Assembly: GCA_964421935.1 (NCBI GenBank)
Contig: CAYQZM010000207.1
Span: 5,567-69,566 of the forward strand
Length of the DNA stretch: 64,000 nucleotides
Source of the DNA: an uncultured Rhizobium sp.
Lineage (GTDB): Bacteria > Pseudomonadota > Alphaproteobacteria > Micropepsales > Micropepsaceae
Direction: 5' to 3'
Part shown: positions 1 through 64,000 of the stretch, one piece after another
Position numbering within the stretch: the stretch's first letter is position 1
Layout: each line of letters opens with the position of its first letter
Notes under the pieces: model-generated
Told to the model about the DNA's origin: nothing
Seen by the model: only the letters and a program-made list of their open reading frames with translations
The model's database searches: none
Program-made: the position numbers and the translations under genes

Positions 1-494
1 ACCCCGTGGCCGCCCTGGAAGAACTGCGGAAATGGTTCAGACCCGGCGACAACCGCTTCCAGTTTACCGGGGGGCGGCTACTGCACGCGACCTTTCAAGT
101 CTGCACCCCGGAACTGGCCGCCGCTGCGATGCAGGTTTGCAAGGCATGGAGTGACGATGACATCGAATTTTGCCTCGACGTGTTCGGTAACTATCGCGGT
201 GAGGAGCCGCTGCATGATGTCGCAAAGGCGCTGGTCATGGCTCTGCCGGAAGATGATCGGCGCCTAAGCCGTGTCGCCATCCTTCTGGAAAACACCGGCG
301 TCGTGATGGGCGAATATGGCATGGCCCAGGCCATGCACGAACGCAAGACGCTGATGACGAAATGGCTTGGGGACGACAACGGCAAGGTCAAAACATTTGC
401 CGAGCGCGCAATTCGCCATCTGGACAACCGTATTGCCACGGAGACGCGTGATGCTGACATGCAGAAGGAGCAGCGCAAGCGCAACTACGAGTAG
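1..494 (+). CDS. Hypothetical protein, C-terminal fragment (5' end outside window)
   Basis: ORF 6..494 stays open back to nt 1. Composition is protein-like (...LENTGVVMGEYGMAQAMHERK...KEQRKRNYE). No family motif recognised. Confidence 0.5.
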   Translation, partial: PVAALEELRKWFRPGDNRFQFTGGRLLHATFQVCTPELAAAAMQVCKAWSDDDIEFCLDVFGNYRGEEPLHDVAKALVMALPEDDRRLSRVAILLENTGVVMGEYGMAQAMHERKTLMTKWLGDDNGKVKTFAERAIRHLDNRIATETRDADMQKEQRKRNYE

Positions 495-526
495 CCCACG
501 CTATCGCTTTTGTCCGTCGCTGAAAG

Positions 527-1100
527 CTATGGGCGAGGCGTGCTGACGGCCAGCACCCGGTAAACGCTTGGCCGACCGACGCCGAGATTCTTCGCGATGG
601 CGCTACCTCCCCGTCGCGCGACTTCACTGGGATTAATTGATTTCGGCCCGTCCCTGCAGATGCCCTTGGCCTTTGGGCGGGCCTCTGCGTGGCGCTCCCA
701 ATGGAGAAGCCGCATTAGAAAGCGAATTCTCCTTATCCAAGAAGAGCCCGTATACCCCGTCATTCGCCGCCAATGGACGGCAGCTGATGTCCTCGCTGCC
801 ACGCTACCGAGGCCCGGTGACCACGGTGGAACACGCCTTCCTGGTTGGGCTGATATTGGACATCCGATGTCAACGGTGCGGTCGGTGTCACTCGGAATGG
901 GCGTACCTGTTCTGCATGAGAGCGCCTCAGGCGAGATCTGTACGGTTGCGCGAGCCAACGGGCGGATTTCACTGTCAGGGCTGCGAGCGGAACGTGACGG
1001 TCTATATCTCCACAAGGCGAGAGGGCGAGTTCTGATCGCACCTCCCCTGGCGATCGACGTTCGCAGTACTCCACCGAGAGGTGGACGTAGTTAGGCCAGA
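527..1100 (-). pseudogene. Degraded serine recombinase (resolvase/invertase) remnant
   Basis: The minus-strand frame ending at 527 encodes a resolvase-type C-terminal HTH (AKGICRDGPKSINPSEVARRGGSAIAKNLGVGRPSVYRVLA). Upstream, resolvase-like fragments lie in three different frames over ~570 nt, the size of a resolvase gene: IRPLARAT resembling DRLARST, RPFRV resembling GFRSL, PGRRV, and SRWSTAN resembling RVST. Confidence 0.4.
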
Positions 1101-1355
1101 ACTATCGTTGGGCGAGGCGTTCCTGACCGGGCTCTCGCCCCATGTCCGCTGCCTGCGCAGCGACCGAGTGGGCCGGTCAAGATCGAGCCATGTGGCTATG
1201 GCGCGAACTGGACCTTGAGACCTTGATCTGGACCAGGGGCGCGAAAACATGGTCGATTACGGCTACTGGCGACGAGTGCCCTTCACGATCACAGCCCGCG
1301 AGCAGGCAAAGCCGAAACCCTCCTAGCCCGCAAGACGCAAGCTAGCTCCGGCTCC

Positions 1356-1559
1356 TCAAAAATCGTTGGTGCTAGTCATGACGGCATCGCTATTTAGCCG
1401 CGCCTCGATGCTCTCTAGGTCTCGCAGATGCGCCCAGTAGGGCGCCCCGGCCCCCTGGCTCAATTCCGAACGGCATTTTTCCATATAGAGTTCGATCGCC
1501 TTCTGAAGGGCGATACATTCACCGTCATGCAAGGTCAACCTGTAGGCGTAAGTGGTCAT
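1356..1559 (-). CDS. Hypothetical small protein (67 aa)
   Basis: ATG start preceded by AGGAG (minus strand ...aaaggagatgtaacgATG). Non-repetitive sequence (MTTYAYRLTLHDGECIALQKAIELYMEK...). No family recognised. Confidence 0.45.
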   Translation of the reverse strand: MTTYAYRLTLHDGECIALQKAIELYMEKCRSELSQGAGAPYWAHLRDLESIEARLNSDAVMTSTNDF

Positions 1560-1595
1560 CGTTACATCTCCTTTCCAGCGTATTTGCGCGGTCCG

Positions 1596-1931
1596 CTAGC
1601 CCTTGCGAGGCGAAGGGCGGGACCATCCGCCGGGGCCTCGCTCATACGGACCCTCAAGCCTGTCATACTGGTCCTTGAGTGGCTGCAAGAACGCGATCCC
1701 GTACGCGCCCGAATTGTTATACATCTCGTCGAACGCGGGCTTGCCGCCGCCCAAGAACCGTTGAAAGAGATCAGCGGCCCGGCTTTCATCATACCCGTTG
1801 GCGTACAACCCTCGGCACAGAAGGCTGAAGCCCTGATTACTAAAGACACTTTGGATCTTGTTGGGCGCAACTCCCCGGCGATGAAGCTCATTCGCTACGT
1901 AGTTGGAAAAGAAGAGCTTCTTGAACATCAT
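1596..1931 (-). CDS. Hypothetical protein (111 aa)
   Basis: Directly upstream of and co-oriented with 1356..1559 (36-nt gap). Globular-looking composition (MMFKKLFFSNYVANELHRRGV...). No family recognised. Confidence 0.45.
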   Translation of the reverse strand: MMFKKLFFSNYVANELHRRGVAPNKIQSVFSNQGFSLLCRGLYANGYDESRAADLFQRFLGGGKPAFDEMYNNSGAYGIAFLQPLKDQYDRLEGPYERGPGGWSRPSPRKG

Positions 1932-2148
1932 TTCACCGAAGCGATGCCGGCCCCGAAGAGCAGTCAGCCTTCATCGAGACTAGCTGAGGTGGGGGGCCAT
2001 CACAATGACCCGACGGCCAGCGCGATAAGGCGTCGGCAACCCACAGCATCGTATGGCAACGAAAGGACGCTGGCGGATGCCGCTCCCACAGGGAGAATTG
2101 TTTGAGCCGGAACATTCCTCTCCACGAGCGAGCAAAGCCAAGGCCCTC

Positions 2149-2353
2149 ATGATCCGGGACATCGACATCATTCGAGCTGCGAAGCAGATCATCGACCAGT
2201 TCCCCGATGATCCGGTGATGGAAGCCGCTCAACCTGCGGATGCCGCTTACGAGTTGGGGGACATGTTCAACTTCGACCTCTGGACCCCGCATCACCCAAG
2301 CGGTGGGCGACCTGCTCCGCACAACAAGAAATCCGGACGAACCACTGAACTGA
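2149..2353 (+). pseudogene. Small conserved hypothetical protein, apparently frameshifted (+1 in a C-run)
   Basis: MIRDIDIIRAAKQIIDQFPDDPVMEAAQPADAAYELGDMFNFDLW, then the sensible continuation (T)RITQAVGDLLRTTRNPDEPLN-stop is in the +1 frame after cccc at 2285-2288. The pattern matches small alphaproteobacterial proteins I recall (..W..A..li.qhGddA...A..rAd.l...GD..g...W.rI..Ai.eL.r..P), but I cannot name the family. Confidence 0.4.
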
Positions 2354-2577
2354 GTGCCAGAGACGAAGTCCTAGAACAATCGCGCGCATAGGACCCGGGT
2401 CCAGCCAGTACCCGACCATGCCATGGCTTGCCCTTATGGGGTCCGGTGCGGTTGCGCACATCGTCCCAGCCGCGAGTCATCAATCCCTAGCGCATGGAGG
2501 CGCCAGCAACCCTAGGCTCGGAACGCCGCGAAGCGTCACCTGTTGAGTCGGAAAACAACAACTCACTGGGTAATGGC

Positions 2578-3470
2578 ATGGCATCCGCACGACGCAAAGA
2601 AGCGCCGCCAAAAGCGCGCGCCCTCAATATTCCCGGCCTAGCGACCAGACCAGCATGGCAGGGACACCTCCGGCTATCGCTCGTCAGTTGCGCGGTCGGG
2701 CTTTATACCGCGACTACAACCACGGGCGACATTTCCTTCAATCTGATCAACCCCGCCACTGGGAATCGCATCAAGATGATAACGACCGACCCCGATACGG
2801 GTCCGGTGCCAAGATCGAGCCTGGTCAAGGGTTATGAAATAGAGAAAAACAATTACGTTCTCTTCACCGAGGAAGAAATTCGGTCCGTCCGGCTCGAAAC
2901 AACCAATACGCTTGAGATCGAGCGTTTCGTTGATGCGGACACGATTGACCGTCTTTACTGGGATAGCCCCTACGTTCTGAGCCCGCTCGATGATGGCTCT
3001 GCTCAAGCGTATGCCGTCATCCAGGAAGCGATGCGCCGCACCAATCGGATCGGCCTTGGCCGGGTTGTGATGCACGGTCGAGAGCGCCTCATGGCGATTG
3101 AAGCGCGCGACGCGGGGCTACTGGCTACCTCTCTCAGGATGAGGGACGAGGTCCGGAACACTTCCGAGGCACTCACGAGGGTCCCTCATGGAAAGCCCGA
3201 CAACCAGATGATCGCCATTGCGGAGCAAATCATCGCCCAAAAGGAAGGCCCGTTCGATCCGTCGCAATTCACAGATAGGTATGAGGACGCGTTGCGCGAA
3301 CTCAAGAGAAGAAGCGTGGGCACAAGATTACTAAAGTGGCCGAGCCGGAGGATGTGGGTAATGTCGTCGATCTCATGGAGGCCCTGCGCAAGAGCCTAAA
3401 AGGCGAGGGCTCGCCGAGAGCCAAGCCGAAATCTCCCGCGACCGTGAGCCCGATCAAGAAAAAGAGGTAG
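2578..3470 (+). pseudogene. ku: Ku (NHEJ DNA-end-binding protein) with an apparent 1-nt deletion near the 3' end
   Basis: Ku core motifs are present: WQGHLRLSLVSCAVGLYTA, VKGYEIEKNNYVLFTEEEI, IERFVDADTIDRLYWDSPYVLSP, RIGLGRVVMHGRERL. The frame ends abnormally at 3399 (..ELKRRSVGTRLLKWPSRRMW..). The typical Ku tail KKRGHKITKVAEPEDVGNVVDLMEALRKSLKGEG...KKKR is encoded in the -1 frame from 3309 to stop 3468-3470. Start codon uncertain (ATG 2578 or 2494). Confidence 0.85.
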
Positions 3471-3474
3471 CGTC

Positions 3475-3660
3475 ATGGGCCAGCAACATCACAAGCTGTA
3501 CTTTCCCTATCTTCCTTCGGACCGTCAGGGCTACATCGATTTCTTCAGTGACAACAACACGAACAAGGAGCCAGTGATCTTGGAGGACGGCACCAGCGTC
3601 CAATTCCCCGCGGATTGGACGGATGAAGACGCCGACAAGTGGCGCAAGGGACGCAGCTAG
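3475..3660 (+). CDS. Small protein (61 aa) with C-terminal W-T-[DE]-E-x-A-x-[KR]-W-R-K motif
   Basis: ATG lies 4 nt after the shifted-frame Ku stop. The C-terminus VILEDGTSVQFPADWTDEDADKWRKGRS is paralogous to the C-terminus of ORF 14964..15212. Confidence 0.5.
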   Translation: MGQQHHKLYFPYLPSDRQGYIDFFSDNNTNKEPVILEDGTSVQFPADWTDEDADKWRKGRS

Positions 3661-3998
3661 AGCGCCCCAGCGGCTACCGAGCGGTTTCCATGGACATGGT
3701 CGGTCTGTTGACCAAGAATCGGGGTTCTTCCTTCCCGACATTAGACATGCGATGTCCGCTTTCGCACAGATGGCGACAGGGCAACTGTCAGGGCTCACTG
3801 CCGAGTCGGAAGCGCGATTAGTTGCAGAACTCAAGAAGCAAGCCGAGGGCCTGCGCAGCGCCGCCCGGAACCGATCTTGCGCAGGAAGACAAAACATGAC
3901 CTTCAAGCGAATGATCCGGCACCGAAAAGGCCGTTTCCCGGTTCTTCCCGAAAGAGTCGTGGAAAGCAGCCGCGAATAAGCTGACGGTTACCTTCGCT

Positions 3999-5306
3999 CT
4001 ATGGCAGTGAATTTCCGGGTTCCGCTCCGCCACCGCTTTGAGGCGAAACGAATTCACCATTCTCCTGATTTCTAATGAGAGTCAGCAGCCGAAGAAATTC
4101 TTCGTTCTTCGTATTGCTCTTCCACATATTCACAAACTGACACACAACCTGAATGTTGCCGGGCGCGTAGTGACCATCGCTGTCAATGCGATCTGGTGAC
4201 GGCAGAAGGTTCTTGTCTGAATCAAAGTCGCCATGAAAATGAAATGCTATCCCCGTGAGTGCACAACGGTCTCCCTGAATTTTCATTCGCTCACGCAGGT
4301 AAGCCTCAAGCTCCTGATCTGAGTCAAAGCCGAGATCCTTCACCTTCATCTGCATATTTCGGGTCACGATCTGACCACGCGACTGAGACACGGTATTCAG
4401 TATACTCAACCGCATGTTCGTTATCGAGCGTTCGCGCGCTCCTAGCACCCGTCCGTCGTCCCGCCCCTTTTGGGTAACCGTTTCCGCTCCCTCCGGCACG
4501 CGCTTGAGAAGCGTCGCGAATATCCAACAGAATGAATGCGCGTCCACAAGGCGGACATTCTTAAGGTCAGCGACTTCTTCGAGGGCTAGACGCACTTCAC
4601 CGAGGATTGCATTGAAGCGTTTGTAGTTGTCCCAGTTGCAATTTTTCAGAGAGGTGAACCGAACACCAAGTTCGGGGAAGACCCTGTCGAAGCCGGTCGG
4701 TTGGATCGGCATGAACCGGCTCATATCTTTGAGAAAATATAGGTACGCGGATAGCGTATATTTGCGCCCCGTGAGTTCGCTTAGTCTATCGAACAGTGCC
4801 CCTTCGTCGGTGTCGGTCCGATACAACTCGAACAAAGCATTTTCGATCGCGCGCCGCGAACCTTGATCCTGTTGGGCATCCAAAAGAGCGCGATGCTCGC
4901 GACTCAAATGGCCGTATCGGTTCTGCCAGAACACGAAATTGTTCGTGAGCCCGCCGGGACGGTTATCCTGAATCTCTATCGCAGCAATCGTTCGGTCCAG
5001 AATTCCACCCTTGCCAATCGTATTATGTTGCCAATTAGCCGCGTCTAGCTTGGATAGGGCAAGATCGCGCAATTTGGGCTTATAACCCTCCCAAACCGCC
5101 GCAAGACCTTCGTTAAGGCTGGTGAATTCGTGCCCACTGTAGATCGCTACAAGTTTCTGAAAGCGATTGAATGCCGTTCGGAAACCAGGTTCGTCCAGAG
5201 CCATCACGTCATTCCCTAAACCTAGATTGTCCCGAGAGCCCCGCTTTGGGACTACGGGCGCAAACACCTTTCTGGGTCTTGATGCCGCTTCCTTTGCACA
5301 CTCCAA
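3999..5306 (-). CDS. HNH-like (His-Me finger) nuclease-domain protein with large uncharacterised N-terminal domain
   Basis: The C-terminal ~70 aa are DRCALTGIAFHF...NLLPSPDRIDSDGHYAPGNIQVVCQFVNMWKSN, a C-x-x-T-G ... DRID ... GN-x-x-x-x-C-x-x-x-N-x-x-K pattern like HNH/His-Me finger variants. The N-terminal ~330 aa has no recognised family. Start uncertain: TTG 5306 or ATG 5204 with AGGGAA upstream. Immediately downstream of the helicase gene on the same strand. Confidence 0.7.
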   Translation of the reverse strand: MECAKEAASRPRKVFAPVVPKRGSRDNLGLGNDVMALDEPGFRTAFNRFQKLVAIYSGHEFTSLNEGLAAVWEGYKPKLRDLALSKLDAANWQHNTIGKGGILDRTIAAIEIQDNRPGGLTNNFVFWQNRYGHLSREHRALLDAQQDQGSRRAIENALFELYRTDTDEGALFDRLSELTGRKYTLSAYLYFLKDMSRFMPIQPTGFDRVFPELGVRFTSLKNCNWDNYKRFNAILGEVRLALEEVADLKNVRLVDAHSFCWIFATLLKRVPEGAETVTQKGRDDGRVLGARERSITNMRLSILNTVSQSRGQIVTRNMQMKVKDLGFDSDQELEAYLRERMKIQGDRCALTGIAFHFHGDFDSDKNLLPSPDRIDSDGHYAPGNIQVVCQFVNMWKSNTKNEEFLRLLTLIRNQENGEFVSPQSGGGAEPGNSLP

Positions 5307-5321
5307 AACTGGAATGTTTCG

Positions 5322-8300
5322 CTAGGCGTGCTGGTGCTCACCCTTTTTCTCAATGTTGAGGACCATCCATTTATGAACCTTGCCGTCAAACTCGAATTCG
5401 ACCTCGTCGTCCTCTTCCGCCCCGAGAAGAGCGACCCCGGAAGGATGTCGAACGGATATTATGCCGAGGCTCGGGTCGTGCCGATCCGCAGATAGCGTCA
5501 GCACCCTTACCCGATTGTCGTCGCTAACTTGGACCTGCACACGGCTTCCCACTTTAACCACGACAGCTTCCTCGGTCGGAAGGTGACTGTACGCCTCCGG
5601 TGCACGATCAGACGCATCTTTGCCGGGTCTACCGCCATCCTCCGTTGCGTCTTTCGCAACGGGATATTTGCGAAACTCTGTCCATACATTCGGCAACCGG
5701 TCATTTCCTATCGGTTCAATGCCCAACAAAGACAGGCTGCCGACCAAATCATCAATGCAACCCTCAGGATCAATTCTGTAGCTAGACCCCCAGCAGCGCC
5801 AGAAGCGCCAGCCGACGCGCTCCATCACTCGTTGGCGTGCCAAATCCTCGGCCCACTTCTCCGGGCCATGGTATTTGTCTCCATCAAGCTCGACCGCAAG
5901 CCGGCGATCCTCCCGACCTTCCACGACCAGATCAATCGAGTATGGCCCGACGCTGACCTGTGGCTGTGCACTGTATCCCAGCTTAATTAGGCGCGTGAGA
6001 ACGTCACGCTCAAAGGCCGAATCGCACAATGCCAGCAGATCGCCGGTCGGCTGCGAGCGGCCTGCCATAGCACTCTTGAAGTGGCGTAGCACTTTTGCCT
6101 TTAGATCGTCCGGCTTGAGCATTTCTTCCGTCACCGAACGGAAGAGATATTGGCGATCACGGGCGCGTGACAGCGCCACATTAAACCTTTGTTGAAGCGC
6201 CAACGCCGTTTTAGAGGTGCAGGTCTGAGGGCACTCAACCATGCTGAGAAGAACAATATCGCGCTCTTTCCCTTGGAAGATTGCGGAATCGCCACATGCA
6301 ATATCGTGGCGAACATATGCCTCCTCGCCGATCCGCTTTAGAAGCAAGGATTGAATGAGAGCGGCCTGTTTTGCGCCGATGAGCGAGATTATCCCTATGT
6401 TGCGGCCTGCCATCGCTGGATCGGCAACAATCCCTGCAACCTCATCAACAATCGCCTCCGCCTCGGCCAGATTCCGATTGCTCTTGTCCTTTTGGCCGTT
6501 GGTGACGTGAACATCGATTAGGGGCGGGGAAAGGCGTTCCGAAGCCTTCGGGAGGCGAACCGGCACGATTTCTTCCGTGTAAAATTGAAAGCTAAAGCGG
6601 ATGATCGGTTCGACACAACGGAAATGCTCCCGGAGCATGATGCGTCGGCCCGGAAAGCAAGCCAAGGCTAATTCATAGAGCGAATTGCCCGGAAGCATAA
6701 GCGCGCCGAAATGCTGACCATCGAGATAGTGCATTCTAAGGGAGCGAATTTTCTGCTCTTCGATGAAAGCCGCAGTGGGACTGACCTGCTTATCGTCGCC
6801 GACCACGAGTACCTTCTTCGCCCGTAAGATTGCCGGAAGAGCGCTAATATCGGATTGAGACGCTTCGTCAATAATGACGAGATCGAAGGAGCAAAGGGTC
6901 GAAGGCAGGCTCTCCGAGATGCGCCAACTTGGCATAATCCAGCATGGAACAGCGGCGTAGGAGGATTCCATAGCATCGCGGGCATCCCTCCGCAGACGCG
7001 AAGCGCTTTTTCCAGTGCCTTTGCCAATCTTGCGGATCGCCGTGAGAAACATCTGCAAGGCGGCATCAATTTTGCGGGTGATCCGAGCTTTAAGCGTCAA
7101 CAATGTCCTTAGGCGAACGACAGATTGGAAGAGACGATGTATCTCGTCGTCCGCAGCGAGTCTGTGTTGATCAAGTTCCCGCAGGCGGGCACGTCCATCA
7201 ATGGCGCGCAAGTGCGCGTCGGCTTGCGCCCATACCCATGCGCCCTGCCAATCCTCCGGTGTCCATGGATCATCCACTCCGGTGACAGGCATGGTGCGGA
7301 GTGCATTTCCCCAATGTGGCGCACCGGATTGAGAAACCACATCTGCTACATTTGCAACGGTTTCCAAAAGGGTCCGCAGACCGCGGATGCGATCAAGCTC
7401 CGCTAGGAGGGCTCGCCAGTTGTCGGAGATGACATTCGGGGAAAGGTCAGGCGATCCCACTTCACTGTTTAGGAACTCCTTCAAGTGGCGCGAAATGCGT
7501 CCGCTCCGAGTCTCCAACTGAGCCTTCGTATCATTGAGCTTCGCACGAGTAATCAGCAAGCGATGTCGTGAAATTTCCGAACGAATGGCATCGGCAGCTT
7601 CGAGGGCGGCTTTCTCGCTTTTTGTGACTTCTACGGCGTTTAGCCCAAAACGAAACAGACGGGGCGACTCCGTCAGCACCATTGGGATATGCAGCCGGAT
7701 CGCCTCGGCTATCAAGCTGACATTCTGGGCGTGCAATTGCAGGGCACGCGCTGCGTCATTGAACTCCGATGGAACGTCCGGAAGCGAAAACTCCGCGCGG
7801 AGAGCCCGCCACCGTGCCAACGTGTCTGACATATTTCGTTGCCAGACCAACACGTCTAGGACAGCCTTCCATTGAACCACCGACTGGGCGGGCACGCCAA
7901 GGATGCGTATTGAATTGAACGCAGCCCGCAATTCGGACTGACCCCAGCCGATCAAGCCAAACGGCTTTTGACCAGCACACGCCCGCTCGACCGCGGAAAC
8001 GAATTCCGGAATTGCGTATGCGCCTTCCGGAACTGAGACGCCATAGGATGTAATTTGGGTCCGCTGCCGTATGACCTCCCGCATCTCCGCAAAAAGTGTT
8101 GCCAAGGGGCGCACAGATTCCGCGTCCATCCCGTTGCGCTGCCACTCTGCTAATATGGTACCCAGCCACTTGTGCGCCGCGCATGATCCTTGGACTGCTG
8201 CCACCGCTTCCACGGCTGATAAAAGAGCACCTGCTCTCGCCAACGCATCGGCCTCGGACGATGACATGACCGGCGCGTTGGCGTCCCGGTCGCGCTCGAT

Positions 8301-10295
8301 GCGCGCGGCGTTCGCCAAATCTTGGTGGATAGCTCCCATGGCAGCCGGGTCAGGTAGGTCCGATGTGCTGGGCAAGTCCGCGCCAATATAATCAAGGTCG
8401 GAGCCAAGTGCTTTGCGCGCTGCACGGGCGGCGTGAATTTCCTCTGGGCCAAATTGCGGTTTTCCAGCCTCCGAAAAAGCCGGCCTATCAACAAACCAGT
8501 CATAGCGGTCGCGATCTCGAACAATACGTTCGGCAAGCTCAATGGGCAAAATTCCATCGGTGTCTTTGGTCGCATCGACCCGCCGAAGATGTTTATCGGC
8601 AAATGCACGCATTTCGGCATCGATTTTGGTGATGCGGTGTTGGAGTTCAGTTATGCGCCCTTCGCTGTCGCGGACATCGCGCTCCATGCTCCGCGTGTCC
8701 AGCGACGCAATGCGTGACGCAAGCACATTAACTGTCGTCTCAAGTTGCTTGAGCCCCTCTCTTTCGGAGGTCAGCAAGCTGATTACGAGGTCTCTTATCC
8801 CTTCTGGGATTTGATCCCGAAGCACTGCAAGTGCGCCTTCGCTTTTGGAGGTGACAAGAACGCGACGCCCTGTGGCTAGATAATGACAGATTATGTTTGC
8901 AATGGTGTGCGTCTTCCCGGTGCCGGGAGGACCTTGAACAACCACTCCCTCTACACCCGGATCCTCCAGACGCTGCACGATTGCGATTTGCTCTTCATTG
9001 AAGGCTTTCGGAAAGAAAAACTGGGACTGGGAAAGCTGCCCCTCATTTGAACGGGATTGCTCGTATCCCGCGCTCGCAGCCATCCCTAGCGTGCCGAAAG
9101 CGCCGAGGGAGGTTGTGTATGTCTTTTCATCTGATGGCGAAGTTACGAGCGCCACAGCCGGAGCCGGCAGCGTTTCAGCAGATTCGACCGCCTCCCTCAA
9201 ACGCATCAAGTCGGCAGTGAAAAAATTCTCTGATCGCGGTCGTGCGTAAAGCGCCCAAGTATCAGTGAGAACGAGGTTTGGGCCAGCGGGCGGTACAGAC
9301 CTATCATCCGGTGGCACCGCATCGGGGTGGTATCGACCGCTTTTATCAAACTGCGCGCAAGCATAACGAAGAACAGGCGTATAGGTATCTTTGACGAAAG
9401 GAGAAAATTCATCCTCAATGACGCTACTGGTGAAATGTTCTCGTGCGAAGCGAGCAACTAAGTCGACGCCGGGGTTTTCCATGGCGTTGTAAGGCTTCAA
9501 GGCCAAAAACGGATCAAGACTTCGGGGCCTTACCAGAATGGCTCCGGCTTCATCGAGTTCCAGTTCGACCAGTTGCTCGATGAGCGGGTGATCCAATTCA
9601 TTTGGTGGCAACTTCCATCTCGCGATCCCCATGCCCCAAACGACCTCCAGGGGACGCTCCGCCCCTTCAAGCTTCAAGGCTTGTTGCAGGCCGAATACAC
9701 GTTCATAGATGTCTATAGTTTCGCGGCGTGGTTTTTCAGCTAGCGCCCACTGCGGCCACGTTTGGGTGACATAGGTCTCAACCTGCGCCTTCGCGTCCGG
9801 GAAGCGGTCGATGCGAAAAATAACATCGCACGAATCCTCGCCCGGCTTGGGCTTCAAAGTTTTCGATATATCCGTGGGATCGATTGTACCTGCCGCGACG
9901 AGCTTGGCAGCTTCTGTCGCGCTTATCACGGATGTGCGAAATGTCTCGACGAGCGGCTCTTTGAAAGGATCACGTCCGACCGTGAGCCAATCCTTCGCTT
10001 CCAGAGGGGGCTCGGGAGGATCGGTTCGCCGAAGACGGTCGATTTTTAGATAGACTACTCCATCCGCGTCTTTGATGTCGTGCCGTATTCCAATCCGATT
10101 GCGTAGGTCCTGTTCCGTGAGAACGAGATTGCTATAGCTCGACACTGACCAAACTGGCTTGTCTGCCATTTCGATCAACACCCGCACATAGTCGATAAGC
10201 TGGGACAAGCTCCGCTGTTCTTGAGAGAGCGGCGCTGCGTCAGAAATTTCCTCGGACGAATTCATAACGCCGCGTCCCCCTCGACTATCATTCAC
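5322..10295 (-). CDS. Giant SF1 (Upf1-like, DUF4011/AAA_11/AAA_12-type) helicase fused to a DUF559/Vsr-like PD-(D/E)xK nuclease and a GreA/GreB C-terminal-like domain
   Basis: Walker A [14 protein letters not shown] (~8907-8933). Motif II [9 protein letters not shown] (~6858-6880), then [33 protein letters not shown] and [10 protein letters not shown]. Nuclease module YSIDLVVEG...[37 protein letters not shown] (~5700-5990). The tail [22 protein letters not shown]...[37 protein letters not shown] aligns with the GreA C-domain. Alternative start ATG 10265 with GAGGGGGA upstream. Confidence 0.9.
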   Translation of the reverse strand: [1657 protein letters not shown]

Positions 10296-10689
10296 GATTC
10301 GCTGACTCTAGAAAACCTGATGGCAGGATACTAGCTCAAGGTAATTACTAGATCACTCTCGATCAGTCTCGGACTATCCAGCTTAACCTGAATTGTATCC
10401 CGTGTCCTCTGGTCTGCGAAATCATCGGAAGTCTCACCTGTCATGCATTCGATACACGAAGGAAAACTTCCGTGACACACGCACACCGGACCGCGACATT
10501 TCCGTACACGGAATTGCACGGTATGGTCGCTGCCGCAGGCCCGCATTGACCAAAACCACCTCAGCGGAAGTGGACGAGCGGTTCGCAATTTCGGTCTATT
10601 GAGTCATGCCCTGAACTGGCGAAAGTGTAAGAAACGGGATAGCTTGGCAATTGTCACTTGCGTCTCCCTCGTTATCAAGCTGGCTGTCC

Positions 10690-11814
10690 ATGACAATTAA
10701 GCTTCTTCACACCGCTGACTGGCAGATTGGCAAAGGCTTCGCCAACTTCGAGGGGGATGCAGGAGCGCTGCTGCGCGCTCAGCGGCTTAAAACGGTAGCG
10801 CGAATCGCCAATATCGCAAACGAGCAACGAGTCGATGTAGTGCTCGTGGCGGGAGACGTGTTCGAGACGAACGCAGTGGCTGATGACACGCTGCGGCGCA
10901 CATTGAACCACATGCAATCGTTCAAAGGGCCGTGGGTCCTATTGCCGGGCAACCACGACGCGGCACTCGCCGACAGCGTATGGACTCGCCTTACTCGCAT
11001 CGGATTGCCAGACAACGTGAAACTCGCAGTCCGGCCAGAGCCACTTCTGCTAATGAATGACCGGCTTGCGATTCTACCAGCGCCACTCGCGCGGCGTCAT
11101 GAGGCGACAGATATAACGGAATGGTTCGACACGGCGGTCACGCCGACCGGTGTCTTCCGGGTTGGTCTCGCTCACGGCAGCGTGGCGAACCGCCTGCCTC
11201 AAAAGTCAGATGCGCTGAATATGATCTCCGACACCCGCTCGGAAACGGCAAAGCTCGATTACCTTGCGCTGGGGGATTGGCATGGGACGCTGGAGATCGC
11301 GCCCCGCACTTGGTATTCCGGAACACCGGAGCCTGAGCGCTTCCGCAACAATGAGCCGGGTAACGTTCTGATGGTTACCCTCACCGGGGCCGGAAGCGCG
11401 CCTATGGTCGAAGTGGTCCCTGTGGGCCACTTTAGCTGGAAACAATTGGACCACACGGTCTCCAGCACTGATGACGTGGTGGTTCTCGATGGTCTGCTCG
11501 CCGCTGAGTCGCAGGCTGATCGGCTTGTCGTCAGTCTTACCGTCCGAGGAATAGTCGATCTCGCTACCCGGAGACTCGTGGAGGAACTGATAAACCGCCA
11601 TCGTGCGCGTTGCCACGTCCTCCGCACAGACGACGATGAGCTTGTAGGGGTGCCGAGCGATCAGGAGCTTGATCGCATTGATACAATGGGTTTCGTCCGC
11701 GCTGCCATCGATGAACTTCGGATCAAGGCAAACAACGCCAGCGATAGCGAGAGTCAGGTCGCGCGCGTGGCCTTGCAGAAGCTCTACCTCGAACACTTGC
11801 GGCTGGGTGATTGA
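10690..11814 (+). CDS. SbcD/Mre11-like metallophosphoesterase (DNA repair exonuclease family)
   Basis: Calcineurin-like phosphoesterase motifs are in order: LLHTADWQIGK, VLVAGDVFE, LLPGNHDAAL, LAHGSV, ALGDWHGT. The stop overlaps the next gene's start (ATGA at 11811-11814). The ORF track starts at 10651; ATG 10690 fits the family N-terminus. Confidence 0.8.
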   Translation: MTIKLLHTADWQIGKGFANFEGDAGALLRAQRLKTVARIANIANEQRVDVVLVAGDVFETNAVADDTLRRTLNHMQSFKGPWVLLPGNHDAALADSVWTRLTRIGLPDNVKLAVRPEPLLLMNDRLAILPAPLARRHEATDITEWFDTAVTPTGVFRVGLAHGSVANRLPQKSDALNMISDTRSETAKLDYLALGDWHGTLEIAPRTWYSGTPEPERFRNNEPGNVLMVTLTGAGSAPMVEVVPVGHFSWKQLDHTVSSTDDVVVLDGLLAAESQADRLVVSLTVRGIVDLATRRLVEELINRHRARCHVLRTDDDELVGVPSDQELDRIDTMGFVRAAIDELRIKANNASDSESQVARVALQKLYLEHLRLGD

Positions 11815-14468
11815 TGCAGATTCGCAAGATCGAAATACAGAATTACAAAAAGCTGATCGGGCCTGTTTTGATTGATAAGATCGGCGACGGAATCACCGTG
11901 ATCGCCGGAGATAATGAGGAAGGCAAAAGTACGCTTCTCCAAGCTCTTCGGGCAGCATTGTTCGACAGACATAATCTCACGGGGGACGCAGCGGATGCGA
12001 TGCAGCCCTTCGGACATCGTGTCCGTCCTGAGATCGGGCTCGAATTTGAGATCGGGGGCATCACCTACAGGCTCAAGAAAGGCTATTGCCAAAAGCCCCA
12101 TGCTGAACTCGTTATGCCGAACGGCGTCGTCCTGACGGGACCTGATGCCGAGGAGAAGCTCCAGGAGCTACTGCGCTTCCGCCCACCCGGAAAGGGCCAA
12201 GGGAAGCCAGAACAGCATCATGGCGTGTTCGGCATGTTCTGGATCGAGCAGGGCCGCGCTTTCAGCCCGCTCCCTCTAAGTCCGGACAACCGAACCACAT
12301 TGATGGGCGCGCTCGAAAGCGAAGTCGGCCAAGTGCTCGGCGGCGCGAGAGGCCGGACCCTAAAGGATAATATTGCCGCGCGTTATCGCGTGGTCTTCAC
12401 CGATGGCGGGAAACCCCGTGGCGCCTATGCGGAGGCGATTTCTCTGGCGGAAAAGCTGGAAGCGGAAATTGGCCCCAAGCGAGAGCAGCTAAAGCAATAT
12501 GAGGACAAAGTAGACGAATTGGCCCGAACGCGGGATCGGCTGTCTGGATATGAGAAGGAAGGGCGACTGGCCCGTGCGGAGGATGGTCTCAAGACCGCCC
12601 AAGCGAAGCTCGATCATATTGGCAACCTCGAAAACAATGTCGCCGCTGCTGAACAGGCATTTCGCCTAGCGGAAGCTGATGTCCGGTCCCCGACAACCGC
12701 CGTGACGCAGCGCGATGCTCTTATCGAACGTGAAAATAAAGATCGCGACGAGGCAGGCAGTTTCAATGTTCCACTAAAGAGAACCGAGGAAGCCGTTACG
12801 CGCTTGTCGGAAGACTTCACGGTGCGCGCTGATGCGCTCAAGGCCGCTGAGTCCATGTTGGATGAAGCGAATAAGAGACTTCTTGCAATTGACCAGACGA
12901 TTGAACGCCGGCGTTTGACCGCTGAGCGGGATCGTCTGGCGGCTGCGCTTGACGCAGCGAAAACTGCCGACGGCACCGCCCGAGAAGCCCGTGCCGAATC
13001 GTCGGCTATTAAAGTGGATGCCGCGGATCTGAAACGACTCCGGACTTTCGATCAGAAGCGGATTGAGGCAGAAGGCGCACTTGCCGGATGCTCTACGCTG
13101 ATTCAGTTTCAGTTGAAAGCGGATAATCCTGTAATGGTAGGCGGCACCGCAGCCCCATCGTCCGGCGACGTGTCCATAACCGATCCAACGAAGTTGGAGA
13201 TCGTAGGCACAGGCACCATCACGATTATTCCTGGCGGCGAAGAACTCTCGACGAAACGCAGGAACGCAGAAACTGCCCGCGAGGCATTCCATAGTGCTCT
13301 GCAGAAACTCGGGTGTGCCTCGCTCGCGGAAGTGGAACGCTCGGTGCAGGAACGCCAAGCTTACGATGCCGATGCGGACAAGTACGCGGAAGTGTTGAAA
13401 ATTCATGCACCCGAAGGTGTCGATAAACTCAGTGAACAACTGTCAGACGCTATCGCCTTAATAGCGAAACTTCCCGAGGCCGAGGATGATAGCGGCTTAG
13501 ACCGGGCCACCGCATTGGCAGCGCAACGAGAAGCCGACCAGCGAGTCAAGAGTGCGCGGACGCAGCGTGATACTTGCCAAGCGAAACTTGGCGAGGCTCA
13601 GCAGGAGTTGGCGAAGCAGCGAGCGCTCAGCAGTTCAGCCGCCCAGAAGGCCGCAGGCACCGCCGCCGAACTCGAACGGGCGCGTCAGGAGAAGGCCGAT
13701 AATGTGCTGCGCGGGGAATTGGCGACCGCGACAAATCAGCTAACTCAGGCGAAAGCCGTTCTTGAACAGGCTCAGCGGCTGCTCGCCGAGGCCGATCCCG
13801 AAGTAGCGCGGCTATCCTTTGAGAGTGCGCGCGACGGCCACAAGGCCATTCGAGACGAAATAGATAGATTATGCACCACGACCGAAAGGCTTGCCTTGGA
13901 ACTGCAATTGCTTGGGCAGCAAGGGCTTGGTGAAGCTATTCAGGAACTTGAGGGCCAGCTTGCCCTCGCAATAGCGCGGCGGGATAGCGCGAAGAAAGAT
14001 GCCGACGCCCTCAAACTTCTCTACCACACCCTTGTCCGTGCAGAGCAGCACGCTCGCGAAGCGTTCCTCGCCCCGGTGCAAAAGCGCGTGCAGCCCTATT
14101 TGAGACTACTCCTCCCGGAGAGTGAACTCGTGCTTTCCGAGGATGATCTTGGCGTCACGGCACTCCGGCGCAATGGGCAGGACGAGCCGTTTGAATCCCT
14201 CAGTGTAGGAGCGAGGGAACAGGTTGCCGTTCTCACGCGTCTAGCGTTCGCCGATTTGCTGCGCGAGCGAGGCGTCGTCGCGCCGGTTGTTCTCGATGAT
14301 GCGCTAGTGAATAGCGATCCGCGCCGTTTCGAGCGCATGTTGCTAGCGATCCGACGAGCGGCGAAGAATCTTCAAATCATCGTGCTGACCTGTGACGAGG
14401 CGGATTGGGTGCAGGCGGGCGCGCCGATGATCCGACTCCAAGATTGCATCGGCATGCGGGCAAACTAA
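11811..14468 (+). CDS. SbcC/Rad50/YhaN-like coiled-coil ABC-type ATPase (885 aa)
   Basis: N-terminal Walker A VIAGDNEEGKSTLLQALR. A ~550-aa Ala/Glu/Leu/Arg-rich coiled-coil middle. C-terminal signature/Walker B LSVGAREQVAVLTRLAFADLL...APVVLDDALVNSD...IIVLTCDE. Confidence 0.85.
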   Translation: MMQIRKIEIQNYKKLIGPVLIDKIGDGITVIAGDNEEGKSTLLQALRAALFDRHNLTGDAADAMQPFGHRVRPEIGLEFEIGGITYRLKKGYCQKPHAELVMPNGVVLTGPDAEEKLQELLRFRPPGKGQGKPEQHHGVFGMFWIEQGRAFSPLPLSPDNRTTLMGALESEVGQVLGGARGRTLKDNIAARYRVVFTDGGKPRGAYAEAISLAEKLEAEIGPKREQLKQYEDKVDELARTRDRLSGYEKEGRLARAEDGLKTAQAKLDHIGNLENNVAAAEQAFRLAEADVRSPTTAVTQRDALIERENKDRDEAGSFNVPLKRTEEAVTRLSEDFTVRADALKAAESMLDEANKRLLAIDQTIERRRLTAERDRLAAALDAAKTADGTAREARAESSAIKVDAADLKRLRTFDQKRIEAEGALAGCSTLIQFQLKADNPVMVGGTAAPSSGDVSITDPTKLEIVGTGTITIIPGGEELSTKRRNAETAREAFHSALQKLGCASLAEVERSVQERQAYDADADKYAEVLKIHAPEGVDKLSEQLSDAIALIAKLPEAEDDSGLDRATALAAQREADQRVKSARTQRDTCQAKLGEAQQELAKQRALSSSAAQKAAGTAAELERARQEKADNVLRGELATATNQLTQAKAVLEQAQRLLAEADPEVARLSFESARDGHKAIRDEIDRLCTTTERLALELQLLGQQGLGEAIQELEGQLALAIARRDSAKKDADALKLLYHTLVRAEQHAREAFLAPVQKRVQPYLRLLLPESELVLSEDDLGVTALRRNGQDEPFESLSVGAREQVAVLTRLAFADLLRERGVVAPVVLDDALVNSDPRRFERMLLAIRRAAKNLQIIVLTCDEADWVQAGAPMIRLQDCIGMRAN

Positions 14469-14498
14469 TAGTTGTAATATTCTAGGGACCGATTGAGC

Positions 14499-14627
14499 TC
14501 AAACCGTCCGGCGTCGCACGTGGACCTGGATGCGATAGCTGTCAAACTTCACTTCATGGACCCACTGCGGGCCGTTCGGGATAACATCGGATAGTGTCGC
14601 CAGCTTGGGATCAATGAAGCCGGGCAT
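14499..14627 (-). pseudogene. ligD: Truncated ATP-dependent DNA ligase LigD (first 42 codons only)
   Basis: The minus strand encodes MPGFIDPKLATLSDVIPNGPQWVHEVKFDSYRIQVHVRRRTV-stop. This matches the N-terminus of the LigD ligase domain, including adenylation motif I (K-x-D-G-x-R, here KFDSYR). Similarity ends ~30 nt from the SbcC-like stop codon. Too short for the ORF track. Confidence 0.6.
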
Positions 14628-14787
14628 CTCTGCCCCGGGTCCGGGTGACGGTCCTGGAGGCTAGCAGGTGCTTCGCGCGCATGGCAGCGACTCAGTGGCG
14701 GGAGCCAGAAAATGGCCCGCGTCCCGATCTCGGGAACCCCGCGATTTAACTCACGTTGGTTCTGATGGAGAACCCAGGGAGATTGCC

Positions 14788-14967
14788 ATGGCTACCAATG
14801 CACCTGCAGGTGATGGGCATCGCAACGGCGCCGTCCGGAAACGCACGCAGTTGAAGACCAAGGTGCAGGGCGAAGAGCGGTTCGTGAAGCGCAGCAAAGC
14901 GACCGGGCAGTTCATGGACCAAAAGGAGGACAGGACCAAGTTCAAGGGCGTCCGTCGCGAGAAGTGA
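14788..14967 (+). CDS. Small basic hypothetical protein (59 aa)
   Basis: ATG 14788 preceded by GGAGAACCCAGGGAG. Sequence MATNAPAGDGHRNGAVRKRTQLKTKVQGEERFVKRSKATGQFMDQKEDRTKFKGVRREK. Stop overlaps the next ORF's start (GTGA). Confidence 0.4.
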   Translation: MATNAPAGDGHRNGAVRKRTQLKTKVQGEERFVKRSKATGQFMDQKEDRTKFKGVRREK

Positions 14968-15212
14968 CAGGGCAGGAACGCAGCCTTCAGCCCCACGGCC
15001 ACACGTCCGACTGCCCGGACAAGGGTAAAGGCGAGGAATGCGCCGATTCTGCAGGCAACCATACGGACATCTTCTGTGACGGATGCCACGAGTGGTTTAC
15101 CGAGCCCCAGGTCCTGCGCAACGGCTCTGATATAGCCTGGCCCTCGGGGTGGACTGAGGAACAAGCCGGGCGTTGGCGGAAGGACCACCATCTAGAGCGC
15201 CCGTCTGCTTAG
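14964..15212 (+). CDS. Small Cys-containing protein (82 aa) with C-terminal W-T-E-E-x-A-x-R-W-R-K motif
   Basis: Four Cys (DCPDKGKGEEC...FCDGCHEW). The C-terminus QVLRNGSDIAWPSGWTEEQAGRWRKDHHL is paralogous to that of ORF 3475..3660. Confidence 0.45.
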   Translation: MTGQERSLQPHGHTSDCPDKGKGEECADSAGNHTDIFCDGCHEWFTEPQVLRNGSDIAWPSGWTEEQAGRWRKDHHLERPSA

Positions 15213-15221
15213 GCTGGCGGC

Positions 15222-15910
15222 GTGAATATTGCGACCTTCAACATAAACAATGTCAACAAGAGGCTCGCGAACCTGCTCGCTTGGCTCTCGTCCGAGAGTC
15301 CCGATGTGGTTTGCCTACAAGAGCTGAAGTCGGAGACCCGTAGCTTCCCCATAGCGGCCATCGAAGACGCCGGTTATCACGCCGTATGGCAGGGCCAGCG
15401 CACCTGGAACGGTGTGGCGATCCTGCCCAAAAGCAGCCAGTCCTGACGCGCCGGGCACTTCCTGGCAACAAGGATGACGATCAGGCCCGATACATAGAAG
15501 CCGCGGTCTCGGGCGTTATCATCGGGTGCATCTATTTGCCGAACGGCAATCCACAGCCTGGGCCGAAGTTCGACTACAAAATCTCTTGGTTTGATCGACT
15601 CATCAAGCACGCTCGGAGCCTAGACAAGGAGGGGCTGCCGATGGTTCTCGCCGGAGATTTCAACGTCGTGCCCGATTTATCCATCGACATTTATCCGACG
15701 CGGTCGTGGGATAAGGATGCACTGACCCAGCCGCAGCCCCGCGCCCGGTTCGCCCTTCTTCAACAAGAAGGCTGGCTCGACAGCCTGTGGGCCAAACATC
15801 CAGGTGAACGCCTGTACACATACTGGGACTACAAGAGGCAGCGTTGGGAAAGGAATGGGGGCCTGCGACTGGACCACCTCTTGCTCAACAAACCACTGCG
15901 CAAACGGTTG
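15222..15910 (+). pseudogene. xthA: Exodeoxyribonuclease III (Xth) remnant, frameshifted and lacking its C-terminus
   Basis: N-terminus MNIATFNINNVNKRLANLLAWL...VVCLQELK...WNGVAIL stops at 15446. The continuation KQPVLTRRALPGNKDDDQARYIEA...YLPNGNP...VLAGDFNVVP...RLYTYWDY...GLRLDHLLLN is in the -1 frame, with the shift at cccaaaag (15426-15433). No SDHAP-type C-terminal motif follows; the frame runs into the integrase ORF. Confidence 0.75.
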
Positions 15911-16051
15911 TCCGCGCCGCCCACAAAGCAGGGTCCCCTCCTACCAGCGTCGAATGCCACCCCGACGGCAGGATCGTTTTGTGCTTTGGTCAGCCCCCGG
16001 TCGATGCGGAGGACGTTCTCGACCGTGAGCTCATGGAGTGGAAGCACGGAA

Positions 16052-17086
16052 ATGCCAATGGTTAAAATCAAAGGGAGCCCCGTAAAGGTCCGGTCGAAAG
16101 GCCGCGACTATTGGTATGCATGGCGGAAGGGACCCCGGCTCTTGAGCGAGCCGGGGTCGCCCCAGTTCTTGCAGGAGCTCGCGGATGCCATAGCGGCCCG
16201 AAATTTGCCCGCCGGTCCCGATAAAATTGCTGTACTGGTGGCCCAGTACAAAGCGAGCTCAGATTTCCAGGACCTTTCCACCTCGACCAAGGACCTCTGG
16301 TCGCCCTGGCTGGACAAAATCAGGGATCACTTCGGGAAGCTCAGCCTCCGTCAATTCGACCGCATCACGATGAAACCGGAGATCAGGCGGTGGCACTCTT
16401 CTTATAAAGCGACACCCCGAGCCGCTGACACTGGACTGCAAGTGCTGTCCCGAGTGCTCAGCTTCGGTATCTCGGAGGGCAAACTGGCTACCAACCAGTG
16501 CGGGGAGATTGAATACCTGCACCGCTCAGACCGCGCGGACATCATATGGACGCCGGATGACCTCGCGATCCTGCTGCCCCATGCCTCGCCAGAAGTGTCC
16601 CAAGCCGTACGGCTCGCTGCGCTGACCGGCCTACGACGGGCCGATCTGTTTAAGCTGGCCTGGAGCCATGTTCACCTGGAGAGAGGCTACATCGAGCTCA
16701 AGACCAACAAGGGCCAAGGGAAGCGGACGGTGCTGATCCCGCTCTATGATGAACTGCGGACCCTTATCGAGAGCCTGCCCAAGAGGGCCGCGACGGTTCT
16801 CACGAGCTCGAAAAAGCGGCCCTGGACGGGGGACGGATTTGGGTCGTCCTGGTGGAAGACCCTGCAGGACGCTGGAATGGGCGGAACTGAACTCCGGTTT
16901 CACGACCTCAGGGGGACTGCGGCCACAAACTTCTTCCGGGCCAACTTTACCAACCGGGAGATCGCCGAGACCTTGGGCTGGGCCGAGGAGCGGGTCGAAC
17001 GCCTGATAGACCGCTACGTCAAGCGGGATGAAATCATACGGGACCGAATCCGCCGGATGGACACGACAAAGCGCCAGACAGCCTAG
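16052..17086 (+). CDS. Tyrosine recombinase / phage-type integrase
   Basis: C-terminal catalytic-domain pattern: LAALTGLRRADLFKL, ELRFHDLRGTAATNF, LIDRYV. Lies directly next to the 3' end of the tRNA-Gly gene. The ORF-track entry 15386..17086 fuses it to the xth remnant. Confidence 0.9.
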   Translation: MPMVKIKGSPVKVRSKGRDYWYAWRKGPRLLSEPGSPQFLQELADAIAARNLPAGPDKIAVLVAQYKASSDFQDLSTSTKDLWSPWLDKIRDHFGKLSLRQFDRITMKPEIRRWHSSYKATPRAADTGLQVLSRVLSFGISEGKLATNQCGEIEYLHRSDRADIIWTPDDLAILLPHASPEVSQAVRLAALTGLRRADLFKLAWSHVHLERGYIELKTNKGQGKRTVLIPLYDELRTLIESLPKRAATVLTSSKKRPWTGDGFGSSWWKTLQDAGMGGTELRFHDLRGTAATNFFRANFTNREIAETLGWAEERVERLIDRYVKRDEIIRDRIRRMDTTKRQTA

Positions 17087-17093
17087 CTGCCAC

Positions 17094-17125
17094 GAAGCCC
17101 GCCCGGCAAGGCGGGCTTCTTTGTT
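17094..17125 (+). terminator. Rho-independent terminator after the integrase
   Basis: gaagcccgcc-cggcaa-ggcgggcttc (perfect 10-bp stem) followed by tttgtt. Confidence 0.65.
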
Positions 17126-17200
17126 CCGGGTCAGAACGGCCAGAAGAACAAATTCTGCAAAACCGACTGCAAAACCGTTCTGGGGATTTCAGCTAAGTGC

Positions 17201-17274
17201 TGGAGCGGGTGAAGGGAATCGAACCCTCGTATGCAGCTTGGGAAGCTGCCGTTCTACCATTGAACTACACCCGC
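17201..17274 (-). tRNA. tRNA-Gly (anticodon CCC)
   Basis: The reverse complement is GCGGGTGTAGTTCAATGGTAGAACGGCAGCTTCCCAAGCTGCATACGAGGGTTCGATTCCCTTCACCCGCTCCA. It folds as a cloverleaf: 7-bp acceptor stem, D arm GTTC/GAAC, anticodon stem GCAGC/GCTGC with loop TTCCCAA, T-loop TTCGATT, and encoded CCA. Confidence 0.9.
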
Positions 17275-17356
17275 AGAGGCGCCTTTTGGCTCCTTTTTGG
17301 CTCAGTCTTGTACCAAGGGGCTGATTCGTGGGTCAATCGGCCATTGGAGGGGAAAG

Positions 17357-17605
17357 ATGGCTGAATATGACCGCCTGTTGGCCGAGGCCAAAGCGCTCGG
17401 TATCCCGACCAATTCCCAGGTCTACAAGCCGCGGTCTGACGCCTGGACCGAACTTCAGATCACGGAATGGGAGCTTCATCGCCGCATTAAAGAAGAAGAG
17501 CGACATCGGCGAGAGCATAAACTTTGGATCGTAGCCGTCATTTCCGCGGTCGTGTCTGTTCTTTCGGCTCTCGCTGCGTGGGCGGCAGTCTTTGCCCATC
17601 GATGA
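17357..17605 (+). CDS. Small membrane-anchored hypothetical protein (82 aa)
   Basis: ATG preceded by GGAGGGGAAAG. Charged N-terminal part, then a C-terminal TM segment LWIVAVISAVVSVLSALAAWAAVFA. Confidence 0.45.
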   Translation: MAEYDRLLAEAKALGIPTNSQVYKPRSDAWTELQITEWELHRRIKEEERHRREHKLWIVAVISAVVSVLSALAAWAAVFAHR

Positions 17606-17613
17606 ATAAACGC

Positions 17614-17775
17614 CTATTTCGGCTTGCTCGCTTTGTTCGACTTATTTATCGCCATCTTGTACAGCCCGGCGCTAGTGCGCTGGGTCGTTGATCCTCGGAC
17701 ATTAACTAATTTCGTCCCGTTCTTATTCACGATCTTTCGAGTGTGCTGCTTCGTATTCCAGATGCTCTTGCCCAT
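17614..17775 (-). CDS. Small lysine-rich hypothetical protein (53 aa)
   Basis: ATG 17775 preceded by GGAGGGGACCA. Sequence MGKSIWNTKQHTRKIVNKNGTKLVNVRGSTTQRTSAGLYKMAINKSNKASKPK. Lies in an AT-rich patch and competes with an overlapping plus-strand ORF. Confidence 0.3.
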   Translation of the reverse strand: MGKSIWNTKQHTRKIVNKNGTKLVNVRGSTTQRTSAGLYKMAINKSNKASKPK

Positions 17776-18129
17776 TGGTCCCCTCCAGTTTGCATGTGGC
17801 AAGTTCGCCGCGAGGGCTCTCTTTGTCAAAAGTTTTGTGGCGGAAAGGTCAACAATGCCGGCAATACTCTCTGAGTTTGAACTTAAGCAGCCCACCGAAC
17901 TTGGCCGCCTTTAAGCATTCCTGAAAGAGGAGATGCGGCCGCTCAGTGGGATACCCCTTAAACATCGTTGAGATGCGTGTGTCGGTCACCCGCGCCCGTG
18001 GCGCTTTATATCGTGATGCTCACCGGTTTGGGAAGCTGCGTTCGCCCAGCGCCTCGCTTGTGCTCGGCGCGTTCGGCCCTCAAATCGATCCACTGGATCG
18101 ATTTGACCGGCCTTACGACCGGTCGGGCC

Positions 18130-18462
18130 TCACCCCTCAAACTGGATATAGTCCTCGCGGACCGGACAGAAGACATCCAATATCCTGCAATCGGTAAGCG
18201 CCCGCCCCGAATGCACCGCATGGGGCGGAATGACACTGACCGACCCTGGCCGAAGCAGCTGCGCGACGCCGTCCACGACAATTTCGAACTCGCCCTCAAA
18301 CATGTGCGCGACCTGTTCATGGGGATGGGCGTGTTCGGGCAGGACCGTTCCGGCCGGGACTTCCCAATAGACGAAGGTCATGCTCGGCGATCTGATGAAT
18401 TTTCCGCGCCAGCCCGGAAAGGGCGACTTCACCGGCAGGTCATCGAGGTTTGTACTGGTCAT
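18130..18462 (-). CDS. Cupin domain protein
   Basis: Cupin motifs VLPEHAHPHEQVAHMFEGEFEIVVDG and PPHAVHSG. Start ATG 18462 (MTSTNLDD...). Confidence 0.75.
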   Translation of the reverse strand: MTSTNLDDLPVKSPFPGWRGKFIRSPSMTFVYWEVPAGTVLPEHAHPHEQVAHMFEGEFEIVVDGVAQLLRPGSVSVIPPHAVHSGRALTDCRILDVFCPVREDYIQFEG

Positions 18463-18578
18463 CGCGGTGCCGCCCTCTTGTTCAGCGAGCAATCCACTAC
18501 ACCCCGGCGGGAGCACGCGCGTCAACGAGCCCGCCCGAATATCCGGCAAACCGATATTTCCGGCAATCCGGCCTAAGC

Positions 18579-19481
18579 CTAGCGCAGCGAACAGGCCGCC
18601 CTTAGGCCGCTCACATCGTCGGCCGTGAGGACAAGTTTTTCCGTCTGGATCAGCGCCGCCATGATGGAAGACGCGTTGGCGTTATGCTTGACCCCCAAGG
18701 CGTGCCCCAGCTCGTGGGACAGAACGATCCGCAGCCCCACCTCATTGTGATACTGGTAGATTTCGATCCGCTGTTCGCCACCCTGTTTGACGTAGCGGCC
18801 CTCTTCAAACTTGGCATCGAATGAGCCCGACAAAGTGTTCGCTTCATCGCGGGCGCGCACCAAGAGGGCATTGTGGGCCCTGACCAGCTCGTTCATCTCG
18901 GCGGTCAGGTTGTTCAGCTCCTGCTTTTGCGCCTCCAATGCGTCAGCCTGCCTGCGCAAGGTCAGGCCCTCGCTCCCCAGACGCTGGTATTCGCCTTCCG
19001 GCGGCCCACCTTTCTGATTGAACTGCGTGACCGTCTTGTTGTGATCATCCAGAACCTGTCGGTAGGCAGCGGCCTGGGCCGAATAGGACTGGTCAAGCAG
19101 GCGGTACTTGGCCTGAAGGGGGAGCAGTTTGTCCTTGATCGCATCGATCTGCGCCAGTTTCTCCACGATGCTGGAGCGGACGGCGATCAGGCGCTGCGTC
19201 GTTTCCTGTCGGCTGTCATAGACAAGATTGATTTCCAGAGGGCCTTTTTCATCCCGGATGAAAAGTGGATGGCCGGCGGCAGCCTCCCAGATTTTACCCG
19301 CTTCCTCCACATCATGCCGCAATTCCTCGCGCGTAATGCCAAAGCGCGGATCCACTGTGCCTATCCGGTATTTGATCGGCGTCTGGCAGGCCGGCTCTGC
19401 GTCGGGGCGCGCGCCTGCGGACGAGATCGAGCCGGACAGGCCCAAACCCAACGCGACCGCCAGGACAAGCTTCGCCGCCAT
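18579..19481 (-). CDS. Secreted matrixin-like zinc metalloprotease with an internal coiled-coil insertion
   Basis: Signal peptide MAAKLVLAVALGLGLSGSISSAGA. Zinc motif HELGHALGVKH (HExxHxxGxxH). A ~130-aa heptad-like segment (QRLIAVRSSIVEKLAQIDAIKDKLLPLQAKYRLL...ALEAQKQELNNLTAEMNELVRAHNALLVRARDE) lies between the N-terminal sheet region and the catalytic helix. Confidence 0.8.
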   Translation of the reverse strand: MAAKLVLAVALGLGLSGSISSAGARPDAEPACQTPIKYRIGTVDPRFGITREELRHDVEEAGKIWEAAAGHPLFIRDEKGPLEINLVYDSRQETTQRLIAVRSSIVEKLAQIDAIKDKLLPLQAKYRLLDQSYSAQAAAYRQVLDDHNKTVTQFNQKGGPPEGEYQRLGSEGLTLRRQADALEAQKQELNNLTAEMNELVRAHNALLVRARDEANTLSGSFDAKFEEGRYVKQGGEQRIEIYQYHNEVGLRIVLSHELGHALGVKHNANASSIMAALIQTEKLVLTADDVSGLRAACSLR

Positions 19482-19636
19482 GTCTCTATTTAAGCCGCCC
19501 AATTGTTAGCGGGTTATTGTCGCGATCCACCATATTTGCGTGGGTGTCCCGGCCGCCCGGTCTGCCGTCCCTCTTCCGCACCGGTGGCTGGCGATCAACC
19601 TCCGGCAATTGCCAAAACCCCTGCCGGTTCCGGTGG

Positions 19637-21145
19637 TTACCAAGGTCCCTGCGCGCCAGGCGTCGCGGCGAGCTCATTGCTGACCTGCCGCTGCGGCTTG
19701 GCCGGCGGCCGCTTCAGCAGCTGTCCCTGGTCGTCGATCGGCTCGCCGCGATTGTCCATGCCCACGCCGTCGGGATAGTGCGGCCGGTCCAGGGTCTTGA
19801 GAAAGAAATCCTTGCTGGAAAGCTCGACAATGCTGTGCTCCATGCCCGGATAGGCCGCCTCGCCGGTCCCGGCCGGCACGGCCTGCGGCACCCGGCTGGC
19901 GGCGCCCTGGATCATATTGGCACGGATCGCCTCGAAGATTTTCTTGCGCTTGAGATCGCCGACCAGAACGGGAATGTCCATCGGCTTGTCTGGGTCCACA
20001 ACGAATGCCGAAGCCAGCCTCAGGCGGTACGCCGTGGAGATTCCGTCATATTTTCCCGTCTGGCTGTTGTACAGGCCATCGGCATTGCGCCGCAGGGCAT
20101 AGTAAAGCGCGACATGGTCTTCATGCTCGCGCACGCCCTGCTGGCCGCCATCCTGCGCGAACGTATTTTCCGCATAGAGATCGCGCCAGTTGCGATAGCC
20201 GCCGATCAGGCCGGTGGCGGTGAGCCCGTCGGGCGCGATCTTGAGCCGAAGCCTGCCCCGATGGAAATCGGCATCCCCCGTCTGGTCATAGAACCAAGCG
20301 ATGCGCGGGCTGTGCAGTTCCGCGACCTGCTCGCTTTCCACCACACCAGCTTTGATCCTGGCTTTCATCCTGGTGTACTGGGCCGATTTGACGATGCGAT
20401 AGGAATAATCCTGCGCTATGGCGCCCCGCGCATCGCGCACGATCTTGTCGGGTGAATAACCGACTTCTACCGTGGCATCATCGTCGTTCCGGGGGTCCTG
20501 ATTGCCCGAGACACGGACGACCATGGTGTAAAGGCCTTCCTGCATCTTGTCGTTGGCACGCAGGTCCAAGGTGGCGTTGCCGTTGCCACGCCAGGGCGCG
20601 TCACAGCCCCAGGCCCGGTAGAGTTTGTTGTCAATCCCCTTCTCGCCTTCCGGGCTGATGAAATCCGCCGGCTTGATCTTGCCGTCGAGATCGAAACCGT
20701 CACCGATAGCGCCGGTGACCTGGGGCTGCCCCGGATCCTCGGCGGCCCAGGGGTTCACATAGGTCTCGATGCCGCGACGATAGGCGCGATAGGCAAGAGC
20801 GCGCACCCAGATGCTGAAGCGTGTCTCCAGCGGCGATCTGACATTGTCCAGGCCGGGCGGCACCGCGACCCGGTCGGCTTCCTGGGGCAGCCGCCATGTC
20901 TGCCGCGCCACCGCTTTGCGCGTCTGGTCTGGATTGGCGAAATGCCGCGTGCTGCCATGCGGACAATCGACGCCGGGTTCGATCTCTCCGGCATGGGCAT
21001 AGTCCGCCCGTCCGCCGTAGCGGAAAGCATACTCATAAGCTCCAACGACAAAGCTGCGGACCCAGGGCGCGGCGCTGGCGGGCCCGGTTGCCGGCACCGC
21101 AACCAAAATGGTGGAAATCAGAAGACGCTTTCCCAGGACCATCAC
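19637..21145 (-). CDS. Secreted hypothetical protein (502 aa)
   Basis: N-terminal signal-like MMVLGKRLLISTILVAVPATGPASAAP. Long non-repetitive ORF co-oriented with its neighbours. No family recognised. Confidence 0.7.
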   Translation of the reverse strand: MMVLGKRLLISTILVAVPATGPASAAPWVRSFVVGAYEYAFRYGGRADYAHAGEIEPGVDCPHGSTRHFANPDQTRKAVARQTWRLPQEADRVAVPPGLDNVRSPLETRFSIWVRALAYRAYRRGIETYVNPWAAEDPGQPQVTGAIGDGFDLDGKIKPADFISPEGEKGIDNKLYRAWGCDAPWRGNGNATLDLRANDKMQEGLYTMVVRVSGNQDPRNDDDATVEVGYSPDKIVRDARGAIAQDYSYRIVKSAQYTRMKARIKAGVVESEQVAELHSPRIAWFYDQTGDADFHRGRLRLKIAPDGLTATGLIGGYRNWRDLYAENTFAQDGGQQGVREHEDHVALYYALRRNADGLYNSQTGKYDGISTAYRLRLASAFVVDPDKPMDIPVLVGDLKRKKIFEAIRANMIQGAASRVPQAVPAGTGEAAYPGMEHSIVELSSKDFFLKTLDRPHYPDGVGMDNRGEPIDDQGQLLKRPPAKPQRQVSNELAATPGAQGPW

Positions 21146-21279
21146 GATACCCCTGGTGTATGACGCAAAGAGCCTTTCGCGCGTCTATCCTATCACGTGT
21201 GCCAGGCCAGACGAGACGGGGGAAGCGGCCATGAGACCGCCTTTGCGCCATCTTTACGCGGAGACAGCGCACTTTCGCT

Positions 21280-22587
21280 TCAGCGTCTCGGCTGCCGCAC
21301 TGCAATAAAGGAGATCTGCTCACCCGTGGCTGTCTTCTGATCGAAGCTGTTCTGCAGACTGGTCCGCACCGGGAAGGCGCCTTTGAAAAAAGTGGCGTAG
21401 AGCTTCTGTACCTTGTCCAGGTCCTTGATATCGCGGACATAGACGACGGCCTGCACCACATCGGAAAAATCCATGTCCGCTTCCTGCAGGTCATCCAGAA
21501 GATTGCGCATGGTCTGGCGCAGCTGCAGTTCGACATCCTGGGTCACGATGCCCTGGTCTGGAATGAACCCGCTCTTGCCCGACATGTAATAAGTGTCGCG
21601 GTAGAGAATGCCCGGGCTGGCGGTGGGACTGGGCGGCATGTTCCTGGGCCGGATGGACTTGCGCTGGGAAAGATCGGCGCCGGCAATCGCGGTGAAGACA
21701 ATGTGCGCGCGCCCCGGTAACGCCGCCACTTCGATGGTGCCGCGCCCGGGCGTGTTGCCGAACTCGAAATAGCTCGCATAGACCTTGTTCATCGCCGTCA
21801 CCTGCGCCTGTTGCGGCTGGCCGTTATGGGCGATCACGCCGGAGGTGCCCTGCGGGCCGGATCCGGTCTCGGGGCTGGCCAGATAGGGATTGGTCCAGAG
21901 CACATTGGCCATGGTCATGTTGGCGGTCTTCAGGACGGCGCCGACATTCTCCAGGCTCTGCTTCACTTCATCGGAATAGTCGGCCGGCAGCTTTCCGGTC
22001 TTTGGATCGGCGCCGCTCTGGGCCGAAATGTAGAGGACATCATCGACCAGGATGCCGGCCGGATCGGTGCGCCGGCCATGCGGCCAGCCTGCTGGGGTGA
22101 TGACCTGGCGCCTGGCGCTGCTGACTGCGGCGATGGCGTTTATCTGAATCCTTTGCCCGCCGGGCAGGTTGGCGACCACCAGCACGGTGCGCGCCGGCGC
22201 ACTGGCACCGATGCTGTCCCAATAGGCATCGTTCATGACCGCGATGTCTTGGGGTCTGGTGACATAGACCTGCACCCAGACCAGATTGCCCATGTCCATG
22301 CCGGAGGCTTGCAGCACTTCACGCAGATGGCTGAGAGACTGCTTTACTTCCTGCGGAAAAGAAGTCGGCAGGCTGCCGTCGCCGTTGCGGCCATCCTGCG
22401 CGGCGACATAGAGCGTGTTGCCGGCCAGCACGCCGTCACTGGAGGCAGTGCCCGCCTGGCGCCCACTCACTTTTATGCCCTTGTAGGGGCCGCCTTGGGA
22501 CTGCGCCTGGGCCGCCCCTGCACAGCAGAGCGCAGCCAGCAGCACGACCAGGATCCTTGCAGCGCAGCCTGCTTTCGTGGAGCTCAT
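21280..22587 (-). CDS. Exported protein made of three tandem RidA/YjgF/L-PSP domains
   Basis: Signal peptide MSSTKAGCAARILVVLLAALCCAGAAQA. Three RidA-like modules: GNTLYVAAQDG...FPQEVKQSLSHLREVLQASGMDMGNLVWVQVYV, then DDVLYISAQSGADPKTGKLPADYSDEVKQSLENVGAVLKTANMTMANVLWTNPYL, then DTYYMSGKSGFIP...VELQLRQTMRNLLDDLQEADMDFSDVVQAVVYV. Confidence 0.85.
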   Translation of the reverse strand: MSSTKAGCAARILVVLLAALCCAGAAQAQSQGGPYKGIKVSGRQAGTASSDGVLAGNTLYVAAQDGRNGDGSLPTSFPQEVKQSLSHLREVLQASGMDMGNLVWVQVYVTRPQDIAVMNDAYWDSIGASAPARTVLVVANLPGGQRIQINAIAAVSSARRQVITPAGWPHGRRTDPAGILVDDVLYISAQSGADPKTGKLPADYSDEVKQSLENVGAVLKTANMTMANVLWTNPYLASPETGSGPQGTSGVIAHNGQPQQAQVTAMNKVYASYFEFGNTPGRGTIEVAALPGRAHIVFTAIAGADLSQRKSIRPRNMPPSPTASPGILYRDTYYMSGKSGFIPDQGIVTQDVELQLRQTMRNLLDDLQEADMDFSDVVQAVVYVRDIKDLDKVQKLYATFFKGAFPVRTSLQNSFDQKTATGEQISFIAVRQPRR

Positions 22588-22650
22588 CTCATCCCTCGGC
22601 TCTGAGCGGCGCGGCGAAGCATCGGCGGCGAGCACGCCCTTGTCCAGCCA

Positions 22651-22682
22651 AAGAAAAAGGGCTCCCGTTTGCGGGAGCCCCT
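22651..22682 (-). terminator. Rho-independent terminator after the TonB-dependent receptor gene
   Basis: Minus strand: gggctcccg-caaa-cgggagccc followed by tttttc. Confidence 0.6.
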
Positions 22683-22703
22683 TCTCTGCCCCTTGGGTGC
22701 GGC

Positions 22704-25700
22704 TCAGTAGTTGAGACGCACGCCGACACGGAACATGCGGCCGATCACGTCGTAGAGCACCTGGTTGTTGTCCTGGGTGCCGATATCCGGCGGCCGGATG
22801 TTCGAGATGTTATCGATCTTGGTATAGAACTGGGTCTGGGGGCTGTAATCCCAGTGCAAGCCGACATCAAGGTAGAACATGGAACTGACCTTGTTGAAGT
22901 TGATCGTCGGCCACTGAATTGTCGGCGCCGGGCAACTGCCGGGATTGCAAACGATGTAATTGCGGTTAGGGGTGGTGACGCCGGGTGAATACCAACGCTC
23001 CGTCAGGTCGAAACCCCAAATGTCGTTCGTATAGCTCTGGGTTTCGTAAATCTTGTAGTTGAAGATGTCACCGCCGAACTGGGTGTAGGTCTGGCCGTTA
23101 TTGCCGGCGTTCACCGCACCGGTCAGTTCCTGATTCTGCTGGGTACCTGGAATGCCCGAGCTGAAAATGAACTTGCTGATGTGGTTGACCAATGACCGCA
23201 AGGTGAAGGTACCGGGAACGTCGTAATCCTGCAGGTCGAAGGTGTAGGAGGTTTCGATGTCAAAGCCGTCGGTCACCATGGTCGCGGCATTGAAGGGCTG
23301 GGCAATGATCTGCACGACGTTGTTGGGATCGGTGACCCGGCCTGGGACAGCAAGGGATTGCGGTTGGCCGTTTGCCGTCCTGATCGCGGTCTGGGCACAC
23401 CAATTGTTGAACGGGATCACCCCCGTTGCCTGGAAGAAGCACTGGTCCTCGATGTTCTGGGTACCATAGCTGAAAATCGCCTTGGCCAGACCGATGCGGA
23501 AGTAGTCGATCGAAGTCTGGAAGCCCGGAAGGAAGTCCGGCTGCCATACGATACCGAGCGCGGTGGTGTATGCCCGTTCCGGTTTCAGACCGAGATTGCC
23601 CGCGGTAACACCGATCAGGTTGTGATTGATGTCGGTGGGGAAAAAGTCGTTGTTGAAGCTGCCATTGGCGCCAACCGGCGGCGGCTCCAGTTCCGACAGG
23701 TTCGGGGCGCGAATGTCGCGGGATTGGGTGCCGCGAATGGTAACGCCCGGAAGGGGTGTGGCCCAGGTCAGGCCCACCTTCCAGGTATTGGCATCGCCAG
23801 CGGTTGAATAGCGCGCATGGCGGCCCGCGATATCCGCGTCGATCTTGCCCCAGAATTGATCGTTGAGCAGCGGGACACCGAATTCCAGGAACACTTCGTT
23901 CACATGGTAGGTGCCGCGGCCGTTCTTGTAGTTACCGGCGTTGTACGCGCCGAGCGGACCCCAGGTGGTCAAACCGCAATCGATGAAGGGATCGGTGCAG
24001 GGTTCGTTGACGGTGGGCGGGGTGGAGGCGGTCACGCCAGCGGCATAGGGGTCGGAACGCTGCGAATAATGTTCCTCGCGATAGGCGTAACCCGCCGCGA
24101 CCGCAACCGGACCGGCCCAAAGTTCAAACGGCGAGCCGTTGATGCTGAAGTCGAAGGATTCCTGCCGGTTGGTCTGGATCGAACTGATGTGCTGAAGTTG
24201 GCCGGCCGGGACCTGCTGGTTGTCGAAATAGGCTTGCGCCGCCGGGTTGATGGGCGAATTGCCGAAGGGATTGAAGGGCACGCAGCCGAAAGACTGGGCG
24301 AGGGTGTTGCGGCAGACGATGTTGCCGGCCGCATTGACCACCGCGTCCTGCGCCAGATTGAAGCGTGAGAGCAGGGTGTTGTCTGGATTTCCCGTCGCCG
24401 GATTCACCGGCGTGTTCGACAGCGGCATGTTGTAGATCTTGACGCTGGTGTTGCTTTCACCATGCTCGAAATACGAGGCCCAGTTCCACTTGCTGCCGAA
24501 CAGGTCGAAGAGGCCGTCACCACCCACAACAAAGCGGCGGGTTTGGCGATAGATGTGCATGTTCTGGTCGGTCAGGATATTGGCCCAGTTGCTGCCGAAC
24601 GGAATGCCGACGCCGTTATCGTTGATGTTCTTGCCGGCGGGGGTGGGATAGGCAGCCAGACATGCCGCCAGCGTGTCCGCCGCGCTGAGATTGGCGCCGA
24701 ACAGATTTGTTGCCGGCAGATAGGCGTTATCGCAGTGAATGAAGCCGGATTTGTCCGAATTGCCCTGGGCCGGCGTGTTCTCGGTGCGAACGCCGGAATA
24801 GGTCAGGGTGGCGTAGACTTCCGTGTCTGGGGTCAGGTCATAGGACGCGCGCATATACACGCTGCCGCGGGTGAGCGGATTTATCAGGCCCTGGGTGAAT
24901 TCATGGGTGTCGACCTGGTCGCCCGGCGCGGTGGGGGTACCGAAGCACCTGCCGCCGATGGCGCCGACCAGCCCGCCGGTCGCATTTCTGGTGCAGCTGC
25001 CGGCAAGGGGTTCGGGATAGGCAACCCCGTTAGAGCCGAAGGTATAGCCGGCCTTGGGACCGTTCTGGACCAGGCCATAGGCCGCAAACTGGGTCTGCAT
25101 CATCAGCGGACCATAGAAAGACTGCGGCTGGCCCACCGGAGTCTGGGAGGGCGTGCTGCCGTACGTCGCAGTGCCCGACGTCCGCGAGAGATCGCGGCCA
25201 CCGATATTGCCTGGCAGCGCCGTATGCTGCTGGCTCTGCGGATAGCGCGGCAGCAGACCGTCATTGTAGCTGTATTCGACCGCCGTTTCGAAATGCCCCC
25301 GGCCACCGGCAAAGGCTGTACCCGCAGCGGCCTGCCAGGTCACATTGCCCATGTCGCCGTAGCCGGAAAGGCCGGCCACCGCGTTCATCTTGAAGCCTTC
25401 GTACTTCTTGTCGGTCACGAAGTTGACCACGCCGGCCACCGCGTCCGAACCCCAGGCGGCCGATGCGCCGCCGGTCACGATGTCCACACGCTGGATCAGC
25501 ATCTGCGGCACCATGCTGACGTCCACGGTGCCGTTCAGGTTGGCAGCGACGTAGCGCTGATTGTCGATAAGGACCAGGGTGCGCAGGGGCGAGAGACCGC
25601 GCAGGCCGATGGCCGACAAGCCGATCAGTCCGTTGGAGGTGGTGCCCGCCTGCGCGGCGGCGCCTGTCGAACCCTGCACGGCAGGCAGGTTGGTCAGGGT

Positions 25701-25913
25701 ATCGAAGACACTGGGCTTGGCTTGTGCTTGAATATCCGCAGCGCCGATGACGGTCGTCGGTGTCGGTGCATCAAAGCCCGCCGCCTGCAGACGCGTGGAG
25801 GTGACGATAACCTGCTCCACATTCTCTTGCGCCATCGCCGCACCTGCGCCGAGCGCCAGAATGGCCGCACCGCTCGCAAGACGCGCACGCGTCTTGGTAA
25901 GACCGAAAAGCAT
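22704..25913 (-). CDS. TonB-dependent receptor (1069 aa)
   Basis: Signal peptide. Plug-domain motifs VIVTSTRLQ, GLRGLSPLRTLVLIDNQRY and VDIVTGGASAAWGSDAVAGVVNFVT. Gly/Tyr/Asn-rich barrel ending ...FRVGVRLNY (C-terminal aromatic residue). Confidence 0.9.
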   Translation of the reverse strand: MLFGLTKTRARLASGAAILALGAGAAMAQENVEQVIVTSTRLQAAGFDAPTPTTVIGAADIQAQAKPSVFDTLTNLPAVQGSTGAAAQAGTTSNGLIGLSAIGLRGLSPLRTLVLIDNQRYVAANLNGTVDVSMVPQMLIQRVDIVTGGASAAWGSDAVAGVVNFVTDKKYEGFKMNAVAGLSGYGDMGNVTWQAAAGTAFAGGRGHFETAVEYSYNDGLLPRYPQSQQHTALPGNIGGRDLSRTSGTATYGSTPSQTPVGQPQSFYGPLMMQTQFAAYGLVQNGPKAGYTFGSNGVAYPEPLAGSCTRNATGGLVGAIGGRCFGTPTAPGDQVDTHEFTQGLINPLTRGSVYMRASYDLTPDTEVYATLTYSGVRTENTPAQGNSDKSGFIHCDNAYLPATNLFGANLSAADTLAACLAAYPTPAGKNINDNGVGIPFGSNWANILTDQNMHIYRQTRRFVVGGDGLFDLFGSKWNWASYFEHGESNTSVKIYNMPLSNTPVNPATGNPDNTLLSRFNLAQDAVVNAAGNIVCRNTLAQSFGCVPFNPFGNSPINPAAQAYFDNQQVPAGQLQHISSIQTNRQESFDFSINGSPFELWAGPVAVAAGYAYREEHYSQRSDPYAAGVTASTPPTVNEPCTDPFIDCGLTTWGPLGAYNAGNYKNGRGTYHVNEVFLEFGVPLLNDQFWGKIDADIAGRHARYSTAGDANTWKVGLTWATPLPGVTIRGTQSRDIRAPNLSELEPPPVGANGSFNNDFFPTDINHNLIGVTAGNLGLKPERAYTTALGIVWQPDFLPGFQTSIDYFRIGLAKAIFSYGTQNIEDQCFFQATGVIPFNNWCAQTAIRTANGQPQSLAVPGRVTDPNNVVQIIAQPFNAATMVTDGFDIETSYTFDLQDYDVPGTFTLRSLVNHISKFIFSSGIPGTQQNQELTGAVNAGNNGQTYTQFGGDIFNYKIYETQSYTNDIWGFDLTERWYSPGVTTPNRNYIVCNPGSCPAPTIQWPTINFNKVSSMFYLDVGLHWDYSPQTQFYTKIDNISNIRPPDIGTQDNNQVLYDVIGRMFRVGVRLNY

Positions 25914-26112
25914 GAGAGCCCCCCTCTAAAACTTTCGTTATGGATGAATTTGAACTCACATGGTTTGCGGCGACAAGGGCGCAAACGGGCGGAAAAGCTG
26001 GCTAAATCGGGGAAATGACAAAACGTCGTGGACCTGTTGCTCGCAAGTACCAGTGTATACATGACGTAGCTGTCATTATGCTTTAGATAGATTGCATAAA
26101 GGGTTAGGTCAG

Positions 26113-26502
26113 ATGGCGACAGGAAAACCCGTCCGTTTCACCGACGCAGATGCAGCACGGCGATACCTGGAAACGCTGCTATGGCACGATGGTCCGGTCT
26201 GTCCCCACTGCCGAGTCGTGGGTCATGCCACGGCGCTGAAAGGCAAATCCACGCGGCCTGGCGTGTACTGGTGCAATGCCTGCAGAAAGCCGTTCAGCGT
26301 CACGGTCGGCACCATCTACGAACGCTCTCACATCCCGCTGAATGTCTGGCTCTATGCCAACCATCTGCTTTGCGGCAGCAAGACCGGCATTTCCGCGCAG
26401 CGTTTGGCGCGCATGCTCGGTGTTTCCTACAAGACCGCCTGGCACATGGTCCGCCATATTCGCGCGGCGATATCTTCCGATCCCGCCGACAAGCCGTCCT
26501 GA
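26113..26502 (+). CDS. IS1595-family transposase N-terminal module only (zinc ribbon + HTH, no DDE domain)
   Basis: FTDADAARRYLETLLWHDGPVCPHCRVVGHATALKG...YWCNACRKPFSVTVGTIYERSHIPLNVWLYANHLL...ISAQRLARMLGVSYKTAWHMVRHIR. The ORF stops after ~130 aa, where a DDE domain would begin. Confidence 0.65.
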   Translation: MATGKPVRFTDADAARRYLETLLWHDGPVCPHCRVVGHATALKGKSTRPGVYWCNACRKPFSVTVGTIYERSHIPLNVWLYANHLLCGSKTGISAQRLARMLGVSYKTAWHMVRHIRAAISSDPADKPS

Positions 26503-26536
26503 TCGCTTGATGATTTCGCGCTGAAGCAACCGGAAG

Positions 26537-26668
26537 CTATCGCTGAACTTCCGAGATTTTCGAGTCAGCCTTGCCCTTTGGCTTCATCTCGACATGCGGT
26601 TTGGGCGGGGTTTTCAGCATTCGCAGCAGGATTTCGTCTTCACGCTTTTGGCTGTCTGATTTTGCCAT
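26537..26668 (-). CDS. Small hypothetical protein (43 aa)
   Basis: MAKSDSQKREDEILLRMLKTPPKPHVEMKPKGKADSKISEVQR. Lies 19 nt downstream of the D-aminoacylase stop on the same strand. Weak support. Confidence 0.3.
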   Translation of the reverse strand: MAKSDSQKREDEILLRMLKTPPKPHVEMKPKGKADSKISEVQR

Positions 26669-26687
26669 GAAGCGCTCTTCGTCCGCT

Positions 26688-28349
26688 TTAGGGTGTGCCG
26701 GGCTTGTAGCCGGGGCCGCGCAATACCTGGCCGGGAAGCGCGTTGGTGGGCTTGCCATTCGCCACCACCGCCACACCGTTGACGAACACCCAGTCAACGC
26801 CCTTGGAATAGCGAGCCGGATCGTCATAAGTCGCCACGTCTTGAACCGTGGCGGGATCGAACACCACCACATCGGCTTTCATGCCCTGGCGCAGAAGGCC
26901 GCGGTCTGCCAGTCCGAGCCGGTTGGCGGCCTGGGACGTCATCTTCCGGATCGCCTCTTCCAGGGTGAAGACATGGCGCTTGCGCACATATTCCGCCAGC
27001 AGGCGCGTGTGACTGGCGAAAGAGCGCGGATGCGGACTGCCAAAGGCCGTACGCACACCAGCCGGCAGGGCAATGCCGTCCGAGCCGATATCCATCCAGG
27101 GATTGTTCAGCATCTCGACGACAATCGCATCGCGCTTGCCGGTTGGGATGCCCATGTCGAAACCTTCGCCCTTCATCTTGACCAGGATGTTCACGATGGC
27201 TTCTTCGGGGGCCACATGCATCGTGCCGGCGATCTGGGTCACGGTCTTGCCGTCATAATCGGGATTGGCCGAGGCCACCTTGGTCCGGGAGTAATCGCTG
27301 TGCTTGGCCTTCATCTCTGTCAGGATGCGGGCGCGGCTGTCAGGCTTCTGCAGGCGCGCCACGATGTCGGCAGAATTGCCCTCCAGCGCCCATTCGGGCA
27401 GCGACTGACGCAGATAGCTCCAGCCGGTTTCGTAGGGATAGGAATTGCCGGTGATGTCCACGCCATCCGCGCGCGCCTGACGCAGCACCCGAAGATAGCC
27501 GTCGGGGTCCATGCCAACGCTGGCGCCCAGATGGAATATCTCCACCGGGATATGGGCGCCCTTGGCCACCGCGATCGCTTCGCGCAACCCGTCAACGCCG
27601 GTGGCATTGCGGATGTGGATCGCAAAGATGCCGCCATAACTGCCCGCGACCTTGCACAATTCGACCATCTGGGGGACGTCGAAGAAGGAATTGGGCACGT
27701 ACCACATGCCTGCCGACACGCCGAAAGCGCCCTCTTCCATCGCCTGGCGCACCAGTTGCTTCATCCGGTCCATCTGCGCCGGTGTCGGCTTGGTGTTGCC
27801 ATAGCCCATGGCCGAAGCGCGCACCTGGCCCATGCCGACATAGGACGCGACGTTCAGGCCGATGCCTTTCTTCTCCAGATAGGAGAAAAAGCCGCCCAAG
27901 GTGGTCCAGCTGCGCTTGACCGGCGGCGTCACCATCATGGGATCGTCCACCGCCGGACCAAGCACGGGACCGGCCGAAAGATGCTCGCCCATCACATCGG
28001 TGGTGATGCCCTGGGTGACCTTGCTGAGCGCACGGCCGTCCAGCGATAGGCCGAACTCGGAATGGGAATGCATGTCGATGAAGCCGGGCGATATCACCTT
28101 GCCGGCGGCGTCGATCACGCGCTTTGCCGTCACGGGCGCGCGGCCGACATACACAATCTTGTCGCCGGTGATGGCGACATTGGCCTGCACCCACGGACCG
28201 CCACTGCCATCCACGACATGGCCGTTCTTGATCAGGATATCCGCCTGGGTCGGGCCTTGCGCCTCGACGCTCGCCGCGCCAGCGAAAAGAAAAAGCGCGA
28301 GCGCGGCCACCTTGGGGCCCCAACCCTGTTTATGCGGTGCTGGTGCCAT
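26688..28349 (-). CDS. N-acyl-D-amino-acid deacylase (D-aminoacylase, amidohydrolase superfamily), Sec-signal bearing
   Basis: Signal-like KVAALALFLFAGAASVEAQG. Then ILIKNGHVVDGSGGPWVQANVAITGDKIVYVG and ISPGFIDMHSHSEF, plus a D-aminoacylase-type C-terminal part. Start ATG 28349. Confidence 0.85.
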   Translation of the reverse strand: MAPAPHKQGWGPKVAALALFLFAGAASVEAQGPTQADILIKNGHVVDGSGGPWVQANVAITGDKIVYVGRAPVTAKRVIDAAGKVISPGFIDMHSHSEFGLSLDGRALSKVTQGITTDVMGEHLSAGPVLGPAVDDPMMVTPPVKRSWTTLGGFFSYLEKKGIGLNVASYVGMGQVRASAMGYGNTKPTPAQMDRMKQLVRQAMEEGAFGVSAGMWYVPNSFFDVPQMVELCKVAGSYGGIFAIHIRNATGVDGLREAIAVAKGAHIPVEIFHLGASVGMDPDGYLRVLRQARADGVDITGNSYPYETGWSYLRQSLPEWALEGNSADIVARLQKPDSRARILTEMKAKHSDYSRTKVASANPDYDGKTVTQIAGTMHVAPEEAIVNILVKMKGEGFDMGIPTGKRDAIVVEMLNNPWMDIGSDGIALPAGVRTAFGSPHPRSFASHTRLLAEYVRKRHVFTLEEAIRKMTSQAANRLGLADRGLLRQGMKADVVVFDPATVQDVATYDDPARYSKGVDWVFVNGVAVVANGKPTNALPGQVLRGPGYKPGTP

Positions 28350-28505
28350 GAACAGCCCCCCGGCTTCTCGTCCCGCAAGGACCAGTGTGTGGAGGAAAGA
28401 TCCTCCTGGCAACCCCGGTCTTTCCTTTTTGATGTTGCACGGCGCCATTGACGGCTCTTGCAAGTGATACCAACGTGGGCCGTTCCGACTTGGGGTGGGC
28501 TAGGA

Positions 28506-29711
28506 ATGGACCGTCGGCACCTGTTGAAGAATTCGCTCGCGCTGGGCGGCCTTGTCGGTCTTGGCACCGCGGCATCCCGCACCGCGGCGGCCCAAACATC
28601 GGGTGTGCCATTCATGGACCGCCCGCCCAAGTTGATCCCGATGCGGGCACATCCCGACCGTATCTACGACATCAAGTGCTGCATCCGGCCGTTTCGCACC
28701 AAAGGCCCGCGCCTGGATGTCGAGCATATCGGCGATGCCATGGTGGTCCACAATTACGGCCATAGCGGTGCCGGCTGGTCGCTCTCCTGGGGTTCCGCCG
28801 ACATGCAGGTGCAGAAGGCGATGTCGCGCAGCCCCAGGAAGATTGCCGTGCTAGGCTGCGGCATTATCGGGATTACCTCTGCGATCATGGCGCAACGGGC
28901 CGGCGCCCAGGTCACCATCTACACCCGCGAACTGTTTCATCGCACCCGATCGGTGCGCGCCAATGGCAGCTGGACGCCGGCCTCGCACATGGCACTGGCT
29001 TCGGAAGCCCCCTCCAACCTGGGCGACGTATGGGAGCGGATGACCCGCATCTCCTGGAAGAATTTGCGCCAGTTCGTCGGCATGGCCGGCGATCCGGTGA
29101 AGTTCGCCGACCATTATTATCTCTCCGACACGCCGTTCGATGCGCCGCCGCCCCCTCCTCCGCCAAGCCCGATTCCGATTCCGCAATATTACGAGCTGGG
29201 TGACCGGGTCGGCGACATCACCGCCGCGCGCCAGACCTTGACGCCCGACATCAACCCTTTCCCGGTACAGTATGCCCAGCGCACCACCTATCTGTTTTTC
29301 AATTTCAGCGAATATGGCCATGTGCTGATGAGCGCGTTCTTCGCCGCCGGCGGCAAGATCGTGATGCGCGATTTCCATTCGCCCAGCGAACTGGCCCATC
29401 TGCCCGAGAAGGTGATCATCAACTGCCCCGGCTATGCGGCACGCGATTTCTGGAAAGACACGGCGATGGTGCCCCATCGCGGCCAGACCGAGTGGCTGAT
29501 CCCGCAGCCGGAAGTCAATTACGGGCTGACCTATCGCAACGTCGAAGCCCGTTCCAAGAGCGACGGCATCATGATGATCGATATCGGCGTGCCCGGCGGT
29601 CTGCCCAAGGGCTACGGCAACAGCAATGAGGTGCCAGATCGCGCAGAGGCCGAGCGGGCCGTGCGCGTGATGGAAGAACTTTTCTCGCGCTTCCCCGCCA
29701 CCCCGGTTTGA
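28506..29711 (+). CDS. FAD-dependent oxidoreductase of the D-amino-acid oxidase (DAO) family with Tat signal
   Basis: Twin-arginine N-terminus MDRRHLLKNSLALGGLVGLGTAASRTAAAQ. Dinucleotide fold KIAVLGCGIIGITSAIMAQRAGAQVTIYTRE. RBS GGTGGGCTAGGA before ATG 28506. Confidence 0.85.
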   Translation: MDRRHLLKNSLALGGLVGLGTAASRTAAAQTSGVPFMDRPPKLIPMRAHPDRIYDIKCCIRPFRTKGPRLDVEHIGDAMVVHNYGHSGAGWSLSWGSADMQVQKAMSRSPRKIAVLGCGIIGITSAIMAQRAGAQVTIYTRELFHRTRSVRANGSWTPASHMALASEAPSNLGDVWERMTRISWKNLRQFVGMAGDPVKFADHYYLSDTPFDAPPPPPPPSPIPIPQYYELGDRVGDITAARQTLTPDINPFPVQYAQRTTYLFFNFSEYGHVLMSAFFAAGGKIVMRDFHSPSELAHLPEKVIINCPGYAARDFWKDTAMVPHRGQTEWLIPQPEVNYGLTYRNVEARSKSDGIMMIDIGVPGGLPKGYGNSNEVPDRAEAERAVRVMEELFSRFPATPV

Positions 29712-29722
29712 GGAGAACGGTC

Positions 29723-30154
29723 ATGCGACAGAGCAGAATTATTGGCTGCGCCCTGATATTGGGGCTGGGTATCGCAGGCGCCCAGGCCCGAACCTCGATC
29801 TGGGACGGTGTCTATACCGAGACCCAGGCCGAACATGGCCGCACGCTTTACATGCAGAATTGCGGCCGCTGCCACGGCGCCGATCTGTCGGGCACTTTTG
29901 AGATTCCACCACTTGTCGGGCGATTCATGCCGTACTGGTCCGGTTCCACCCTGGACACGCTGTTCGATTATGTCAGCACCGCGATGCCGCTTGGCAATCC
30001 CGGCTCGCTCAGCGCGGCCGCCAATACCGATATCGTGGCCTTCATCCTGAAGAGCAACGATATCCCATCGGGGGCAAAGGAACTCAGCAGCGGCCAGATG
30101 AAGACCATCAATTTCGATTCGGCCAAACCTTCGCCCAAGCGCCCGCCGAATTAG
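29723..30154 (+). CDS. Mono-haem c-type cytochrome
   Basis: Signal peptide. Haem-binding CGRCHG (CxxCH) and a distal Met region STAMPLGNPGSL. RBS GAGGAGA lies 7 nt before the ATG. Follows 11 nt after the oxidoreductase stop (29709-29711), with its RBS overlapping that stop. Confidence 0.8.
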   Translation: MRQSRIIGCALILGLGIAGAQARTSIWDGVYTETQAEHGRTLYMQNCGRCHGADLSGTFEIPPLVGRFMPYWSGSTLDTLFDYVSTAMPLGNPGSLSAAANTDIVAFILKSNDIPSGAKELSSGQMKTINFDSAKPSPKRPPN

Positions 30155-30271
30155 CGCGTTCGCCGCTTTCCTCACATTTTCCTTCGGGTTGCCCCCACGC
30201 AGCTATTTTGTTTCAATCGGTGGGCAAGCGGTTGCGGGCAAGTCCCATCGCTGGCGCAACTGGGGAAGTGC

Positions 30272-31027
30272 ATGCGCCGTATTTTTTGGCTTTTCGTGCC
30301 CATATTGCTGGGCCTGATGGTGCCGGCCGCAGCGCGTCCCCGCGATGATGCACTGACCGGCGCGATCCGCTGCGGTGTCGTCACCGATTCCCGGCAATGG
30401 CTGGATTGCTACTACGGCGCCGCCCAGCCGGTACGCGCCGCGCTGGGGCTGGCCCCCGCGCTTGCAGGGCAGATCAGCCTGGCCGCATCGCCTCCGGCTG
30501 GCGGGGCGCCGCGCGATGAAGCGATACGCGACCAGGTAGTGGCGGGAGCCGCCGGCTGCACGCGCGAGACGGCGGATCGCCAGTGGCTGGATTGCTACTA
30601 CGCCGCCGCGATGCCCATGCGCGTGCAGCTCGGCCTGTCGGCGCCGCAAGGCGCAGTCAGACCTGTGCCCGCCCCCGCGCCGCAGTTTGCGTCCATGCCG
30701 GCCGCGCCGGCGCCCGCCAAGCCCGCGGGTCCGCCGCCGATGCCACGCCCGGTCGGCATACTCGGCGGTATATTCAGTGATCCCAAGCCGGTGGTCCACA
30801 ATGTGCCGATGCGGTCTTATGTCTTCGACAAGAACGGCGCTTTCACGGTGACGCTGCCGGATGGGCAGGTCTGGCGGCAGTCTCCCGAGGACGAGATTTA
30901 TCATCGCGCCCGCTGGCGCCGGCCAGCCGAGCGGATGCTGGTCACCATCAAGCCGGACGCGATGCATACTTACATTCTGACGCTGTCGGATGAAAACTAC
31001 ATGTACAAGGTCCACCGCATACGCTGA
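30272..31027 (+). CDS. Secreted hypothetical protein with duplicated C..WL[DN]CYY.A..P.R..LGL module (paralog A)
   Basis: Signal peptide MRRIFWLFVPILLGLMVPAAA. Two modules: AIRCGVVTDSRQWLDCYYGAAQPVRAALGLAP and AAGCTRETADRQWLDCYYAAAMPMRVQLGLSAP. A Pro/Ala linker, then C-terminal domain YVFDKNGAFTVTLPDGQVWRQ. Paralog at 62944..63633. Confidence 0.75.
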   Translation: MRRIFWLFVPILLGLMVPAAARPRDDALTGAIRCGVVTDSRQWLDCYYGAAQPVRAALGLAPALAGQISLAASPPAGGAPRDEAIRDQVVAGAAGCTRETADRQWLDCYYAAAMPMRVQLGLSAPQGAVRPVPAPAPQFASMPAAPAPAKPAGPPPMPRPVGILGGIFSDPKPVVHNVPMRSYVFDKNGAFTVTLPDGQVWRQSPEDEIYHRARWRRPAERMLVTIKPDAMHTYILTLSDENYMYKVHRIR

Positions 31028-31038
31028 CAGGAGGCGCC

Positions 31039-32319
31039 ATGTCTTCCACGTCCTATCTCCAAAGCGCCGCGGGCCGGCGCGCCTTTATCAAAACACTGGT
31101 CGCCACGCCGCTCTTCGCCGCCATGGCGACGCGCAGTTTCGCGGCCACGCTTGCAGCCGGCACCGGCAAGGCAATCGGCAATCCCTATGCCAGGCTGGGG
31201 GTCCGCACTGTCATCAACGGGCGCGGCACCTATACCTATCTGAGCGGCTGCCTAGAGCTACCGGAAGTTCGCCGTGCCGCGGAAGCAGCCTCTCATCACT
31301 TCGTGGACTTGTATGAGCTGCAGGCCGCCGCCGGCAGAAAGCTGGCGGAACTGTCCGGCGCCGAATCCGGCATCGTCACAGCGGGTGCGGCCGCCGCCAT
31401 GGCCCAGGCGACAGCCGGCTGCATCGCCGGGACCGACCCGGAAAAAATCTGGCAGCTGCCCGACACGACCGGCCTGAAACATGAAGTGGTGATGCTGGGC
31501 GGGCGCAACGCCTTCGACAGCGCCCTGCGACTGGCCGGCGGCAAGTTGGTGATCGCGGCGGACGTGCGCGATCTGGCGGCAGCCATCACATCCCAGACCG
31601 CTTTGGTCTATACGACCTTCCGCGATGAACGGGTGCAGGACGCGCTGAAAGTCACCAAGGCGGCGGGCGTGCCGCTGCTGGTCGACGCTTCCTCCTCCGT
31701 GCCGCCCTTCGAGAATTTCACCAAATTCGCCAAATGGGGTGTGGACCTCTACACCGTCAGCGGCGGCAAGGGATTGGGGGGACCCCAATGCTCAGGCGTC
31801 CTCCTGGGCCGCAAAGACCTGATCGATGCCGCCATGGCCAACAGCGCGCCCTGGGAAGGGGCGGTCTGCCGCGCCATGAAGGTCGGCAAGGAAGAGATCA
31901 TGGGCGTGCTGGCTGCCGTCGAATATTGGTCCAAGGCGGATCTCAACGCTCTCAACAGGATGTGGCAGGCCCGCGTCGAACGGGTCGCCAAGCTGGCGGA
32001 GACCGTGCCGGGCGTGACGACTTCGATCGAGATTCCGGTCGGAAGCAACTCCTATCCCACGCTGACGGTCAATTGGGATGAGGCGGCGTTCGGCCTGACC
32101 GTGGCGCAATGTGTCGACGAACTGCGCGGAGGCGAGCCATGCATCGAGCTCTTGTCTACCCAAGGCAATCGCAGCCTGTTGCCGCAGTTGCGTAAGGCCA
32201 GCGCCACGACCGTCAACAAGCTGCAGGTCGTCTCCATGACCCTGCAGCCCGGCGAGGAGCTGATCGTGGGTCGGCGCCTGCGCGAGGTTCTCAACAAGGC
32301 GCGCAAGGCGAAAGCGTAA
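31039..32319 (+). CDS. SelA-like / class V-fold PLP-dependent enzyme with Tat signal
   Basis: Twin-arginine N-terminus SAAGRRAFIKTLVATPLFAAMATRSFAA. The PLP-lysine region YTVSGGKGLGGPQCSGVLLGRKDLI resembles the SelA/DgaE family motif (S-G-x-K-x-x-G-G-P-Q). Confidence 0.75.
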   Translation: MSSTSYLQSAAGRRAFIKTLVATPLFAAMATRSFAATLAAGTGKAIGNPYARLGVRTVINGRGTYTYLSGCLELPEVRRAAEAASHHFVDLYELQAAAGRKLAELSGAESGIVTAGAAAAMAQATAGCIAGTDPEKIWQLPDTTGLKHEVVMLGGRNAFDSALRLAGGKLVIAADVRDLAAAITSQTALVYTTFRDERVQDALKVTKAAGVPLLVDASSSVPPFENFTKFAKWGVDLYTVSGGKGLGGPQCSGVLLGRKDLIDAAMANSAPWEGAVCRAMKVGKEEIMGVLAAVEYWSKADLNALNRMWQARVERVAKLAETVPGVTTSIEIPVGSNSYPTLTVNWDEAAFGLTVAQCVDELRGGEPCIELLSTQGNRSLLPQLRKASATTVNKLQVVSMTLQPGEELIVGRRLREVLNKARKAKA

Positions 32320-32492
32320 CACCGCCGAAGTAGCAGTTGAATCAGCGGCTTGTTGCACAACCGATCGTGAGCTGCGGCAGCGCTGCTTGCCGTGCGTCCA
32401 AATTGATGCACGATGGTGAGCTGCGATCAGAACAAATTGGTCCGGCATGTGCGCGGATCGGGATAATGGACCTTCAATCGGGGAACGACACC

Positions 32493-32975
32493 ATGATCAA
32501 CTCACGGAAATTCGCCGTCCTGACAGCCTTGGCGCTCTGCGCGTTTGCGGCGCCAGCCAGCGCGCAAAGCGTCACGCGCCTGCCACTGCCGAGCGGCACC
32601 ACACCGATCGTTTCGGCCGTCACCGTGCCGCCCGGCTATACAACCTATTACATCAGCGGCACGCCGGCCGGCCCGATGCCCTCCGGCCAGTGGGGCGACA
32701 CCACCGAGCAGACCAATGACTCGCTCACCAAGCTGGAAGCGATTCTCAAGCAGCTCGGTCTGACCTTCGGCGATGTCGTGAAAGCGACCGTTTTCCTGGG
32801 GGCTGATCCGGCCAACGGCAACAAGATCAATTTCCCGGCCATGAACGCGGAATGGGCCAAGCGCTTTGGCACCGCAGCCCAGCCCAACAAGCCCGCGCGT
32901 TCCACCGTCCAGGTCGGCCTGGCAACGCCGGGCGCCCTGGTCGAGATCGAGATGATCGCGGTCAAGAAGCAGTAA
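32493..32975 (+). CDS. RidA family protein with Sec signal peptide
   Basis: MINSRKFAVLTALALCAFAAPASAQ, then a RidA fold pattern (TEQTNDSLTKLEAILKQLGLTFGDVVKATVFL...ARSTVQVGLATPGALVEIEMIAV). Confidence 0.8.
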   Translation: MINSRKFAVLTALALCAFAAPASAQSVTRLPLPSGTTPIVSAVTVPPGYTTYYISGTPAGPMPSGQWGDTTEQTNDSLTKLEAILKQLGLTFGDVVKATVFLGADPANGNKINFPAMNAEWAKRFGTAAQPNKPARSTVQVGLATPGALVEIEMIAVKKQ

Positions 32976-33014
32976 GCATCCTCAAGCGGCGGATTTTCTG
33001 CCAGGTCAAAAACC

Positions 33015-34793
33015 ATGCCTGAAGGCAGCACCCGCTCGCTTCGCGCCGAGCCTACGGAGAAGACGACCTTCTATCCGCGCCTGTTCGGCAGGCGCGGCGC
33101 TATCGCCTGCGAGCATTACAGCGCCGCCCTGGCCGGCGTCGAGATGCTGCGCCAGGGCGGCAATGCGGTGGATGCCGCTTGCGCCGCCGCGCTGGTGGAA
33201 GGCGTGGTCAATCCGCAGATGCACACCATCGGCGGCGAACTCCCCATCCTGATTTCTGTGCCAGGTCGCACGGACGTGGTCTGCATCAACGGCAACATGG
33301 CGGCGCCGGGACGGGCGACGCCACAGGCCTTCCGCGACCTTGGCCACGAGGAGATTCCGGCGGAAGGCGTTCTGGCGGCCGGCGTGCCGGGCGCCCTGGG
33401 CGCTATCGTGGAAGCATTATCCCGTTTCGGCCGCTTGCGCTTCCAGGACGTATCCGCGCCGGCGATCGATCTGGCCAGGAACGGATTTCCCGCCCATTCA
33501 GGCCTGATCCGCCAGCACAAGTCCGGCATCACCGCCAATTTCGAGAAATTCGCGGCATGGCCGGGCACGGCGGCGATCTATCTGCCGAATGGCCGTATCC
33601 CAACGGAAGGCGAACTGCTGCGCAATCCTGCGCTGGCCGACATGTACCTTCACCTGGGCCAGGCCGAAAACACATGCAGCGGCGATCGCAAGGCGGGATT
33701 GCGCGCGGTGTTCGATGCCTTCTATCGCGGCGATGTCGCGACAGAGATTGTCCGGTTTGTCAAAGACCAGGGCGGTCTTCTGCTGGAGACGGATTTCCAC
33801 CGGTTCGAGATTCCCGTCGAGAACAGCGTCCATGTCCAGTATGCCGGCGTGGAAATCCACAAATGCGGGCCTTGGAACCAGGGGCCCGTACTGCTGCAGT
33901 CGCTGACGATCCTGAAGAATTTCGACCTGCGCGGCCTAGGTCACAACTCAGCCGGCTATGTTCATCTCTTGCTGGAGGCCATGAAGCTGGCCTTCGCCGA
34001 TCGCGAGCAGTTTTACGGCGATCCACTTCAGGTGGCGGTGCCGATGGACACGCTGCTCTCGGACTCTTACGGCGCCATGCGGGCCAAGCTGATTGAGAAT
34101 CGAGCCAATGCGGAAATCCGCCCGGGCGATCCATTCCACAATGCGCCGCTGCTGCCGGCGAGGGATCGCCTTGGCGGCGCGGCCTGGGGGCCCGGCACGG
34201 TCCATGTCACGGCGATGGATGCCGATGGCCTGACCGCGGCCTTCACACCCAGTGGCGCCTGGTTGCGAGCATCGCCTGTGATTCCCGCGCTTGGCTTTCC
34301 GCTCTCCATGCGGCTTTCCAACTGCTATCTCGAGCCGGTCAACCATCCCAATATCGTCGCGCCGTTCAAGCGGCCGCGAACCACCATCAGCCCGTCGCTG
34401 GTGATGAAGGATGGAAAGCCCTGGATGGCCTTCGGCAGCATGGGCGGCGATCAGCAGGATCAGTGGCAGTTGCAATTCCTGCTCAACCGGCTGGTGTTCG
34501 ACATGCCGGTGCAGACGGCCATCGAAGCGCCGAAATTCAGCAGCGAGCACTTTCCCGGATTCTTTGCGCCCCACGATTTCTTCCCCAACCGGGTCCGCAT
34601 CGAGCCTGGTGTCGGCGCGGCCGTGCTGGACGCTTTGCGAGTCCGCGGCCATGAGGTGGATGTGGCGCCAGCCTGGAGCGAGGGCTTCCTCTGCGCGACG
34701 GAGCGCAATCTGGAAACCGGCGTGCTCGAAGCCGGCTGTGATCCCAGGGGCACGAAGTCGGAAGTCTTCCCGGCCTGCGCCCTGGCGATCTGA
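33015..34793 (+). CDS. ggt: Gamma-glutamyltransferase family protein (no signal peptide seen)
   Basis: GAIACEHYSAALAGVEMLRQGGNAVDAACAAALVEGVVNPQMHTIGGE. Ntn-hydrolase nucleophile region GPGTVHVTAMDADG. Also GSMGGDQQDQWQLQFL. Confidence 0.85.
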   Translation: MPEGSTRSLRAEPTEKTTFYPRLFGRRGAIACEHYSAALAGVEMLRQGGNAVDAACAAALVEGVVNPQMHTIGGELPILISVPGRTDVVCINGNMAAPGRATPQAFRDLGHEEIPAEGVLAAGVPGALGAIVEALSRFGRLRFQDVSAPAIDLARNGFPAHSGLIRQHKSGITANFEKFAAWPGTAAIYLPNGRIPTEGELLRNPALADMYLHLGQAENTCSGDRKAGLRAVFDAFYRGDVATEIVRFVKDQGGLLLETDFHRFEIPVENSVHVQYAGVEIHKCGPWNQGPVLLQSLTILKNFDLRGLGHNSAGYVHLLLEAMKLAFADREQFYGDPLQVAVPMDTLLSDSYGAMRAKLIENRANAEIRPGDPFHNAPLLPARDRLGGAAWGPGTVHVTAMDADGLTAAFTPSGAWLRASPVIPALGFPLSMRLSNCYLEPVNHPNIVAPFKRPRTTISPSLVMKDGKPWMAFGSMGGDQQDQWQLQFLLNRLVFDMPVQTAIEAPKFSSEHFPGFFAPHDFFPNRVRIEPGVGAAVLDALRVRGHEVDVAPAWSEGFLCATERNLETGVLEAGCDPRGTKSEVFPACALAI

Positions 34794-34799
34794 GATCGC

Positions 34800-35858
34800 C
34801 TACCGGGTCTTGCCCCGCGCTTCGACCCGTTTGGTATCGACCAGAACGCCGTCACGGGATATCGCGACCTCGTCGTGCAGATTGCTTACCACACAAACAT
34901 GGTTGGGCAGGATGCGGAGACGCTCGCCGATTTCAGGCTTCTTGCTGCAGCGGGAAAGGTCGATGACGCCATGTTCCTCATTCAGCCGCTCGATAACCGC
35001 ATCTTCATAGCCGCGGACCAGGCCGTAGCCGGCACCGGCGGCCGGATCGACCCGATCGCTGGAAAGAGACTTCGAACCCGCATCGATCACGGCCCGGTCG
35101 GGCGTCGGCCGACTGATGACCGTGGCATGAACATGAAGCGCGCATTCATCCAGCTCCGCCGCGCCCGCCGCGACGGTGGCGCGGTCCTGGTAGATATAAG
35201 TGCCGACCCGCACTTCGGTCAGCCCGGCGATCTGATGAGCCTGCCAGGCATTGGGCGTACCGCCACCGGACACCACCGCTATTTCGATTCCGGCGCGAGC
35301 GAACCGCTGCCGGGCATCGGCAACGAACGCCGCCGTCGCCGCAGTGCTGGGATAGGTCATCAGCCCGTCAAACCGGAGTCCCGGCGTCCTTTCGATCTGA
35401 ATGGCAAGGGCCAAAGCCTCTTCAACCGACACGACGCCGGTGCGCGCATTGCCGCTGTCGAATTCCACAAGAATGCCGATCGGCACATTGGAGGCGCGTG
35501 CCGCCGCGGCCACGGTCTCGATGGCAAGACTGGAATCCACCCCGACACGCAGCCGGGCGCGGCGCGAAAGCGCCGCCAGGCGATCGGCCTTGGCAGCGCC
35601 CACCAGGGGATAAGAAATCAGAATGTCATCCAGCCCGGCATCGATCATCACCTCGGCTTCGCCGAGTTTCTGGCAGGTGATGCCCTTCGCTCCCAGCTCG
35701 ACCTGCCGATGGGCGAAGCTGGGGATCTTGTGGGTTTTGATGTGAGGACGCAGCGCCAGGCCGTGGGCGTCGCAATAAGCCTGCATCTTGGCCAGGTTGT
35801 GCTCGACAATATCGAGATCGACGACCGGGACCGGGGTATCGAGTTCATCAATATGCAT
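34800..35858 (-). CDS. D-TA family (D-threonine aldolase / D-serine deaminase-like) PLP enzyme, alanine-racemase N-terminal fold
   Basis: MHIDELDTPVPVVDLDIVEHNLAKMQAYCDAHGLALRPHIKTHKIPSFAHRQVELGAKGITCQKLGEAEVM (PLP-Lys in HIKTHK). Confidence 0.8.
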   Translation of the reverse strand: MHIDELDTPVPVVDLDIVEHNLAKMQAYCDAHGLALRPHIKTHKIPSFAHRQVELGAKGITCQKLGEAEVMIDAGLDDILISYPLVGAAKADRLAALSRRARLRVGVDSSLAIETVAAAARASNVPIGILVEFDSGNARTGVVSVEEALALAIQIERTPGLRFDGLMTYPSTAATAAFVADARQRFARAGIEIAVVSGGGTPNAWQAHQIAGLTEVRVGTYIYQDRATVAAGAAELDECALHVHATVISRPTPDRAVIDAGSKSLSSDRVDPAAGAGYGLVRGYEDAVIERLNEEHGVIDLSRCSKKPEIGERLRILPNHVCVVSNLHDEVAISRDGVLVDTKRVEARGKTR

Positions 35859-35869
35859 GCACGACCCTC

Positions 35870-36244
35870 TCAGGACGGAAGCAGCGCAATGCAGTCGATC
35901 TCGACCAGAATACCGCCCATCTGGCAACCGATGGTGGTGCGCGCCGGCGGCTCGGTCGGGAAGAATTCCTTGTAAATGGCATTATATTCCTGGAACCGCG
36001 TGCCATCGGTCAGATAGGTGTTCACCTTGACGACATCCTTCATGTCGGCGCCCACGCCGCGGAGGATGGTCTGAATATTTTTCAAGGTCTGCCGCACCTG
36101 GTCGGCGAACTTGTCCGACAGGACCCCGGTCACGGGATCCGCGCCTGCCTGGCCCGCGACAAAAACAAGCCGGTCCGCGATCACGGCATGGGAATAATGG
36201 CCGCCAGGCTTCGCCGCGCCTTCGACCATCACAGCTTTACGCAT
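35870..36244 (-). CDS. RidA family protein (cytoplasmic)
   Basis: GGHYSHAVIADRLVFVAGQAGADPVTG...QVRQTLKNIQTILRGVGADMKDVVKVNTYL...PARTTIGC..LVEIDCIA. Confidence 0.85.
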   Translation of the reverse strand: MRKAVMVEGAAKPGGHYSHAVIADRLVFVAGQAGADPVTGVLSDKFADQVRQTLKNIQTILRGVGADMKDVVKVNTYLTDGTRFQEYNAIYKEFFPTEPPARTTIGCQMGGILVEIDCIALLPS

Positions 36245-36261
36245 TCTGTTCGTCCTCCATC

Positions 36262-37851
36262 TTAACCCAACACCCGGCCGGGCAGCCGGCCGGTCATCTT
36301 GCCGTGTTCCAGCACCGTTTCGCCGGCAACCAGCACATGCTCTATGCCAGTTGGCAACTGCGTGGGCGAGTCAAAGGTGGCGCGATCCTCGACGGCGTCA
36401 CCGAACAGCACCAGATCGGCGGCCATTCCCGGCCGGATCAGCCCACGGTCCGCCAACCCGAACCGCTCCGCCGCGCGCGAGGTCATGCGGCAGACCGCAT
36501 CTTCCAGGCCAAACCAGCCTTCCCGCCTGAGCCGTCCGGCGACACGGGGGAAGGTGCCATAGGCGCGGGGATGCGGCTTGGTTCCTGGCCGGGGCAGCCC
36601 ATCCGAACCCACCATGTGCAGCCGGTGCGTACAGGCGGCGTGCAGATCTTTCTCGTCCAGCTGGAACATCACGATGCTGGTCTGTCCCTGATCTTCCAGG
36701 ATCAGCCGCACCAGAAGCTCGAACGGCGTGATGCCGAGGCCGGCGGCGGCCTGGACCATGCTCTGGCCTTCCAGGCTTTTAAGGCCGGGGTTGCTGACAC
36801 CGGAGATGCGGACATTGTCCCAACCGATCAGGGAAACTTTGGAAGGGGGCACGTCTTTCGGGCTTTTTCCCTCCAGATAAAGCCGCAACCGCTCGCGGAA
36901 GTCCGTCTGCGCCAGACGCGCGACCAGACCGTCATACCCCCCCTCCAGCGCGTCGGTGGGCAGAAGCTGGAGGATATAGCTGCTGCCGGCCGGATAGGGA
37001 TACATGTCGAAACTGACATCGACACCCTGCTCTCGCGCCTGTTCCAGCTTGTCCAGCGCGTCCGGCATCTGGCCCCAGTTGGGACGGCCGGCCGATTGCA
37101 GATGTGACAACAGGCCCGGAACACCGGTGTCGCGCAACAGGCCGATGAACTCATCCATAGAGTCCAGAAGATCGCCTTCATAGCCGCGGATATGGGCCGC
37201 CAGCAATTTGCCGTTCTCCTGCACTGTCCGTGACAACGCCAGAAGCTCGTTGCGATCGGCATAGGCGCTGGGCGGATAGACCAGGCCCAGAGACAGGCCC
37301 GCCGCGCCGGCGCGTAGCTGGCGGGCCAGTAGCGCCTGCATCCGTGCACATTCCGCATCCGTGGCCGCGCGTCGCTCATGGCCGATCACCGCGAGCCGGA
37401 GCGCGGCATGGCCGACCAGAGAGACAAGATTCAGCGCCAGACCGCGCCCATGGATGGCGTCGCGGTACCCTGCAAAGTCTTCGAACACTTCGTCGGCGGA
37501 AACATCGCCCAACAGGGTCGAGAAATGCTTCCGGAGATTCCCCGCCGATCCCGCCGCCGTGGGATAAAGCGAGAAGCTGCAGTTGCCGACCACAAGGGTC
37601 GTGACACCTTGCGCGATCTTCTCGAATCTTTCCGGCTCGCGCAGGCAGATCAGATCGTCATGGCAATGCGCATCGATAAAACCGGGGGCCAGGTACAACC
37701 CTCGCGCATCCACAATCCTGGCGCCGTCCGCCTGAATGGACTTGCCGATCTCCGCGATACGTCCATCGCGAAGGAGAACATCGGAGACAAACCAGGGCCC
37801 GCCCGTACCATCCACAACACGCGCTTCATGGATCAGGCAATCGACAGGCAT
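36262..37851 (-). CDS. N-acyl-D-amino-acid deacylase (D-aminoacylase), cytoplasmic paralog
   Basis: MPVDCLIHEARVVDGTGGPWFVSDVLLRDGRIAEIG...LAPGFIDAHCHDD. The start ATG shares one base with the MFS stop (TGATG at 37849-37853). The upstream 111 codons of the ORF-track entry overlap the MFS gene. Confidence 0.85.
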   Translation of the reverse strand: MPVDCLIHEARVVDGTGGPWFVSDVLLRDGRIAEIGKSIQADGARIVDARGLYLAPGFIDAHCHDDLICLREPERFEKIAQGVTTLVVGNCSFSLYPTAAGSAGNLRKHFSTLLGDVSADEVFEDFAGYRDAIHGRGLALNLVSLVGHAALRLAVIGHERRAATDAECARMQALLARQLRAGAAGLSLGLVYPPSAYADRNELLALSRTVQENGKLLAAHIRGYEGDLLDSMDEFIGLLRDTGVPGLLSHLQSAGRPNWGQMPDALDKLEQAREQGVDVSFDMYPYPAGSSYILQLLPTDALEGGYDGLVARLAQTDFRERLRLYLEGKSPKDVPPSKVSLIGWDNVRISGVSNPGLKSLEGQSMVQAAAGLGITPFELLVRLILEDQGQTSIVMFQLDEKDLHAACTHRLHMVGSDGLPRPGTKPHPRAYGTFPRVAGRLRREGWFGLEDAVCRMTSRAAERFGLADRGLIRPGMAADLVLFGDAVEDRATFDSPTQLPTGIEHVLVAGETVLEHGKMTGRLPGRVLG

Positions 37852-39164
37852 CACGTCCTCGCGCGGGATGGATCGCCGCTGATGATCTCGGCTGAATTTC
37901 CTGCAGGCGGATCGGGAATGGGCTCGATCCTGCCAAGCACCACCAGATAGGAGAAAATGCCTACGATCAAGACCAGACCCGCGACCAGAAAGGCGCCGGC
38001 AAAGGAATGGGTGAGCCCCACGATGAAACCGGTGATCACCGGCGCGGCGACACCCATGAGATTGTTGGTCAGGTTGACGATGCCGCCAATCGTAGCGGTA
38101 GCGCCGCGCGGACTGATCAGGGAGACGATGGATGACGCCACCGGCGCCGCGGCAGACAGGCCGGACAGCGCAATGGTGATCCACACCAGCGCCCAGAAAG
38201 GATTGGTCGTATAGGCGGCGCCGAACACCGCCAGTCCCGCCGCCATGCCGCAGGCGATAGCGACCTTGCGCACCTTGCTTTCATCCAGGCCGCGCCCGAT
38301 CAGATAGTCGACAAAGAAGCCGCCGATCAGCAGATCGGCGAAGGAGGCGAAGATCCATGGAATGGTGGCAAAGCCGGCCGACTTCAGGATGCTCATATGC
38401 AGACTTTCCACCAGATAACCGGGCAGCCAGGTGAGAAAGAGATAGAAGGAGTAGCCATAGGCGGAATAGCCGATCATGTGCGCCCAGACTTTGCGGTTCT
38501 GCAGCACATAGGCGAGCATGTTGGCCTGCCCTGTCGCGGGTTGGCCTTCCGGCACCGCGCCTCCGGCGAGAATATAGGCGTGTTCCTGCCGGCTGAGATG
38601 CTTGTCCTCGGAAGGATCGCGATACATCAGCCAATAGGCGACGAAGTACAGGAAACTGAGGAAAGCAGTCACAGCAAAGCCCCAGCGCCAGCCAAAGCCA
38701 ACGACGAAGAAAGCGACAACCGGAACACCGATGACATTGGCGAATTTGGCGGCCGAGTCGAATATGGCCGTCGAGCGGCAGCGCTCCTTGGTGGGAAACC
38801 ACAGCCCGGTCGCTTTCTGGTTGCCGATCATGCCGGGCGCTTCCGCGATCCCCAGCAGCAACCGGGCCGCGAAGATGCCGGCATAGCCGCTGCACAGCGC
38901 CGTCGCCGCCGACGCCGCGGACCAGAGAAAAGTACCCCAGCGGCCTACGGTCTTGATGCCGAAACGGTCCAGCAGCAGGCCGCCCGGGAGTTGCGCCAGG
39001 GAATAGGACCAGAAGAATGCGCTGAAGAGAAAACCGACCGCCTGCGGCGACAGGTGGAAATCATGCTGAAGTTGCGGCGCCGCGACCGAGAGGCTGATCC
39101 GGTCGATGTAATTTACCAGGACGCCGGCGCCCAGAAGAACGCCGATGGTCCATCGGCGATGCAT
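37851..39164 (-). CDS. MFS transporter (anion:cation symporter-like)
   Basis: Multiple TM segments. Sequence GVLVNYIDRISLSVAAPQL...WGTFLWSAASAATAL...LLLGIAEAPGMIGNQKATGLWFPTKER. Start ATG 39164 or 39200. Confidence 0.85.
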   Translation of the reverse strand: MHRRWTIGVLLGAGVLVNYIDRISLSVAAPQLQHDFHLSPQAVGFLFSAFFWSYSLAQLPGGLLLDRFGIKTVGRWGTFLWSAASAATALCSGYAGIFAARLLLGIAEAPGMIGNQKATGLWFPTKERCRSTAIFDSAAKFANVIGVPVVAFFVVGFGWRWGFAVTAFLSFLYFVAYWLMYRDPSEDKHLSRQEHAYILAGGAVPEGQPATGQANMLAYVLQNRKVWAHMIGYSAYGYSFYLFLTWLPGYLVESLHMSILKSAGFATIPWIFASFADLLIGGFFVDYLIGRGLDESKVRKVAIACGMAAGLAVFGAAYTTNPFWALVWITIALSGLSAAAPVASSIVSLISPRGATATIGGIVNLTNNLMGVAAPVITGFIVGLTHSFAGAFLVAGLVLIVGIFSYLVVLGRIEPIPDPPAGNSAEIISGDPSRART

Positions 39165-39361
39165 GCCTTCCTTGACCAATTCCGGCTCCCCATTTCGCAC
39201 GCCAACCGCAAGGGTTACGTGCGCTTTTCTTGTCCCGCCACCTTAACTGAGACATGCCGCGAGTGAAGCCACTGATGCTGCGGCAGGAATGGAAAAGGCC
39301 GAACATCATGGCCACGCAACGGAATAATCGCGTCGTTACATCGGCTTAGGAGAAGCTACCG

Positions 39362-40489
39362 CTATGCGGACGGCGCGAGAGCAGAGGCCAATTTCCCCGA
39401 CAGCCGCGCGCCCAGGGCGATCAGGCTGGGCACGGCGCCAAGCAGCCCAAGCGCCGCGATGCGGGCAGCATCGTTCATCGCAAGATGGGCATAAAGGGAC
39501 GCGGCCCTGATGCGGGGCGCGAACCTGCGCCGCCAGGCCCGGGCGTAGTCTTCGCCACGATGGGCAATCAACAGCCGCGCCAGCAAGGCACTGGCCTGCA
39601 TCGCCATGCTGATACCCTCGGCGATGATGGGATGGGCTTCTCCTGCGATATTGCCGGTAAAGAAGACGCCGTCCTTGTGAAGTGGACGCATGCCGGGATG
39701 GATCGGGCCGGTCGAAAGAAAACCACCCTCCAATACGGCGCCGGCCAGTGCTTCACGCGCGCCCCTGGTGGTGGCCATGATGTGCGTCAGCACGGCCTCC
39801 GCGGCCTTTCCGGGATGCCGGGCGCGAACGGCCGCCAGAACGTCGCGCCGGATGCAGCAGGACAAAGATGCGCGGCCGGTATCGGTCTGCACCAGCCCGC
39901 CATAGCCACCGGGAAAGGCCAGCAAGGAGATCAGGCCTGGTGGCAGCCGGCCGCTCGTGAAATGCGCCTTGAACGCGAACAGATCGGATGGCGCGGACAT
40001 GCGAGTTGTCACGGCGAACAGACCCCTGGCATTCCATGAGCCACATGCGGCAATGACGGTGCGTGCGGCTACCTCGGCCCCACCGAGGCGGCACAAAAAG
40101 CCGGCCGCGTCACGCTGAAGCGCGACAAGCTCCATGGGTTGATAGAGCCGGGCACCCGCCGCCACAGCGGCGTCCCGCAGCAAGAGATCGAGATGCTCGC
40201 GGCCCAGGGCCCGCCCCCAGGCTCTTTCTCCGGGAGCTGTCAGGATGATATCGCCGGCATAAATTCCGATCCGCGTAATCTGAGGCCCCGCGGCTGCCGA
40301 GAAGGCCTTAGCCACGCCACACGCCTCAAGAACCGGCAAGGAGTCGGCGGACATGAATTCACCGCACACCTTGCGGCGTGGAAAGGCCGCCCGCTCCACC
40401 AGCGCCACCTGCCAGCCGGCCTGCGCGAGAAGCCGCGCCACCACCGACCCGGCCGGGCCGGCGCCCACGATCAGTGCGTCATAGCGCAT
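39362..40489 (-). CDS. FAD-dependent oxidoreductase / flavoprotein monooxygenase-like
   Basis: MRYDALIVGAGPAGSVVARLLAQAGWQVALVERAAFPRRKVCGEF (GxGxxG fold). Overlaps the methyltransferase stop by 11 nt. Confidence 0.8.
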   Translation of the reverse strand: MRYDALIVGAGPAGSVVARLLAQAGWQVALVERAAFPRRKVCGEFMSADSLPVLEACGVAKAFSAAAGPQITRIGIYAGDIILTAPGERAWGRALGREHLDLLLRDAAVAAGARLYQPMELVALQRDAAGFLCRLGGAEVAARTVIAACGSWNARGLFAVTTRMSAPSDLFAFKAHFTSGRLPPGLISLLAFPGGYGGLVQTDTGRASLSCCIRRDVLAAVRARHPGKAAEAVLTHIMATTRGAREALAGAVLEGGFLSTGPIHPGMRPLHKDGVFFTGNIAGEAHPIIAEGISMAMQASALLARLLIAHRGEDYARAWRRRFAPRIRAASLYAHLAMNDAARIAALGLLGAVPSLIALGARLSGKLASALAPSA

Positions 40490-41156
40490 GGGCTCGAAAG
40501 ACGTGCGTGAACGGCAGCACCGAATTTTCGCTTAAATGCCAGAGCCCTCTTTGCGGCCACAAGGCGGACAGATCGCGACCCTGGAAGCCGGCGCGGACAC
40601 TGACCACCGCGTCATGGCGGGTCACCTCATTGGCGCCCAGAATCCCCACCAGCCGCGCGCCCAGCAAGGCAAAGCGTCCCCGCCGCGGTTCGCAGGCCAC
40701 GAAGGCTTTTGCACGCGCGGCTATTCCGCCCAGCAACCGCACCAGGGCGATTTCGTCAAGGTGATGCAGGAACAGGTTGGCGGTCACGATGTCGGGATTG
40801 ATCCGGGGCAAGACCTCGAAGATGTCGCCGCGCAGCACATCGCAATGCCAACCCAGCGCGGCAAATCCGGCACGCGTCTCGGGACTGACAAAATCATGCT
40901 GGTCCAGGATCACGGCGCGAACCCCGGGCCAGCGCTTTGCCAGGCGCCGGGCCACGCCCAACAGAAAGCGCCCATCGCCGCCGCCGAGATCAGCCAGCAA
41001 TCCCGGTACGGGAGCGCCGGCCAAGGCGTCGGCCATGATCGCGCTCTGGCGCATCACCGCATTGATCCGCACCAAATCGCGGCGAGCGGTGATCGCACGT
41101 GGATCGTCGGGCCCAAGCGAATCCAGGATCTCCGGTGTCAAAAACCTGACAGACAC
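40479..41156 (-). CDS. Class I SAM-dependent methyltransferase
   Basis: LLADLGGGDGRFLLGVARRL (SAM motif I), VILDQHD, NLFLHHL. GTG start 1 nt after the PKS stop. Confidence 0.7.
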   Translation of the reverse strand: MSVRFLTPEILDSLGPDDPRAITARRDLVRINAVMRQSAIMADALAGAPVPGLLADLGGGDGRFLLGVARRLAKRWPGVRAVILDQHDFVSPETRAGFAALGWHCDVLRGDIFEVLPRINPDIVTANLFLHHLDEIALVRLLGGIAARAKAFVACEPRRGRFALLGARLVGILGANEVTRHDAVVSVRAGFQGRDLSALWPQRGLWHLSENSVLPFTHVFRAHAL

Positions 41157-41157
41157 G

Positions 41158-42216
41158 TCACGCCGCCATGTGAAACATCATGGTCTCGGCCACCAGACCG
41201 GGACCGAAAGACATGGCGCAGCCGCGCCGGCCGCCTTCGCCGCTTCGCATGATACAGTCCAGAACGAACATCACAGTTCCCGATGACATGTTGCCATAGT
41301 CGTTCAGGACGGAGCGCGAGGCCGCGAGCGCCCTGGCCGGCAGGGCGAAAGCCTGCTCCACCGCGTCGAGCACGGTTCGCCCGCCCGGATGCACCGCCCA
41401 GAGTTCGATATTGTTGGCCCCGCCCAGGATTGCGTCACGCGCCTCCGCCAGCGCCCTGCGGATGGCGGCGGGCACGGCACCGGAAAGCACCATGTCGAAA
41501 CCCTGCTGGCGGATGTGCCAGCGGATCAGTTCGCTTGTGTTGGGCACCAGCGCGGCATGGAAAGATTCCATGGCGACGCCTTTCGGGTCGGCCGAGACCA
41601 ACGCCGCCGCACAGCCATCGGCAAAAAGCAGGAAGGAGAGAATCTCCTCCATGTCAGCGGTTTCGTGCAGATGCAGGGTGCAAAGCTCGAGATTGACCGC
41701 CAACACCCGCGCGCGCGGATCGGACCGCACGATGTGCCGTGCAAGCTTCAGGGCATTGATCGCAGCATAGCAGCCCATGAAGCCGACCATGGTACGCTCC
41801 ACCGACGGCGCCAGGCCGCAGCGTTCCACCAGCGCCAGATCAAGACCGGGCGCGGAAAAGCCTGTGCAACTGGTGACGATGACATGGGTGATGGCCGCGC
41901 GATCCTCGCCGTCCAGCAGCTTCTCCACCGCCTCCACCGCAAGACCGGGCGCCCAGGCCTCGAACTTCTTCATGCGCGCCGCCGTGTCGGGAAACCCCCC
42001 GGAGCGATAAAAACCCTCCGTATCCACGGCGCCGCCATTCTCCGGCTGGAGAAAGGAATAACGGTGGGTGATGCCGCTGCGTTCGGCCATGCGGTTGAAC
42101 AGGGCCAGGCGCCGGCTGTCGGCCTTCAACATCAACTGACCGAAACGGAGAAAGGCGTCATGCACATCGTGTGGAGGATTGGCCGTCGCGATGCGGTTTA
42201 TGAAAACGTCAGGCAT
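41158..42216 (-). CDS. Type III polyketide synthase (chalcone/stilbene synthase family)
   Basis: MPDVFINRIATANPPH.... Catalytic Cys context IVTSCTGFSAPGLD, His context WAVHPGGRTVLD, Asn context YGNMSSGTVMFVL. Start ATG 42216. Confidence 0.85.
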   Translation of the reverse strand: MPDVFINRIATANPPHDVHDAFLRFGQLMLKADSRRLALFNRMAERSGITHRYSFLQPENGGAVDTEGFYRSGGFPDTAARMKKFEAWAPGLAVEAVEKLLDGEDRAAITHVIVTSCTGFSAPGLDLALVERCGLAPSVERTMVGFMGCYAAINALKLARHIVRSDPRARVLAVNLELCTLHLHETADMEEILSFLLFADGCAAALVSADPKGVAMESFHAALVPNTSELIRWHIRQQGFDMVLSGAVPAAIRRALAEARDAILGGANNIELWAVHPGGRTVLDAVEQAFALPARALAASRSVLNDYGNMSSGTVMFVLDCIMRSGEGGRRGCAMSFGPGLVAETMMFHMAA

Positions 42217-42703
42217 TGGGGCTGCATCCCATGGAGGACAGATTGCTGGTCCCGGGGCCGGGACGGTGCGGCAGGAAATGAAAAAGAAGGCGGGCGGGAT
42301 GCGAGAGGGGCGAGGGTTGATTCCCGCCCGCCTTAGAGCGGCTGCCACGAAGGGAGATGCGGCAGCCGTTCATTCTGTTCGGATCACGATCAAGGGATAT
42401 CCGGGTCATTTCGGTGTCGAGCCGCAACTACCGGTCACCCTTCATTGAGGCCCTCGTCAGCCCCAAATGGCGCGCTTCAGCGTGCAGAAATGCGCCGGAT
42501 CCGTTCAGCGATGACATGTTGGTCCGTCAATTCGTTGCAAGGATTAGACGCTGTTACCGATTGGTTTATTCCCGGCGGATTGGAATCGTTTTCAAAAAGG
42601 CCCGCCCATGTCCCGGCAGCGCCACAAATCGTTGTCGGCTTTGCGGATTAGCGCGCCTTTACAAAGGCTTCGGAGCAACCCGGACAGGGCCGCCCGAAGG
42701 CGG

Positions 42704-42730
42704 GGAATAAAATTGCTCCCTGAAACGTCT
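42704..42730 (+). promoter_or_regulatory. Candidate ECF-type promoter (GGAAT-N17-CGTCT) upstream of the ECF sigma gene
   Basis: ggaat (42704-42708), a 17-nt spacer, then cgtct (42726-42730), ~58 nt before ATG 42788. Pattern match only. Confidence 0.25.
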
Positions 42731-42787
42731 TGGGGGCTAGTGGGAGACCGAAACAGGCTAAAGTCGCCCCAAATCGGCAATCTCAGA

Positions 42788-43429
42788 ATGCATTGGGCGC
42801 AATCCCGACTCTCCACATGCGACGAAGCAGATTCGCTTCACCAACCAGGACCGATTGTCTGCCAAGATGAATTCGCCTCTTGTTCCGCGGCCGCTTTGAC
42901 CCGTGCACCTGCCTTCGCCGATGCCCTGGTGGCGCAACTGCCCGCCTTGCGGCGCTATGCCATGGCGCTGGTCGGCAATGCGGCACTGGCAGATGACCTG
43001 GTGCAGGACTGCATCGAGCGGGCGCTGGGCCAGGAAGCCCAGTTGCGCGAACAGGCGCGGCTGGCGGGATGGCTGCGGCGAATCCTGTATCACCTTTATA
43101 TCGATGAGATCCGGCGCAGCCGCAGGCGCGGCCGGGAGCAGGAGATTTCCGAGCTGGCGGATCATTTGGAATTGAGCGCACCCGCCCCGGACAACAGCGC
43201 GATGAAGGAGTTTATCGAAGCCGTCAATCGCCTCAGTGTCGAGCACCGGCAGATTCTTCTGCTGGTGAGCGTGGAAGAATTGAGCTATCGCGAAGTCGCC
43301 GACGAACTGGAAATTCCGTTGGGGACGGTAATGTCGCGGCTGGCCAGGGCCCGCGAACGGCTGCGTGAACTGATGCAACACGAGACGGCGGAGATTATTT
43401 CTTTGCCCGACCGGAAGAGAAGCCCGTGA
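42788..43429 (+). CDS. ECF (sigma-70 family group IV) sigma factor
   Basis: Region 2: LRRYAMALVGNAALADDLVQDCIERAL...WLRRILYHLYIDEIRR. Region 4: LSVEHRQILLLVSVEELSYREVADELEIPLGTVMSRLARARERL. Start uncertain. Confidence 0.8.
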   Translation: MHWAQSRLSTCDEADSLHQPGPIVCQDEFASCSAAALTRAPAFADALVAQLPALRRYAMALVGNAALADDLVQDCIERALGQEAQLREQARLAGWLRRILYHLYIDEIRRSRRRGREQEISELADHLELSAPAPDNSAMKEFIEAVNRLSVEHRQILLLVSVEELSYREVADELEIPLGTVMSRLARARERLRELMQHETAEIISLPDRKRSP

Positions 43430-44163
43430 ACAATCCGTACCCGATCAGCGACGAAGATCTGCAGGCCTATGTTGACGGCGCGCTTGGCGAGGGTCGCGCC
43501 CTGCTGGTGCGCAACGCACTGGCGGAAAATCCGGAACTGGCGGAACGCGTGGCGCTGTTCCAGGCCGACAAGGCCATGTTCAAGACCGTCTATGGACCGG
43601 TGGCGGAGCGTCCGCTTCCGGCGGCATGGATCGCACGCATACGCCGACAGGAAAAGCCGCGCTGGAATTGGCGGCTGGCCGGCGCCATCGCTGCCACCCT
43701 GCTGGTTGTGGCGGCAAGCCCGCTGGTTTGGCGCTATCATGCGATTCCCGCCGATGGGGATGTGGTCGATGTGGCGCTGGATGCGCGCGAGGGCATTCCC
43801 ACAGGCAAGCACCACATCCTGGCCGACGGCAGCCCGGAGGCGGAGCGCTATGGCACCACGCTCGGTCAAATCCTTGGCTCGAATGTGCACATCCCCGATC
43901 TGAGCCGGATGGGCTACCGACTTCACGGATTGAATCTCTATCGCCAGGCGGCCGAGATTCTTTACCAGGGACCGCAGGGCCAGTTGTTCACACTCTATGT
44001 CCGCCGGTCGGACGGCTCCGCCCGCTTTGACCAGTTTGGGCGCCGCGGCCTTCGCGTCTGCATCTGGCAGGATGACCAGATCACCACCGTCATGGCGGGG
44101 AATGTTTCGCCCGCGGCCATGCAACGGCTTGCGACACTGAGTTACACCGGCCTTACGTCATAA
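43426..44163 (+). CDS. Anti-sigma factor (single-pass membrane)
   Basis: Start overlaps the sigma gene stop. N-terminal anti-sigma pattern ISDEDLQAYVDGALGEGRALLVRNALAENPELAERV. TM segment LAGAIAATLLVVAASPLVW. Confidence 0.7.
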   Translation: MNNPYPISDEDLQAYVDGALGEGRALLVRNALAENPELAERVALFQADKAMFKTVYGPVAERPLPAAWIARIRRQEKPRWNWRLAGAIAATLLVVAASPLVWRYHAIPADGDVVDVALDAREGIPTGKHHILADGSPEAERYGTTLGQILGSNVHIPDLSRMGYRLHGLNLYRQAAEILYQGPQGQLFTLYVRRSDGSARFDQFGRRGLRVCIWQDDQITTVMAGNVSPAAMQRLATLSYTGLTS

Positions 44164-44173
44164 AAATTGGCGC

Positions 44174-45538
44174 TCAGCGCACTGAGCGGGCGGAGAGCGA
44201 ATCGGGCGTGAACAGCGTGGCGGGATGAGGCGCGGTGACCTTGTAGGCGGAAGGCTCGCCGTTGAAGGCAAAACCAAACGCATAGCCGCCCAGCTGCAGA
44301 TCATAGACGAACTGACTGCCCACAACGATGGCAGGCACATCCGGCATCAGATACATGGTCGCCTGTCCGAACTTCCACAACCGTCCCGCCTCGTCCCAGG
44401 AATCGCTATAAACCGCCATCCAGCTGTCCTCGTCGAGATACAGCCGGCGGTGCGCGACGATGTCATGCGCCCCGGGCGCCAAGGTGCCATCCACCACCCA
44501 TACCCGGTGCAGCTCGTAACGCAGGTCGTCGGGGTTGGCGTGCGTGCGGCCCAGTATTTCGTTCACCGGGCGGGTATAGAGGCGGTTATTGTTGTAGGGG
44601 ACATACATCTCCTTCTTGCCGACAAGCTTGAAGTTGTAGCGGTCCAATCCGCCGAAGAAGATGTAATATTCATCCAGACTGACGAAGCCGGCCGCGTCCG
44701 CGTCGGGCACGTCATAGGAAATGCCCGGCGCCTTGCGCACCCGATGCTCGCGCGGCAGCAGGCGCCAGGCCGCGAATGGATTGCGCCGGATATTGATCGG
44801 CTGCCAGTTCAGATACGCCTCGCCGGCCCGGGCCGGCGGTGCCACCGCGATATGCAAGGTCTTGAAGTAGTAGGGACCGAAGGAATCCGGCGTCGCACCC
44901 TGGAAATAGTACGGGAAGTCCGCGATTTCCTTGTAGGCGCTGGCCTTCTCCACCGCCCCGCCCGACGGCACGATATAGGTGCTGACGGTCAATTCGCGGC
45001 TCTCGCCCCAGAAGGCCAGCAGGTGATTCCACATCGCCTCGAAGCCGTTCCGGGGAATGGGGAAAGGAATTCCCCCGACAGCGCCTTCAACGCCATAGGC
45101 GATGCCTTCGGACGCGGCATGGGCGTGCGTGGCGTTGCGAAAAATATTTTCATAGACCCGGTCCGGCGCCGCGGCGCTGCGATGCGACGGATAGATATCC
45201 ATCCGATAATCCGCCTCTTTGGCGAACAAGGCCTTGGCGCCTTCCGGCAGCTTGTCTTCATACTCGCGAAAATTCCGCGCCGTGATCGAGAAAAGGGGCT
45301 TGTCGGCCGCGAAGGGATCAGGCCGCAGCGCGCCGGAAACATAGCCGGGTGCCGAAGTGACCCCGCCCGTCCAGGCCGGAATGGTGCCATCGGCGTTCCC
45401 GGCCCGCTCCGCGCCAACCGGCGTCAGCCGCGACTTCAGCTCCGCTGCTTCCTGATTGGTGACAAGAGCGTAAGCAGGAACGGCGGCCAGGGCGACCGTC
45501 AACCAGACACAGGCATGCAAGATGCGAGGGGAGCGCAT
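44174..45538 (-). CDS. DUF1329 family (LolA-like) exported protein
   Basis: Signal peptide, then EAAELKSRLTPVGAERAGNADGTIPAWTGG, the hallmark N-terminal motif of DUF1329 as I recall it. Confidence 0.75.
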   Translation of the reverse strand: MRSPRILHACVWLTVALAAVPAYALVTNQEAAELKSRLTPVGAERAGNADGTIPAWTGGVTSAPGYVSGALRPDPFAADKPLFSITARNFREYEDKLPEGAKALFAKEADYRMDIYPSHRSAAAPDRVYENIFRNATHAHAASEGIAYGVEGAVGGIPFPIPRNGFEAMWNHLLAFWGESRELTVSTYIVPSGGAVEKASAYKEIADFPYYFQGATPDSFGPYYFKTLHIAVAPPARAGEAYLNWQPINIRRNPFAAWRLLPREHRVRKAPGISYDVPDADAAGFVSLDEYYIFFGGLDRYNFKLVGKKEMYVPYNNNRLYTRPVNEILGRTHANPDDLRYELHRVWVVDGTLAPGAHDIVAHRRLYLDEDSWMAVYSDSWDEAGRLWKFGQATMYLMPDVPAIVVGSQFVYDLQLGGYAFGFAFNGEPSAYKVTAPHPATLFTPDSLSARSVR

Positions 45539-45622
45539 GTTCGTATACGGATTATGTCCTTAGGGGCAGCCTGCCTGTGCTATAGCCTAAACCGCAGCTT
45601 GCGGCATGGCAAAAAGCTCGGC

Positions 45623-47185
45623 ATGGCTTACCCTTCCCTCAGGCTTGCGCTGGTTTGCGCATTGGGATTACTGCCGGTCCTCGGCGAGCCTGCCGGCGCG
45701 GCGGAAATCTATTCCGGCGACGGGCTGGCTATCCGCTGGGACAACACTGTGCGTTACAGCATGGCGCTGCGCCCCGCATCTCCCAGCGCCGAACTGCTCA
45801 GCTACATCAATGGTGACGATGGCGACCGCAATTTCGCGCCCGGCCTGGTGTCGAACCGGTTCACGCTGTTGTCGGAGCTCGATATCTCGGCCGGCGATTT
45901 CGGCGTCCATGCCAGCGCCGCGGCCTGGTACGATACGGTGTACCAGGCCCATACCGACAACAGATCTCCGGCGACGTACAACGCGGCCGCCCCCGCTGGG
46001 CAATTCGCGCCCGCGGTGAAGGACCTCGAAGGCCAGCATGCGGAACTCACCGATGCTTTCGCCTTTGGCAATTTCGCCATGGGCCCCATGCCGGTGTCCG
46101 TGCGGGTGGGGCGCCAGACCCTGGTCGGCGGCGAAAGCCGCTTTTTCGACCCCAACTCCATCGCGGCCGCGATGGCCCCGACAGACTATCTCAAGACCAT
46201 GACCGACCAGGACGGCTATTCCGGAAATCTGTTCCTGCCGGTGACCCAGCTGAGTGTGACGCTTCAACCGCTCTCCTGGCTCTCGCTGTCCTTCTACGAT
46301 CAGTTCGAATGGCGCCCATCGCGCCAATTCGCAGATGGCAGCTTCCTCAGTTATCTCGATTATGTCGGCACCGGATCGGCCCGGCTGTTCCTGAACCCCA
46401 ATCAGTATCTTGTTCGCAACACAGATCCCGGCCCGGCCAGCGGACAATATGGTTTTACGCTGCGCGGCAGCGTCGCCGACATCGATCTGGGGCTGTATGC
46501 GTTGCGCTTCCGCGCCAAGGACCCCATCGCCGCCCTGGCGCCCGACCCGACCTTGGCGAACCAGAGCGGCGACGTCGGCTATTACCGCCTGATCTATCCT
46601 TCCGCCATCGACCTCTACGGCGCCAGCTTCAGCACCGAATTGGGAGGCAACGTTCTGGCCGGAGAGATTTCGGCCCGCGAGAATATGCCGCTTGTCAGCT
46701 ATGATGCGCGCACGCCGCAGTACGGCGCTCCAACCCGGATACCCTATTATTCCAGGGGCGACACGCTGCACGCCCAGATTTCCCTCGCCACGGCGCTCGC
46801 AGAGACGTCGCTATGGGACAAGGCCGATGCCGCGGTTGAGGTCACCACCGACAATATCCTCAACCATGCCGGCACGGCCGCCGGTGCCGCACCTTTTTCC
46901 AGCTTTGGCATGAAAGCGCGGGCCCGGATCGAGCCCCATTACTTCCAGGTCCTGCCCAATCTGGACATCACCGGTGTGGCGGAGATAGGCCTGAACATGG
47001 CCGGGCACAGTTTCACTTATTACGCCCAGAACAGCGGCGCCGGGGATTTCCGCCTGGGTGTTTCCGGCACGTATCTGTCGGCCTGGAAAGCGGGGGTCAC
47101 CTATTTCGGCTTTTTTGGCTCGCCGTCCCGTCAGCCCCTGGCGGACCGCGACTTTGTCATGCTGAGCCTGGAACGCACTTTTTAG
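45623..47185 (+). CDS. DUF1302 family outer-membrane-like protein
   Basis: Signal peptide MAYPSLRLALVCALGLLPVLGEPAGAAE, then GLAIRWDNTVRYSMALR. Beta-barrel-like composition ending ...VMLSLERTF. Divergent from the DUF1329 gene, a recurrent pairing. Confidence 0.7.
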   Translation: MAYPSLRLALVCALGLLPVLGEPAGAAEIYSGDGLAIRWDNTVRYSMALRPASPSAELLSYINGDDGDRNFAPGLVSNRFTLLSELDISAGDFGVHASAAAWYDTVYQAHTDNRSPATYNAAAPAGQFAPAVKDLEGQHAELTDAFAFGNFAMGPMPVSVRVGRQTLVGGESRFFDPNSIAAAMAPTDYLKTMTDQDGYSGNLFLPVTQLSVTLQPLSWLSLSFYDQFEWRPSRQFADGSFLSYLDYVGTGSARLFLNPNQYLVRNTDPGPASGQYGFTLRGSVADIDLGLYALRFRAKDPIAALAPDPTLANQSGDVGYYRLIYPSAIDLYGASFSTELGGNVLAGEISARENMPLVSYDARTPQYGAPTRIPYYSRGDTLHAQISLATALAETSLWDKADAAVEVTTDNILNHAGTAAGAAPFSSFGMKARARIEPHYFQVLPNLDITGVAEIGLNMAGHSFTYYAQNSGAGDFRLGVSGTYLSAWKAGVTYFGFFGSPSRQPLADRDFVMLSLERTF

Positions 47186-47207
47186 CCGGTTAACCGGCAC
47201 TTTTTTT
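47185..47207 (+). terminator. Possible rho-independent terminator
   Basis: gccgg-ttaa-ccggc followed by ac-ttttttt, immediately after the stop codon. The stem is short. Confidence 0.45.
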
Positions 47208-47421
47208 GGCGATTTCCGGGAATATCGAGGCCCATCCCTTCGTCTAAATCACAGAACGAAGCGGGATAGGAATGCTCCATCTGGCCATACGCATTGCCCT
47301 GCGGCCGTCTTGCCGTCGAGCCGCCGCGCCCGCTTTGCCGGCGTTCGCATTCCCGCCAGCTCTGGTCCGTTCGAGACATCCGGCCCGCCGCCGTGCGGCA
47401 TCGGCCCGTTGGAGAAACCGC

Positions 47422-47814
47422 ATGATCAAATTCGCCAGCGCTCTGGTCTTGATGCTCACCCTGCCTGCGGTGCTGAGCGCCGCCGCGGCGCAGAGTGTTA
47501 CCCCGGTCAGTATCACCCTGAGCGATTACGCCTTCACGCCGAGCGCGCTGAATCTGAAAGCGGGGACCACCTATCAACTGCATTTCGTCAACAGCGGCTC
47601 CAAGGGACATGATTTCAGCGCGCCGGAATTCTTCGCCGCGTCCCAACTTGCAGCCGAGGATCAGGCCAAGGTGAACAAGGGTCTTGTCGAGTTGGAAAGC
47701 GGCCAGTCAGCCGACATTACCGTCACGCCCGGCCAAGCGGGGACCTATCCGATCGCGTGCACGCACTTCATGCACAAAATGATGGGCATGCATGGAAACA
47801 TCATCGTCCAGTAG
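47422..47814 (+). CDS. Cupredoxin (type 1 blue copper protein-like)
   Basis: Signal peptide MIKFASALVLMLTLPAVLSAAAA. Copper ligand pattern GHDF ... CTHFMHKMMGMHG (H...C..H....M). RBS GGAGAA. Confidence 0.8.
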   Translation: MIKFASALVLMLTLPAVLSAAAAQSVTPVSITLSDYAFTPSALNLKAGTTYQLHFVNSGSKGHDFSAPEFFAASQLAAEDQAKVNKGLVELESGQSADITVTPGQAGTYPIACTHFMHKMMGMHGNIIVQ

Positions 47815-47818
47815 CCCG

Positions 47819-48538
47819 ATGTTCCAATTGCTGCATCGCTGGATCTGGCGTGACCCGGAGCGTTGCGCCCGCAAGCTGCTCACCTTCGCGGAAACCGAGG
47901 CAGATGGAGGCCGTGATCTGGTCCGCGCGGCGGAGTTGACCGAGGATCCCATCCTGCGCCGGCTTTTTACCGTGCATGCCGTGGACGAAGAGCGGCATGC
48001 GCAATTGTTTCGCACACGCGGCGCGGCGCTGCTGCAACCTCTCCAGACCCGCGGCTCAACATCGCTTCAACTGAATTGGATGTCGCCGGGCGAGCGGGGT
48101 CTCGATGATCTGCGCATTCACGCCGAATCCGACGCCAGCCTGCTCGCTTTCCTGCATCTGTCGGAGAAATCCGCGGCCGGCCATTTTGCGACCTATGTCG
48201 ATGCCTTGAAGCACGACCCATTGACCCGTTCCGTTTTCAAGGAAGTGCTGAAGGATGAGAGCTTTCACATGAACTACACGCTCGCCCAACTGACCCGGGT
48301 GGCGCCGCAGCGCCAGGGCCTGTTCCTGTGGAAAGCCCGGTTCAGCAGACTCTGGAAGGCCTATCTGCGGATTATGTCGGCGATCGCCGGGGTGATGGGG
48401 GTGGTGATCCTGACGCTTCAGTATTTCATTCTGCTGCCCCCCTTCGCCCTTTTGGCCAAGCGCGCAGAGCGGCGGGAGCCGGGAGGCTGGGTGCCTGTCG
48501 CGGAAGAGCGCGGCCGCACGCTCGAAAGCCAGTACTGA
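47819..48538 (+). CDS. Ferritin-like (di-iron carboxylate) domain protein with C-terminal membrane segment
   Basis: Two E-x-x-H motifs (VDEERHAQLF and KDESFHMNYT) in helical context. Hydrophobic segment IAGVMGVVILTLQYFILLPPFALL. Stop lies 1 nt before the carbamoyltransferase ATG. Confidence 0.6.
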   Translation: MFQLLHRWIWRDPERCARKLLTFAETEADGGRDLVRAAELTEDPILRRLFTVHAVDEERHAQLFRTRGAALLQPLQTRGSTSLQLNWMSPGERGLDDLRIHAESDASLLAFLHLSEKSAAGHFATYVDALKHDPLTRSVFKEVLKDESFHMNYTLAQLTRVAPQRQGLFLWKARFSRLWKAYLRIMSAIAGVMGVVILTLQYFILLPPFALLAKRAERREPGGWVPVAEERGRTLESQY

Positions 48539-48539
48539 G

Positions 48540-50288
48540 ATGAAGATCCTGGGCATCTCGGCGCACTATCACGACGCGGCCGCCGCACTGATTGTCGATG
48601 GCATGCCGGTGGCCGCGGTGCAGGAGGAGCGGCTTTCCCGCCGCAAGAACGACGCGGCGTTCCCCATGACCGCCATCGAATGGTGCCTGGAGCAAGGCGG
48701 CCTCGAGCCCGACGATCTCGATGCGGTTGTGTTCTACGAACGCCCGATGCTGAAATTCGACCGGATATTGACGTGCGCGCTGCGCGCCTTCCCGTATTCC
48801 TGGCGCTCTTTTCCCCATGCGATGAAGAACACCCTGGGCGAAAAGCTGTGGGTGCGCGGCATCATCTCATCCCAACTGGGGGTGCCGCGCCGGAAGGTCC
48901 TGTTTGCCGAGCATCATCGCTCGCACGCTGCCGCCGCCTTCCTCACCGCGCCCACGCGCGCGGCCGCGATACTCACCGCGGACGGCGTGGGCGAATGGGC
49001 CACGATGACCGTGGGGCGTGGCGCGCGCGGGCCGGAGCGGACCGAGATATCTCTGCTGAGGGAAATCCGCTTTCCCCATTCCCTGGGGATGCTCTATTCG
49101 ACCTTCACCGCCTATCTCGGATTTCCGGTCAATGAGGGTGAGTACAAGGTGATGGGGCTGGCGAGCTATGGCCGCCCGACGATGGCGGATGCGGTCCGCA
49201 AGGTCGTTCACCGCACGTCCGATGGCGCCTTCCGTCTCGATATGGACTATTTCGATTTTCACACCAGCGCCAGGCGGTCCTTTTCCACCCGTTTCGTGGA
49301 CATGTTTGGGCCGCCACGTGACCCGTTCGAGCCGATTGATCTGGAAAGCCCCGGCGGGCGGCGTTTCGCCGATTGCGCGGCGAGCGTCCAACTGGTCCTG
49401 GAAGACATACTCGTAGATGCGGCCAAAGCGCTGCACCGCGAAACCGGCCTCCCCGATCTCTGCCTTGGCGGCGGGGTGGCGCTCAATGGTGTCGCCAACC
49501 ACCGGATCCTCCAGGAATCCGGTTTTGAGCGGGTTTTCGTCCCCCCCGCGCCGGGAGACGCGGGCTGCGCCCTGGGCGCGGCGCTTTATGCCGATCGCAT
49601 TCACTTCGCCAATCCGGATCGCGAGTTTCCAGATCATCCCTTCTGGGGACCTGCGGTGGACGGGGACGATCTTGCCAGGCTGGCGCGGGAAGACCGTTTG
49701 CCCGTCGAGGACCATGACGACTTCGAACTAATCGAGCGCGTGGCACTGGATCTCGCCGTCGGCCGCATCGTCGGCTGGATGGACGGCGCGCTTGAATTGG
49801 GGCCCCGGGCGCTCGGTCATCGCAGCATTCTGGCGGCCCCCCATGCTGTCGAAATGCGCGATCGCCTCAATCGCGACATCAAGCATCGCGAGGAATTCCG
49901 GCCCTTTGCGCCCGTCGTGCCGGCGGAGGATGCCGACCGCTATTTCGAACTGCCCCCAGGCGGCAAGCGTCTGGCGCGATTCATGTCGGGCGTGTTTCCG
50001 GTGCGTCCCGAATGGCGCGAGAGGCTGGCGGCCATAACCCATGTTGACGGAACCGCGCGGGTGCAGGTTCTTGAACCCGGCATGGCACCACGGCTCTACG
50101 CGCTTCTGAAAGCATATGGGCGGGTGAGCGGCATTCCCATTCTGCTCAATACCTCCTTCAACCTGGCCGGCGAGCCGATCGTGAACCGCTCGGTCGAGGG
50201 CTATTTGACGTTCCGCCGCTGCGGGATGGACGTGCTGGTGGCAGGCCAGACACGCGTGACCAAACGGGTTTTGGAGAAAGCCGCATGA
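48540..50288 (+). CDS. Carbamoyltransferase (NodU/CmcH family)
   Basis: MKILGISAHYHDAAAALIVDGMPVAAVQEERLSRRKNDAAFP, SHAAAAF, LCLGGGVALNGVAN, ALGHRSILA, FRPFAPVV, HVDGTARVQ, LLNTSFNLAGEPIV. Confidence 0.9.
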   Translation: MKILGISAHYHDAAAALIVDGMPVAAVQEERLSRRKNDAAFPMTAIEWCLEQGGLEPDDLDAVVFYERPMLKFDRILTCALRAFPYSWRSFPHAMKNTLGEKLWVRGIISSQLGVPRRKVLFAEHHRSHAAAAFLTAPTRAAAILTADGVGEWATMTVGRGARGPERTEISLLREIRFPHSLGMLYSTFTAYLGFPVNEGEYKVMGLASYGRPTMADAVRKVVHRTSDGAFRLDMDYFDFHTSARRSFSTRFVDMFGPPRDPFEPIDLESPGGRRFADCAASVQLVLEDILVDAAKALHRETGLPDLCLGGGVALNGVANHRILQESGFERVFVPPAPGDAGCALGAALYADRIHFANPDREFPDHPFWGPAVDGDDLARLAREDRLPVEDHDDFELIERVALDLAVGRIVGWMDGALELGPRALGHRSILAAPHAVEMRDRLNRDIKHREEFRPFAPVVPAEDADRYFELPPGGKRLARFMSGVFPVRPEWRERLAAITHVDGTARVQVLEPGMAPRLYALLKAYGRVSGIPILLNTSFNLAGEPIVNRSVEGYLTFRRCGMDVLVAGQTRVTKRVLEKAA

Positions 50289-50497
50289 TCAGGAAGAAGA
50301 GCAAGATCCAACGAGGTTTTATCGTGATGGGCAGCGCGGCCGGTTCGATCAGCGATCTCGCCGCGGGCATGTGGCACAGCGATGCGTCCAGGCGCTGGTT
50401 GCTGCCGCTGGCCGTCTTTCTCTGCGTCACCGGGCTGCTGCTCGCCCTGGCGGCCAGCGTCGAGGCCTTGGCGCCCTTCATCTATTCCATTTTCTAG
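50285..50497 (+). CDS. Small membrane protein, DUF5989-like
   Basis: The C-terminal RRWLLPLAVFLCVTGLLLALAASVEALAPFIYSIF matches the pattern I recall for small proteins following carbamoyltransferases (...KKyWLlPiil.Lll.G.Llvl....a.aPFIYtlF). Start codon uncertain. Confidence 0.5.
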   Translation: MIRKKSKIQRGFIVMGSAAGSISDLAAGMWHSDASRRWLLPLAVFLCVTGLLLALAASVEALAPFIYSIF

Positions 50498-50499
50498 AA

Positions 50500-51450
50500 A
50501 TGTTTGCGGACTTGCTGGCCTGTCCCGCCTGCCGCAGTGCGCTTCGCCGGGACTGGACCTGCATGGGATGCGGCGCACAGTATGACGCGGCGGACGGTAT
50601 TCCGGATCTGCGCCTGCCCGGTTACGGCTGCACCGACATGGTGCGCGCATTCTACGAACAGGCGCCCTTTCCCGGCTACCGGGCGCACGACAATCTGCAG
50701 AGCTTGCGGGCGCGCGCCGAACGAAGCGAATTCGCGCGGCTGCTCGACGCGGCGATCCCCGCCGAGGCGCGCATTCTGGAAATCGGATGCGGCACCGGGC
50801 AAATGAGCATCTACCTTGCCAGCGCGGACCGGACCGTGATCGGTGCCGATGCCACCCGGGCGTCGCTTGCGCTCGGCGCCGCCGCCGCCCGGCGCTTTGG
50901 CGTGACAGGCGTGCAATTCGTGGAAACCGATCTTCATCGCCCGGGACTGCGCCCGGGCGCCTTCGACGTGATCTACACCTCCGGCGTGCTGCACCATACG
51001 CGCGACCCGCGGCAGGCTTTCGACGCCATTCTGCCTCTCCTGCGTCCGGGTGGTATGATCGTCCTCGGCCTCTACAATGCCTTTGCACGCATACCGCTAC
51101 GGTTGCGGCGTATCGTTGCGCGGTTGTCAGGGTATCGATGGATCCCGCTCGATCCGGTGCTGCGCGATCGCAAGAGCGAACCCGCCCGCCGGGAGGCGTG
51201 GGTTCGCGACCAGTATCGCCATCCCGAGGAACACCGGCATACGGCCGCGGAGGTCCGCGGCTGGTTCACGGAAACCGGCATCGAATATCTGCGGACCTAT
51301 CCAAGCCTGTTGCTGGGGGAAAAAACCGCGGATCTGTTTGTGGCCGATGGCGACTATTGGCCGGTAGAGGCATGGCTGTCCCAGATCGGCTGGATGACAA
51401 GTCTGGGCCGTGAAGGCGGTCTGTTCGTGACCATCGGACGGCGCCCATGA
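50500..51450 (+). CDS. Class I SAM-dependent methyltransferase with N-terminal Trm112-like zinc-ribbon
   Basis: LLACPACRSALRRDWTCMGCGAQYDAADGIPDL, then ILEIGCGTGQMSIYLA, FDVIYTSGVLHHT and GGMIVLGLYN. Confidence 0.8.
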   Translation: MFADLLACPACRSALRRDWTCMGCGAQYDAADGIPDLRLPGYGCTDMVRAFYEQAPFPGYRAHDNLQSLRARAERSEFARLLDAAIPAEARILEIGCGTGQMSIYLASADRTVIGADATRASLALGAAAARRFGVTGVQFVETDLHRPGLRPGAFDVIYTSGVLHHTRDPRQAFDAILPLLRPGGMIVLGLYNAFARIPLRLRRIVARLSGYRWIPLDPVLRDRKSEPARREAWVRDQYRHPEEHRHTAAEVRGWFTETGIEYLRTYPSLLLGEKTADLFVADGDYWPVEAWLSQIGWMTSLGREGGLFVTIGRRP

Positions 51451-52661
51451 GTCGGGCCAATCCGGCATCCCACGGAAACGCCAACCTGGAAATCGCGGTC
51501 GCGGCGGCTGGCATCCTGTTCGTGGCCGCAGGTCTGCTGGCAGACCAAAGCTGGTGGGATGATCACTTCCTGCCGGTCTTCTTCTTTTCGCACGAAAAAT
51601 ACGTGCTGGCGGAAAGGCTCGTCCGCATCGCGGCGGTCGCGTTGGGCGTCTTTCTTATTGTGATCCTGCGCCCCATCATCGGCCGCATGGCGCGCCGGAT
51701 GCGTGCGGGCGAAATCGCCGCCGGCACCTTGCGCATCCTTCTGGCCATCGGGCTCGCGATCGCGGTGACAGAGTTTACGATGCGCCATGACTTCGCCTTT
51801 GCGGCGGCAGAGATACAGCCGGGCGAGGAACCGATTCGCCAGCCGGACCCCCGGCTGGGCTGGGTTTTCAAGCCGGCACATGATGGCAGCACGATCGTCA
51901 GCGGGCGCAAGATCGCCTACGCGATCGACATGCATGGCTATCGTGTGCCCAGCCACAGCCTGCCGGTGGACCCCAATTCGCCATCCGTCGTGTTCACGGG
52001 CGAATCCATTATCGCCGGATATGGACTCAACTGTGACGAAACCATTCCGGCGCAAGTCGGCGCCGCGCTGGACCTTCAGGCCGCGAACATCGCCGTGTTC
52101 GGCTATGCCAACGACCAGGCCTATCTTCGCCTGGCAGCGGAGTTGCCGCGCTTTCGCCAGCCGCGCGCCGTCGTCTCGCTTTTCATCCCGTCCCTCTTCG
52201 CCCGCAATCTGGGCGATGACCGGCCGCATCTGGGGGCTCGGTTGAACTGGATGCCCGCCATCCACCGCTTATGGGTCAGCGCGCTTTTCCACTTTCTGGT
52301 GCCCTATCATAGCGAGACAGAGATCGAGCAAGGTATCCAGGCTACGCGGGCCGAATTGATCGCGACCGCCGAACTGGCGCGCCGGCGGGGCGCCATCACC
52401 CTGGTCGTGGATCCCCAATTTGGTCCTGAGAGCGCCACCGAACGGATGCTTCGGCGCCGCATCCTCGGGGAATCGGGCTTGTCTTACGTTCGGGTCGCGC
52501 TCGATCCCACATGGCATCTCAAAGGCGATTTACATCCCGATCCGCGGGCGGCACATGCCATCGCGATGGCCATCGCGACAAGGCTTCGGGCCGATCTGGC
52601 GCAGCAAGCAAGCGGGCGTGACGTCCCGGGCTCGGTCCCACGCCCGCGGGCAGTCAATTAG
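51447..52661 (+). CDS. Membrane-anchored SGNH/GDSL-like hydrolase-fold protein (tentative)
   Basis: Three N-terminal TM segments, then VVFTGESIIAGYG (GDS-like block) and a later DLHPDPRAAHAIA (DxxH-like block). Start overlaps the methyltransferase stop. Confidence 0.5.
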   Translation: MSRANPASHGNANLEIAVAAAGILFVAAGLLADQSWWDDHFLPVFFFSHEKYVLAERLVRIAAVALGVFLIVILRPIIGRMARRMRAGEIAAGTLRILLAIGLAIAVTEFTMRHDFAFAAAEIQPGEEPIRQPDPRLGWVFKPAHDGSTIVSGRKIAYAIDMHGYRVPSHSLPVDPNSPSVVFTGESIIAGYGLNCDETIPAQVGAALDLQAANIAVFGYANDQAYLRLAAELPRFRQPRAVVSLFIPSLFARNLGDDRPHLGARLNWMPAIHRLWVSALFHFLVPYHSETEIEQGIQATRAELIATAELARRRGAITLVVDPQFGPESATERMLRRRILGESGLSYVRVALDPTWHLKGDLHPDPRAAHAIAMAIATRLRADLAQQASGRDVPGSVPRPRAVN

Positions 52662-52687
52662 CCGTCCCGCGGGTGTCGCCGCCGGCC

Positions 52688-53689
52688 TCAGGCTGTGGCA
52701 TAAGGCTTCACGAATTCCGTATAAGCGCGCTTGATGAAGCGCTTGTCGGCTTCGCTGAGAGCGGCCATCGAATCCTTCCCGTTGGGCATGACCCGGATTT
52801 TGGTCCCCTCAGGAAAGAAGCCGCGCGCAATCATGGCATAGGGATCGACATTGGGAATGGTCATGAAAGCGGCATAGCGGCCATACAGATCGAAAGCCTC
52901 GCGCTCCTTGCCGGCATTCCACAACTCGAAGGTGCGCTGCAGGATATCGCAGAGGGTGAACGCAGGACAGTTGCCGTCAAACCCCTCCCCCAACTCGCTG
53001 ATGAAGGTATGCGCCGCCCGGCCGGCGAACACCGATATCCTGCCCCCTGTCCTGGCGCGGATCTGGGCAATGCGATTCAGCGGCTCTCCCGCCTCGTCCT
53101 TGATGCAGGCCAGGGTCGGTGCCTGGCGGAAGACCTCGGCCACCAGGTCCACGCTTTGGGTACCGGTCGCCTGCATCACCAGGGGCAATGAGGTGGCCGA
53201 TCCAATGGATTTGTAATATTCGACCACGGCCGCATCGGTGGCTTTTTCCGGAGGCAATGAGACCAGCGCGATCACGGCACTGGCGCCATGTGCCTCGGCA
53301 TGTCTGGCAAATTTCGCCGACTGCGCCGTATCCCCGCCCCTGGCCTGAACGCCGATCACGACCTCGGTTGAGGTTCCTTTCGCAGCTGCCAGCAGGGCCT
53401 CGGCGCCGGAAAAACGCTCTTCATCACTCAGGGTGATCCAGCCACTGGCCAGCTGCGGCCATACCACGCCGGGTACCCGCGCCTTGGTGCAGAATTTGAC
53501 CTGCGACGCCAGCAAATCCAGATCGAGCTTGTTGTCCAGCGTACAGGGCGTCTGTGCAATGGGATAGATGCCGCGCATCTTCTTGCGCGGCACCGCCGCG
53601 GCGGCGGGCCCGGTCAACCCCGCCAGGGTGGCAGCACTTGCGCCCGCCAGGAAAATCCGGCGGTCGGTTTCGATCCTGTTCTTTTCCAT
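52688..53689 (-). CDS. Dihydrodipicolinate synthase/N-acetylneuraminate lyase family (class I aldolase) protein with Tat signal
   Basis: Twin-arginine N-terminus IETDRRIFLAGASAATLAGLTGPAAAA. DapA-family pattern GIYPIAQTPCT...LDLDLLASQVKF.... Confidence 0.75.
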   Translation of the reverse strand: MEKNRIETDRRIFLAGASAATLAGLTGPAAAAVPRKKMRGIYPIAQTPCTLDNKLDLDLLASQVKFCTKARVPGVVWPQLASGWITLSDEERFSGAEALLAAAKGTSTEVVIGVQARGGDTAQSAKFARHAEAHGASAVIALVSLPPEKATDAAVVEYYKSIGSATSLPLVMQATGTQSVDLVAEVFRQAPTLACIKDEAGEPLNRIAQIRARTGGRISVFAGRAAHTFISELGEGFDGNCPAFTLCDILQRTFELWNAGKEREAFDLYGRYAAFMTIPNVDPYAMIARGFFPEGTKIRVMPNGKDSMAALSEADKRFIKRAYTEFVKPYATA

Positions 53690-53711
53690 GGCGCGTCCCT
53701 TCGTCTTGCAG

Positions 53712-56690
53712 TCAGAACGTTGTGGTCAGACCAACCTTGATGATACGGCCAAGCGGGCTTGCCACCCAATTGTCGTAGCCGGTGGCCCCCAGATAAAAGG
53801 GCGGGTCTTCATCGGCGATATTGACGACCGTGATGTTGAGATGGTCGTCGCCAAGGAAGCCGTCCTTGAAATCATAGCCCAAATGCAGGTCGAAGGTCAG
53901 ATTGCCCCGCACCGGATCGCCGCCGCCGCTGGGATTGCCCTGGGCGTTGGCGATCAGCGGCGAGATCGAGACACCCGACCAGTTGCGATAGGGGCCGACA
54001 TAGTTGGCATAGAGGTCGACGGCATAAGGGCCTTGCGCCCAATCGGCATGCAGGCGCCCCTGCACCGACGTGGACGGGAACGAGGCGCTGGCACCGGTGG
54101 TATTGAGAATGCTGTAGGGAACCCCCGTCGCGCCCAGGCCGGTATCGTATTTGGTAAGAAGCGTACTGTCGCCGCCGGCGGCGAACGTCCCCCAGTCGGT
54201 GTCCCAGGTATAGTTCAGGCTGACATCGAAGCCCGCCGCATACAGATAGAGATAGTTTCCGACATTGGTGTAGGTGATCACGCTGATCGTGGGCGGCAAG
54301 GCGCTCGTCTGGGTCAGACCGACAGATTGGGAATAGACCAGCGAGGTGGGAGCACCCGCGCCCGGATAGAAGGCGATCTGGCTGTAGAGCGAGGAATTGT
54401 TGACGATATTGGGAACGCTGGGCGCGGTGAAGGCGCCAAGATATTCGGTATCCCAATAGGTGATCTTGGCCAGGAAGCCGGGCAGGAAACTCGGCGCCAG
54501 GTCGGTGCCGACCTCCCAGCCCCGACCGAGGGCCGGGTGGCCGTGCGCAGCGCCGCCATGGATGTTTACGCCTTGCACCGTCGAAGCGAGCACGCAGGTG
54601 ACCGAGGCCAGGGTGCAGGCCTGGCCATTGTTGAATTGCGAGGGCGCAAACTGTGTCAGGACCGGAAAGGCGGCAACCGGTATTGGAATGCCGTCCATCG
54701 CCGTGGTCGAGCCGAAGGTGGTGCCGATGAAGGCATGATACTGGTTGCCGATCTGGTCCAGCCCCGGCGCCACGAAAGACGTCGACATGTTGCCGCGCAG
54801 CTTGACGCCTTCCATGACGTCCCAGTTGAAAGCCAGCTTGTAATTGCTGGTATCGCCCACGTCGCTGTAGTTATCGAAACGGCCGGACATGTTGATGCCG
54901 AACTTCTGGATCAGCGGAATATTCATGTCTGGGCCGACCACCGGCACGTCCAGTTCGGCGAAAGCCGACCGCACGGTGCGGTTGAAATCGTAAAGCTGGA
55001 AATTGGCCCCTGTCGTAGTCGGCCCGGTGCCGTTGGAGCTGACGCCCTGTTGCTGCAGAGTGTAGTGCACCGCCTCGACGCCGGCGGCCACCTTCAAGGG
55101 GCCCGCGGGCAGGTTGAATGCCGTGCCGTTGGTGGAAAGGCGGAATTGCTCGAAGCCGGCGATATTTTCGGTAAGGCTTTTGCTGTCGGCAATGTTGCTC
55201 AGCACTTGCGCGGACGTGCCGTTGCCTGCCCCGATTGTCCACAGATCCAGCGCATTGGCCGTCGTCAGCGGTAGATTCAGGGGGGCGATGGTGGTATTGG
55301 CGACCGCGGCCTGGGTCGTCGAACCGCCGGTGTTGCTGGTGCCGTTCAGCGCCAGATAGGCAGAGCTCACATTCGTCGTGCCGCCCACGCTGCGCTGATA
55401 GCTATCGTCCTTGCCGGCCACCGCAAGCCCATCGATGACGAAATCGCTGCCGGGAACGCGATACTCCGCGCTCATGTCCGCGAACATGGTGCTGGCGCCA
55501 TCGAGATTATAGACACCGCGACCGCCCAGCAGCGGGTCGAGGTTGGCATAGACGCTTTCCCTGGTGATGGCAGGGCCGGCATAGCCGGGAGGCGCTTTCA
55601 AGAAGGGATTGGCCTGCGCCCCCGTCGCAAAGACCGTGACGTTGGAAACGGTGCCTGAACCGCCGGTGGCCTCGTCCTGACGCTGGGCATAAAGCAGATC
55701 AGCCGCCACGGTGAGCGCCGAACCGAAGTCCTGCCTCACCTTCATCATCACATTGTTGCGGATTTCGGATTCAATCAGCGTGGTCTCGCTTGCCATATTG
55801 CAGGGCGCATTGGACTGGGCCGTGCCATACTGGGTGCCGGTGATGACGTCGTAATAGTTGCCCGTGCCGTTCACCCGCACCAGCGGATCGGCACAGCCTG
55901 TGCCTGCCCCGGTGAAGGTGTGGAAATTGGGAGAAGAGCCGCCAGTGACTGTTCCCACGGGGAGACCAGCGGCGATCGCGCGCGCGGTCTGATTGGTATC
56001 GCGCGAAAAGGATCGCTCGTTGGCCGTCAGCGCGCCTTCCTGCACATATTGATAGGCGAAGATGACATTGCCCTTGTCCCAGCTCGCCCCGGACAGGATG
56101 CCACCGGTGAAGTTCATCGCCCCGTCCATGAAGTCGGTCTGGGCGTTGAGCTGCACGCCGTCATAGCGTGAACGGGTCTTGAAATTGATGACGCCGGCCA
56201 CGGCGTTGGAGCCATAGATCGAGGAGTCGCCATTGGCGATGACCTCGATATTCTGCAGCATGCTGGCGGGAATTATGTTGGGGTCCGCCGTGGTGTGGTT
56301 GGTGCCACCGGTCGGAAACTGGTGGCCATCGATCAGCACCAGCGTGGCGTTCGAGCCGCTAGCGCCCAGATTGTGGATGCTCGGCTGATAGTAGTTGTTG
56401 TGGATTCGCGAGCCTTCGCCGGCATTGCCGAAACCGCTGATGACCGGTGTGTTGGCCAGGACCGCCTGCACGGTGGTGGCGCTGGAATTCTGAATGTCCT
56501 CGGGCGTGACCGTGATGAGGTTTGTTCCTACGGGGGCGACACCACGAATGCTGGTGCCGGTGACAACCACCTGCTCCGTCGGCTCGGCCGGCTGGGACGG
56601 CTGGGCCGCGGCGATCGAGGCGCCACCCTGCACGGCCGCAATGATCGCCAATACCGAACTGCCGCGCTTCAGCGGCGAGAGAGTCTTCAT
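53712..56690 (-). CDS. TonB-dependent receptor (~992 aa)
   Basis: Signal peptide MKTLSPLKRGSSVLAIIAAVQGGASIAAAQ. Plug motifs VVVTGTSIRG, LVLIDGHQFP and IEVIANGDSSIYGSNAVAGVINFKT. Barrel ends ...KVGLTTTF. Confidence 0.9.
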   Translation of the reverse strand: MKTLSPLKRGSSVLAIIAAVQGGASIAAAQPSQPAEPTEQVVVTGTSIRGVAPVGTNLITVTPEDIQNSSATTVQAVLANTPVISGFGNAGEGSRIHNNYYQPSIHNLGASGSNATLVLIDGHQFPTGGTNHTTADPNIIPASMLQNIEVIANGDSSIYGSNAVAGVINFKTRSRYDGVQLNAQTDFMDGAMNFTGGILSGASWDKGNVIFAYQYVQEGALTANERSFSRDTNQTARAIAAGLPVGTVTGGSSPNFHTFTGAGTGCADPLVRVNGTGNYYDVITGTQYGTAQSNAPCNMASETTLIESEIRNNVMMKVRQDFGSALTVAADLLYAQRQDEATGGSGTVSNVTVFATGAQANPFLKAPPGYAGPAITRESVYANLDPLLGGRGVYNLDGASTMFADMSAEYRVPGSDFVIDGLAVAGKDDSYQRSVGGTTNVSSAYLALNGTSNTGGSTTQAAVANTTIAPLNLPLTTANALDLWTIGAGNGTSAQVLSNIADSKSLTENIAGFEQFRLSTNGTAFNLPAGPLKVAAGVEAVHYTLQQQGVSSNGTGPTTTGANFQLYDFNRTVRSAFAELDVPVVGPDMNIPLIQKFGINMSGRFDNYSDVGDTSNYKLAFNWDVMEGVKLRGNMSTSFVAPGLDQIGNQYHAFIGTTFGSTTAMDGIPIPVAAFPVLTQFAPSQFNNGQACTLASVTCVLASTVQGVNIHGGAAHGHPALGRGWEVGTDLAPSFLPGFLAKITYWDTEYLGAFTAPSVPNIVNNSSLYSQIAFYPGAGAPTSLVYSQSVGLTQTSALPPTISVITYTNVGNYLYLYAAGFDVSLNYTWDTDWGTFAAGGDSTLLTKYDTGLGATGVPYSILNTTGASASFPSTSVQGRLHADWAQGPYAVDLYANYVGPYRNWSGVSISPLIANAQGNPSGGGDPVRGNLTFDLHLGYDFKDGFLGDDHLNITVVNIADEDPPFYLGATGYDNWVASPLGRIIKVGLTTTF

Positions 56691-56831
56691 GCCGTCCCCC
56701 TTCTGGACCAATGGACCGCCCCCCGGGACTCGCGCCCCGCTTGGACTTTTTTGTGCGTGTACTGGACGAAGAAGCCGGCAGGGGCCTCATCAGTGCGCGA
56801 AATTAATTTTCAAGCGGCGCGGAGGCGCCGA

Positions 56832-56869
56832 CACGAAAGAGCGCGGACCAGCGATGCTGGCCCGCGCTC
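56832..56869 (-). terminator. Probable rho-independent terminator after the enolase-superfamily gene
   Basis: Minus strand: gagcgcgggcca-gcatcgc-tggtccgcgctc (12-bp stem, one mismatch) followed by tttcgtgt. Confidence 0.5.
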
Positions 56870-56921
56870 CACCGGTTGCGCAAACGATCGGTCCAGGGGG
56901 GACGGCGACCGGCAACCGAAC

Positions 56922-58139
56922 TCAGACAGCGTACTTGGCGGCGACCTTTTCGTTGATGGTGTAACCCAGCCCAGGCCGGTCCGGCAGGATCAGCGAACTC
57001 TTCTCGACCCGCTCGGGAGGATCCACCAGCTCGGACCGCCAGGACACTTCGCCATAGGAAAACTCGAAGATCTCGAAATTCGGCACCGTTGCCATGACAT
57101 GAGCGGCAGCGGCATTGCCAATAGGGCTTGCCGGTCCGTGCGGTGAGCACATCAGGCCGGCACCGTCCGCCAGGGCCGCAATCTTCTTCAGTTCCAACAT
57201 GCCGCCTGTGACCTTCACGTCCGGCATCACGATGTCGACGGCTTCCGCCTTGATATAGGGATAGAAGCCTTTGACACCGTGTATTTGCTCGCCGCCCGCG
57301 GTCTGCATCTTCGCCGCCTTGTTGATAGCCGCGAGATTGTCCACCGGTTCGGGCGGGCACACTTCTTCGAGCCAGTACAGCTTCAGAGGCTCAAAGCGCC
57401 TGGCCAGGTCCAGCCCATCCTGCAGGTCGAAGTGACTATGCACGTCAACAAGCACATCCCGGCTGGGACCGATCACATCGCGCACCGCCTGCGCGCAATC
57501 GATGCCCAACTGCTTGAAATGCTCCAGCTGGTCGCGATCGGTGACCTTGCGCGGCATGTCGTCATAGGGCGCGAGCTTGATGGCGTCGAAACCGGCATCG
57601 ATCGCCCGTTTGGCATTGGCGGCAAAGCCGGCCGGGGTGCTGTCCTCTGTCGAGCGGTTGATGTTGGCATAGACGCGAATGCGCTCCTGGATGCGGCCGC
57701 CGAACAGTTCATGGCAGGGAAGCCCCAGGGCCTTGCCCTGCAGGTCCCACATGCAATGTTCGATGGCGCTGGCAGCCACGCCCGATGGCGTGCGGCCGAA
57801 ATTGCCGCCATTTTGCGAGCGGATGGGAGCGGTCGCACGCCGAAACCACTCGATGTCGAAGATGCTGCGGCCGCGCAGCATGCCGGCATACTGTTTGAGA
57901 AACTGGATGCAATCGGCGTCATTCGTGCTTTGGGATGCATCGCCCAGGCCGCTGAGACCATTGGAGGTCTTGAGCCGGGGAATGGTCCAGTTGCCCCGCT
58001 TGTTGATGTGAACATGGACCAATTCCAGGTCAGAGATGATAAACTTCGGCGCCTCTTTCCTTGCCGCAATCGCGAAGGACGGTGCCATCATCAGCGGCGC
58101 GATCGTTATCGCCTGAAGAACCGAACGTCTCTGGGTCAT
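56922..58139 (-). CDS. Enolase-superfamily enzyme (mandelate racemase/muconate lactonizing, acid-sugar dehydratase-like) with Tat signal
   Basis: MTQRRSVLQAITIAPLMMAPSFAIAA, then a MR/MLE pattern (WDLQGKALGLPCHELFGG, FDAIKLAP, VDVHSHF, WLEEVCPP, GGEQIHG, VMPDVKVTGGMLE). Confidence 0.85.
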   Translation of the reverse strand: MTQRRSVLQAITIAPLMMAPSFAIAARKEAPKFIISDLELVHVHINKRGNWTIPRLKTSNGLSGLGDASQSTNDADCIQFLKQYAGMLRGRSIFDIEWFRRATAPIRSQNGGNFGRTPSGVAASAIEHCMWDLQGKALGLPCHELFGGRIQERIRVYANINRSTEDSTPAGFAANAKRAIDAGFDAIKLAPYDDMPRKVTDRDQLEHFKQLGIDCAQAVRDVIGPSRDVLVDVHSHFDLQDGLDLARRFEPLKLYWLEEVCPPEPVDNLAAINKAAKMQTAGGEQIHGVKGFYPYIKAEAVDIVMPDVKVTGGMLELKKIAALADGAGLMCSPHGPASPIGNAAAAHVMATVPNFEIFEFSYGEVSWRSELVDPPERVEKSSLILPDRPGLGYTINEKVAAKYAV

Positions 58140-58363
58140 GCCCCGCCCCTATAGCCCCTGATTTCAGCCTGCTTTTATACCCGATCCTGGCACGCCGGCC
58201 GGTGAGCAGGTGCAAAAAGATGCCATTCGTCCGCGCCGTGTTTTTCACGGCGGTCCGCACCGTGCGTAGACGCAACAGATGCACGGACCCACACCGGACT
58301 TTGGAAAATAATTTTTGATGCGCGGCAAAAGCTGACGTTATAGTCCCCGAAGGGGGAATAATA

Positions 58364-58852
58364 ATGACAGATATCCCTTTTGATCGTGCGTTCTGGGCGG
58401 ATGTCATCCGCCGCGTATCCCGTCGGACGGGAGGCTATTCCGATACCGAGGACCTGGTGCAATCGGCATTCGAACGGATGCAGCGATACAGCACCACGCG
58501 GCAGGTGGAAAACCCGGCCGCCTTCCTGGTCCGCACGGCCGTCAATATAAGACTGGACGCCTATCGGCGCGAGAAACTGCTGGGCAAGCGGCAGTTTCCC
58601 AAGGATTTCGAAGATTATGAAAATAACCTGCCGCTGCAGGATGAGGTTTTGGCCGCCCGCGCGCGTCTAGAGCGGGTCAAGGCAGGGATCGAGCAACTGC
58701 CCGCCCGGACGCGGGAGATTTTCCTGATGCATCGGCTGGAAGGTACGAAGTATAGCGACATCGCCCGCCGCCTGGGCATCAGCGAAAGTGCCGTTGAAAA
58801 GCATGTCGCCCGGGCTACGGCATTCCTGATGAAATGGGCAAGGGACTGGTAA
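58364..58852 (+). CDS. fecI: FecI-like ECF sigma factor
   Basis: DTEDLVQSAFERM...FLVRTAVNIRLDAYRRE...LPARTREIFLMHRLEGTKYSDIARRLGISESAVEKHVARA. Followed by FecR and an STN-domain receptor. Confidence 0.85.
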   Translation: MTDIPFDRAFWADVIRRVSRRTGGYSDTEDLVQSAFERMQRYSTTRQVENPAAFLVRTAVNIRLDAYRREKLLGKRQFPKDFEDYENNLPLQDEVLAARARLERVKAGIEQLPARTREIFLMHRLEGTKYSDIARRLGISESAVEKHVARATAFLMKWARDW

Positions 58853-59796
58853 ACGTGGCCAAGACTGCCGACGAGATCACAGACGAGGCCGCCGCCTGGC
58901 TCGCCAGGCTCAACGCCGATCACCGCACGCCCGCCGATGAAGCCGCGTTCCAGGCTTGGCTGGCGGAGAGCCCCGCCCATCAGGCCGCGTTCGAGGAAGC
59001 AACCATGGTGTGGGAGCTTGCCGGCGGCATGCCCCATGACATGCTGCACGACACGCCCAGGGCTGCGCGCATCGGGCGGCGGGAAGTGCTGGCCGGCTTG
59101 ACGGTTGGGGCGGCGGTTGCGGGCGGGTCTGTGTTCCTGGGCGGCCGGGCTGAAGCCAAGGTCTATGAGACCCAGGTGGGCGAACGTCGCCGTGTCGTGT
59201 TCGAGGACAGCAGCGTCGCCACTCTGGATACCGACACCCGCATCGTCGTCAAGTTCAGCGATGTCGAGCGCCTGGTCGACCTGCAACGGGGACGGGTGAA
59301 CTTCCATGTCAGGGCCGATGGCAAACGGCCTTTCATCGTTGCCGGCGCCAAGGAGACCATCGTCGCGCATCAGTCCAACTTCGATGTGCGTCGTGACGGG
59401 GAGAATATCTCAGTGGTTCTGATCGATGGCCGTGCCTCGGTCGACAGCAGCGGCAGGATGGCCGTACTGGAAAAGGGCGACCGCCTGGTCACGTCGGCAG
59501 ACGGCACCCATCTGGACAAGCCCAGCCTGCTGCCGCTTCTGGCCTGGCAGAAAGGTCAGGCCATCCTGGAAAACGAAAAGCTGAGCGACGCGGTTGTCGA
59601 GATGAATCGTTATAGCGCCGTAAAGCTGGCCATCGACGACAAGACCGCGGCCGAGTTGCGGGTCAGCGGCGTCTACAAGGTGGGTGACAATCTGGGCTTC
59701 GCGCGCTCCATTGCCAGACTGCTTCCGCTCCGCGTGGAGCAGGCGGACGGCAAAGTGCTGCTGCGTGTGGATACCGATCGCATGCGGCAGGGATAG
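58834..59796 (+). CDS. fecR: FecR-like anti-sigma/sensor protein
   Basis: ITDEAAAWLARLNADHRTPADEAAFQAWLAESPAHQAAFEEA. TM segment VLAGLTVGAAVAGGSVFL. The C-terminal part is FecR-like. Start ATG 58834 or GTG 58855. Confidence 0.85.
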   Translation: MGKGLVNVAKTADEITDEAAAWLARLNADHRTPADEAAFQAWLAESPAHQAAFEEATMVWELAGGMPHDMLHDTPRAARIGRREVLAGLTVGAAVAGGSVFLGGRAEAKVYETQVGERRRVVFEDSSVATLDTDTRIVVKFSDVERLVDLQRGRVNFHVRADGKRPFIVAGAKETIVAHQSNFDVRRDGENISVVLIDGRASVDSSGRMAVLEKGDRLVTSADGTHLDKPSLLPLLAWQKGQAILENEKLSDAVVEMNRYSAVKLAIDDKTAAELRVSGVYKVGDNLGFARSIARLLPLRVEQADGKVLLRVDTDRMRQG

Positions 59797-59865
59797 CCGT
59801 CCCGCCGCGGGGGTGCTGGCATCAGGATGGCATCCGTTAAACCCGCGCCCCGCCGTTCTCGCGCG

Positions 59866-62800
59866 ATGTATCGCCGCTGGAAATGCGCGGTGCTGCTGTT
59901 GGGCGCTGCGTGCATGGCCGCAGCCGCCCGGGCGCAACCGGAGGCCACCGCCAACCTGTCCCTGCCCCCCCTCCCGCTCTCGGAAGCCTTGAAAAGCGTC
60001 GCGCAGCAGACCGGCGAAAACATTCTCTATATGCCCGATGCGGTTTCGCACTTCAGCGCGCCGCCCCTCTCCGGGCGCATGTCGGCGCGGCAAGCGGTGA
60101 CCGAGCTGCTGCGCGGCACTGGCCTGGACGTGGTGCCCGACGGCAATGGCGGACTGCTGGTCGAGAAGATCGCCGCTGCACCAGCGCTGCCAGAACAGGC
60201 ACTGCCCGTCGAACAGATCATTGTCACGGGATCGCGTATCGCCAGCGAAACCCATGTACCCACGCCCGGCGCGGCGCTGGATAGCGATCAGCTATCGGCG
60301 CTCAGCCCGCAAAGCATACCTGCGGGCCTTGCCAAACTGCCCGTCTTCGCGCCGATGCGCGGCAGCGACAGCGCATCCGATGGTGGCTATCAGGCGACCG
60401 GCAACTATCTGGACATTTATGGCCTGGGACCGATCCGGACCCTGGTCCTCAGCGATGGCCACCGCGTTACCTCCACCTATTTCGATGGCACGGTCGATAT
60501 CAATACCTTGCCCCAGATGCTGGTGCAGCGGGTGGAGATCGTGACCAGCGGCGCCTCGGCCGTGTATGGCTCTGACGCCGTGTCCGGTGTCGTCAATTTC
60601 ATCCTCGACAAGCATCTCGAGGGCCTGAAGGGTGTCGTCCAGGCGGGCATTTCCACCTTTGGCGATGCACGGTCGCTTCGGCTGGGCGTGGCGGGAGGCA
60701 TGCAGCTTACCAGCAGGCTTCATTTCGAAGGCAGCGCGGAATTCTTCAACCGTGACATTATTTCCGCCGATCCGCGCCCTTATGGCCTGGATGCATCCTC
60801 GCTGGTGGGTGCGGGGACGTCCGCCGCGCCATTGCAAAGCGTCATCAATACCCGCATCTCCAACGCGTCCTTCGGGGGCCTGGTCACCACGGGTCCCTTC
60901 GCCAACAGGCAGTTCGCGCCGGATGGCACGTTGATACCATTCAATCCCGGCACACCGACCACGACCAATGGCGTGGCCGTCGGCGGTGACGGCGGCTACA
61001 AGCGGCCGTCCTTCGTACTGCCCTCGCTGCAAACCGCACAGGCCTTCGCGCGGCTGGACTATGATTTCCTGAATGGCGCCATGGCCTATGTTCAGGCAGG
61101 CTATTCCCACAGCCGCACCTGGTCACATGAACAGAATCTGATCAGCACCATGGGTTCCAACGCCCTGACCATCTACAGCGGCAACCCCTATCTCCAGCCC
61201 GCCTATCAAGCGCAACTGACGGCCACCGGCACGCCCAGTTTCAATCTGGCCCGCTACAACGAGGATTTCGGCGGCATCCTCAACCTCACAGACCGCACCA
61301 GCACACAGACGATCTCGGCGGGGCTGGAGGGGGTGGCCTGGCGCCGTTTCAACTGGGAGGTCTATTACACCCATGGCGAAGGCCGCGTGGAACAGATCAC
61401 GCGCAACAACGTCAACACGCAGCGCATATATGCCGCCATCGACGCGGTGATGGACCCGGCCACCGGCAAGGCTGTCTGCCGGGTCACTCTCACCGCCCCT
61501 GCCACCTATCCCGGATGCGTCCCGATGGATATTCTGGGCGATGGCGCGCCGTCCGAAGCCGCCATTGCCTATGTCAATGGCGAGACGCGCTGGAAATCGA
61601 TCAACATCCTGGATGATTTTGGCGCCAATATCACCGGCTCTCTGTTCGACGGCTGGGCAGGCCCGGTCAAGGCGGCCGCGGGCATCGAATACCGGCTGCA
61701 AAGCCTGGTCGAAACAAGCAGCGTCGCCAACAACAGCTTCAACATTCAAAACCTGCGGGTAGGCCTGGATGGCAACACGCCACCGCCGGGCGCCTTGCTC
61801 TGGACCAAGAATGTCACTGCGCCGATGCGCGGCGCCAATTCCGTGTATGAGGGCGACATCGAACTCGAAGTGCCCTTGCTGCGCGGGTTTCCGCTTATCG
61901 AAGCACTCTCGGTGAACGGCGCAGGCCGTCTCACCCATTACAGCACATCCGGCCAGGCCGAGACCTGGCGCCTGGGCCTGGATTGGCAGCCGATAGCGGA
62001 TTTGCGCCTGCGCGCCACCCGTTCGCGCGATATCCGCGCACCCACCCTCTACGATCTGTTCCAGAGTCAGACGGGAAATATTTCCGGTCTCGTCGACTAC
62101 CTCACCAATACCGGCGGTTCGGTCGTCAACGTCACGGGCGGCAATCCGCACCTGGTTCCGGAAGTCGCGCGCAATACCACCGCCGGCATCTCCTATCAGC
62201 CGGGTTGGCTGCCGAATTTCGACGCGTCGCTGGACTATTATCATGCCGTCATCGACAACGCGATCGCCGTTGTCAGCGGCAGCTCCACCCAGACCGAGCA
62301 AATCTGCATCGCATCGGCGGGCACCTCGCCCTTGTGCGGCCTGGTGATACGCCCATTCCCCATCACCAACACCAGCGCGGCGAACTATCCGACCCTGAAC
62401 TTCAATGTGAAACAGAATGTTGCCTTGACCTATGCGGAGGGCGTGGACATCGCCATCGGCTACGCGTCGGATCTGGCGCGGCTGGAGCCCGGCTGGTCAG
62501 GCGTTGTCAGTCTGCGCCTGCTGTGGTCGCATGAACCCACCCTGAAGAACCAGACACTGCCGGGCACGGTTATCATCAACGCGGCCGGCACCTCGCAGAC
62601 CCCGAAGGATCGCGTCAGCCTGGAAATCGACTATCTGCGCGGGCCGATCACCGCCACCTTGCTGCAGCGTTATTACGGCTCGTTCCACCTCAGCGGCAAT
62701 CCCACCCTGATCGCCTTGAACTCGATCGCCCCCTACTGGCAGACCGATATCAATATGGGATACAGCCTGCGTGTCTTCGACGTACCCTCGATCGCTTTTG

Positions 62801-62943
62801 TCAATGTCAACAATCTGTTCAATCAGTTCGGCGGCAATTGCTGCGCCTTCACCAACACTCCGGGCATGCAATATCCAGTGGCGTCCTTCACCGACCGCAT
62901 CGGCCGCTATTTCACCCTTGGCTTGCGCTTCCAAACAAATTGA
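59866..62943 (+). CDS. TonB-dependent transducer (receptor with N-terminal STN signalling domain)
   Basis: STN-like segment LPPLPLSEALKSVAQQTGENILYMPDAV...SARQAVTELLRGTGLDVVPDGNGGLLV. Plug motifs IIVTGSRIA, TLVLSDGHRV and VEIVTSGASAVYGSDAVSGVVNFIL. Ends ...FTLGLRFQTN. Confidence 0.9.
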   Translation: MYRRWKCAVLLLGAACMAAAARAQPEATANLSLPPLPLSEALKSVAQQTGENILYMPDAVSHFSAPPLSGRMSARQAVTELLRGTGLDVVPDGNGGLLVEKIAAAPALPEQALPVEQIIVTGSRIASETHVPTPGAALDSDQLSALSPQSIPAGLAKLPVFAPMRGSDSASDGGYQATGNYLDIYGLGPIRTLVLSDGHRVTSTYFDGTVDINTLPQMLVQRVEIVTSGASAVYGSDAVSGVVNFILDKHLEGLKGVVQAGISTFGDARSLRLGVAGGMQLTSRLHFEGSAEFFNRDIISADPRPYGLDASSLVGAGTSAAPLQSVINTRISNASFGGLVTTGPFANRQFAPDGTLIPFNPGTPTTTNGVAVGGDGGYKRPSFVLPSLQTAQAFARLDYDFLNGAMAYVQAGYSHSRTWSHEQNLISTMGSNALTIYSGNPYLQPAYQAQLTATGTPSFNLARYNEDFGGILNLTDRTSTQTISAGLEGVAWRRFNWEVYYTHGEGRVEQITRNNVNTQRIYAAIDAVMDPATGKAVCRVTLTAPATYPGCVPMDILGDGAPSEAAIAYVNGETRWKSINILDDFGANITGSLFDGWAGPVKAAAGIEYRLQSLVETSSVANNSFNIQNLRVGLDGNTPPPGALLWTKNVTAPMRGANSVYEGDIELEVPLLRGFPLIEALSVNGAGRLTHYSTSGQAETWRLGLDWQPIADLRLRATRSRDIRAPTLYDLFQSQTGNISGLVDYLTNTGGSVVNVTGGNPHLVPEVARNTTAGISYQPGWLPNFDASLDYYHAVIDNAIAVVSGSSTQTEQICIASAGTSPLCGLVIRPFPITNTSAANYPTLNFNVKQNVALTYAEGVDIAIGYASDLARLEPGWSGVVSLRLLWSHEPTLKNQTLPGTVIINAAGTSQTPKDRVSLEIDYLRGPITATLLQRYYGSFHLSGNPTLIALNSIAPYWQTDINMGYSLRVFDVPSIAFVNVNNLFNQFGGNCCAFTNTPGMQYPVASFTDRIGRYFTLGLRFQTN

Positions 62944-63633
62944 TCAGCGTACCTGCTCGACCTTGAACAGCACCGGCTGTCCGTTGACCGCCAGATTCGT
63001 GCTGCCGAGCGCGCCACGGTTTATGGAAACCACATAGTCGCCGGCCGGCCGCGTCCAATGCGCCTTGCGCACATCGCCGGGCATCTGGCGCCACCTCTGG
63101 CCATTGTCCAACATCACCGTGAAATGACCCTGGCTATCGAAACTGTAGGCCGCCATTTGCATCTTCCGGCCACGGTGCGAGCCCAACAACCAGTCACCAG
63201 GGGGCTGTGCCAGCGCCGCATCGGTCACGATCCGGCAGGCGCCGGCCGCCTGGGGCGCGGGCGGCAGTCCCAGCACCGCACGTAAAGGCTGGACCGCCGC
63301 ATAATAGCAATTGAGCCAGGCATGGTCGTCGCCCCGCGTGTAGCAATGTGACGCCTCGCCCATCACCGCATCGCGAATGCCGAGGTCGTGCGGCGTTCCG
63401 CCTGCGGGCGGAGCGCTTGCCAACTGCGCCTGCGCCGGCAGCACGGAGGCAAGACCCAGCGCGGCCCGCACAGGCTGAGCAGCGCCATAGTAGCAATTCA
63501 GCCAGGTCCGGGAGTCCGCGATTACACCGCAACGAAAGGCGCCCGCCAGGACATCATCGCGTGCGCGTGCCACAGCGTGTTCCGCGCCCAGTGATACAAG
63601 CAGCAGAAGTGCAAGGATCCAGACCCGGCCCAC
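62944..63633 (-). CDS. Secreted hypothetical protein with duplicated C..WLNCYY.A..P.R..LGL module (paralog B)
   Basis: Signal peptide MGRVWILALLLLVSLGAEHAVA. Modules AFRCGVIADSRTWLNCYYGAAQPVRAALGLAS and ASHCYTRGDDHAWLNCYYAAVQPLRAVLGLPP. C-terminal YSFDSQGHFTVMLDNGQRWRQ. Collinear with 30272..31027. Confidence 0.75.
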   Translation of the reverse strand: MGRVWILALLLLVSLGAEHAVARARDDVLAGAFRCGVIADSRTWLNCYYGAAQPVRAALGLASVLPAQAQLASAPPAGGTPHDLGIRDAVMGEASHCYTRGDDHAWLNCYYAAVQPLRAVLGLPPAPQAAGACRIVTDAALAQPPGDWLLGSHRGRKMQMAAYSFDSQGHFTVMLDNGQRWRQMPGDVRKAHWTRPAGDYVVSINRGALGSTNLAVNGQPVLFKVEQVR

Positions 63634-63643
63634 GAAAGACCCT

Positions 63644-64000
63644 CTATTTCGGCCGCGGTCCGGGCTGCAGCCCCGGTTGCCAGGAACGGATGCAAAGAAC
63701 CCGCGATTTCACACCCGGCGCGCTATAGTAGCCGACCGTGGCATTGGCGCGATAATAGTAGGCATCTCCTAGACCGGCAGGGAACCGGCCGGCGATGCCG
63801 TCCATGCCACTGCCCGCCACCTGCTGGCCGTGACCGTCCAAGACCAGATAGATCTCCTCCTCCCGCGGATGGTGATGCGGGAAATTGGTGCCGCCGGGAT
63901 CGATCTCCATCAGGAACAGGCTCGTGACCACATTGTCGATGTCGATCCGATCACGAGTCTGGCTGCTGTCGCCCAGCAGAAGGCGGTAGTGCGTGGACGT
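63644..64000 (-). CDS. Cupin domain protein, 5' end outside window
   Basis: MEIDPGGTNFPHHHPREEEIYLVLDGHGQQV (cupin motif 1). The minus-strand frame is open from 63931 up to nt 64000 (I checked every codon). Confidence 0.6.
   Translation of the reverse strand, partial: TSTHYRLLLGDSSQTRDRIDIDNVVTSLFLMEIDPGGTNFPHHHPREEEIYLVLDGHGQQVAGSGMDGIAGRFPAGLGDAYYYRANATVGYYSAPGVKSRVLCIRSWQPGLQPGPRPK

Follow-up and report, generated by a model that had tools for sequence, protein, structure and literature searches.

Three unnamed defence candidates, rather than one four-gene system, on a probable tRNA-Gly-linked island

Four intact genes for nuclease, helicase and ATPase proteins lie side by side in the 64,000-nucleotide stretch of DNA analyzed here (the window), raising the question of whether they constitute one functional unit, as a first-pass annotation had proposed, or several. 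In keeping with that annotation, they form two divergent, tightly packed operons of four long, uninterrupted ORFs (3999-5306 and 5322-10295 on the minus strand, 10651-11814 and 11811-14468 on the plus strand), 355 nt apart with the longest ORFs or 424 nt apart with the ATG starts (10265/10690) used in public gene calls. The gap between the helicase gene (module B) and the HNH-like gene (module A) is, as first described, 15 nt or 117 nt depending on whether the latter starts at TTG 5306 or at ATG 5204, the 401-aa ATG form being the one on record. The initial observations that the four proteins contain no methyltransferase domain and that the cassette is low in GC also hold, with values of 0.52-0.585 for the HNH-like and helicase genes and 0.56-0.60 for the sbcDC genes (module C) versus 0.61-0.64 rightward from about 18 kb. 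The same four-gene arrangement is found at 99.98% nucleotide identity on metagenome contig L001, which represents the same strain.

Table 1. Features of the locus, their positions in the window and the basis for each assignment.
Feature	Position	Strand	Basis
Ku	2494..3399	+	Pfam Ku 5e-41; 46% identical to L007 Ku
Module A, stand-alone 401-aa protein	3999..5204	-	ORF; 100% identical to P0001 and public gene call
Module A putative nuclease domain, residues 285-384	4053..4352	-	PHROGs matches; invariant columns
Module A N-terminal domain, residues 1-238, all-helical	4491..5204	-	Alignment A3, AF2
Module B, single-gene helicase-nuclease, 1647 aa	5322..10265	-	ORF; P0121 and L001 gene call
Module B GreA/GreB C-terminal domain	5349..5561	-	Pfam PF01272 6.1e-10, profile 5-76 of 77
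Module B Vsr-fold REase (REase_MTES_1575 / DUF559)	5739..6014	-	Pfam 7e-29, 100 bits, cutoff 38
Module B SF1 (Upf1/Sen1/Dna2-like) helicase core	6153..8999	-	Pfam AAA_11 2.9e-17, AAA_12 3.5e-14
Module B N-terminal conserved region, about residues 1-380, alpha/beta	9126..10265	-	Invariant columns, AF2
Divergent intergenic region, modules B/C	10266..10689	.	Sequence; centre 10416-10562 not conserved in closest relative
Module C gene 1, 374-aa SbcD/Mre11-like phosphoesterase	10690..11814	+	Pfam Metallophos 1.3e-10
Module C gene 2, 884-aa Rad50/SbcC-like ABC ATPase	11814..14468	+	PDB profile, PHROG
Putative ligD-type ATP-dependent DNA ligase start fragment, 42 codons	14499..14627	-	Six-frame translation, ORF list
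xth (exonuclease III family) remnant, frameshifted	15222..15930	+	Pfam Exo_endo_phos in two frames
Tyrosine integrase of island	16046..17086	+	Pfam Phage_integrase; own ATG near 16046
tRNA-Gly(CCC)	17201..17274	-	ARAGORN

Judging from its sequence, module A is a helical N-terminal domain followed by a predicted C-terminal His-Me-finger (endonuclease VII/HNH-like) domain. Extension of its ORF to TTG 5306 yields the 435-aa form first annotated as an HNH-like protein; this call is backed by PHROGs matches over residues 285-384 (endonuclease, 1.3e-13; endonuclease VII, 5.3e-13; HNH, 6.7e-8), but found no support in Pfam, NCBIfam and PDB sequence searches. The nuclease motif reads CALTGI...SPDRIDSDGHY..GN.QVVCQF.N.WK, in which an invariant Arg (D-R-I-D) stands where the canonical catalytic His would be, His345 being nearly invariant, and in seven prophage-like viral contigs the domain is joined to a different N-domain. 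The N-terminal domain (AF2 pLDDT about 85 over residues 1-238) presents the invariant motifs FWQNR.GH..R.HR, PIQPTGFD and DAHSF.W in alignment A3 and yielded no Foldseek match in the PDB at E<=0.001. At E<=1e-3 it is found in 696 cluster representatives, most of which continue for some 150 aa after the domain and many of which have variable extensions ahead of it.

Pfam matches to AAA_11/AAA_12 and to MTES_1575/DUF559 sustain the earlier description of module B as an SF1 helicase-nuclease. The protein spans 1657 aa if started at GTG 10295, and its full-length homologues (P0121 and the L001 gene call) measure 1647 aa. In the core, a partly coiled-coil insert of about 610 aa separates Walker A (GPPGTGKT) from Walker B (DEASQ) and RecA2 (AAA_12), and PDB profile searches return Sen1, Upf1/Nam7, IGHMBP2 and Dna2. 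The protein aligns contiguously to positions 666-1703 of the ProA profile, indicating that the insert is common to the ProA family. Both Walker motifs are invariant, as are residues D1445, E1459, D1461, D1463 and H1466 of the nuclease domain, which belongs to a class defined as Vsr-family REases (PMC3710099). The N-terminal region contains many invariant columns across phyla (AF2 mean pLDDT 74.7), with no Foldseek match in the PDB at E<=0.001 and no Pfam match, DUF4011 being absent. The C-terminus carries a GreA/GreB C-terminal domain that had been overlooked (39.4 bits, cutoff 26.9). Most of the top 120 homologues are flagged for it, and among 80 genome loci about 21 match it (query end at least 1628), some at 36-38% identity.

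Metallophos and Rad50/SMC-head matches likewise uphold the reading of module C as an SbcD-like phosphoesterase and an SbcC/Rad50-like ATPase. The first protein matches SbcD/Mre11 in PDB profile searches (5e-6) and is sub-threshold for every NCBIfam SbcD model; its metal site comprises HTADWQ (I), GD (II), GNHD (III), H162 (IV) and GDWH (V), and the variant residues at this site are invariant in 64 sequences. The second combines N- and C-terminal head lobes, both matching Rad50 in PDB profiles (PHROG SbcC-like, 1.5e-23), with long coiled coils and, at its centre, a non-helical PGG region. Its Walker A and signature motifs are present as invariant columns, Walker B reads LDDA and the CxxC zinc hook is absent. 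The two genes meet at TTGATG, and not at the ATGA overlap (11811-11814) reported at first, with the stop TGA at 11812-11814 and the start at TTG 11811 or ATG 11814; this TGATG arrangement predicts translational coupling.

The four genes sit between Ku and the ligD stub, near a tyrosine integrase and a tRNA-Gly(CCC) gene that is likely the integration site of the island; no att repeat was found within the window. Nucleotide homology to locus L165 over the integrase/tRNA block spans 15952-17274, and the integrase, which had been taken for a broken resolvase and appears intact, is 73% identical over 337 aa to the 344-aa L165 integrase. A long ORF (15386-17086) arises here because the xth remnant reads in frame into the integrase. 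The ku gene had also been listed as broken, but is a single 301-aa ORF covering Ku profile positions 2-174 of 190, with the same 301-aa gene call on the public contig. Breakage was rightly reported for xth, whose Exo_endo_phos positions 1-79 (15222-15446) and 85-215 (15386 onward) lie in different frames, and for ligD, a 42-codon stub (MPGFIDPKLATL...KFDSYR) cut off 30 nt from the SbcC stop. The stub, a very short piece with no match in a Pfam search, is provisionally assigned as ligD-type from motif reading only (KxDGYR-like KFDSYR). Horizontal acquisition of the four genes as island cargo, claimed from the outset, is supported by their GC, which lies below that of the right-hand flank, by the integrase adjoining tRNA-Gly and by the recurrence in another genome (L165) of the helicase (89% nucleotide identity) and sbcDC (86%) blocks near a homologous integrase and tRNA-Gly, with sharp homology edges (5271-10415 and 10563-14467).

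To compare the modules across genomes, we assembled about 160 related loci, and helicase neighbourhoods were assessed in 80 species-level genome loci from many phyla. A single defence or DNA-surveillance system in which all four components are obligate and which was acquired whole would fit the tight packing (two divergent transcription units, the short helicase/HNH-like gap and the coupled stop/start), the integrity of the four genes amid decayed neighbours and the identical arrangement in L001. Module A, however, is absent from 80/80 helicase loci and from all other sbcDC loci examined, including L092/093/095 and L165, where the helicase is 93% identical. Its own homologues (88-57% identity) follow other partners, namely a UvrD helicase, a Tn7-like TniQ, hsdS or a DUF8370 protein, and, outside this strain, never a module B-type helicase. 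Counting the window, module A thus occupies five unrelated contexts (UvrD, Tn7-like TniQ, type I R-M with hsdS overlap, DUF8370/8371). Homology breakpoints fall between the genes, nucleotide homology to L007, which bears an 88%-identical module A relative, covering 4057-5219 only, and GC differs between modules. Across the 80 loci no neighbour of the helicase family is conserved (largest neighbour cluster, 5/80), and homologues of the two operons are mostly unlinked. The comparative data have therefore already largely refuted the one-unit claim, and we regard such a system as very improbable.

A narrower partnership, in which module A is unrelated and the helicase-nuclease would expose or nick target DNA for the SbcDC-like complex to process the resulting ends, appears unlikely, if less so. 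Modules B and C adjoin each other in four lineages (window/L001, L165, L092/093 and L095) and three arrangements (divergent with a ~0.4 kb spacer, divergent with a 1.5-kb spacer holding two ORFs, and co-directional), the helicase is present in 4/5 lineages of the sbcC clade of at least 77% identity, and in L102 a PDC-S37/ProA-class helicase-nuclease lies 20 nt beyond an unrelated, distant sbcDC pair (39% identity). This adjacency is nonetheless confined to one narrow alphaproteobacterial clade, and the four lineages may descend from one island ancestor, since L165 has a homologous integrase and tRNA-Gly. An SbcD-like gene occurs within 10 kb at only one of the 80 helicase loci, and an SbcC-like match at none. 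Relatives no less close carry one module by itself, the helicase at 66-76% identity in L012, L050, L166/167 and L168/169 and the sbcDC pair at 81% identity in L094; all more distant sbcDC loci likewise lack the helicase. The supposed shared promoter region is not conserved: here L165 has 1.26 kb of inserted sequence that holds two ORFs. Promoter and terminator scans of the region gave results near chance level. Wherever a locus leaves room, an SbcD-like gene lies directly upstream of the SbcC-like gene; the loci yielded 63 SbcD-like genes of full length. After distant pairs the next gene, 20-434 nt away, is OLD, PDC-S06, PDC-S46, PDC-S37/ProA-like or PprRE, with SngC nearby on the opposite strand; OLD, PDC-S06 or PDC-S46 appear there just as often as the helicase class, a variety that fits defence-island clustering.

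The flanking Ku, ligD stub and xth remnant could instead indicate that modules B and C are accessory DNA-repair or genome-maintenance genes travelling with this locus. Ku is also found near relatives in L007 and L166, a module B homologue lies among housekeeping genes in L168, and some B or C homologues adjoin what we take, reading by eye, to be dinB- or rlmH-like genes. Against this, the genes are found sporadically and on islands, close to integrases, transposases and Tn7-like elements, and PADLOC defence candidates recur as immediate neighbours. In L166, module B is adjoined by AbiEii/AbiEi, a group II intron RT and transposases, and in L092 modules B and C are surrounded by nSTAND3, TIR, integrases and PDC-S46. 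The named proteins most closely related to the helicase act against phages, and the broken genes here are the repair genes beside the cassette. Bacillus subtilis SbcE/SbcF (YhaN/YhaO) do have a role in double-strand break repair and competence (PMC2811018), and SbcE, like the module C ATPase, has a unique central domain, but on balance we consider a repair role quite improbable.

The locus is probably a tRNA-Gly-linked island stretch with three independent, separately exchangeable nucleic-acid-targeting modules, which are three unnamed defence candidates and not one four-gene system. No module family reaches any PADLOC or NCBIfam defence threshold, and no named system matches, in line with the first-pass annotation, which did not recognise the combination as one; the defence role thus rests on guilt by association. 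The analysis shows intact genes, their domains, the separability of the modules, the island setting and the defence genes around relatives. From these we infer an anti-phage or anti-plasmid function in which module A would work on its own, as a solitary restriction or abortive-infection nuclease does, its helical domain recognizing a foreign-DNA feature or an infection signal and its His-Me-finger domain cutting DNA. In module B, the Upf1/Sen1-like SF1B motor would translocate 5'-to-3' on nucleic acid, the Vsr-type endonuclease domain would cleave DNA and the family-specific N-terminal domain may sense or autoinhibit. The GreA/GreB C-terminal domain is the RNA polymerase-binding domain of Gre factors. 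By analogy, it is a putative tether to the rim of the polymerase secondary channel, which would couple surveillance to transcription. In module C, the Rad50-like ATPase would clamp DNA ends or hairpins for degradation by the Mre11-like phosphoesterase. Some functional cooperation between module C and Hhe-class helicases may exist, given the four lineages in three arrangements and the L102 pair.

Among known systems, module B resembles Hhe, ProA and PDC-S37 in its Upf1-like SF1 helicase, large insert and ensuing Vsr-type REase, scoring below all three membership thresholds and adding to this core an unmatched N-terminal domain and the GreA/GreB C-terminal domain. Module C is likened to YhaO/YhaN (SbcF/SbcE).

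The four long intact open reading frames that the first-pass annotation had described are all present and uninterrupted where it had placed them (table below), and public gene calls, both on a 99.98% identical metagenome contig from the same strain (L001) and in homologues, place their starts at internal ATG codons. Translational coupling of the SbcD-like and SbcC-like genes (hereafter sbcDC) holds with either start, but the junction reads TTGATG instead of the ATGA overlap originally proposed. GC content is 0.52-0.585 across the HNH-like and helicase genes, 0.56-0.60 across sbcDC and 0.61-0.64 to the right of ~18 kb in the window. A scan for promoters and terminators yielded counts at chance level, the helicase is not separated from the HNH-like gene by a terminator, and an exact-sequence look-up of both helicase start variants returned no match. 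As the earlier reading had held, a Pfam scan found no methyltransferase among the domains of the four proteins, and restriction-modification was rejected as an identity for the four genes because these proteins contain no cognate methyltransferase domain.

Positions, strands and lengths of the features in the window and in the compared loci
Feature	Sequence	Position	Strand	Length (longest form)	Public gene call
HNH-like protein	window	3999-5306	-	435 aa	401 aa, start 5204
Helicase-nuclease	window	5322-10295	-	1657 aa	1647 aa, start 10265
SbcD-like phosphoesterase	window	10651-11814	+	387 aa	374 aa, start 10690
SbcC-like ATPase	window	11811-14468	+	885 aa	884 aa, start 11814
Nucleotide homology to L165, left block	window	5271-10415			
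Intergenic core, unconserved in L165	window	10416-10562			
Nucleotide homology to L165, right block	window	10563-14467			
Ku	window	2494-3399			
Ligase start fragment	window	14499-14627	-	42 codons	
Frameshifted xth remnant	window	from 15222			
Chimeric xth-integrase ORF	window	15386-17086			
Integrase, own ATG	window	~16046			
Integrase and tRNA-Gly, homologous in L165	window	15952-17274			
ORFs without Pfam match	window	6-494, 597-1094, 1428-2105, 2053-2391, 3454-3906, 3623-3979		110-225 aa	
Ku (with ligD)	L007	1-1477			
Ku	L166/L167	1-256			
Two small ORFs between helicase and sbcD	L165	8594-9851		111 and 253 aa	
sbcDC-like pair and helicase-nuclease	L102	5381-14848			
Protein with HNH-like nuclease domain	L172	7419-8429		336 aa	

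The surrounding ku-ligD locus had been read as wrecked, a description that applies to ligD, of which a stub lies to the right of sbcC, and to the frameshifted xth (exonuclease III) gene beside it, but finds no support for ku, on the left, or for the recombinase, both of which are apparently intact. The latter is a tyrosine integrase located beside a tRNA-Gly(CCC) gene, the arrangement of a tRNA-linked integrative island, and is 73% identical to the integrase beside tRNA-Gly in L165, the contig of the closest other relative. The xth remnant runs in frame into this intact integrase, producing a chimeric open reading frame. No att repeat was found in the window, either with the tRNA-Gly 3' end (up to 3 mismatches) or among general repeats over positions 1-20000, and the far end of the island may lie outside the window. 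Several short open reading frames without a Pfam match, which may be genes, decayed genes or island cargo, are also present in the window. On three contigs unrelated to one another, a Ku gene was observed within ~10 kb of relatives of the present defence genes. The surroundings of ku/ligD may be a hotspot in which defence or mobile-element cargo accumulates in these Alphaproteobacteria; alternatively, ku and ligD may themselves be island cargo.

The claim that the four genes form one functional unit is not supported, since their linkage across genomes, set beforehand as its refutation test, is mostly missing. Relatives of the HNH-like protein (88-57% identity) occur in four other settings: in an island beside ligD-ku, following a UvrD-type helicase (L007), after the tnsABC/tniQ genes of a Tn7-like element (L008 and L009), within a type I restriction-modification operon, overlapping the hsdS stop (L010 and L011), and after a DUF8370/8371 protein in Bradyrhizobium (L003-L006). 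None was found in the helicase or sbcDC loci examined. Conversely, among the best 80 species-level helicase loci, analyzed with 10-kb flanks, neither the HNH-like gene nor an SbcC-like match was detected (0/80 in both cases), an SbcD-like gene appears once (L018, 28% identity), and the commonest neighbour cluster, from all-against-all clustering of flanking open reading frames, accounts for at most five loci.

Across 73 loci, the SbcD-like gene lies directly upstream of the SbcC-like gene wherever there is room for it, and the neighbours of the pair show no conservation. The upstream flanks are likewise unconserved, which led us to discard the idea that sbcDC is a conserved core locus bordering a hotspot. 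In distant clades, the next gene, within 20-434 nt of the pair, is a rotating defence candidate: OLD (L119, L120, L123 and L127, plus L121 from blastp clustering), the single-gene PADLOC candidates PDC-S06 (L118 and L128, plus L122 and L125 from clustering) and PDC-S46 (L104, plus L130 from clustering), a PDC-S37/ProA-like protein (L102) or PprRE (L100); in L136, SngC is found 331 nt from the pair on the opposite strand. A PDC-S46 gene (721-aa open reading frame) also occurs in L092/L093, beyond the helicase. L165 carries an OLD/AriA-like fragment at the position downstream of sbcDC where others have PDC-S46, PDC-S06 or OLD.

A real functional partnership between the helicase and the sbcDC-like pair would account for their adjacency in four related lineages. 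The two are divergent in the window and L001 (~0.4-kb spacer), in L165 (helicase 93% and SbcC 86% amino acid identity), where a 1.26-kb insert with two open reading frames separates them, and in L092/L093 (68% and 79%), whereas in L095 (68% and 77%) the helicase is inverted and co-directional with the pair. The sole independent hint comes from L102, in which a 39%-identical sbcD-sbcC-like pair is separated by 20 nt from a co-directional 1890-aa helicase-nuclease of the PDC-S37/ProA class. Helicase relatives at 66-76% identity, however, stand alone, both in a clade of 91-92% identity that adjoins AbiE, transposases and a group II intron reverse transcriptase (L012, L050 and L166/L167) and among housekeeping genes (L168/L169), as does an sbcDC pair at 81% identity in L094. 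Furthermore, nucleotide homology with L165 ends within ~50 nt of the gene ends, and the supposedly shared intergenic core is not conserved there: where L165 carries the 1.26-kb segment, just 147 bases of unrelated sequence are present in the window. The two small open reading frames of that segment have no Pfam match on record. These observations make a dedicated partnership unlikely. Because the integrase and tRNA-Gly of the window also have a homologous counterpart in L165 (69% nucleotide identity), descent from one island family is possible, and the linked lineages may have inherited the arrangement in this way.

Together, these results indicate that the feature is probably a defence-island mosaic composed of three separable, unnamed candidate modules: the HNH-like gene, the helicase-nuclease gene and the sbcDC-like pair. 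The original observation largely stands, but its reading as a single four-gene system does not: unless linkage recurs across genomes, close packing and joint intactness are not evidence that genes act as one unit. What this leaves as useful are three unnamed and widely distributed candidate families, all predicted to be catalytically intact, for each of which a putative defence function rests on association.

The 401-aa HNH-like protein has no sequence match in Pfam, NCBIfam, PADLOC or the PDB, with no PDB profile match at E ≤ 10 and no Pfam match at E ≤ 5. Its last ~100 residues match PHROGs families 3322, 1035 and 3118 (endonuclease / endonuclease VII / HNH; E = 1.3e-13 to 6.7e-8), and the HNH-like label of the first-pass annotation therefore stands at the level of this C-terminal domain, although it extends neither to a Pfam HNH match nor to the canonical histidine. 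The position of that catalytic residue (D-H) is held by an invariant arginine (D338-R339-I340-D341), for which a nearly invariant His345 may substitute. The N-terminal 238 residues form a confidently predicted, all-helical domain in an AlphaFold2 (AF2) model whose C-terminal half is of low confidence, and a Foldseek search with this model returned no PDB match at E ≤ 0.001. About 700 clusters at 50% identity make up the family of the helical domain, whose members almost invariably have ~150 aa after this domain and, in many cases, variable extensions before it. The protein resembles endonuclease VII/HNH (His-Me finger) enzymes over its C-terminal ~100 aa (E about 1e-13) and differs from them in the fusion of the nuclease to a 240-aa helical domain without known relatives. 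It differs from Septu in that no PtuA-type ATPase adjoins the gene, nor do its relatives have such a partner; PtuA models match the SbcC-like protein at the P-loop only (E at least 4e-5), and the SbcC-like gene does not adjoin the HNH-like one. The nuclease domain also occurs, fused to another N-terminal domain, in seven IMG/VR contigs. In these prophage-like viral contigs (L172 and six others), the C-terminal ~140 aa of a 336-aa protein are ~40% identical to it, and the encoding gene of L172 is flanked by capsid-like and tape-measure genes, a moron position. The combination of helical domain and EndoVII/HNH nuclease is of interest for its spread over restriction-modification operons, Tn7-like cargo and prophages.

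SbcD/Mre11 are the nearest relatives of the 374-aa calcineurin-type phosphoesterase, and a PDB profile search of the 884-aa protein matched both the N- and C-terminal lobes of the Rad50 head. Like SbcCD/Mre11-Rad50, the pair combines a phosphoesterase with an ABC ATPase in which long coiled coils separate the head lobes, and its genes lie side by side and are coupled. In contrast, it falls below every NCBIfam cutoff for SbcD, SbcC or Rad50, the SbcD-like protein scoring 54.1 bits against TIGR00619 (cutoff 77.65) and 40.7 bits against NF008206 (cutoff 450). The metal ligands of canonical Mre11/SbcD include D-x-H in motif I and G-H-x-H in motif V, whereas the window family has D-W-Q and G-D-W-H. 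The metal site (HTADWQ, GD, GNHD, H162 and GDWH) is invariant in 64 sequences, with glutamine replacing the motif I histidine and aspartate the first motif V histidine in the window protein and its 63 homologues (L092-L164), which suggests an altered metal or substrate chemistry, as predicted from these residues, and not decay. Unlike canonical SbcC/Rad50, the SbcC-like sequence contains no CxxC zinc hook, its Walker B motif reads LDDA instead of DE, and its central region is non-helical, with an invariant P473-G474 (P-G-G). Canonical SbcCD was consequently rejected on cutoffs, metal ligands and zinc hook alike.

The central non-coiled region recalls Bacillus subtilis SbcE/SbcF (YhaN/YhaO), compared here by description, in which the gene for an SMC-type, SbcC-like protein bearing a unique central domain neighbours that for an SbcD-like phosphoesterase (PMC2811018). 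Some homologues are labelled YhaN by JGI, and the SbcC-like protein has a weak match to Pfam AAA_27 (20.3, cutoff 22). The window pair, however, is island-borne and located beside defence candidates, outside a yhaONM-type operon. The best PADLOC match of the SbcC-like protein is LmuB of Lamassu, also an SMC/Rad50-type ATPase, but the match is limited to the N-terminal 52 residues (P-loop; E = 1.8e-9), and the partner here is an Mre11-like phosphoesterase, with no LmuA or LmuC. Septu, Lamassu and Gabija/OLD were rejected as identities for the HNH-like and sbcDC modules, given that their matches are at the P-loop level only. No relatives of the SbcC-like protein were found in viral contigs, and a literature search retrieved no paper on SbcCD-like defence systems. 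The invariant non-canonical metal site, the missing zinc hook and the rotating defence neighbours make this pair a notable candidate.

The most interesting lead is the helicase-nuclease, with its new sensor-like N-terminal domain and, in a sizeable subfamily, a Gre domain. Pfam assigns to this polypeptide an SF1 helicase (AAA_11, 2.9e-17; AAA_12, 3.5e-14) followed by a Vsr-type endonuclease (MTES_1575/DUF559, 7e-29, 100 bits), in agreement with the earlier reading, which had not reported the additional GreA/GreB C-terminal domain (39.4 bits, cutoff 26.9, profile positions 5-76 of 77). A PDB profile search groups the motor with Sen1, Upf1/Nam7, IGHMBP2 and Dna2, and an insert of ~610 aa separates Walker A from Walker B. 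Conservation across phyla is strong in the first ~380 residues, which have no Pfam match and, for their AF2 model (pLDDT 74.7), no Foldseek neighbour in the PDB at E ≤ 0.001. Homologues comprise 3230 database proteins, and matched genome stretches with a relative number at least 575, from many phyla. Members of the family were also observed on 11 predicted viral contigs (IMG/VR, L177-L187), and a relative with 51% identity lies on a short contig (L013) binned as Candidatus Thorarchaeota, an Asgard archaeon.

The Gre C-terminal domain is present in about a quarter of the sampled helicase loci, some of them at 36-38% identity. Gre factors use this domain to bind the rim of the RNA polymerase secondary channel, which by analogy suggests a predicted docking of the helicase-nuclease on RNA polymerase. 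A bolder proposal, which we regard as improbable, is that these proteins form a class of immune or surveillance factors, widespread yet unrecognised, that would dock on RNA polymerase through the Gre domain, follow transcription with a Sen1/Upf1-like motor and cut DNA with the Vsr-type nuclease, with an SbcCD-like end-processing partner in the window clade. Literature searches found no paper on Gre domains in defence helicases, nor any describing ProA or PDC-S37.

Like Hhe (the DUF4011 anti-phage helicase; NF042953, PDLC02194), the window protein is a single large polypeptide in which an Upf1-like SF1 helicase precedes a Vsr-type MTES_1575/DUF559 endonuclease, encoded by a stand-alone gene in defence islands. 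The two align, however, only over residues 1106-1524 (162.5 bits, cutoff 2000), and the DUF4011 N-terminus and DUF3320 C-terminus of Hhe are absent from the window helicase (Pfam, E ≤ 0.01), which has instead the unrelated ~380-aa N-terminal domain and the Gre domain. The best-scoring named relatives are ProA (NF058533) and PDC-S37. Residues 450-1521 align contiguously to positions 666-1703 of the 1903-position ProA profile, spanning core, large insert and endonuclease, but the N-terminal ~640 profile positions are unmatched and the score is 206.7 bits (cutoff 1500); against PDC-S37 (PDLC05009, 1550 positions), the match is partial, with 198 bits over positions 916-1336. Ten further scans with six other family members (from Pseudomonas, Paraburkholderia, Klebsiella, Rhodopseudomonas, Solirubrum and an uncultured alphaproteobacterium) gave similar values, with 194-275 bits against ProA for five of them and 177-245 bits against PDC-S37, whereas the L102 helicase scores 1388 bits for ProA, as a near-member, and 1490 bits for PDC-S37, as a true member. 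Since the core is common to all and every threshold is missed, the window helicase family is, as judged from profile scores and domain content, a sister of Hhe, ProA and PDC-S37 that differs in its N-terminal domain, and coupling to RNA polymerase, if true, would provide a concrete mechanism for the Hhe/ProA class.

Follow-up and report, generated by a model that had tools for sequence, protein, structure and literature searches.

A helicase-nuclease with an Hhe-like layout ends in a Gre C-terminal domain that may tether it to RNA polymerase

Hhe has been described as a defence system of one gene, which encodes a helicase-nuclease; the PhageMaP preprint offers candidate triggers and counter-genes for Hhe, and its suggestions on mechanism are indirect (10.1101/2024.10.10.617714). 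A second point of comparison is HelD, an NTPase that recycles RNA polymerase in Firmicutes and Actinobacteria; it is a helicase-like SF1 protein whose Gre-like module engages the secondary channel of RNA polymerase (PMC7749165). In the Gre factors themselves, the globular C-domain of GreB binds the β′ rim helices with high affinity (PMC7749165), while the globular domain of GreA binds β′ V673-E685 and loses RNA polymerase binding upon the S121P exchange, and both this domain and the coiled coil of GreA seem to be required for specific binding (PMC7527559). Both papers thereby back the statement in the initial annotation that Gre factors dock on RNA polymerase through their C-domain.

The gene studied here lies within a 64,000-nucleotide stretch of DNA (the window) and occupies a maximal frame of 1657 codons on the minus strand (5322..10295, stop codon at 5322-5324), as had been annotated. 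Its start has to be moved: the most likely one is an ATG at 10265 that corresponds to residue 11, is preceded by the Shine-Dalgarno-like motif GAGGGGGA and would give a product of 1647 aa; an identical 1647-aa protein is found in a public collection. From N- to C-terminus, the parts of the protein are an N-terminal domain, a split Upf1-like SF1 helicase, a Vsr/MTES_1575-type endonuclease, a disordered linker and a Gre C-terminal (Gre-C) domain.

The helicase begins with the first part of domain 1A (residues 433-515; 8751..8999, minus strand), which is matched by Pfam AAA_11, AAA_30 and AAA_19, shares 82% mean identity with its homologues and contains the Walker A sequence or motif I, GPPGTGKT (residues 455-462; nt 8910-8933). 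An insertion of about 585 aa (residues 516-1100; 6996..8750, minus strand) then interrupts the domain, and the remaining SF1B (Upf1-like) core follows at residues 1101-1390 (6126..6995, minus strand) with motif II, DEASQ, at residues 1143-1147 (nt 6855-6869). The two motifs, which had been recognised from the start with an estimated distance of ~650 aa, are ~680 residues apart. Classification as an Upf1-like SF1B helicase, likewise proposed at the outset, is in agreement with the Walker A and DEAxQ motifs, with invariant motif columns including those of motif I, with scores of 63.7 bits for AAA_11 and 53.3 bits for AAA_12 (cut-off 27 for both) and with the nearest PDB entries by sequence, namely Sen1, Upf1/Nam7 and IGHMBP2. 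These three proteins share the helicase motifs and the AAA_11/AAA_12 profiles with the present one, which differs in being bacterial and in having a giant insertion in domain 1A as well as a fused endonuclease and Gre-C domain.

The nuclease occupies residues 1428-1519 (5739..6014, minus strand) and is a PD-(D/E)xK endonuclease of the Vsr/DUF559 type, in line with the module named in the initial annotation: it matches MTES_1575 with 100.2 bits against a threshold of 38.2 (E=7e-29) and DUF559 as well, its predicted fold matches 3hrl and 3r3p (I-Bth0305I), and the conserved acidic and histidine residues of the family are among the invariant positions D1455, E1469, D1471, H1476 and Q1488. It is followed by a flexible linker of ~55 aa (residues 1521-1575; 5571..5735, minus strand) with a pLDDT below 50 over residues 1539-1574, a mean identity to homologues of 32%, a length that ranges from ~20 to ~130 residues among homologues and a dN/dS of 0.30.

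In this layout the protein parallels Hhe (NF042953, Hhe in PADLOC), the DUF4011 anti-phage helicase-nuclease. Both are single large polypeptides that start with a ~400-aa N-terminal domain, have their Walker A motif around residue 450 and, at the same place in the helicase, a very large insertion between it and motif II, and continue with AAA_12, an MTES_1575/DUF559 nuclease and an appendage at the C-terminus; the combination of a split Upf1-like helicase with this nuclease in a single polypeptide is thus present here too. Both also lack a partner gene and are carried on mobile elements or plasmids, and a PGAP-annotated Hhe is 29% identical over residues 1117-1524. However, the protein scores only 162.5 bits against NF042953, a match that covers residues 1106-1524 and a second stretch, where the cut-off is 2000 and a genuine Hhe reaches 2744 bits. 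Hhe furthermore has DUF4011 (PF13195) at 2.7e-37, which is not detectable here, and ends in its own tail or in DUF3320 instead of a Gre-C domain. Given the score and the lack of DUF4011, the protein falls outside Hhe. The best-scoring named models are ProA (NF058533) and the PADLOC candidate PDC-S37 (E=4.8e-59). ProA aligns in one stretch from residue 450 to 1521, a range that takes in the helicase, its insertion and the nuclease, and reaches 206.7 bits against a cut-off of 1500; neither model covers the N-terminal domain or the tail. Our literature search did not find a description of ProA.

The N-terminal domain (residues ~20-391; 9123..10238, minus strand) had been likened to DUF4011, a resemblance that our searches do not support. 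A Pfam search at E<=1 with the protein and two distant members gave no match, and hhalign returned a probability of 1.2% against a profile derived from 120 DUF4011 N-termini and found nothing against one Hhe N-terminus. The only parallel to DUF4011 of Hhe is positional, that is, in size and placement. AlphaFold predicts a family-specific mixed alpha/beta fold with a pLDDT of 82, and despite this confident model no significant match was found in the PDB (top match E=0.086). The domain shares 51% mean identity with homologues.

The most distinctive part of the protein is its tail, for which a likeness to the Gre C-terminus had been proposed from the letters alone. Residues 1579-1649 (5349..5561, minus strand), which are followed by only 8 residues and the stop codon, match the expected family PF01272 with 39.4 bits against a gathering score of 26.9 (E=6e-10; profile positions 5-76 of 77), and a family profile finds E. 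coli GreA (1grj) among PDB sequences at 6e-5, with Rnk and Gfh1 scoring more weakly. In the AlphaFold model of residues 1418-1657 the tail has a pLDDT of 96-97, and its 14 top Foldseek matches in the PDB are all GreA, Rnk, GreB or Gfh1, one of them a GreA/Gfh1 chimera. Rnk is nearest, with 38% identity over 76 columns and an rmsd of 2.7 Å. Judged by sequence and predicted fold, the tail is therefore confirmed as a genuine GreA/GreB C-terminal domain, well beyond chance. It is also under purifying selection, with a dN/dS of 0.05 compared to 0.10 for the whole protein.

At the level of single residues, the tail retains the helix motif I-S-x-x-x-P-x-G/A-x-A-L-L-G, in which S1614, P1618, L1623 and G1625 are the equivalents of GreA S121, P125, L130 and G132. 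In a set of 107 aligned sequences, P1618 is matched by P in 88, L1623 by L in 98 and G1625 by G in 91. The equivalents of GreA N123 and S124 are R and H here and are not conserved with Gre factors. As for the rest of a Gre factor, the coiled-coil domain PF03449 gives no match anywhere in the protein, in which linker and nuclease precede Gre-C, the acidic tip is missing as well, and the NCBIfam GreA model scores 26 bits against a cut-off of 139. Whereas Gre is a 16-kDa factor, the Gre-C domain makes up the last 5% of an enzyme of 1650 aa. The protein is also distinct from HelD, in which an entire Gre-like unit is placed N-terminally and reaches into the channel with a long coiled coil and in which the motor is UvrD-like (SF1A) and without a nuclease; here, the globular domain stands alone at the C-terminus on a flexible tether, a coiled-coil Gre N-domain was not found, and the motor is of the SF1B (AAA_11/AAA_12) type. 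The model shows a weak fold match to HelD (6wvk_H, E=0.076).

The initial annotation had considered this arrangement unfamiliar for the family, an impression that the survey of relatives does not bear out. Of the 120 closest homologues, 110 carry the Gre-C tail, whereas 10 stop at or before the linker and look truncated, and the tail persists in more than 100 homologues down to ~36% overall identity. A genome scan yielded at least 582 relatives and a protein search at least 3129 proteins; among the best 80 species-representative genomes, on which the genomic counts are based, 20 carry the tail, mostly in one large clade, and ~50 are tailless, so that the tail must be regarded as accessory, since these relatives work without it. 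A true DUF4011/Hhe-like protein (P0335; 1164 bits to the Hhe model) also ends in Gre-C, and the domain combination already appears in automatic JGI product names. Our literature search found no description of Gre-C fused to a helicase-nuclease, subscription journals being mostly outside its coverage. Using the tail profile against 1.84 billion protein representatives, all 46 informative matches of at least 230 aa lie in helicase-nuclease contexts or fragments thereof, the short matches are C-terminal fragments with linker or nuclease motifs, and no other architecture occurs among the best 150 matches. Other relatives end in DUF3320, in agreement with its designation as the usual C-terminal domain of the family at the outset, in zinc ribbons or in nothing beyond the nuclease, which makes the C-terminus a swappable module, and Gre-C can also co-occur with DUF3320 or zinc ribbons or stand in tandem. 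Since the cultured strains Microvirga arabica, Microvirga ossetica (on a megaplasmid) and Rhodopseudomonas rhenobacensis carry the tail, experiments are feasible.

The genomic surroundings of the family are variable. Its distribution is patchy across phyla, full-length relatives are present on plasmids, and the genes flanking homologues comprise integrases, resolvases, transposases, AbiE, terminase and relaxase as well as toxin-antitoxin genes, with no conserved partner gene among the neighbourhoods of related loci. A 435-aa ORF 16 nt downstream was considered as a partner and rejected, as it has no family match and is missing from 90 related loci. An integrase gene and a tRNA-Gly are located at 15.4-17.3 kb of the window, and no att-like repeat that could mark island borders was found within positions 1-17400. 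Phage genomes gave just two partial metagenomic matches, neither with the tail. In the window, the gene has neighbours of the DNA-repair type, which encode Ku, an ExoIII fragment and two proteins that resemble SbcD and Rad50/SbcC. A 93%-identical relative has the latter pair as well, and beyond this relative the Ku and SbcCD neighbours are not conserved, the sole SbcD-like match elsewhere being a weak one with 28% identity (locus L013). One homologue is located among housekeeping genes (locus L004), and RmuC adjoins another (locus L090).

Since Gre factors use this globular domain to bind the β′ rim helices with high affinity, it is natural to infer, as was proposed at the outset, that the tail tethers the enzyme to RNA polymerase. 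From our point of view, the gene product would be a stand-alone Hhe-like helicase-nuclease on mobile elements, most likely an anti-phage or anti-plasmid effector, in which the Upf1/Sen1-like SF1B motor would translocate along nucleic acid and the Vsr-type endonuclease would cleave DNA. Through the Gre-C domain on its ~55-residue disordered tether, the enzyme would dock on the β′ rim helices where the secondary channel opens, which is the site used by GreA, GreB, Rnk, Gfh1 and DksA. As it is devoid of the Gre coiled coil and acidic tip, the tail would have no stimulating effect on transcript cleavage; its role would be confined to bringing the enzyme to RNA polymerase or keeping it there, in competition with secondary-channel factors, and the enzyme would act at transcription complexes, be it on transcribed invading DNA, R-loops or stalled or hijacked RNA polymerase. 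We put forward this combination of a defence role with recruitment to RNA polymerase tentatively, at somewhat below even chances. It draws on the domain architecture with its intact catalytic motifs, the identity of the tail with its retained helix motif and the selection on it, the relation to the named defence families and, indirectly, the mobile-element contexts. Against it speak the DNA-repair-type neighbours in the window, the homologue among housekeeping genes, the divergent equivalents of GreA N123 and S124 and the accessory nature of the tail. Its defence part is extrapolated from distant relatives, given that the curated cut-offs of both Hhe and ProA are missed, the binding may be weak for an isolated Gre-C domain, since GreA seems to need both of its domains, and substrate and trigger of the enzyme are likewise matters of inference.

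A more far-reaching possibility, which we regard as doubtful, is that a whole clade of Hhe-like immune helicase-nucleases is tethered to the host RNA polymerase by a captured Gre-C domain and provides transcription-coupled immunity. RNA polymerase would then be a surveillance platform, with the enzyme riding on or sampling transcription complexes and the nuclease being unleashed once the polymerase sits on foreign DNA, stalls or is hijacked by a phage factor, and DUF3320 and zinc ribbons would represent docking adaptors for other host machines.

The same motor could also serve the cell itself. As a Sen1/HelD/Mfd-like motor on RNA polymerase, the protein would be a housekeeping or stress enzyme of genome maintenance coupled to transcription rather than an immune effector, one that removes stalled polymerases or unwinds R-loops while the Vsr-like nuclease nicks for repair. 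The proximity of the helicase core to Sen1, Upf1 and IGHMBP2 is consistent with such a role, as is the precedent set by HelD, which as a helicase-like protein engages RNA polymerase by way of a Gre-like module (PMC7749165) and to which the weak fold match to 6wvk_H points, and Ku, the SbcD-like and Rad50/SbcC-like proteins and the ExoIII fragment in the window as well as RmuC beside one homologue would suit it. However, the Ku and SbcCD neighbours of the gene are not conserved beyond its 93%-identical relative, the patchy distribution, unconserved neighbourhoods, nearby mobile-element genes and plasmid carriage argue against a maintenance enzyme, the nearest named relatives are defence proteins, and the exchange of the C-terminus among Gre-C, DUF3320, zinc ribbons and no domain at all is more in keeping with conflict systems than with core repair. 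Taken together, we consider the maintenance role unlikely.

It is similarly improbable that the tail does something other than bind the host RNA polymerase. It could (i) act as sensor of, or decoy for, a phage protein directed against Gre factors or the secondary channel; (ii) bind a phage RNA polymerase or nucleic acid; or (iii) represent an autoinhibitory or oligomerisation module of an Hhe-like enzyme. A variable sensor or adaptor would be in keeping with a domain that takes the same position as the swappable DUF3320 and zinc ribbons and that co-occurs with them or stands in tandem, and the absence of the coiled coil, which contributes to binding in Gre (PMC7527559), and the several positions of the helix motif that differ from canonical Gre factors point in the same direction. 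Yet the solved proteins that the tail matches, GreA, GreB, Gfh1, Rnk and HelD, all bind RNA polymerase (PMC7749165), and the conservation of the tail is highest in the very motif that has been implicated in binding. Lastly, the Gre likeness might be due to chance, composition or erroneous annotation, with the tail being a meaningless extension. For this one could invoke that pairwise BLAST aligns just 46 residues to GreA at 35% identity, but the idea is refuted by the Pfam score above its curated cut-off, the independent PDB profile search that finds GreA, the confident predicted fold with Gre-family top matches, the retention of the tail in more than 100 homologues and the purifying selection on it (dN/dS).

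Overall, the mechanism of Hhe-type single-protein helicase-nucleases is poorly understood, and a conserved and selected domain, all known relatives of which bind at the rim of the RNA polymerase secondary channel, offers a concrete starting point for testing the cellular site of action of such enzymes. The swappable C-terminus suggests a general adaptor logic in the superfamily. If the tail does dock on RNA polymerase, a nuclease-armed enzyme borne by mobile elements would join the short list of motors that use Gre-like modules there, such as HelD, and the conservation of the tail across a large and widespread clade suggests that this enzyme class may be linked to the transcription machinery.

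The C-terminal tail of the 1657-codon helicase-nuclease is a genuine Gre C-domain. As the initial annotation had expected, Pfam assigns residues 1579-1649 to the GreA_GreB C-terminal family (PF01272; E=6e-10, 39.4 bits vs. 26.9), and a profile of nuclease plus tail, built from 34 family members, matched E. coli GreA (1grj) at 6e-5 among the PDB sequences, with weaker matches to Rnk and Gfh1. In an AlphaFold model of residues 1418-1657, the tail reaches a pLDDT of 96-97 while the preceding linker (residues 1539-1574) stays below 50, and the top 14 Foldseek matches in the PDB consist only of GreA, Rnk, GreB or Gfh1, including one GreA/Gfh1 chimera. Rnk (3bmb) aligns to the tail with 38% identity and an rmsd of 2.7 Å over 76 columns, and by NCBIfam Rnk is likewise closest, followed by GreA. 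The Gre-like tail first noticed in the sequence is hence borne out by both profile and fold. It has been reported that the globular domain of Gre factors contacts the β′ rim helices (V673-E685) and that the S121P exchange in GreA abolishes binding (PMC7527559); for GreB, high-affinity binding to the rim helices comes from the globular domain (PMC7749165). The best-conserved Gre helix motif, ISxxSPxAxxLxG, reads IISVRHPSGVALLG in our protein, which keeps the equivalents of GreA S121, P125, L130 and G132, the latter three being retained in 88, 98 and 91 of 107 family sequences, respectively. The N-terminal coiled coil of Gre factors was not found in the protein.

The gene is an uninterrupted minus-strand ORF (5322-10295) counted from a GTG codon, and all residue numbers refer to this 1657-codon frame. 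An ATG at position 10265 (residue 11) is preceded by a GAGGGGGA motif, and the 1647-aa protein starting there has an identical copy in a public protein collection and shares one 90% cluster with a protein of a Pseudomonadota MAG; one public copy carries an automatic JGI product name. Upstream of the tail, Pfam places AAA_11 (residues 433-511 and a second stretch) and AAA_12 (residues 1204-1381), both above cut-off, and REase_MTES_1575 with DUF559 (residues 1428-1519, E=7e-29). The Walker A motif GPPGTGKT (residues 455-462) and the DEASQ motif (residues 1143-1147), spaced by about 680 residues, show no variation across 107 aligned homologues, and neither do the nuclease residues D1455, E1469, D1471 and H1476. 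Since the closest solved structures by sequence are Sen1, Upf1/Nam7 and IGHMBP2, the motor is a Upf1-like SF1B helicase. The helicase and nuclease originally proposed here are consequently confirmed, with coordinates that were accurate to a few bases. Foldseek matches to the nuclease half of the model are the DUF559 protein 3hrl and I-Bth0305I; those to the DUF559-like nuclease (5739-6014) also include several large-subunit proteins of the Toxoplasma mitoribosome (9i05 and 9g6k chains), which may reflect RAP-type domains.

The DUF4011-like N-terminus of the initial annotation did not hold up. No Pfam match at E<=1 was obtained for the first 430 residues of the protein and of two distant members, whereas an authentic Hhe encoded on a Klebsiella plasmid carries DUF4011 at residues 26-305 (E=2.7e-37). 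Similarity between the Hhe N-terminus and the family profile was not found, nor did any emerge when the family profile was compared with one of 120 DUF4011 N-termini (probability 1.2%); as far as sequence comparison reaches, the domain is not detectably DUF4011. Its predicted fold is confident (pLDDT 82) and had no match in the PDB. Hhe and our protein nevertheless share a common layout: an N-terminal domain spans about 400 aa, the Walker A motif lies near residue 450 and is separated by a huge insertion from the second half of the helicase, and an MTES_1575 nuclease precedes a C-terminal appendage. Identity across residues 1117-1524 is 29%. The likeness in the N-terminal region is thus one of layout and not of detectable sequence similarity, and the protein falls below the curated thresholds of both Hhe and ProA.

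A protein search returned at least 3129 relatives, the best 120 of which are full length (46-93% identity) and stem from Pseudomonadota, Nitrospiraceae, Acidobacteriota and Desulfobacteraceae. The tail is present in 110 of these 120; the remaining 10 stop at the linker or earlier and are apparently truncated. In about 29 of the 120, the Gre domain is followed by a disordered segment and then by zinc ribbons or DUF3320. In a scan sampling one genome per species (at least 582 relatives), 20 of the best 80 bear the tail, about 50 end shortly past the nuclease, and in about 10 DUF3320 or zinc ribbons take its place. In a neighbour-joining tree of the core, built quickly and without bootstrap support, the tail fills one large clade including our protein, plus adjacent deep branches such as Microvirga arabica and Rhodopseudomonas rhenobacensis, a topology that would imply some losses and one isolated gain. 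A tail-only profile gave 203 matches at E<=1e-10 among 1.84 billion cluster representatives. All informative matches of at least 230 aa have the helicase-nuclease core upstream or are fragments whose start coincides with the Gre domain or lies shortly ahead of it; short ones bear linker or nuclease-end motifs. Among these matches, which are related proteins outside the window, P0335 is a true DUF4011 protein that aligns to the Hhe model end to end up to the nuclease (1164 bits) and then ends in Gre-C, P0242 carries a tandem pair of Gre-C domains, and in P0371 and P0243 Gre-C is followed by DUF3320. From these variant architectures it follows that the module moved between lineages of the superfamily and, together with the tail distribution, that within the Hhe-like superfamily Gre-C recurs as a C-terminal module that can be exchanged. 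For DUF4011 helicases, whose C-termini the initial annotation had proposed to survey, Gre-C is found in P0335. The homologue at locus L035 and the proteins P0096 and P0105 end in paired CxxC zinc ribbons (weak Zn_ribbon_Top1 and DZR matches), and the one at L082 in a small beta-rich domain for which no family match was found. Comparison with a 93%-identical relative gave a dN/dS of 0.05 for the Gre domain, from 22 synonymous and 5 non-synonymous changes, of 0.10 for the gene as a whole and of 0.30 for the linker.

The gene, which lies in a slight dip in GC content (4-11 kb), is flanked by bacterial Ku of the NHEJ pathway (2494-3399, plus strand; 232 bits, TIGR02772 cut-off 150) and a divergent plus-strand pair (10651-14468), namely an SbcD/Mre11-like calcineurin-like phosphoesterase (10651-11814) and, overlapping it by 4 nt, an 885-aa SMC/Rad50-like ATPase (11811-14468). 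PADLOC matches of this pair, among them LmuB and GajA, extend over no more than the N-terminal ~50-100 residues. The pair also flanks the 93%-identical homologue at locus L001 and is missing from the other related loci, save for a weak SbcD-like match in L013. A 435-aa ORF (3999-5306, minus strand) 16 nt downstream of the helicase-nuclease has no Pfam, NCBIfam or PADLOC match, and none of the 90 related loci contains it. It represents an orphan gene, or else no gene at all. Further along, a single ORF (15386-17086, plus strand), in which a truncated ExoIII (Xth positions 70-230) is fused in frame to a tyrosine integrase, adjoins tRNA-Gly(CCC) (17201-17274, minus strand), which may mark the border of an integrated element; an att-like repeat was not found within 1-17400. 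No conserved neighbour gene emerged from the surroundings of seven homologues on long contigs. Depending on the locus, these contain integrases, resolvases and numerous transposases, a terminase, a relaxase-like gene, Mrr fragments, a group II intron or an AbiE toxin-antitoxin pair, and one locus has ordinary housekeeping neighbours. Full-length relatives reside on plasmids or megaplasmids of Microvirga ossetica (with tail), Variovorax, Sphingobium (named as a DUF3320 protein), Ralstonia and Acinetobacter, and are essentially missing from phage genomes.

The best-supported reading is that of an Hhe-like helicase-nuclease that acts on its own, is carried by mobile elements and would be brought to RNA polymerase by its Gre-C tail; from the evidence at hand, we infer both the polymerase binding and a defence activity. 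Two rivals stand, namely a transcription-coupled role in genome maintenance and a tail that binds a partner other than host RNA polymerase. Chance as an explanation of the Gre-like tail is excluded by the evidence. T7 gp2 inhibits host RNA polymerase, which with regard to the candidate triggers of hhe serves as a lead only. A single-gene helicase-nuclease defence system is how hhe has been described, with candidate T7 triggers located in the class II cluster g1.4-g2 and g2.8 (10.1101/2024.10.10.617714). The combination of helicase-nuclease and Gre-C domain has already been recorded by public pipelines; no paper describing or interpreting it was found in a full-text literature mostly without subscription journals, which is weak evidence of absence. 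Overall, that the Gre-C tail brings an Hhe-like helicase-nuclease to RNA polymerase is a sharp, testable hypothesis and not a demonstrated mechanism.
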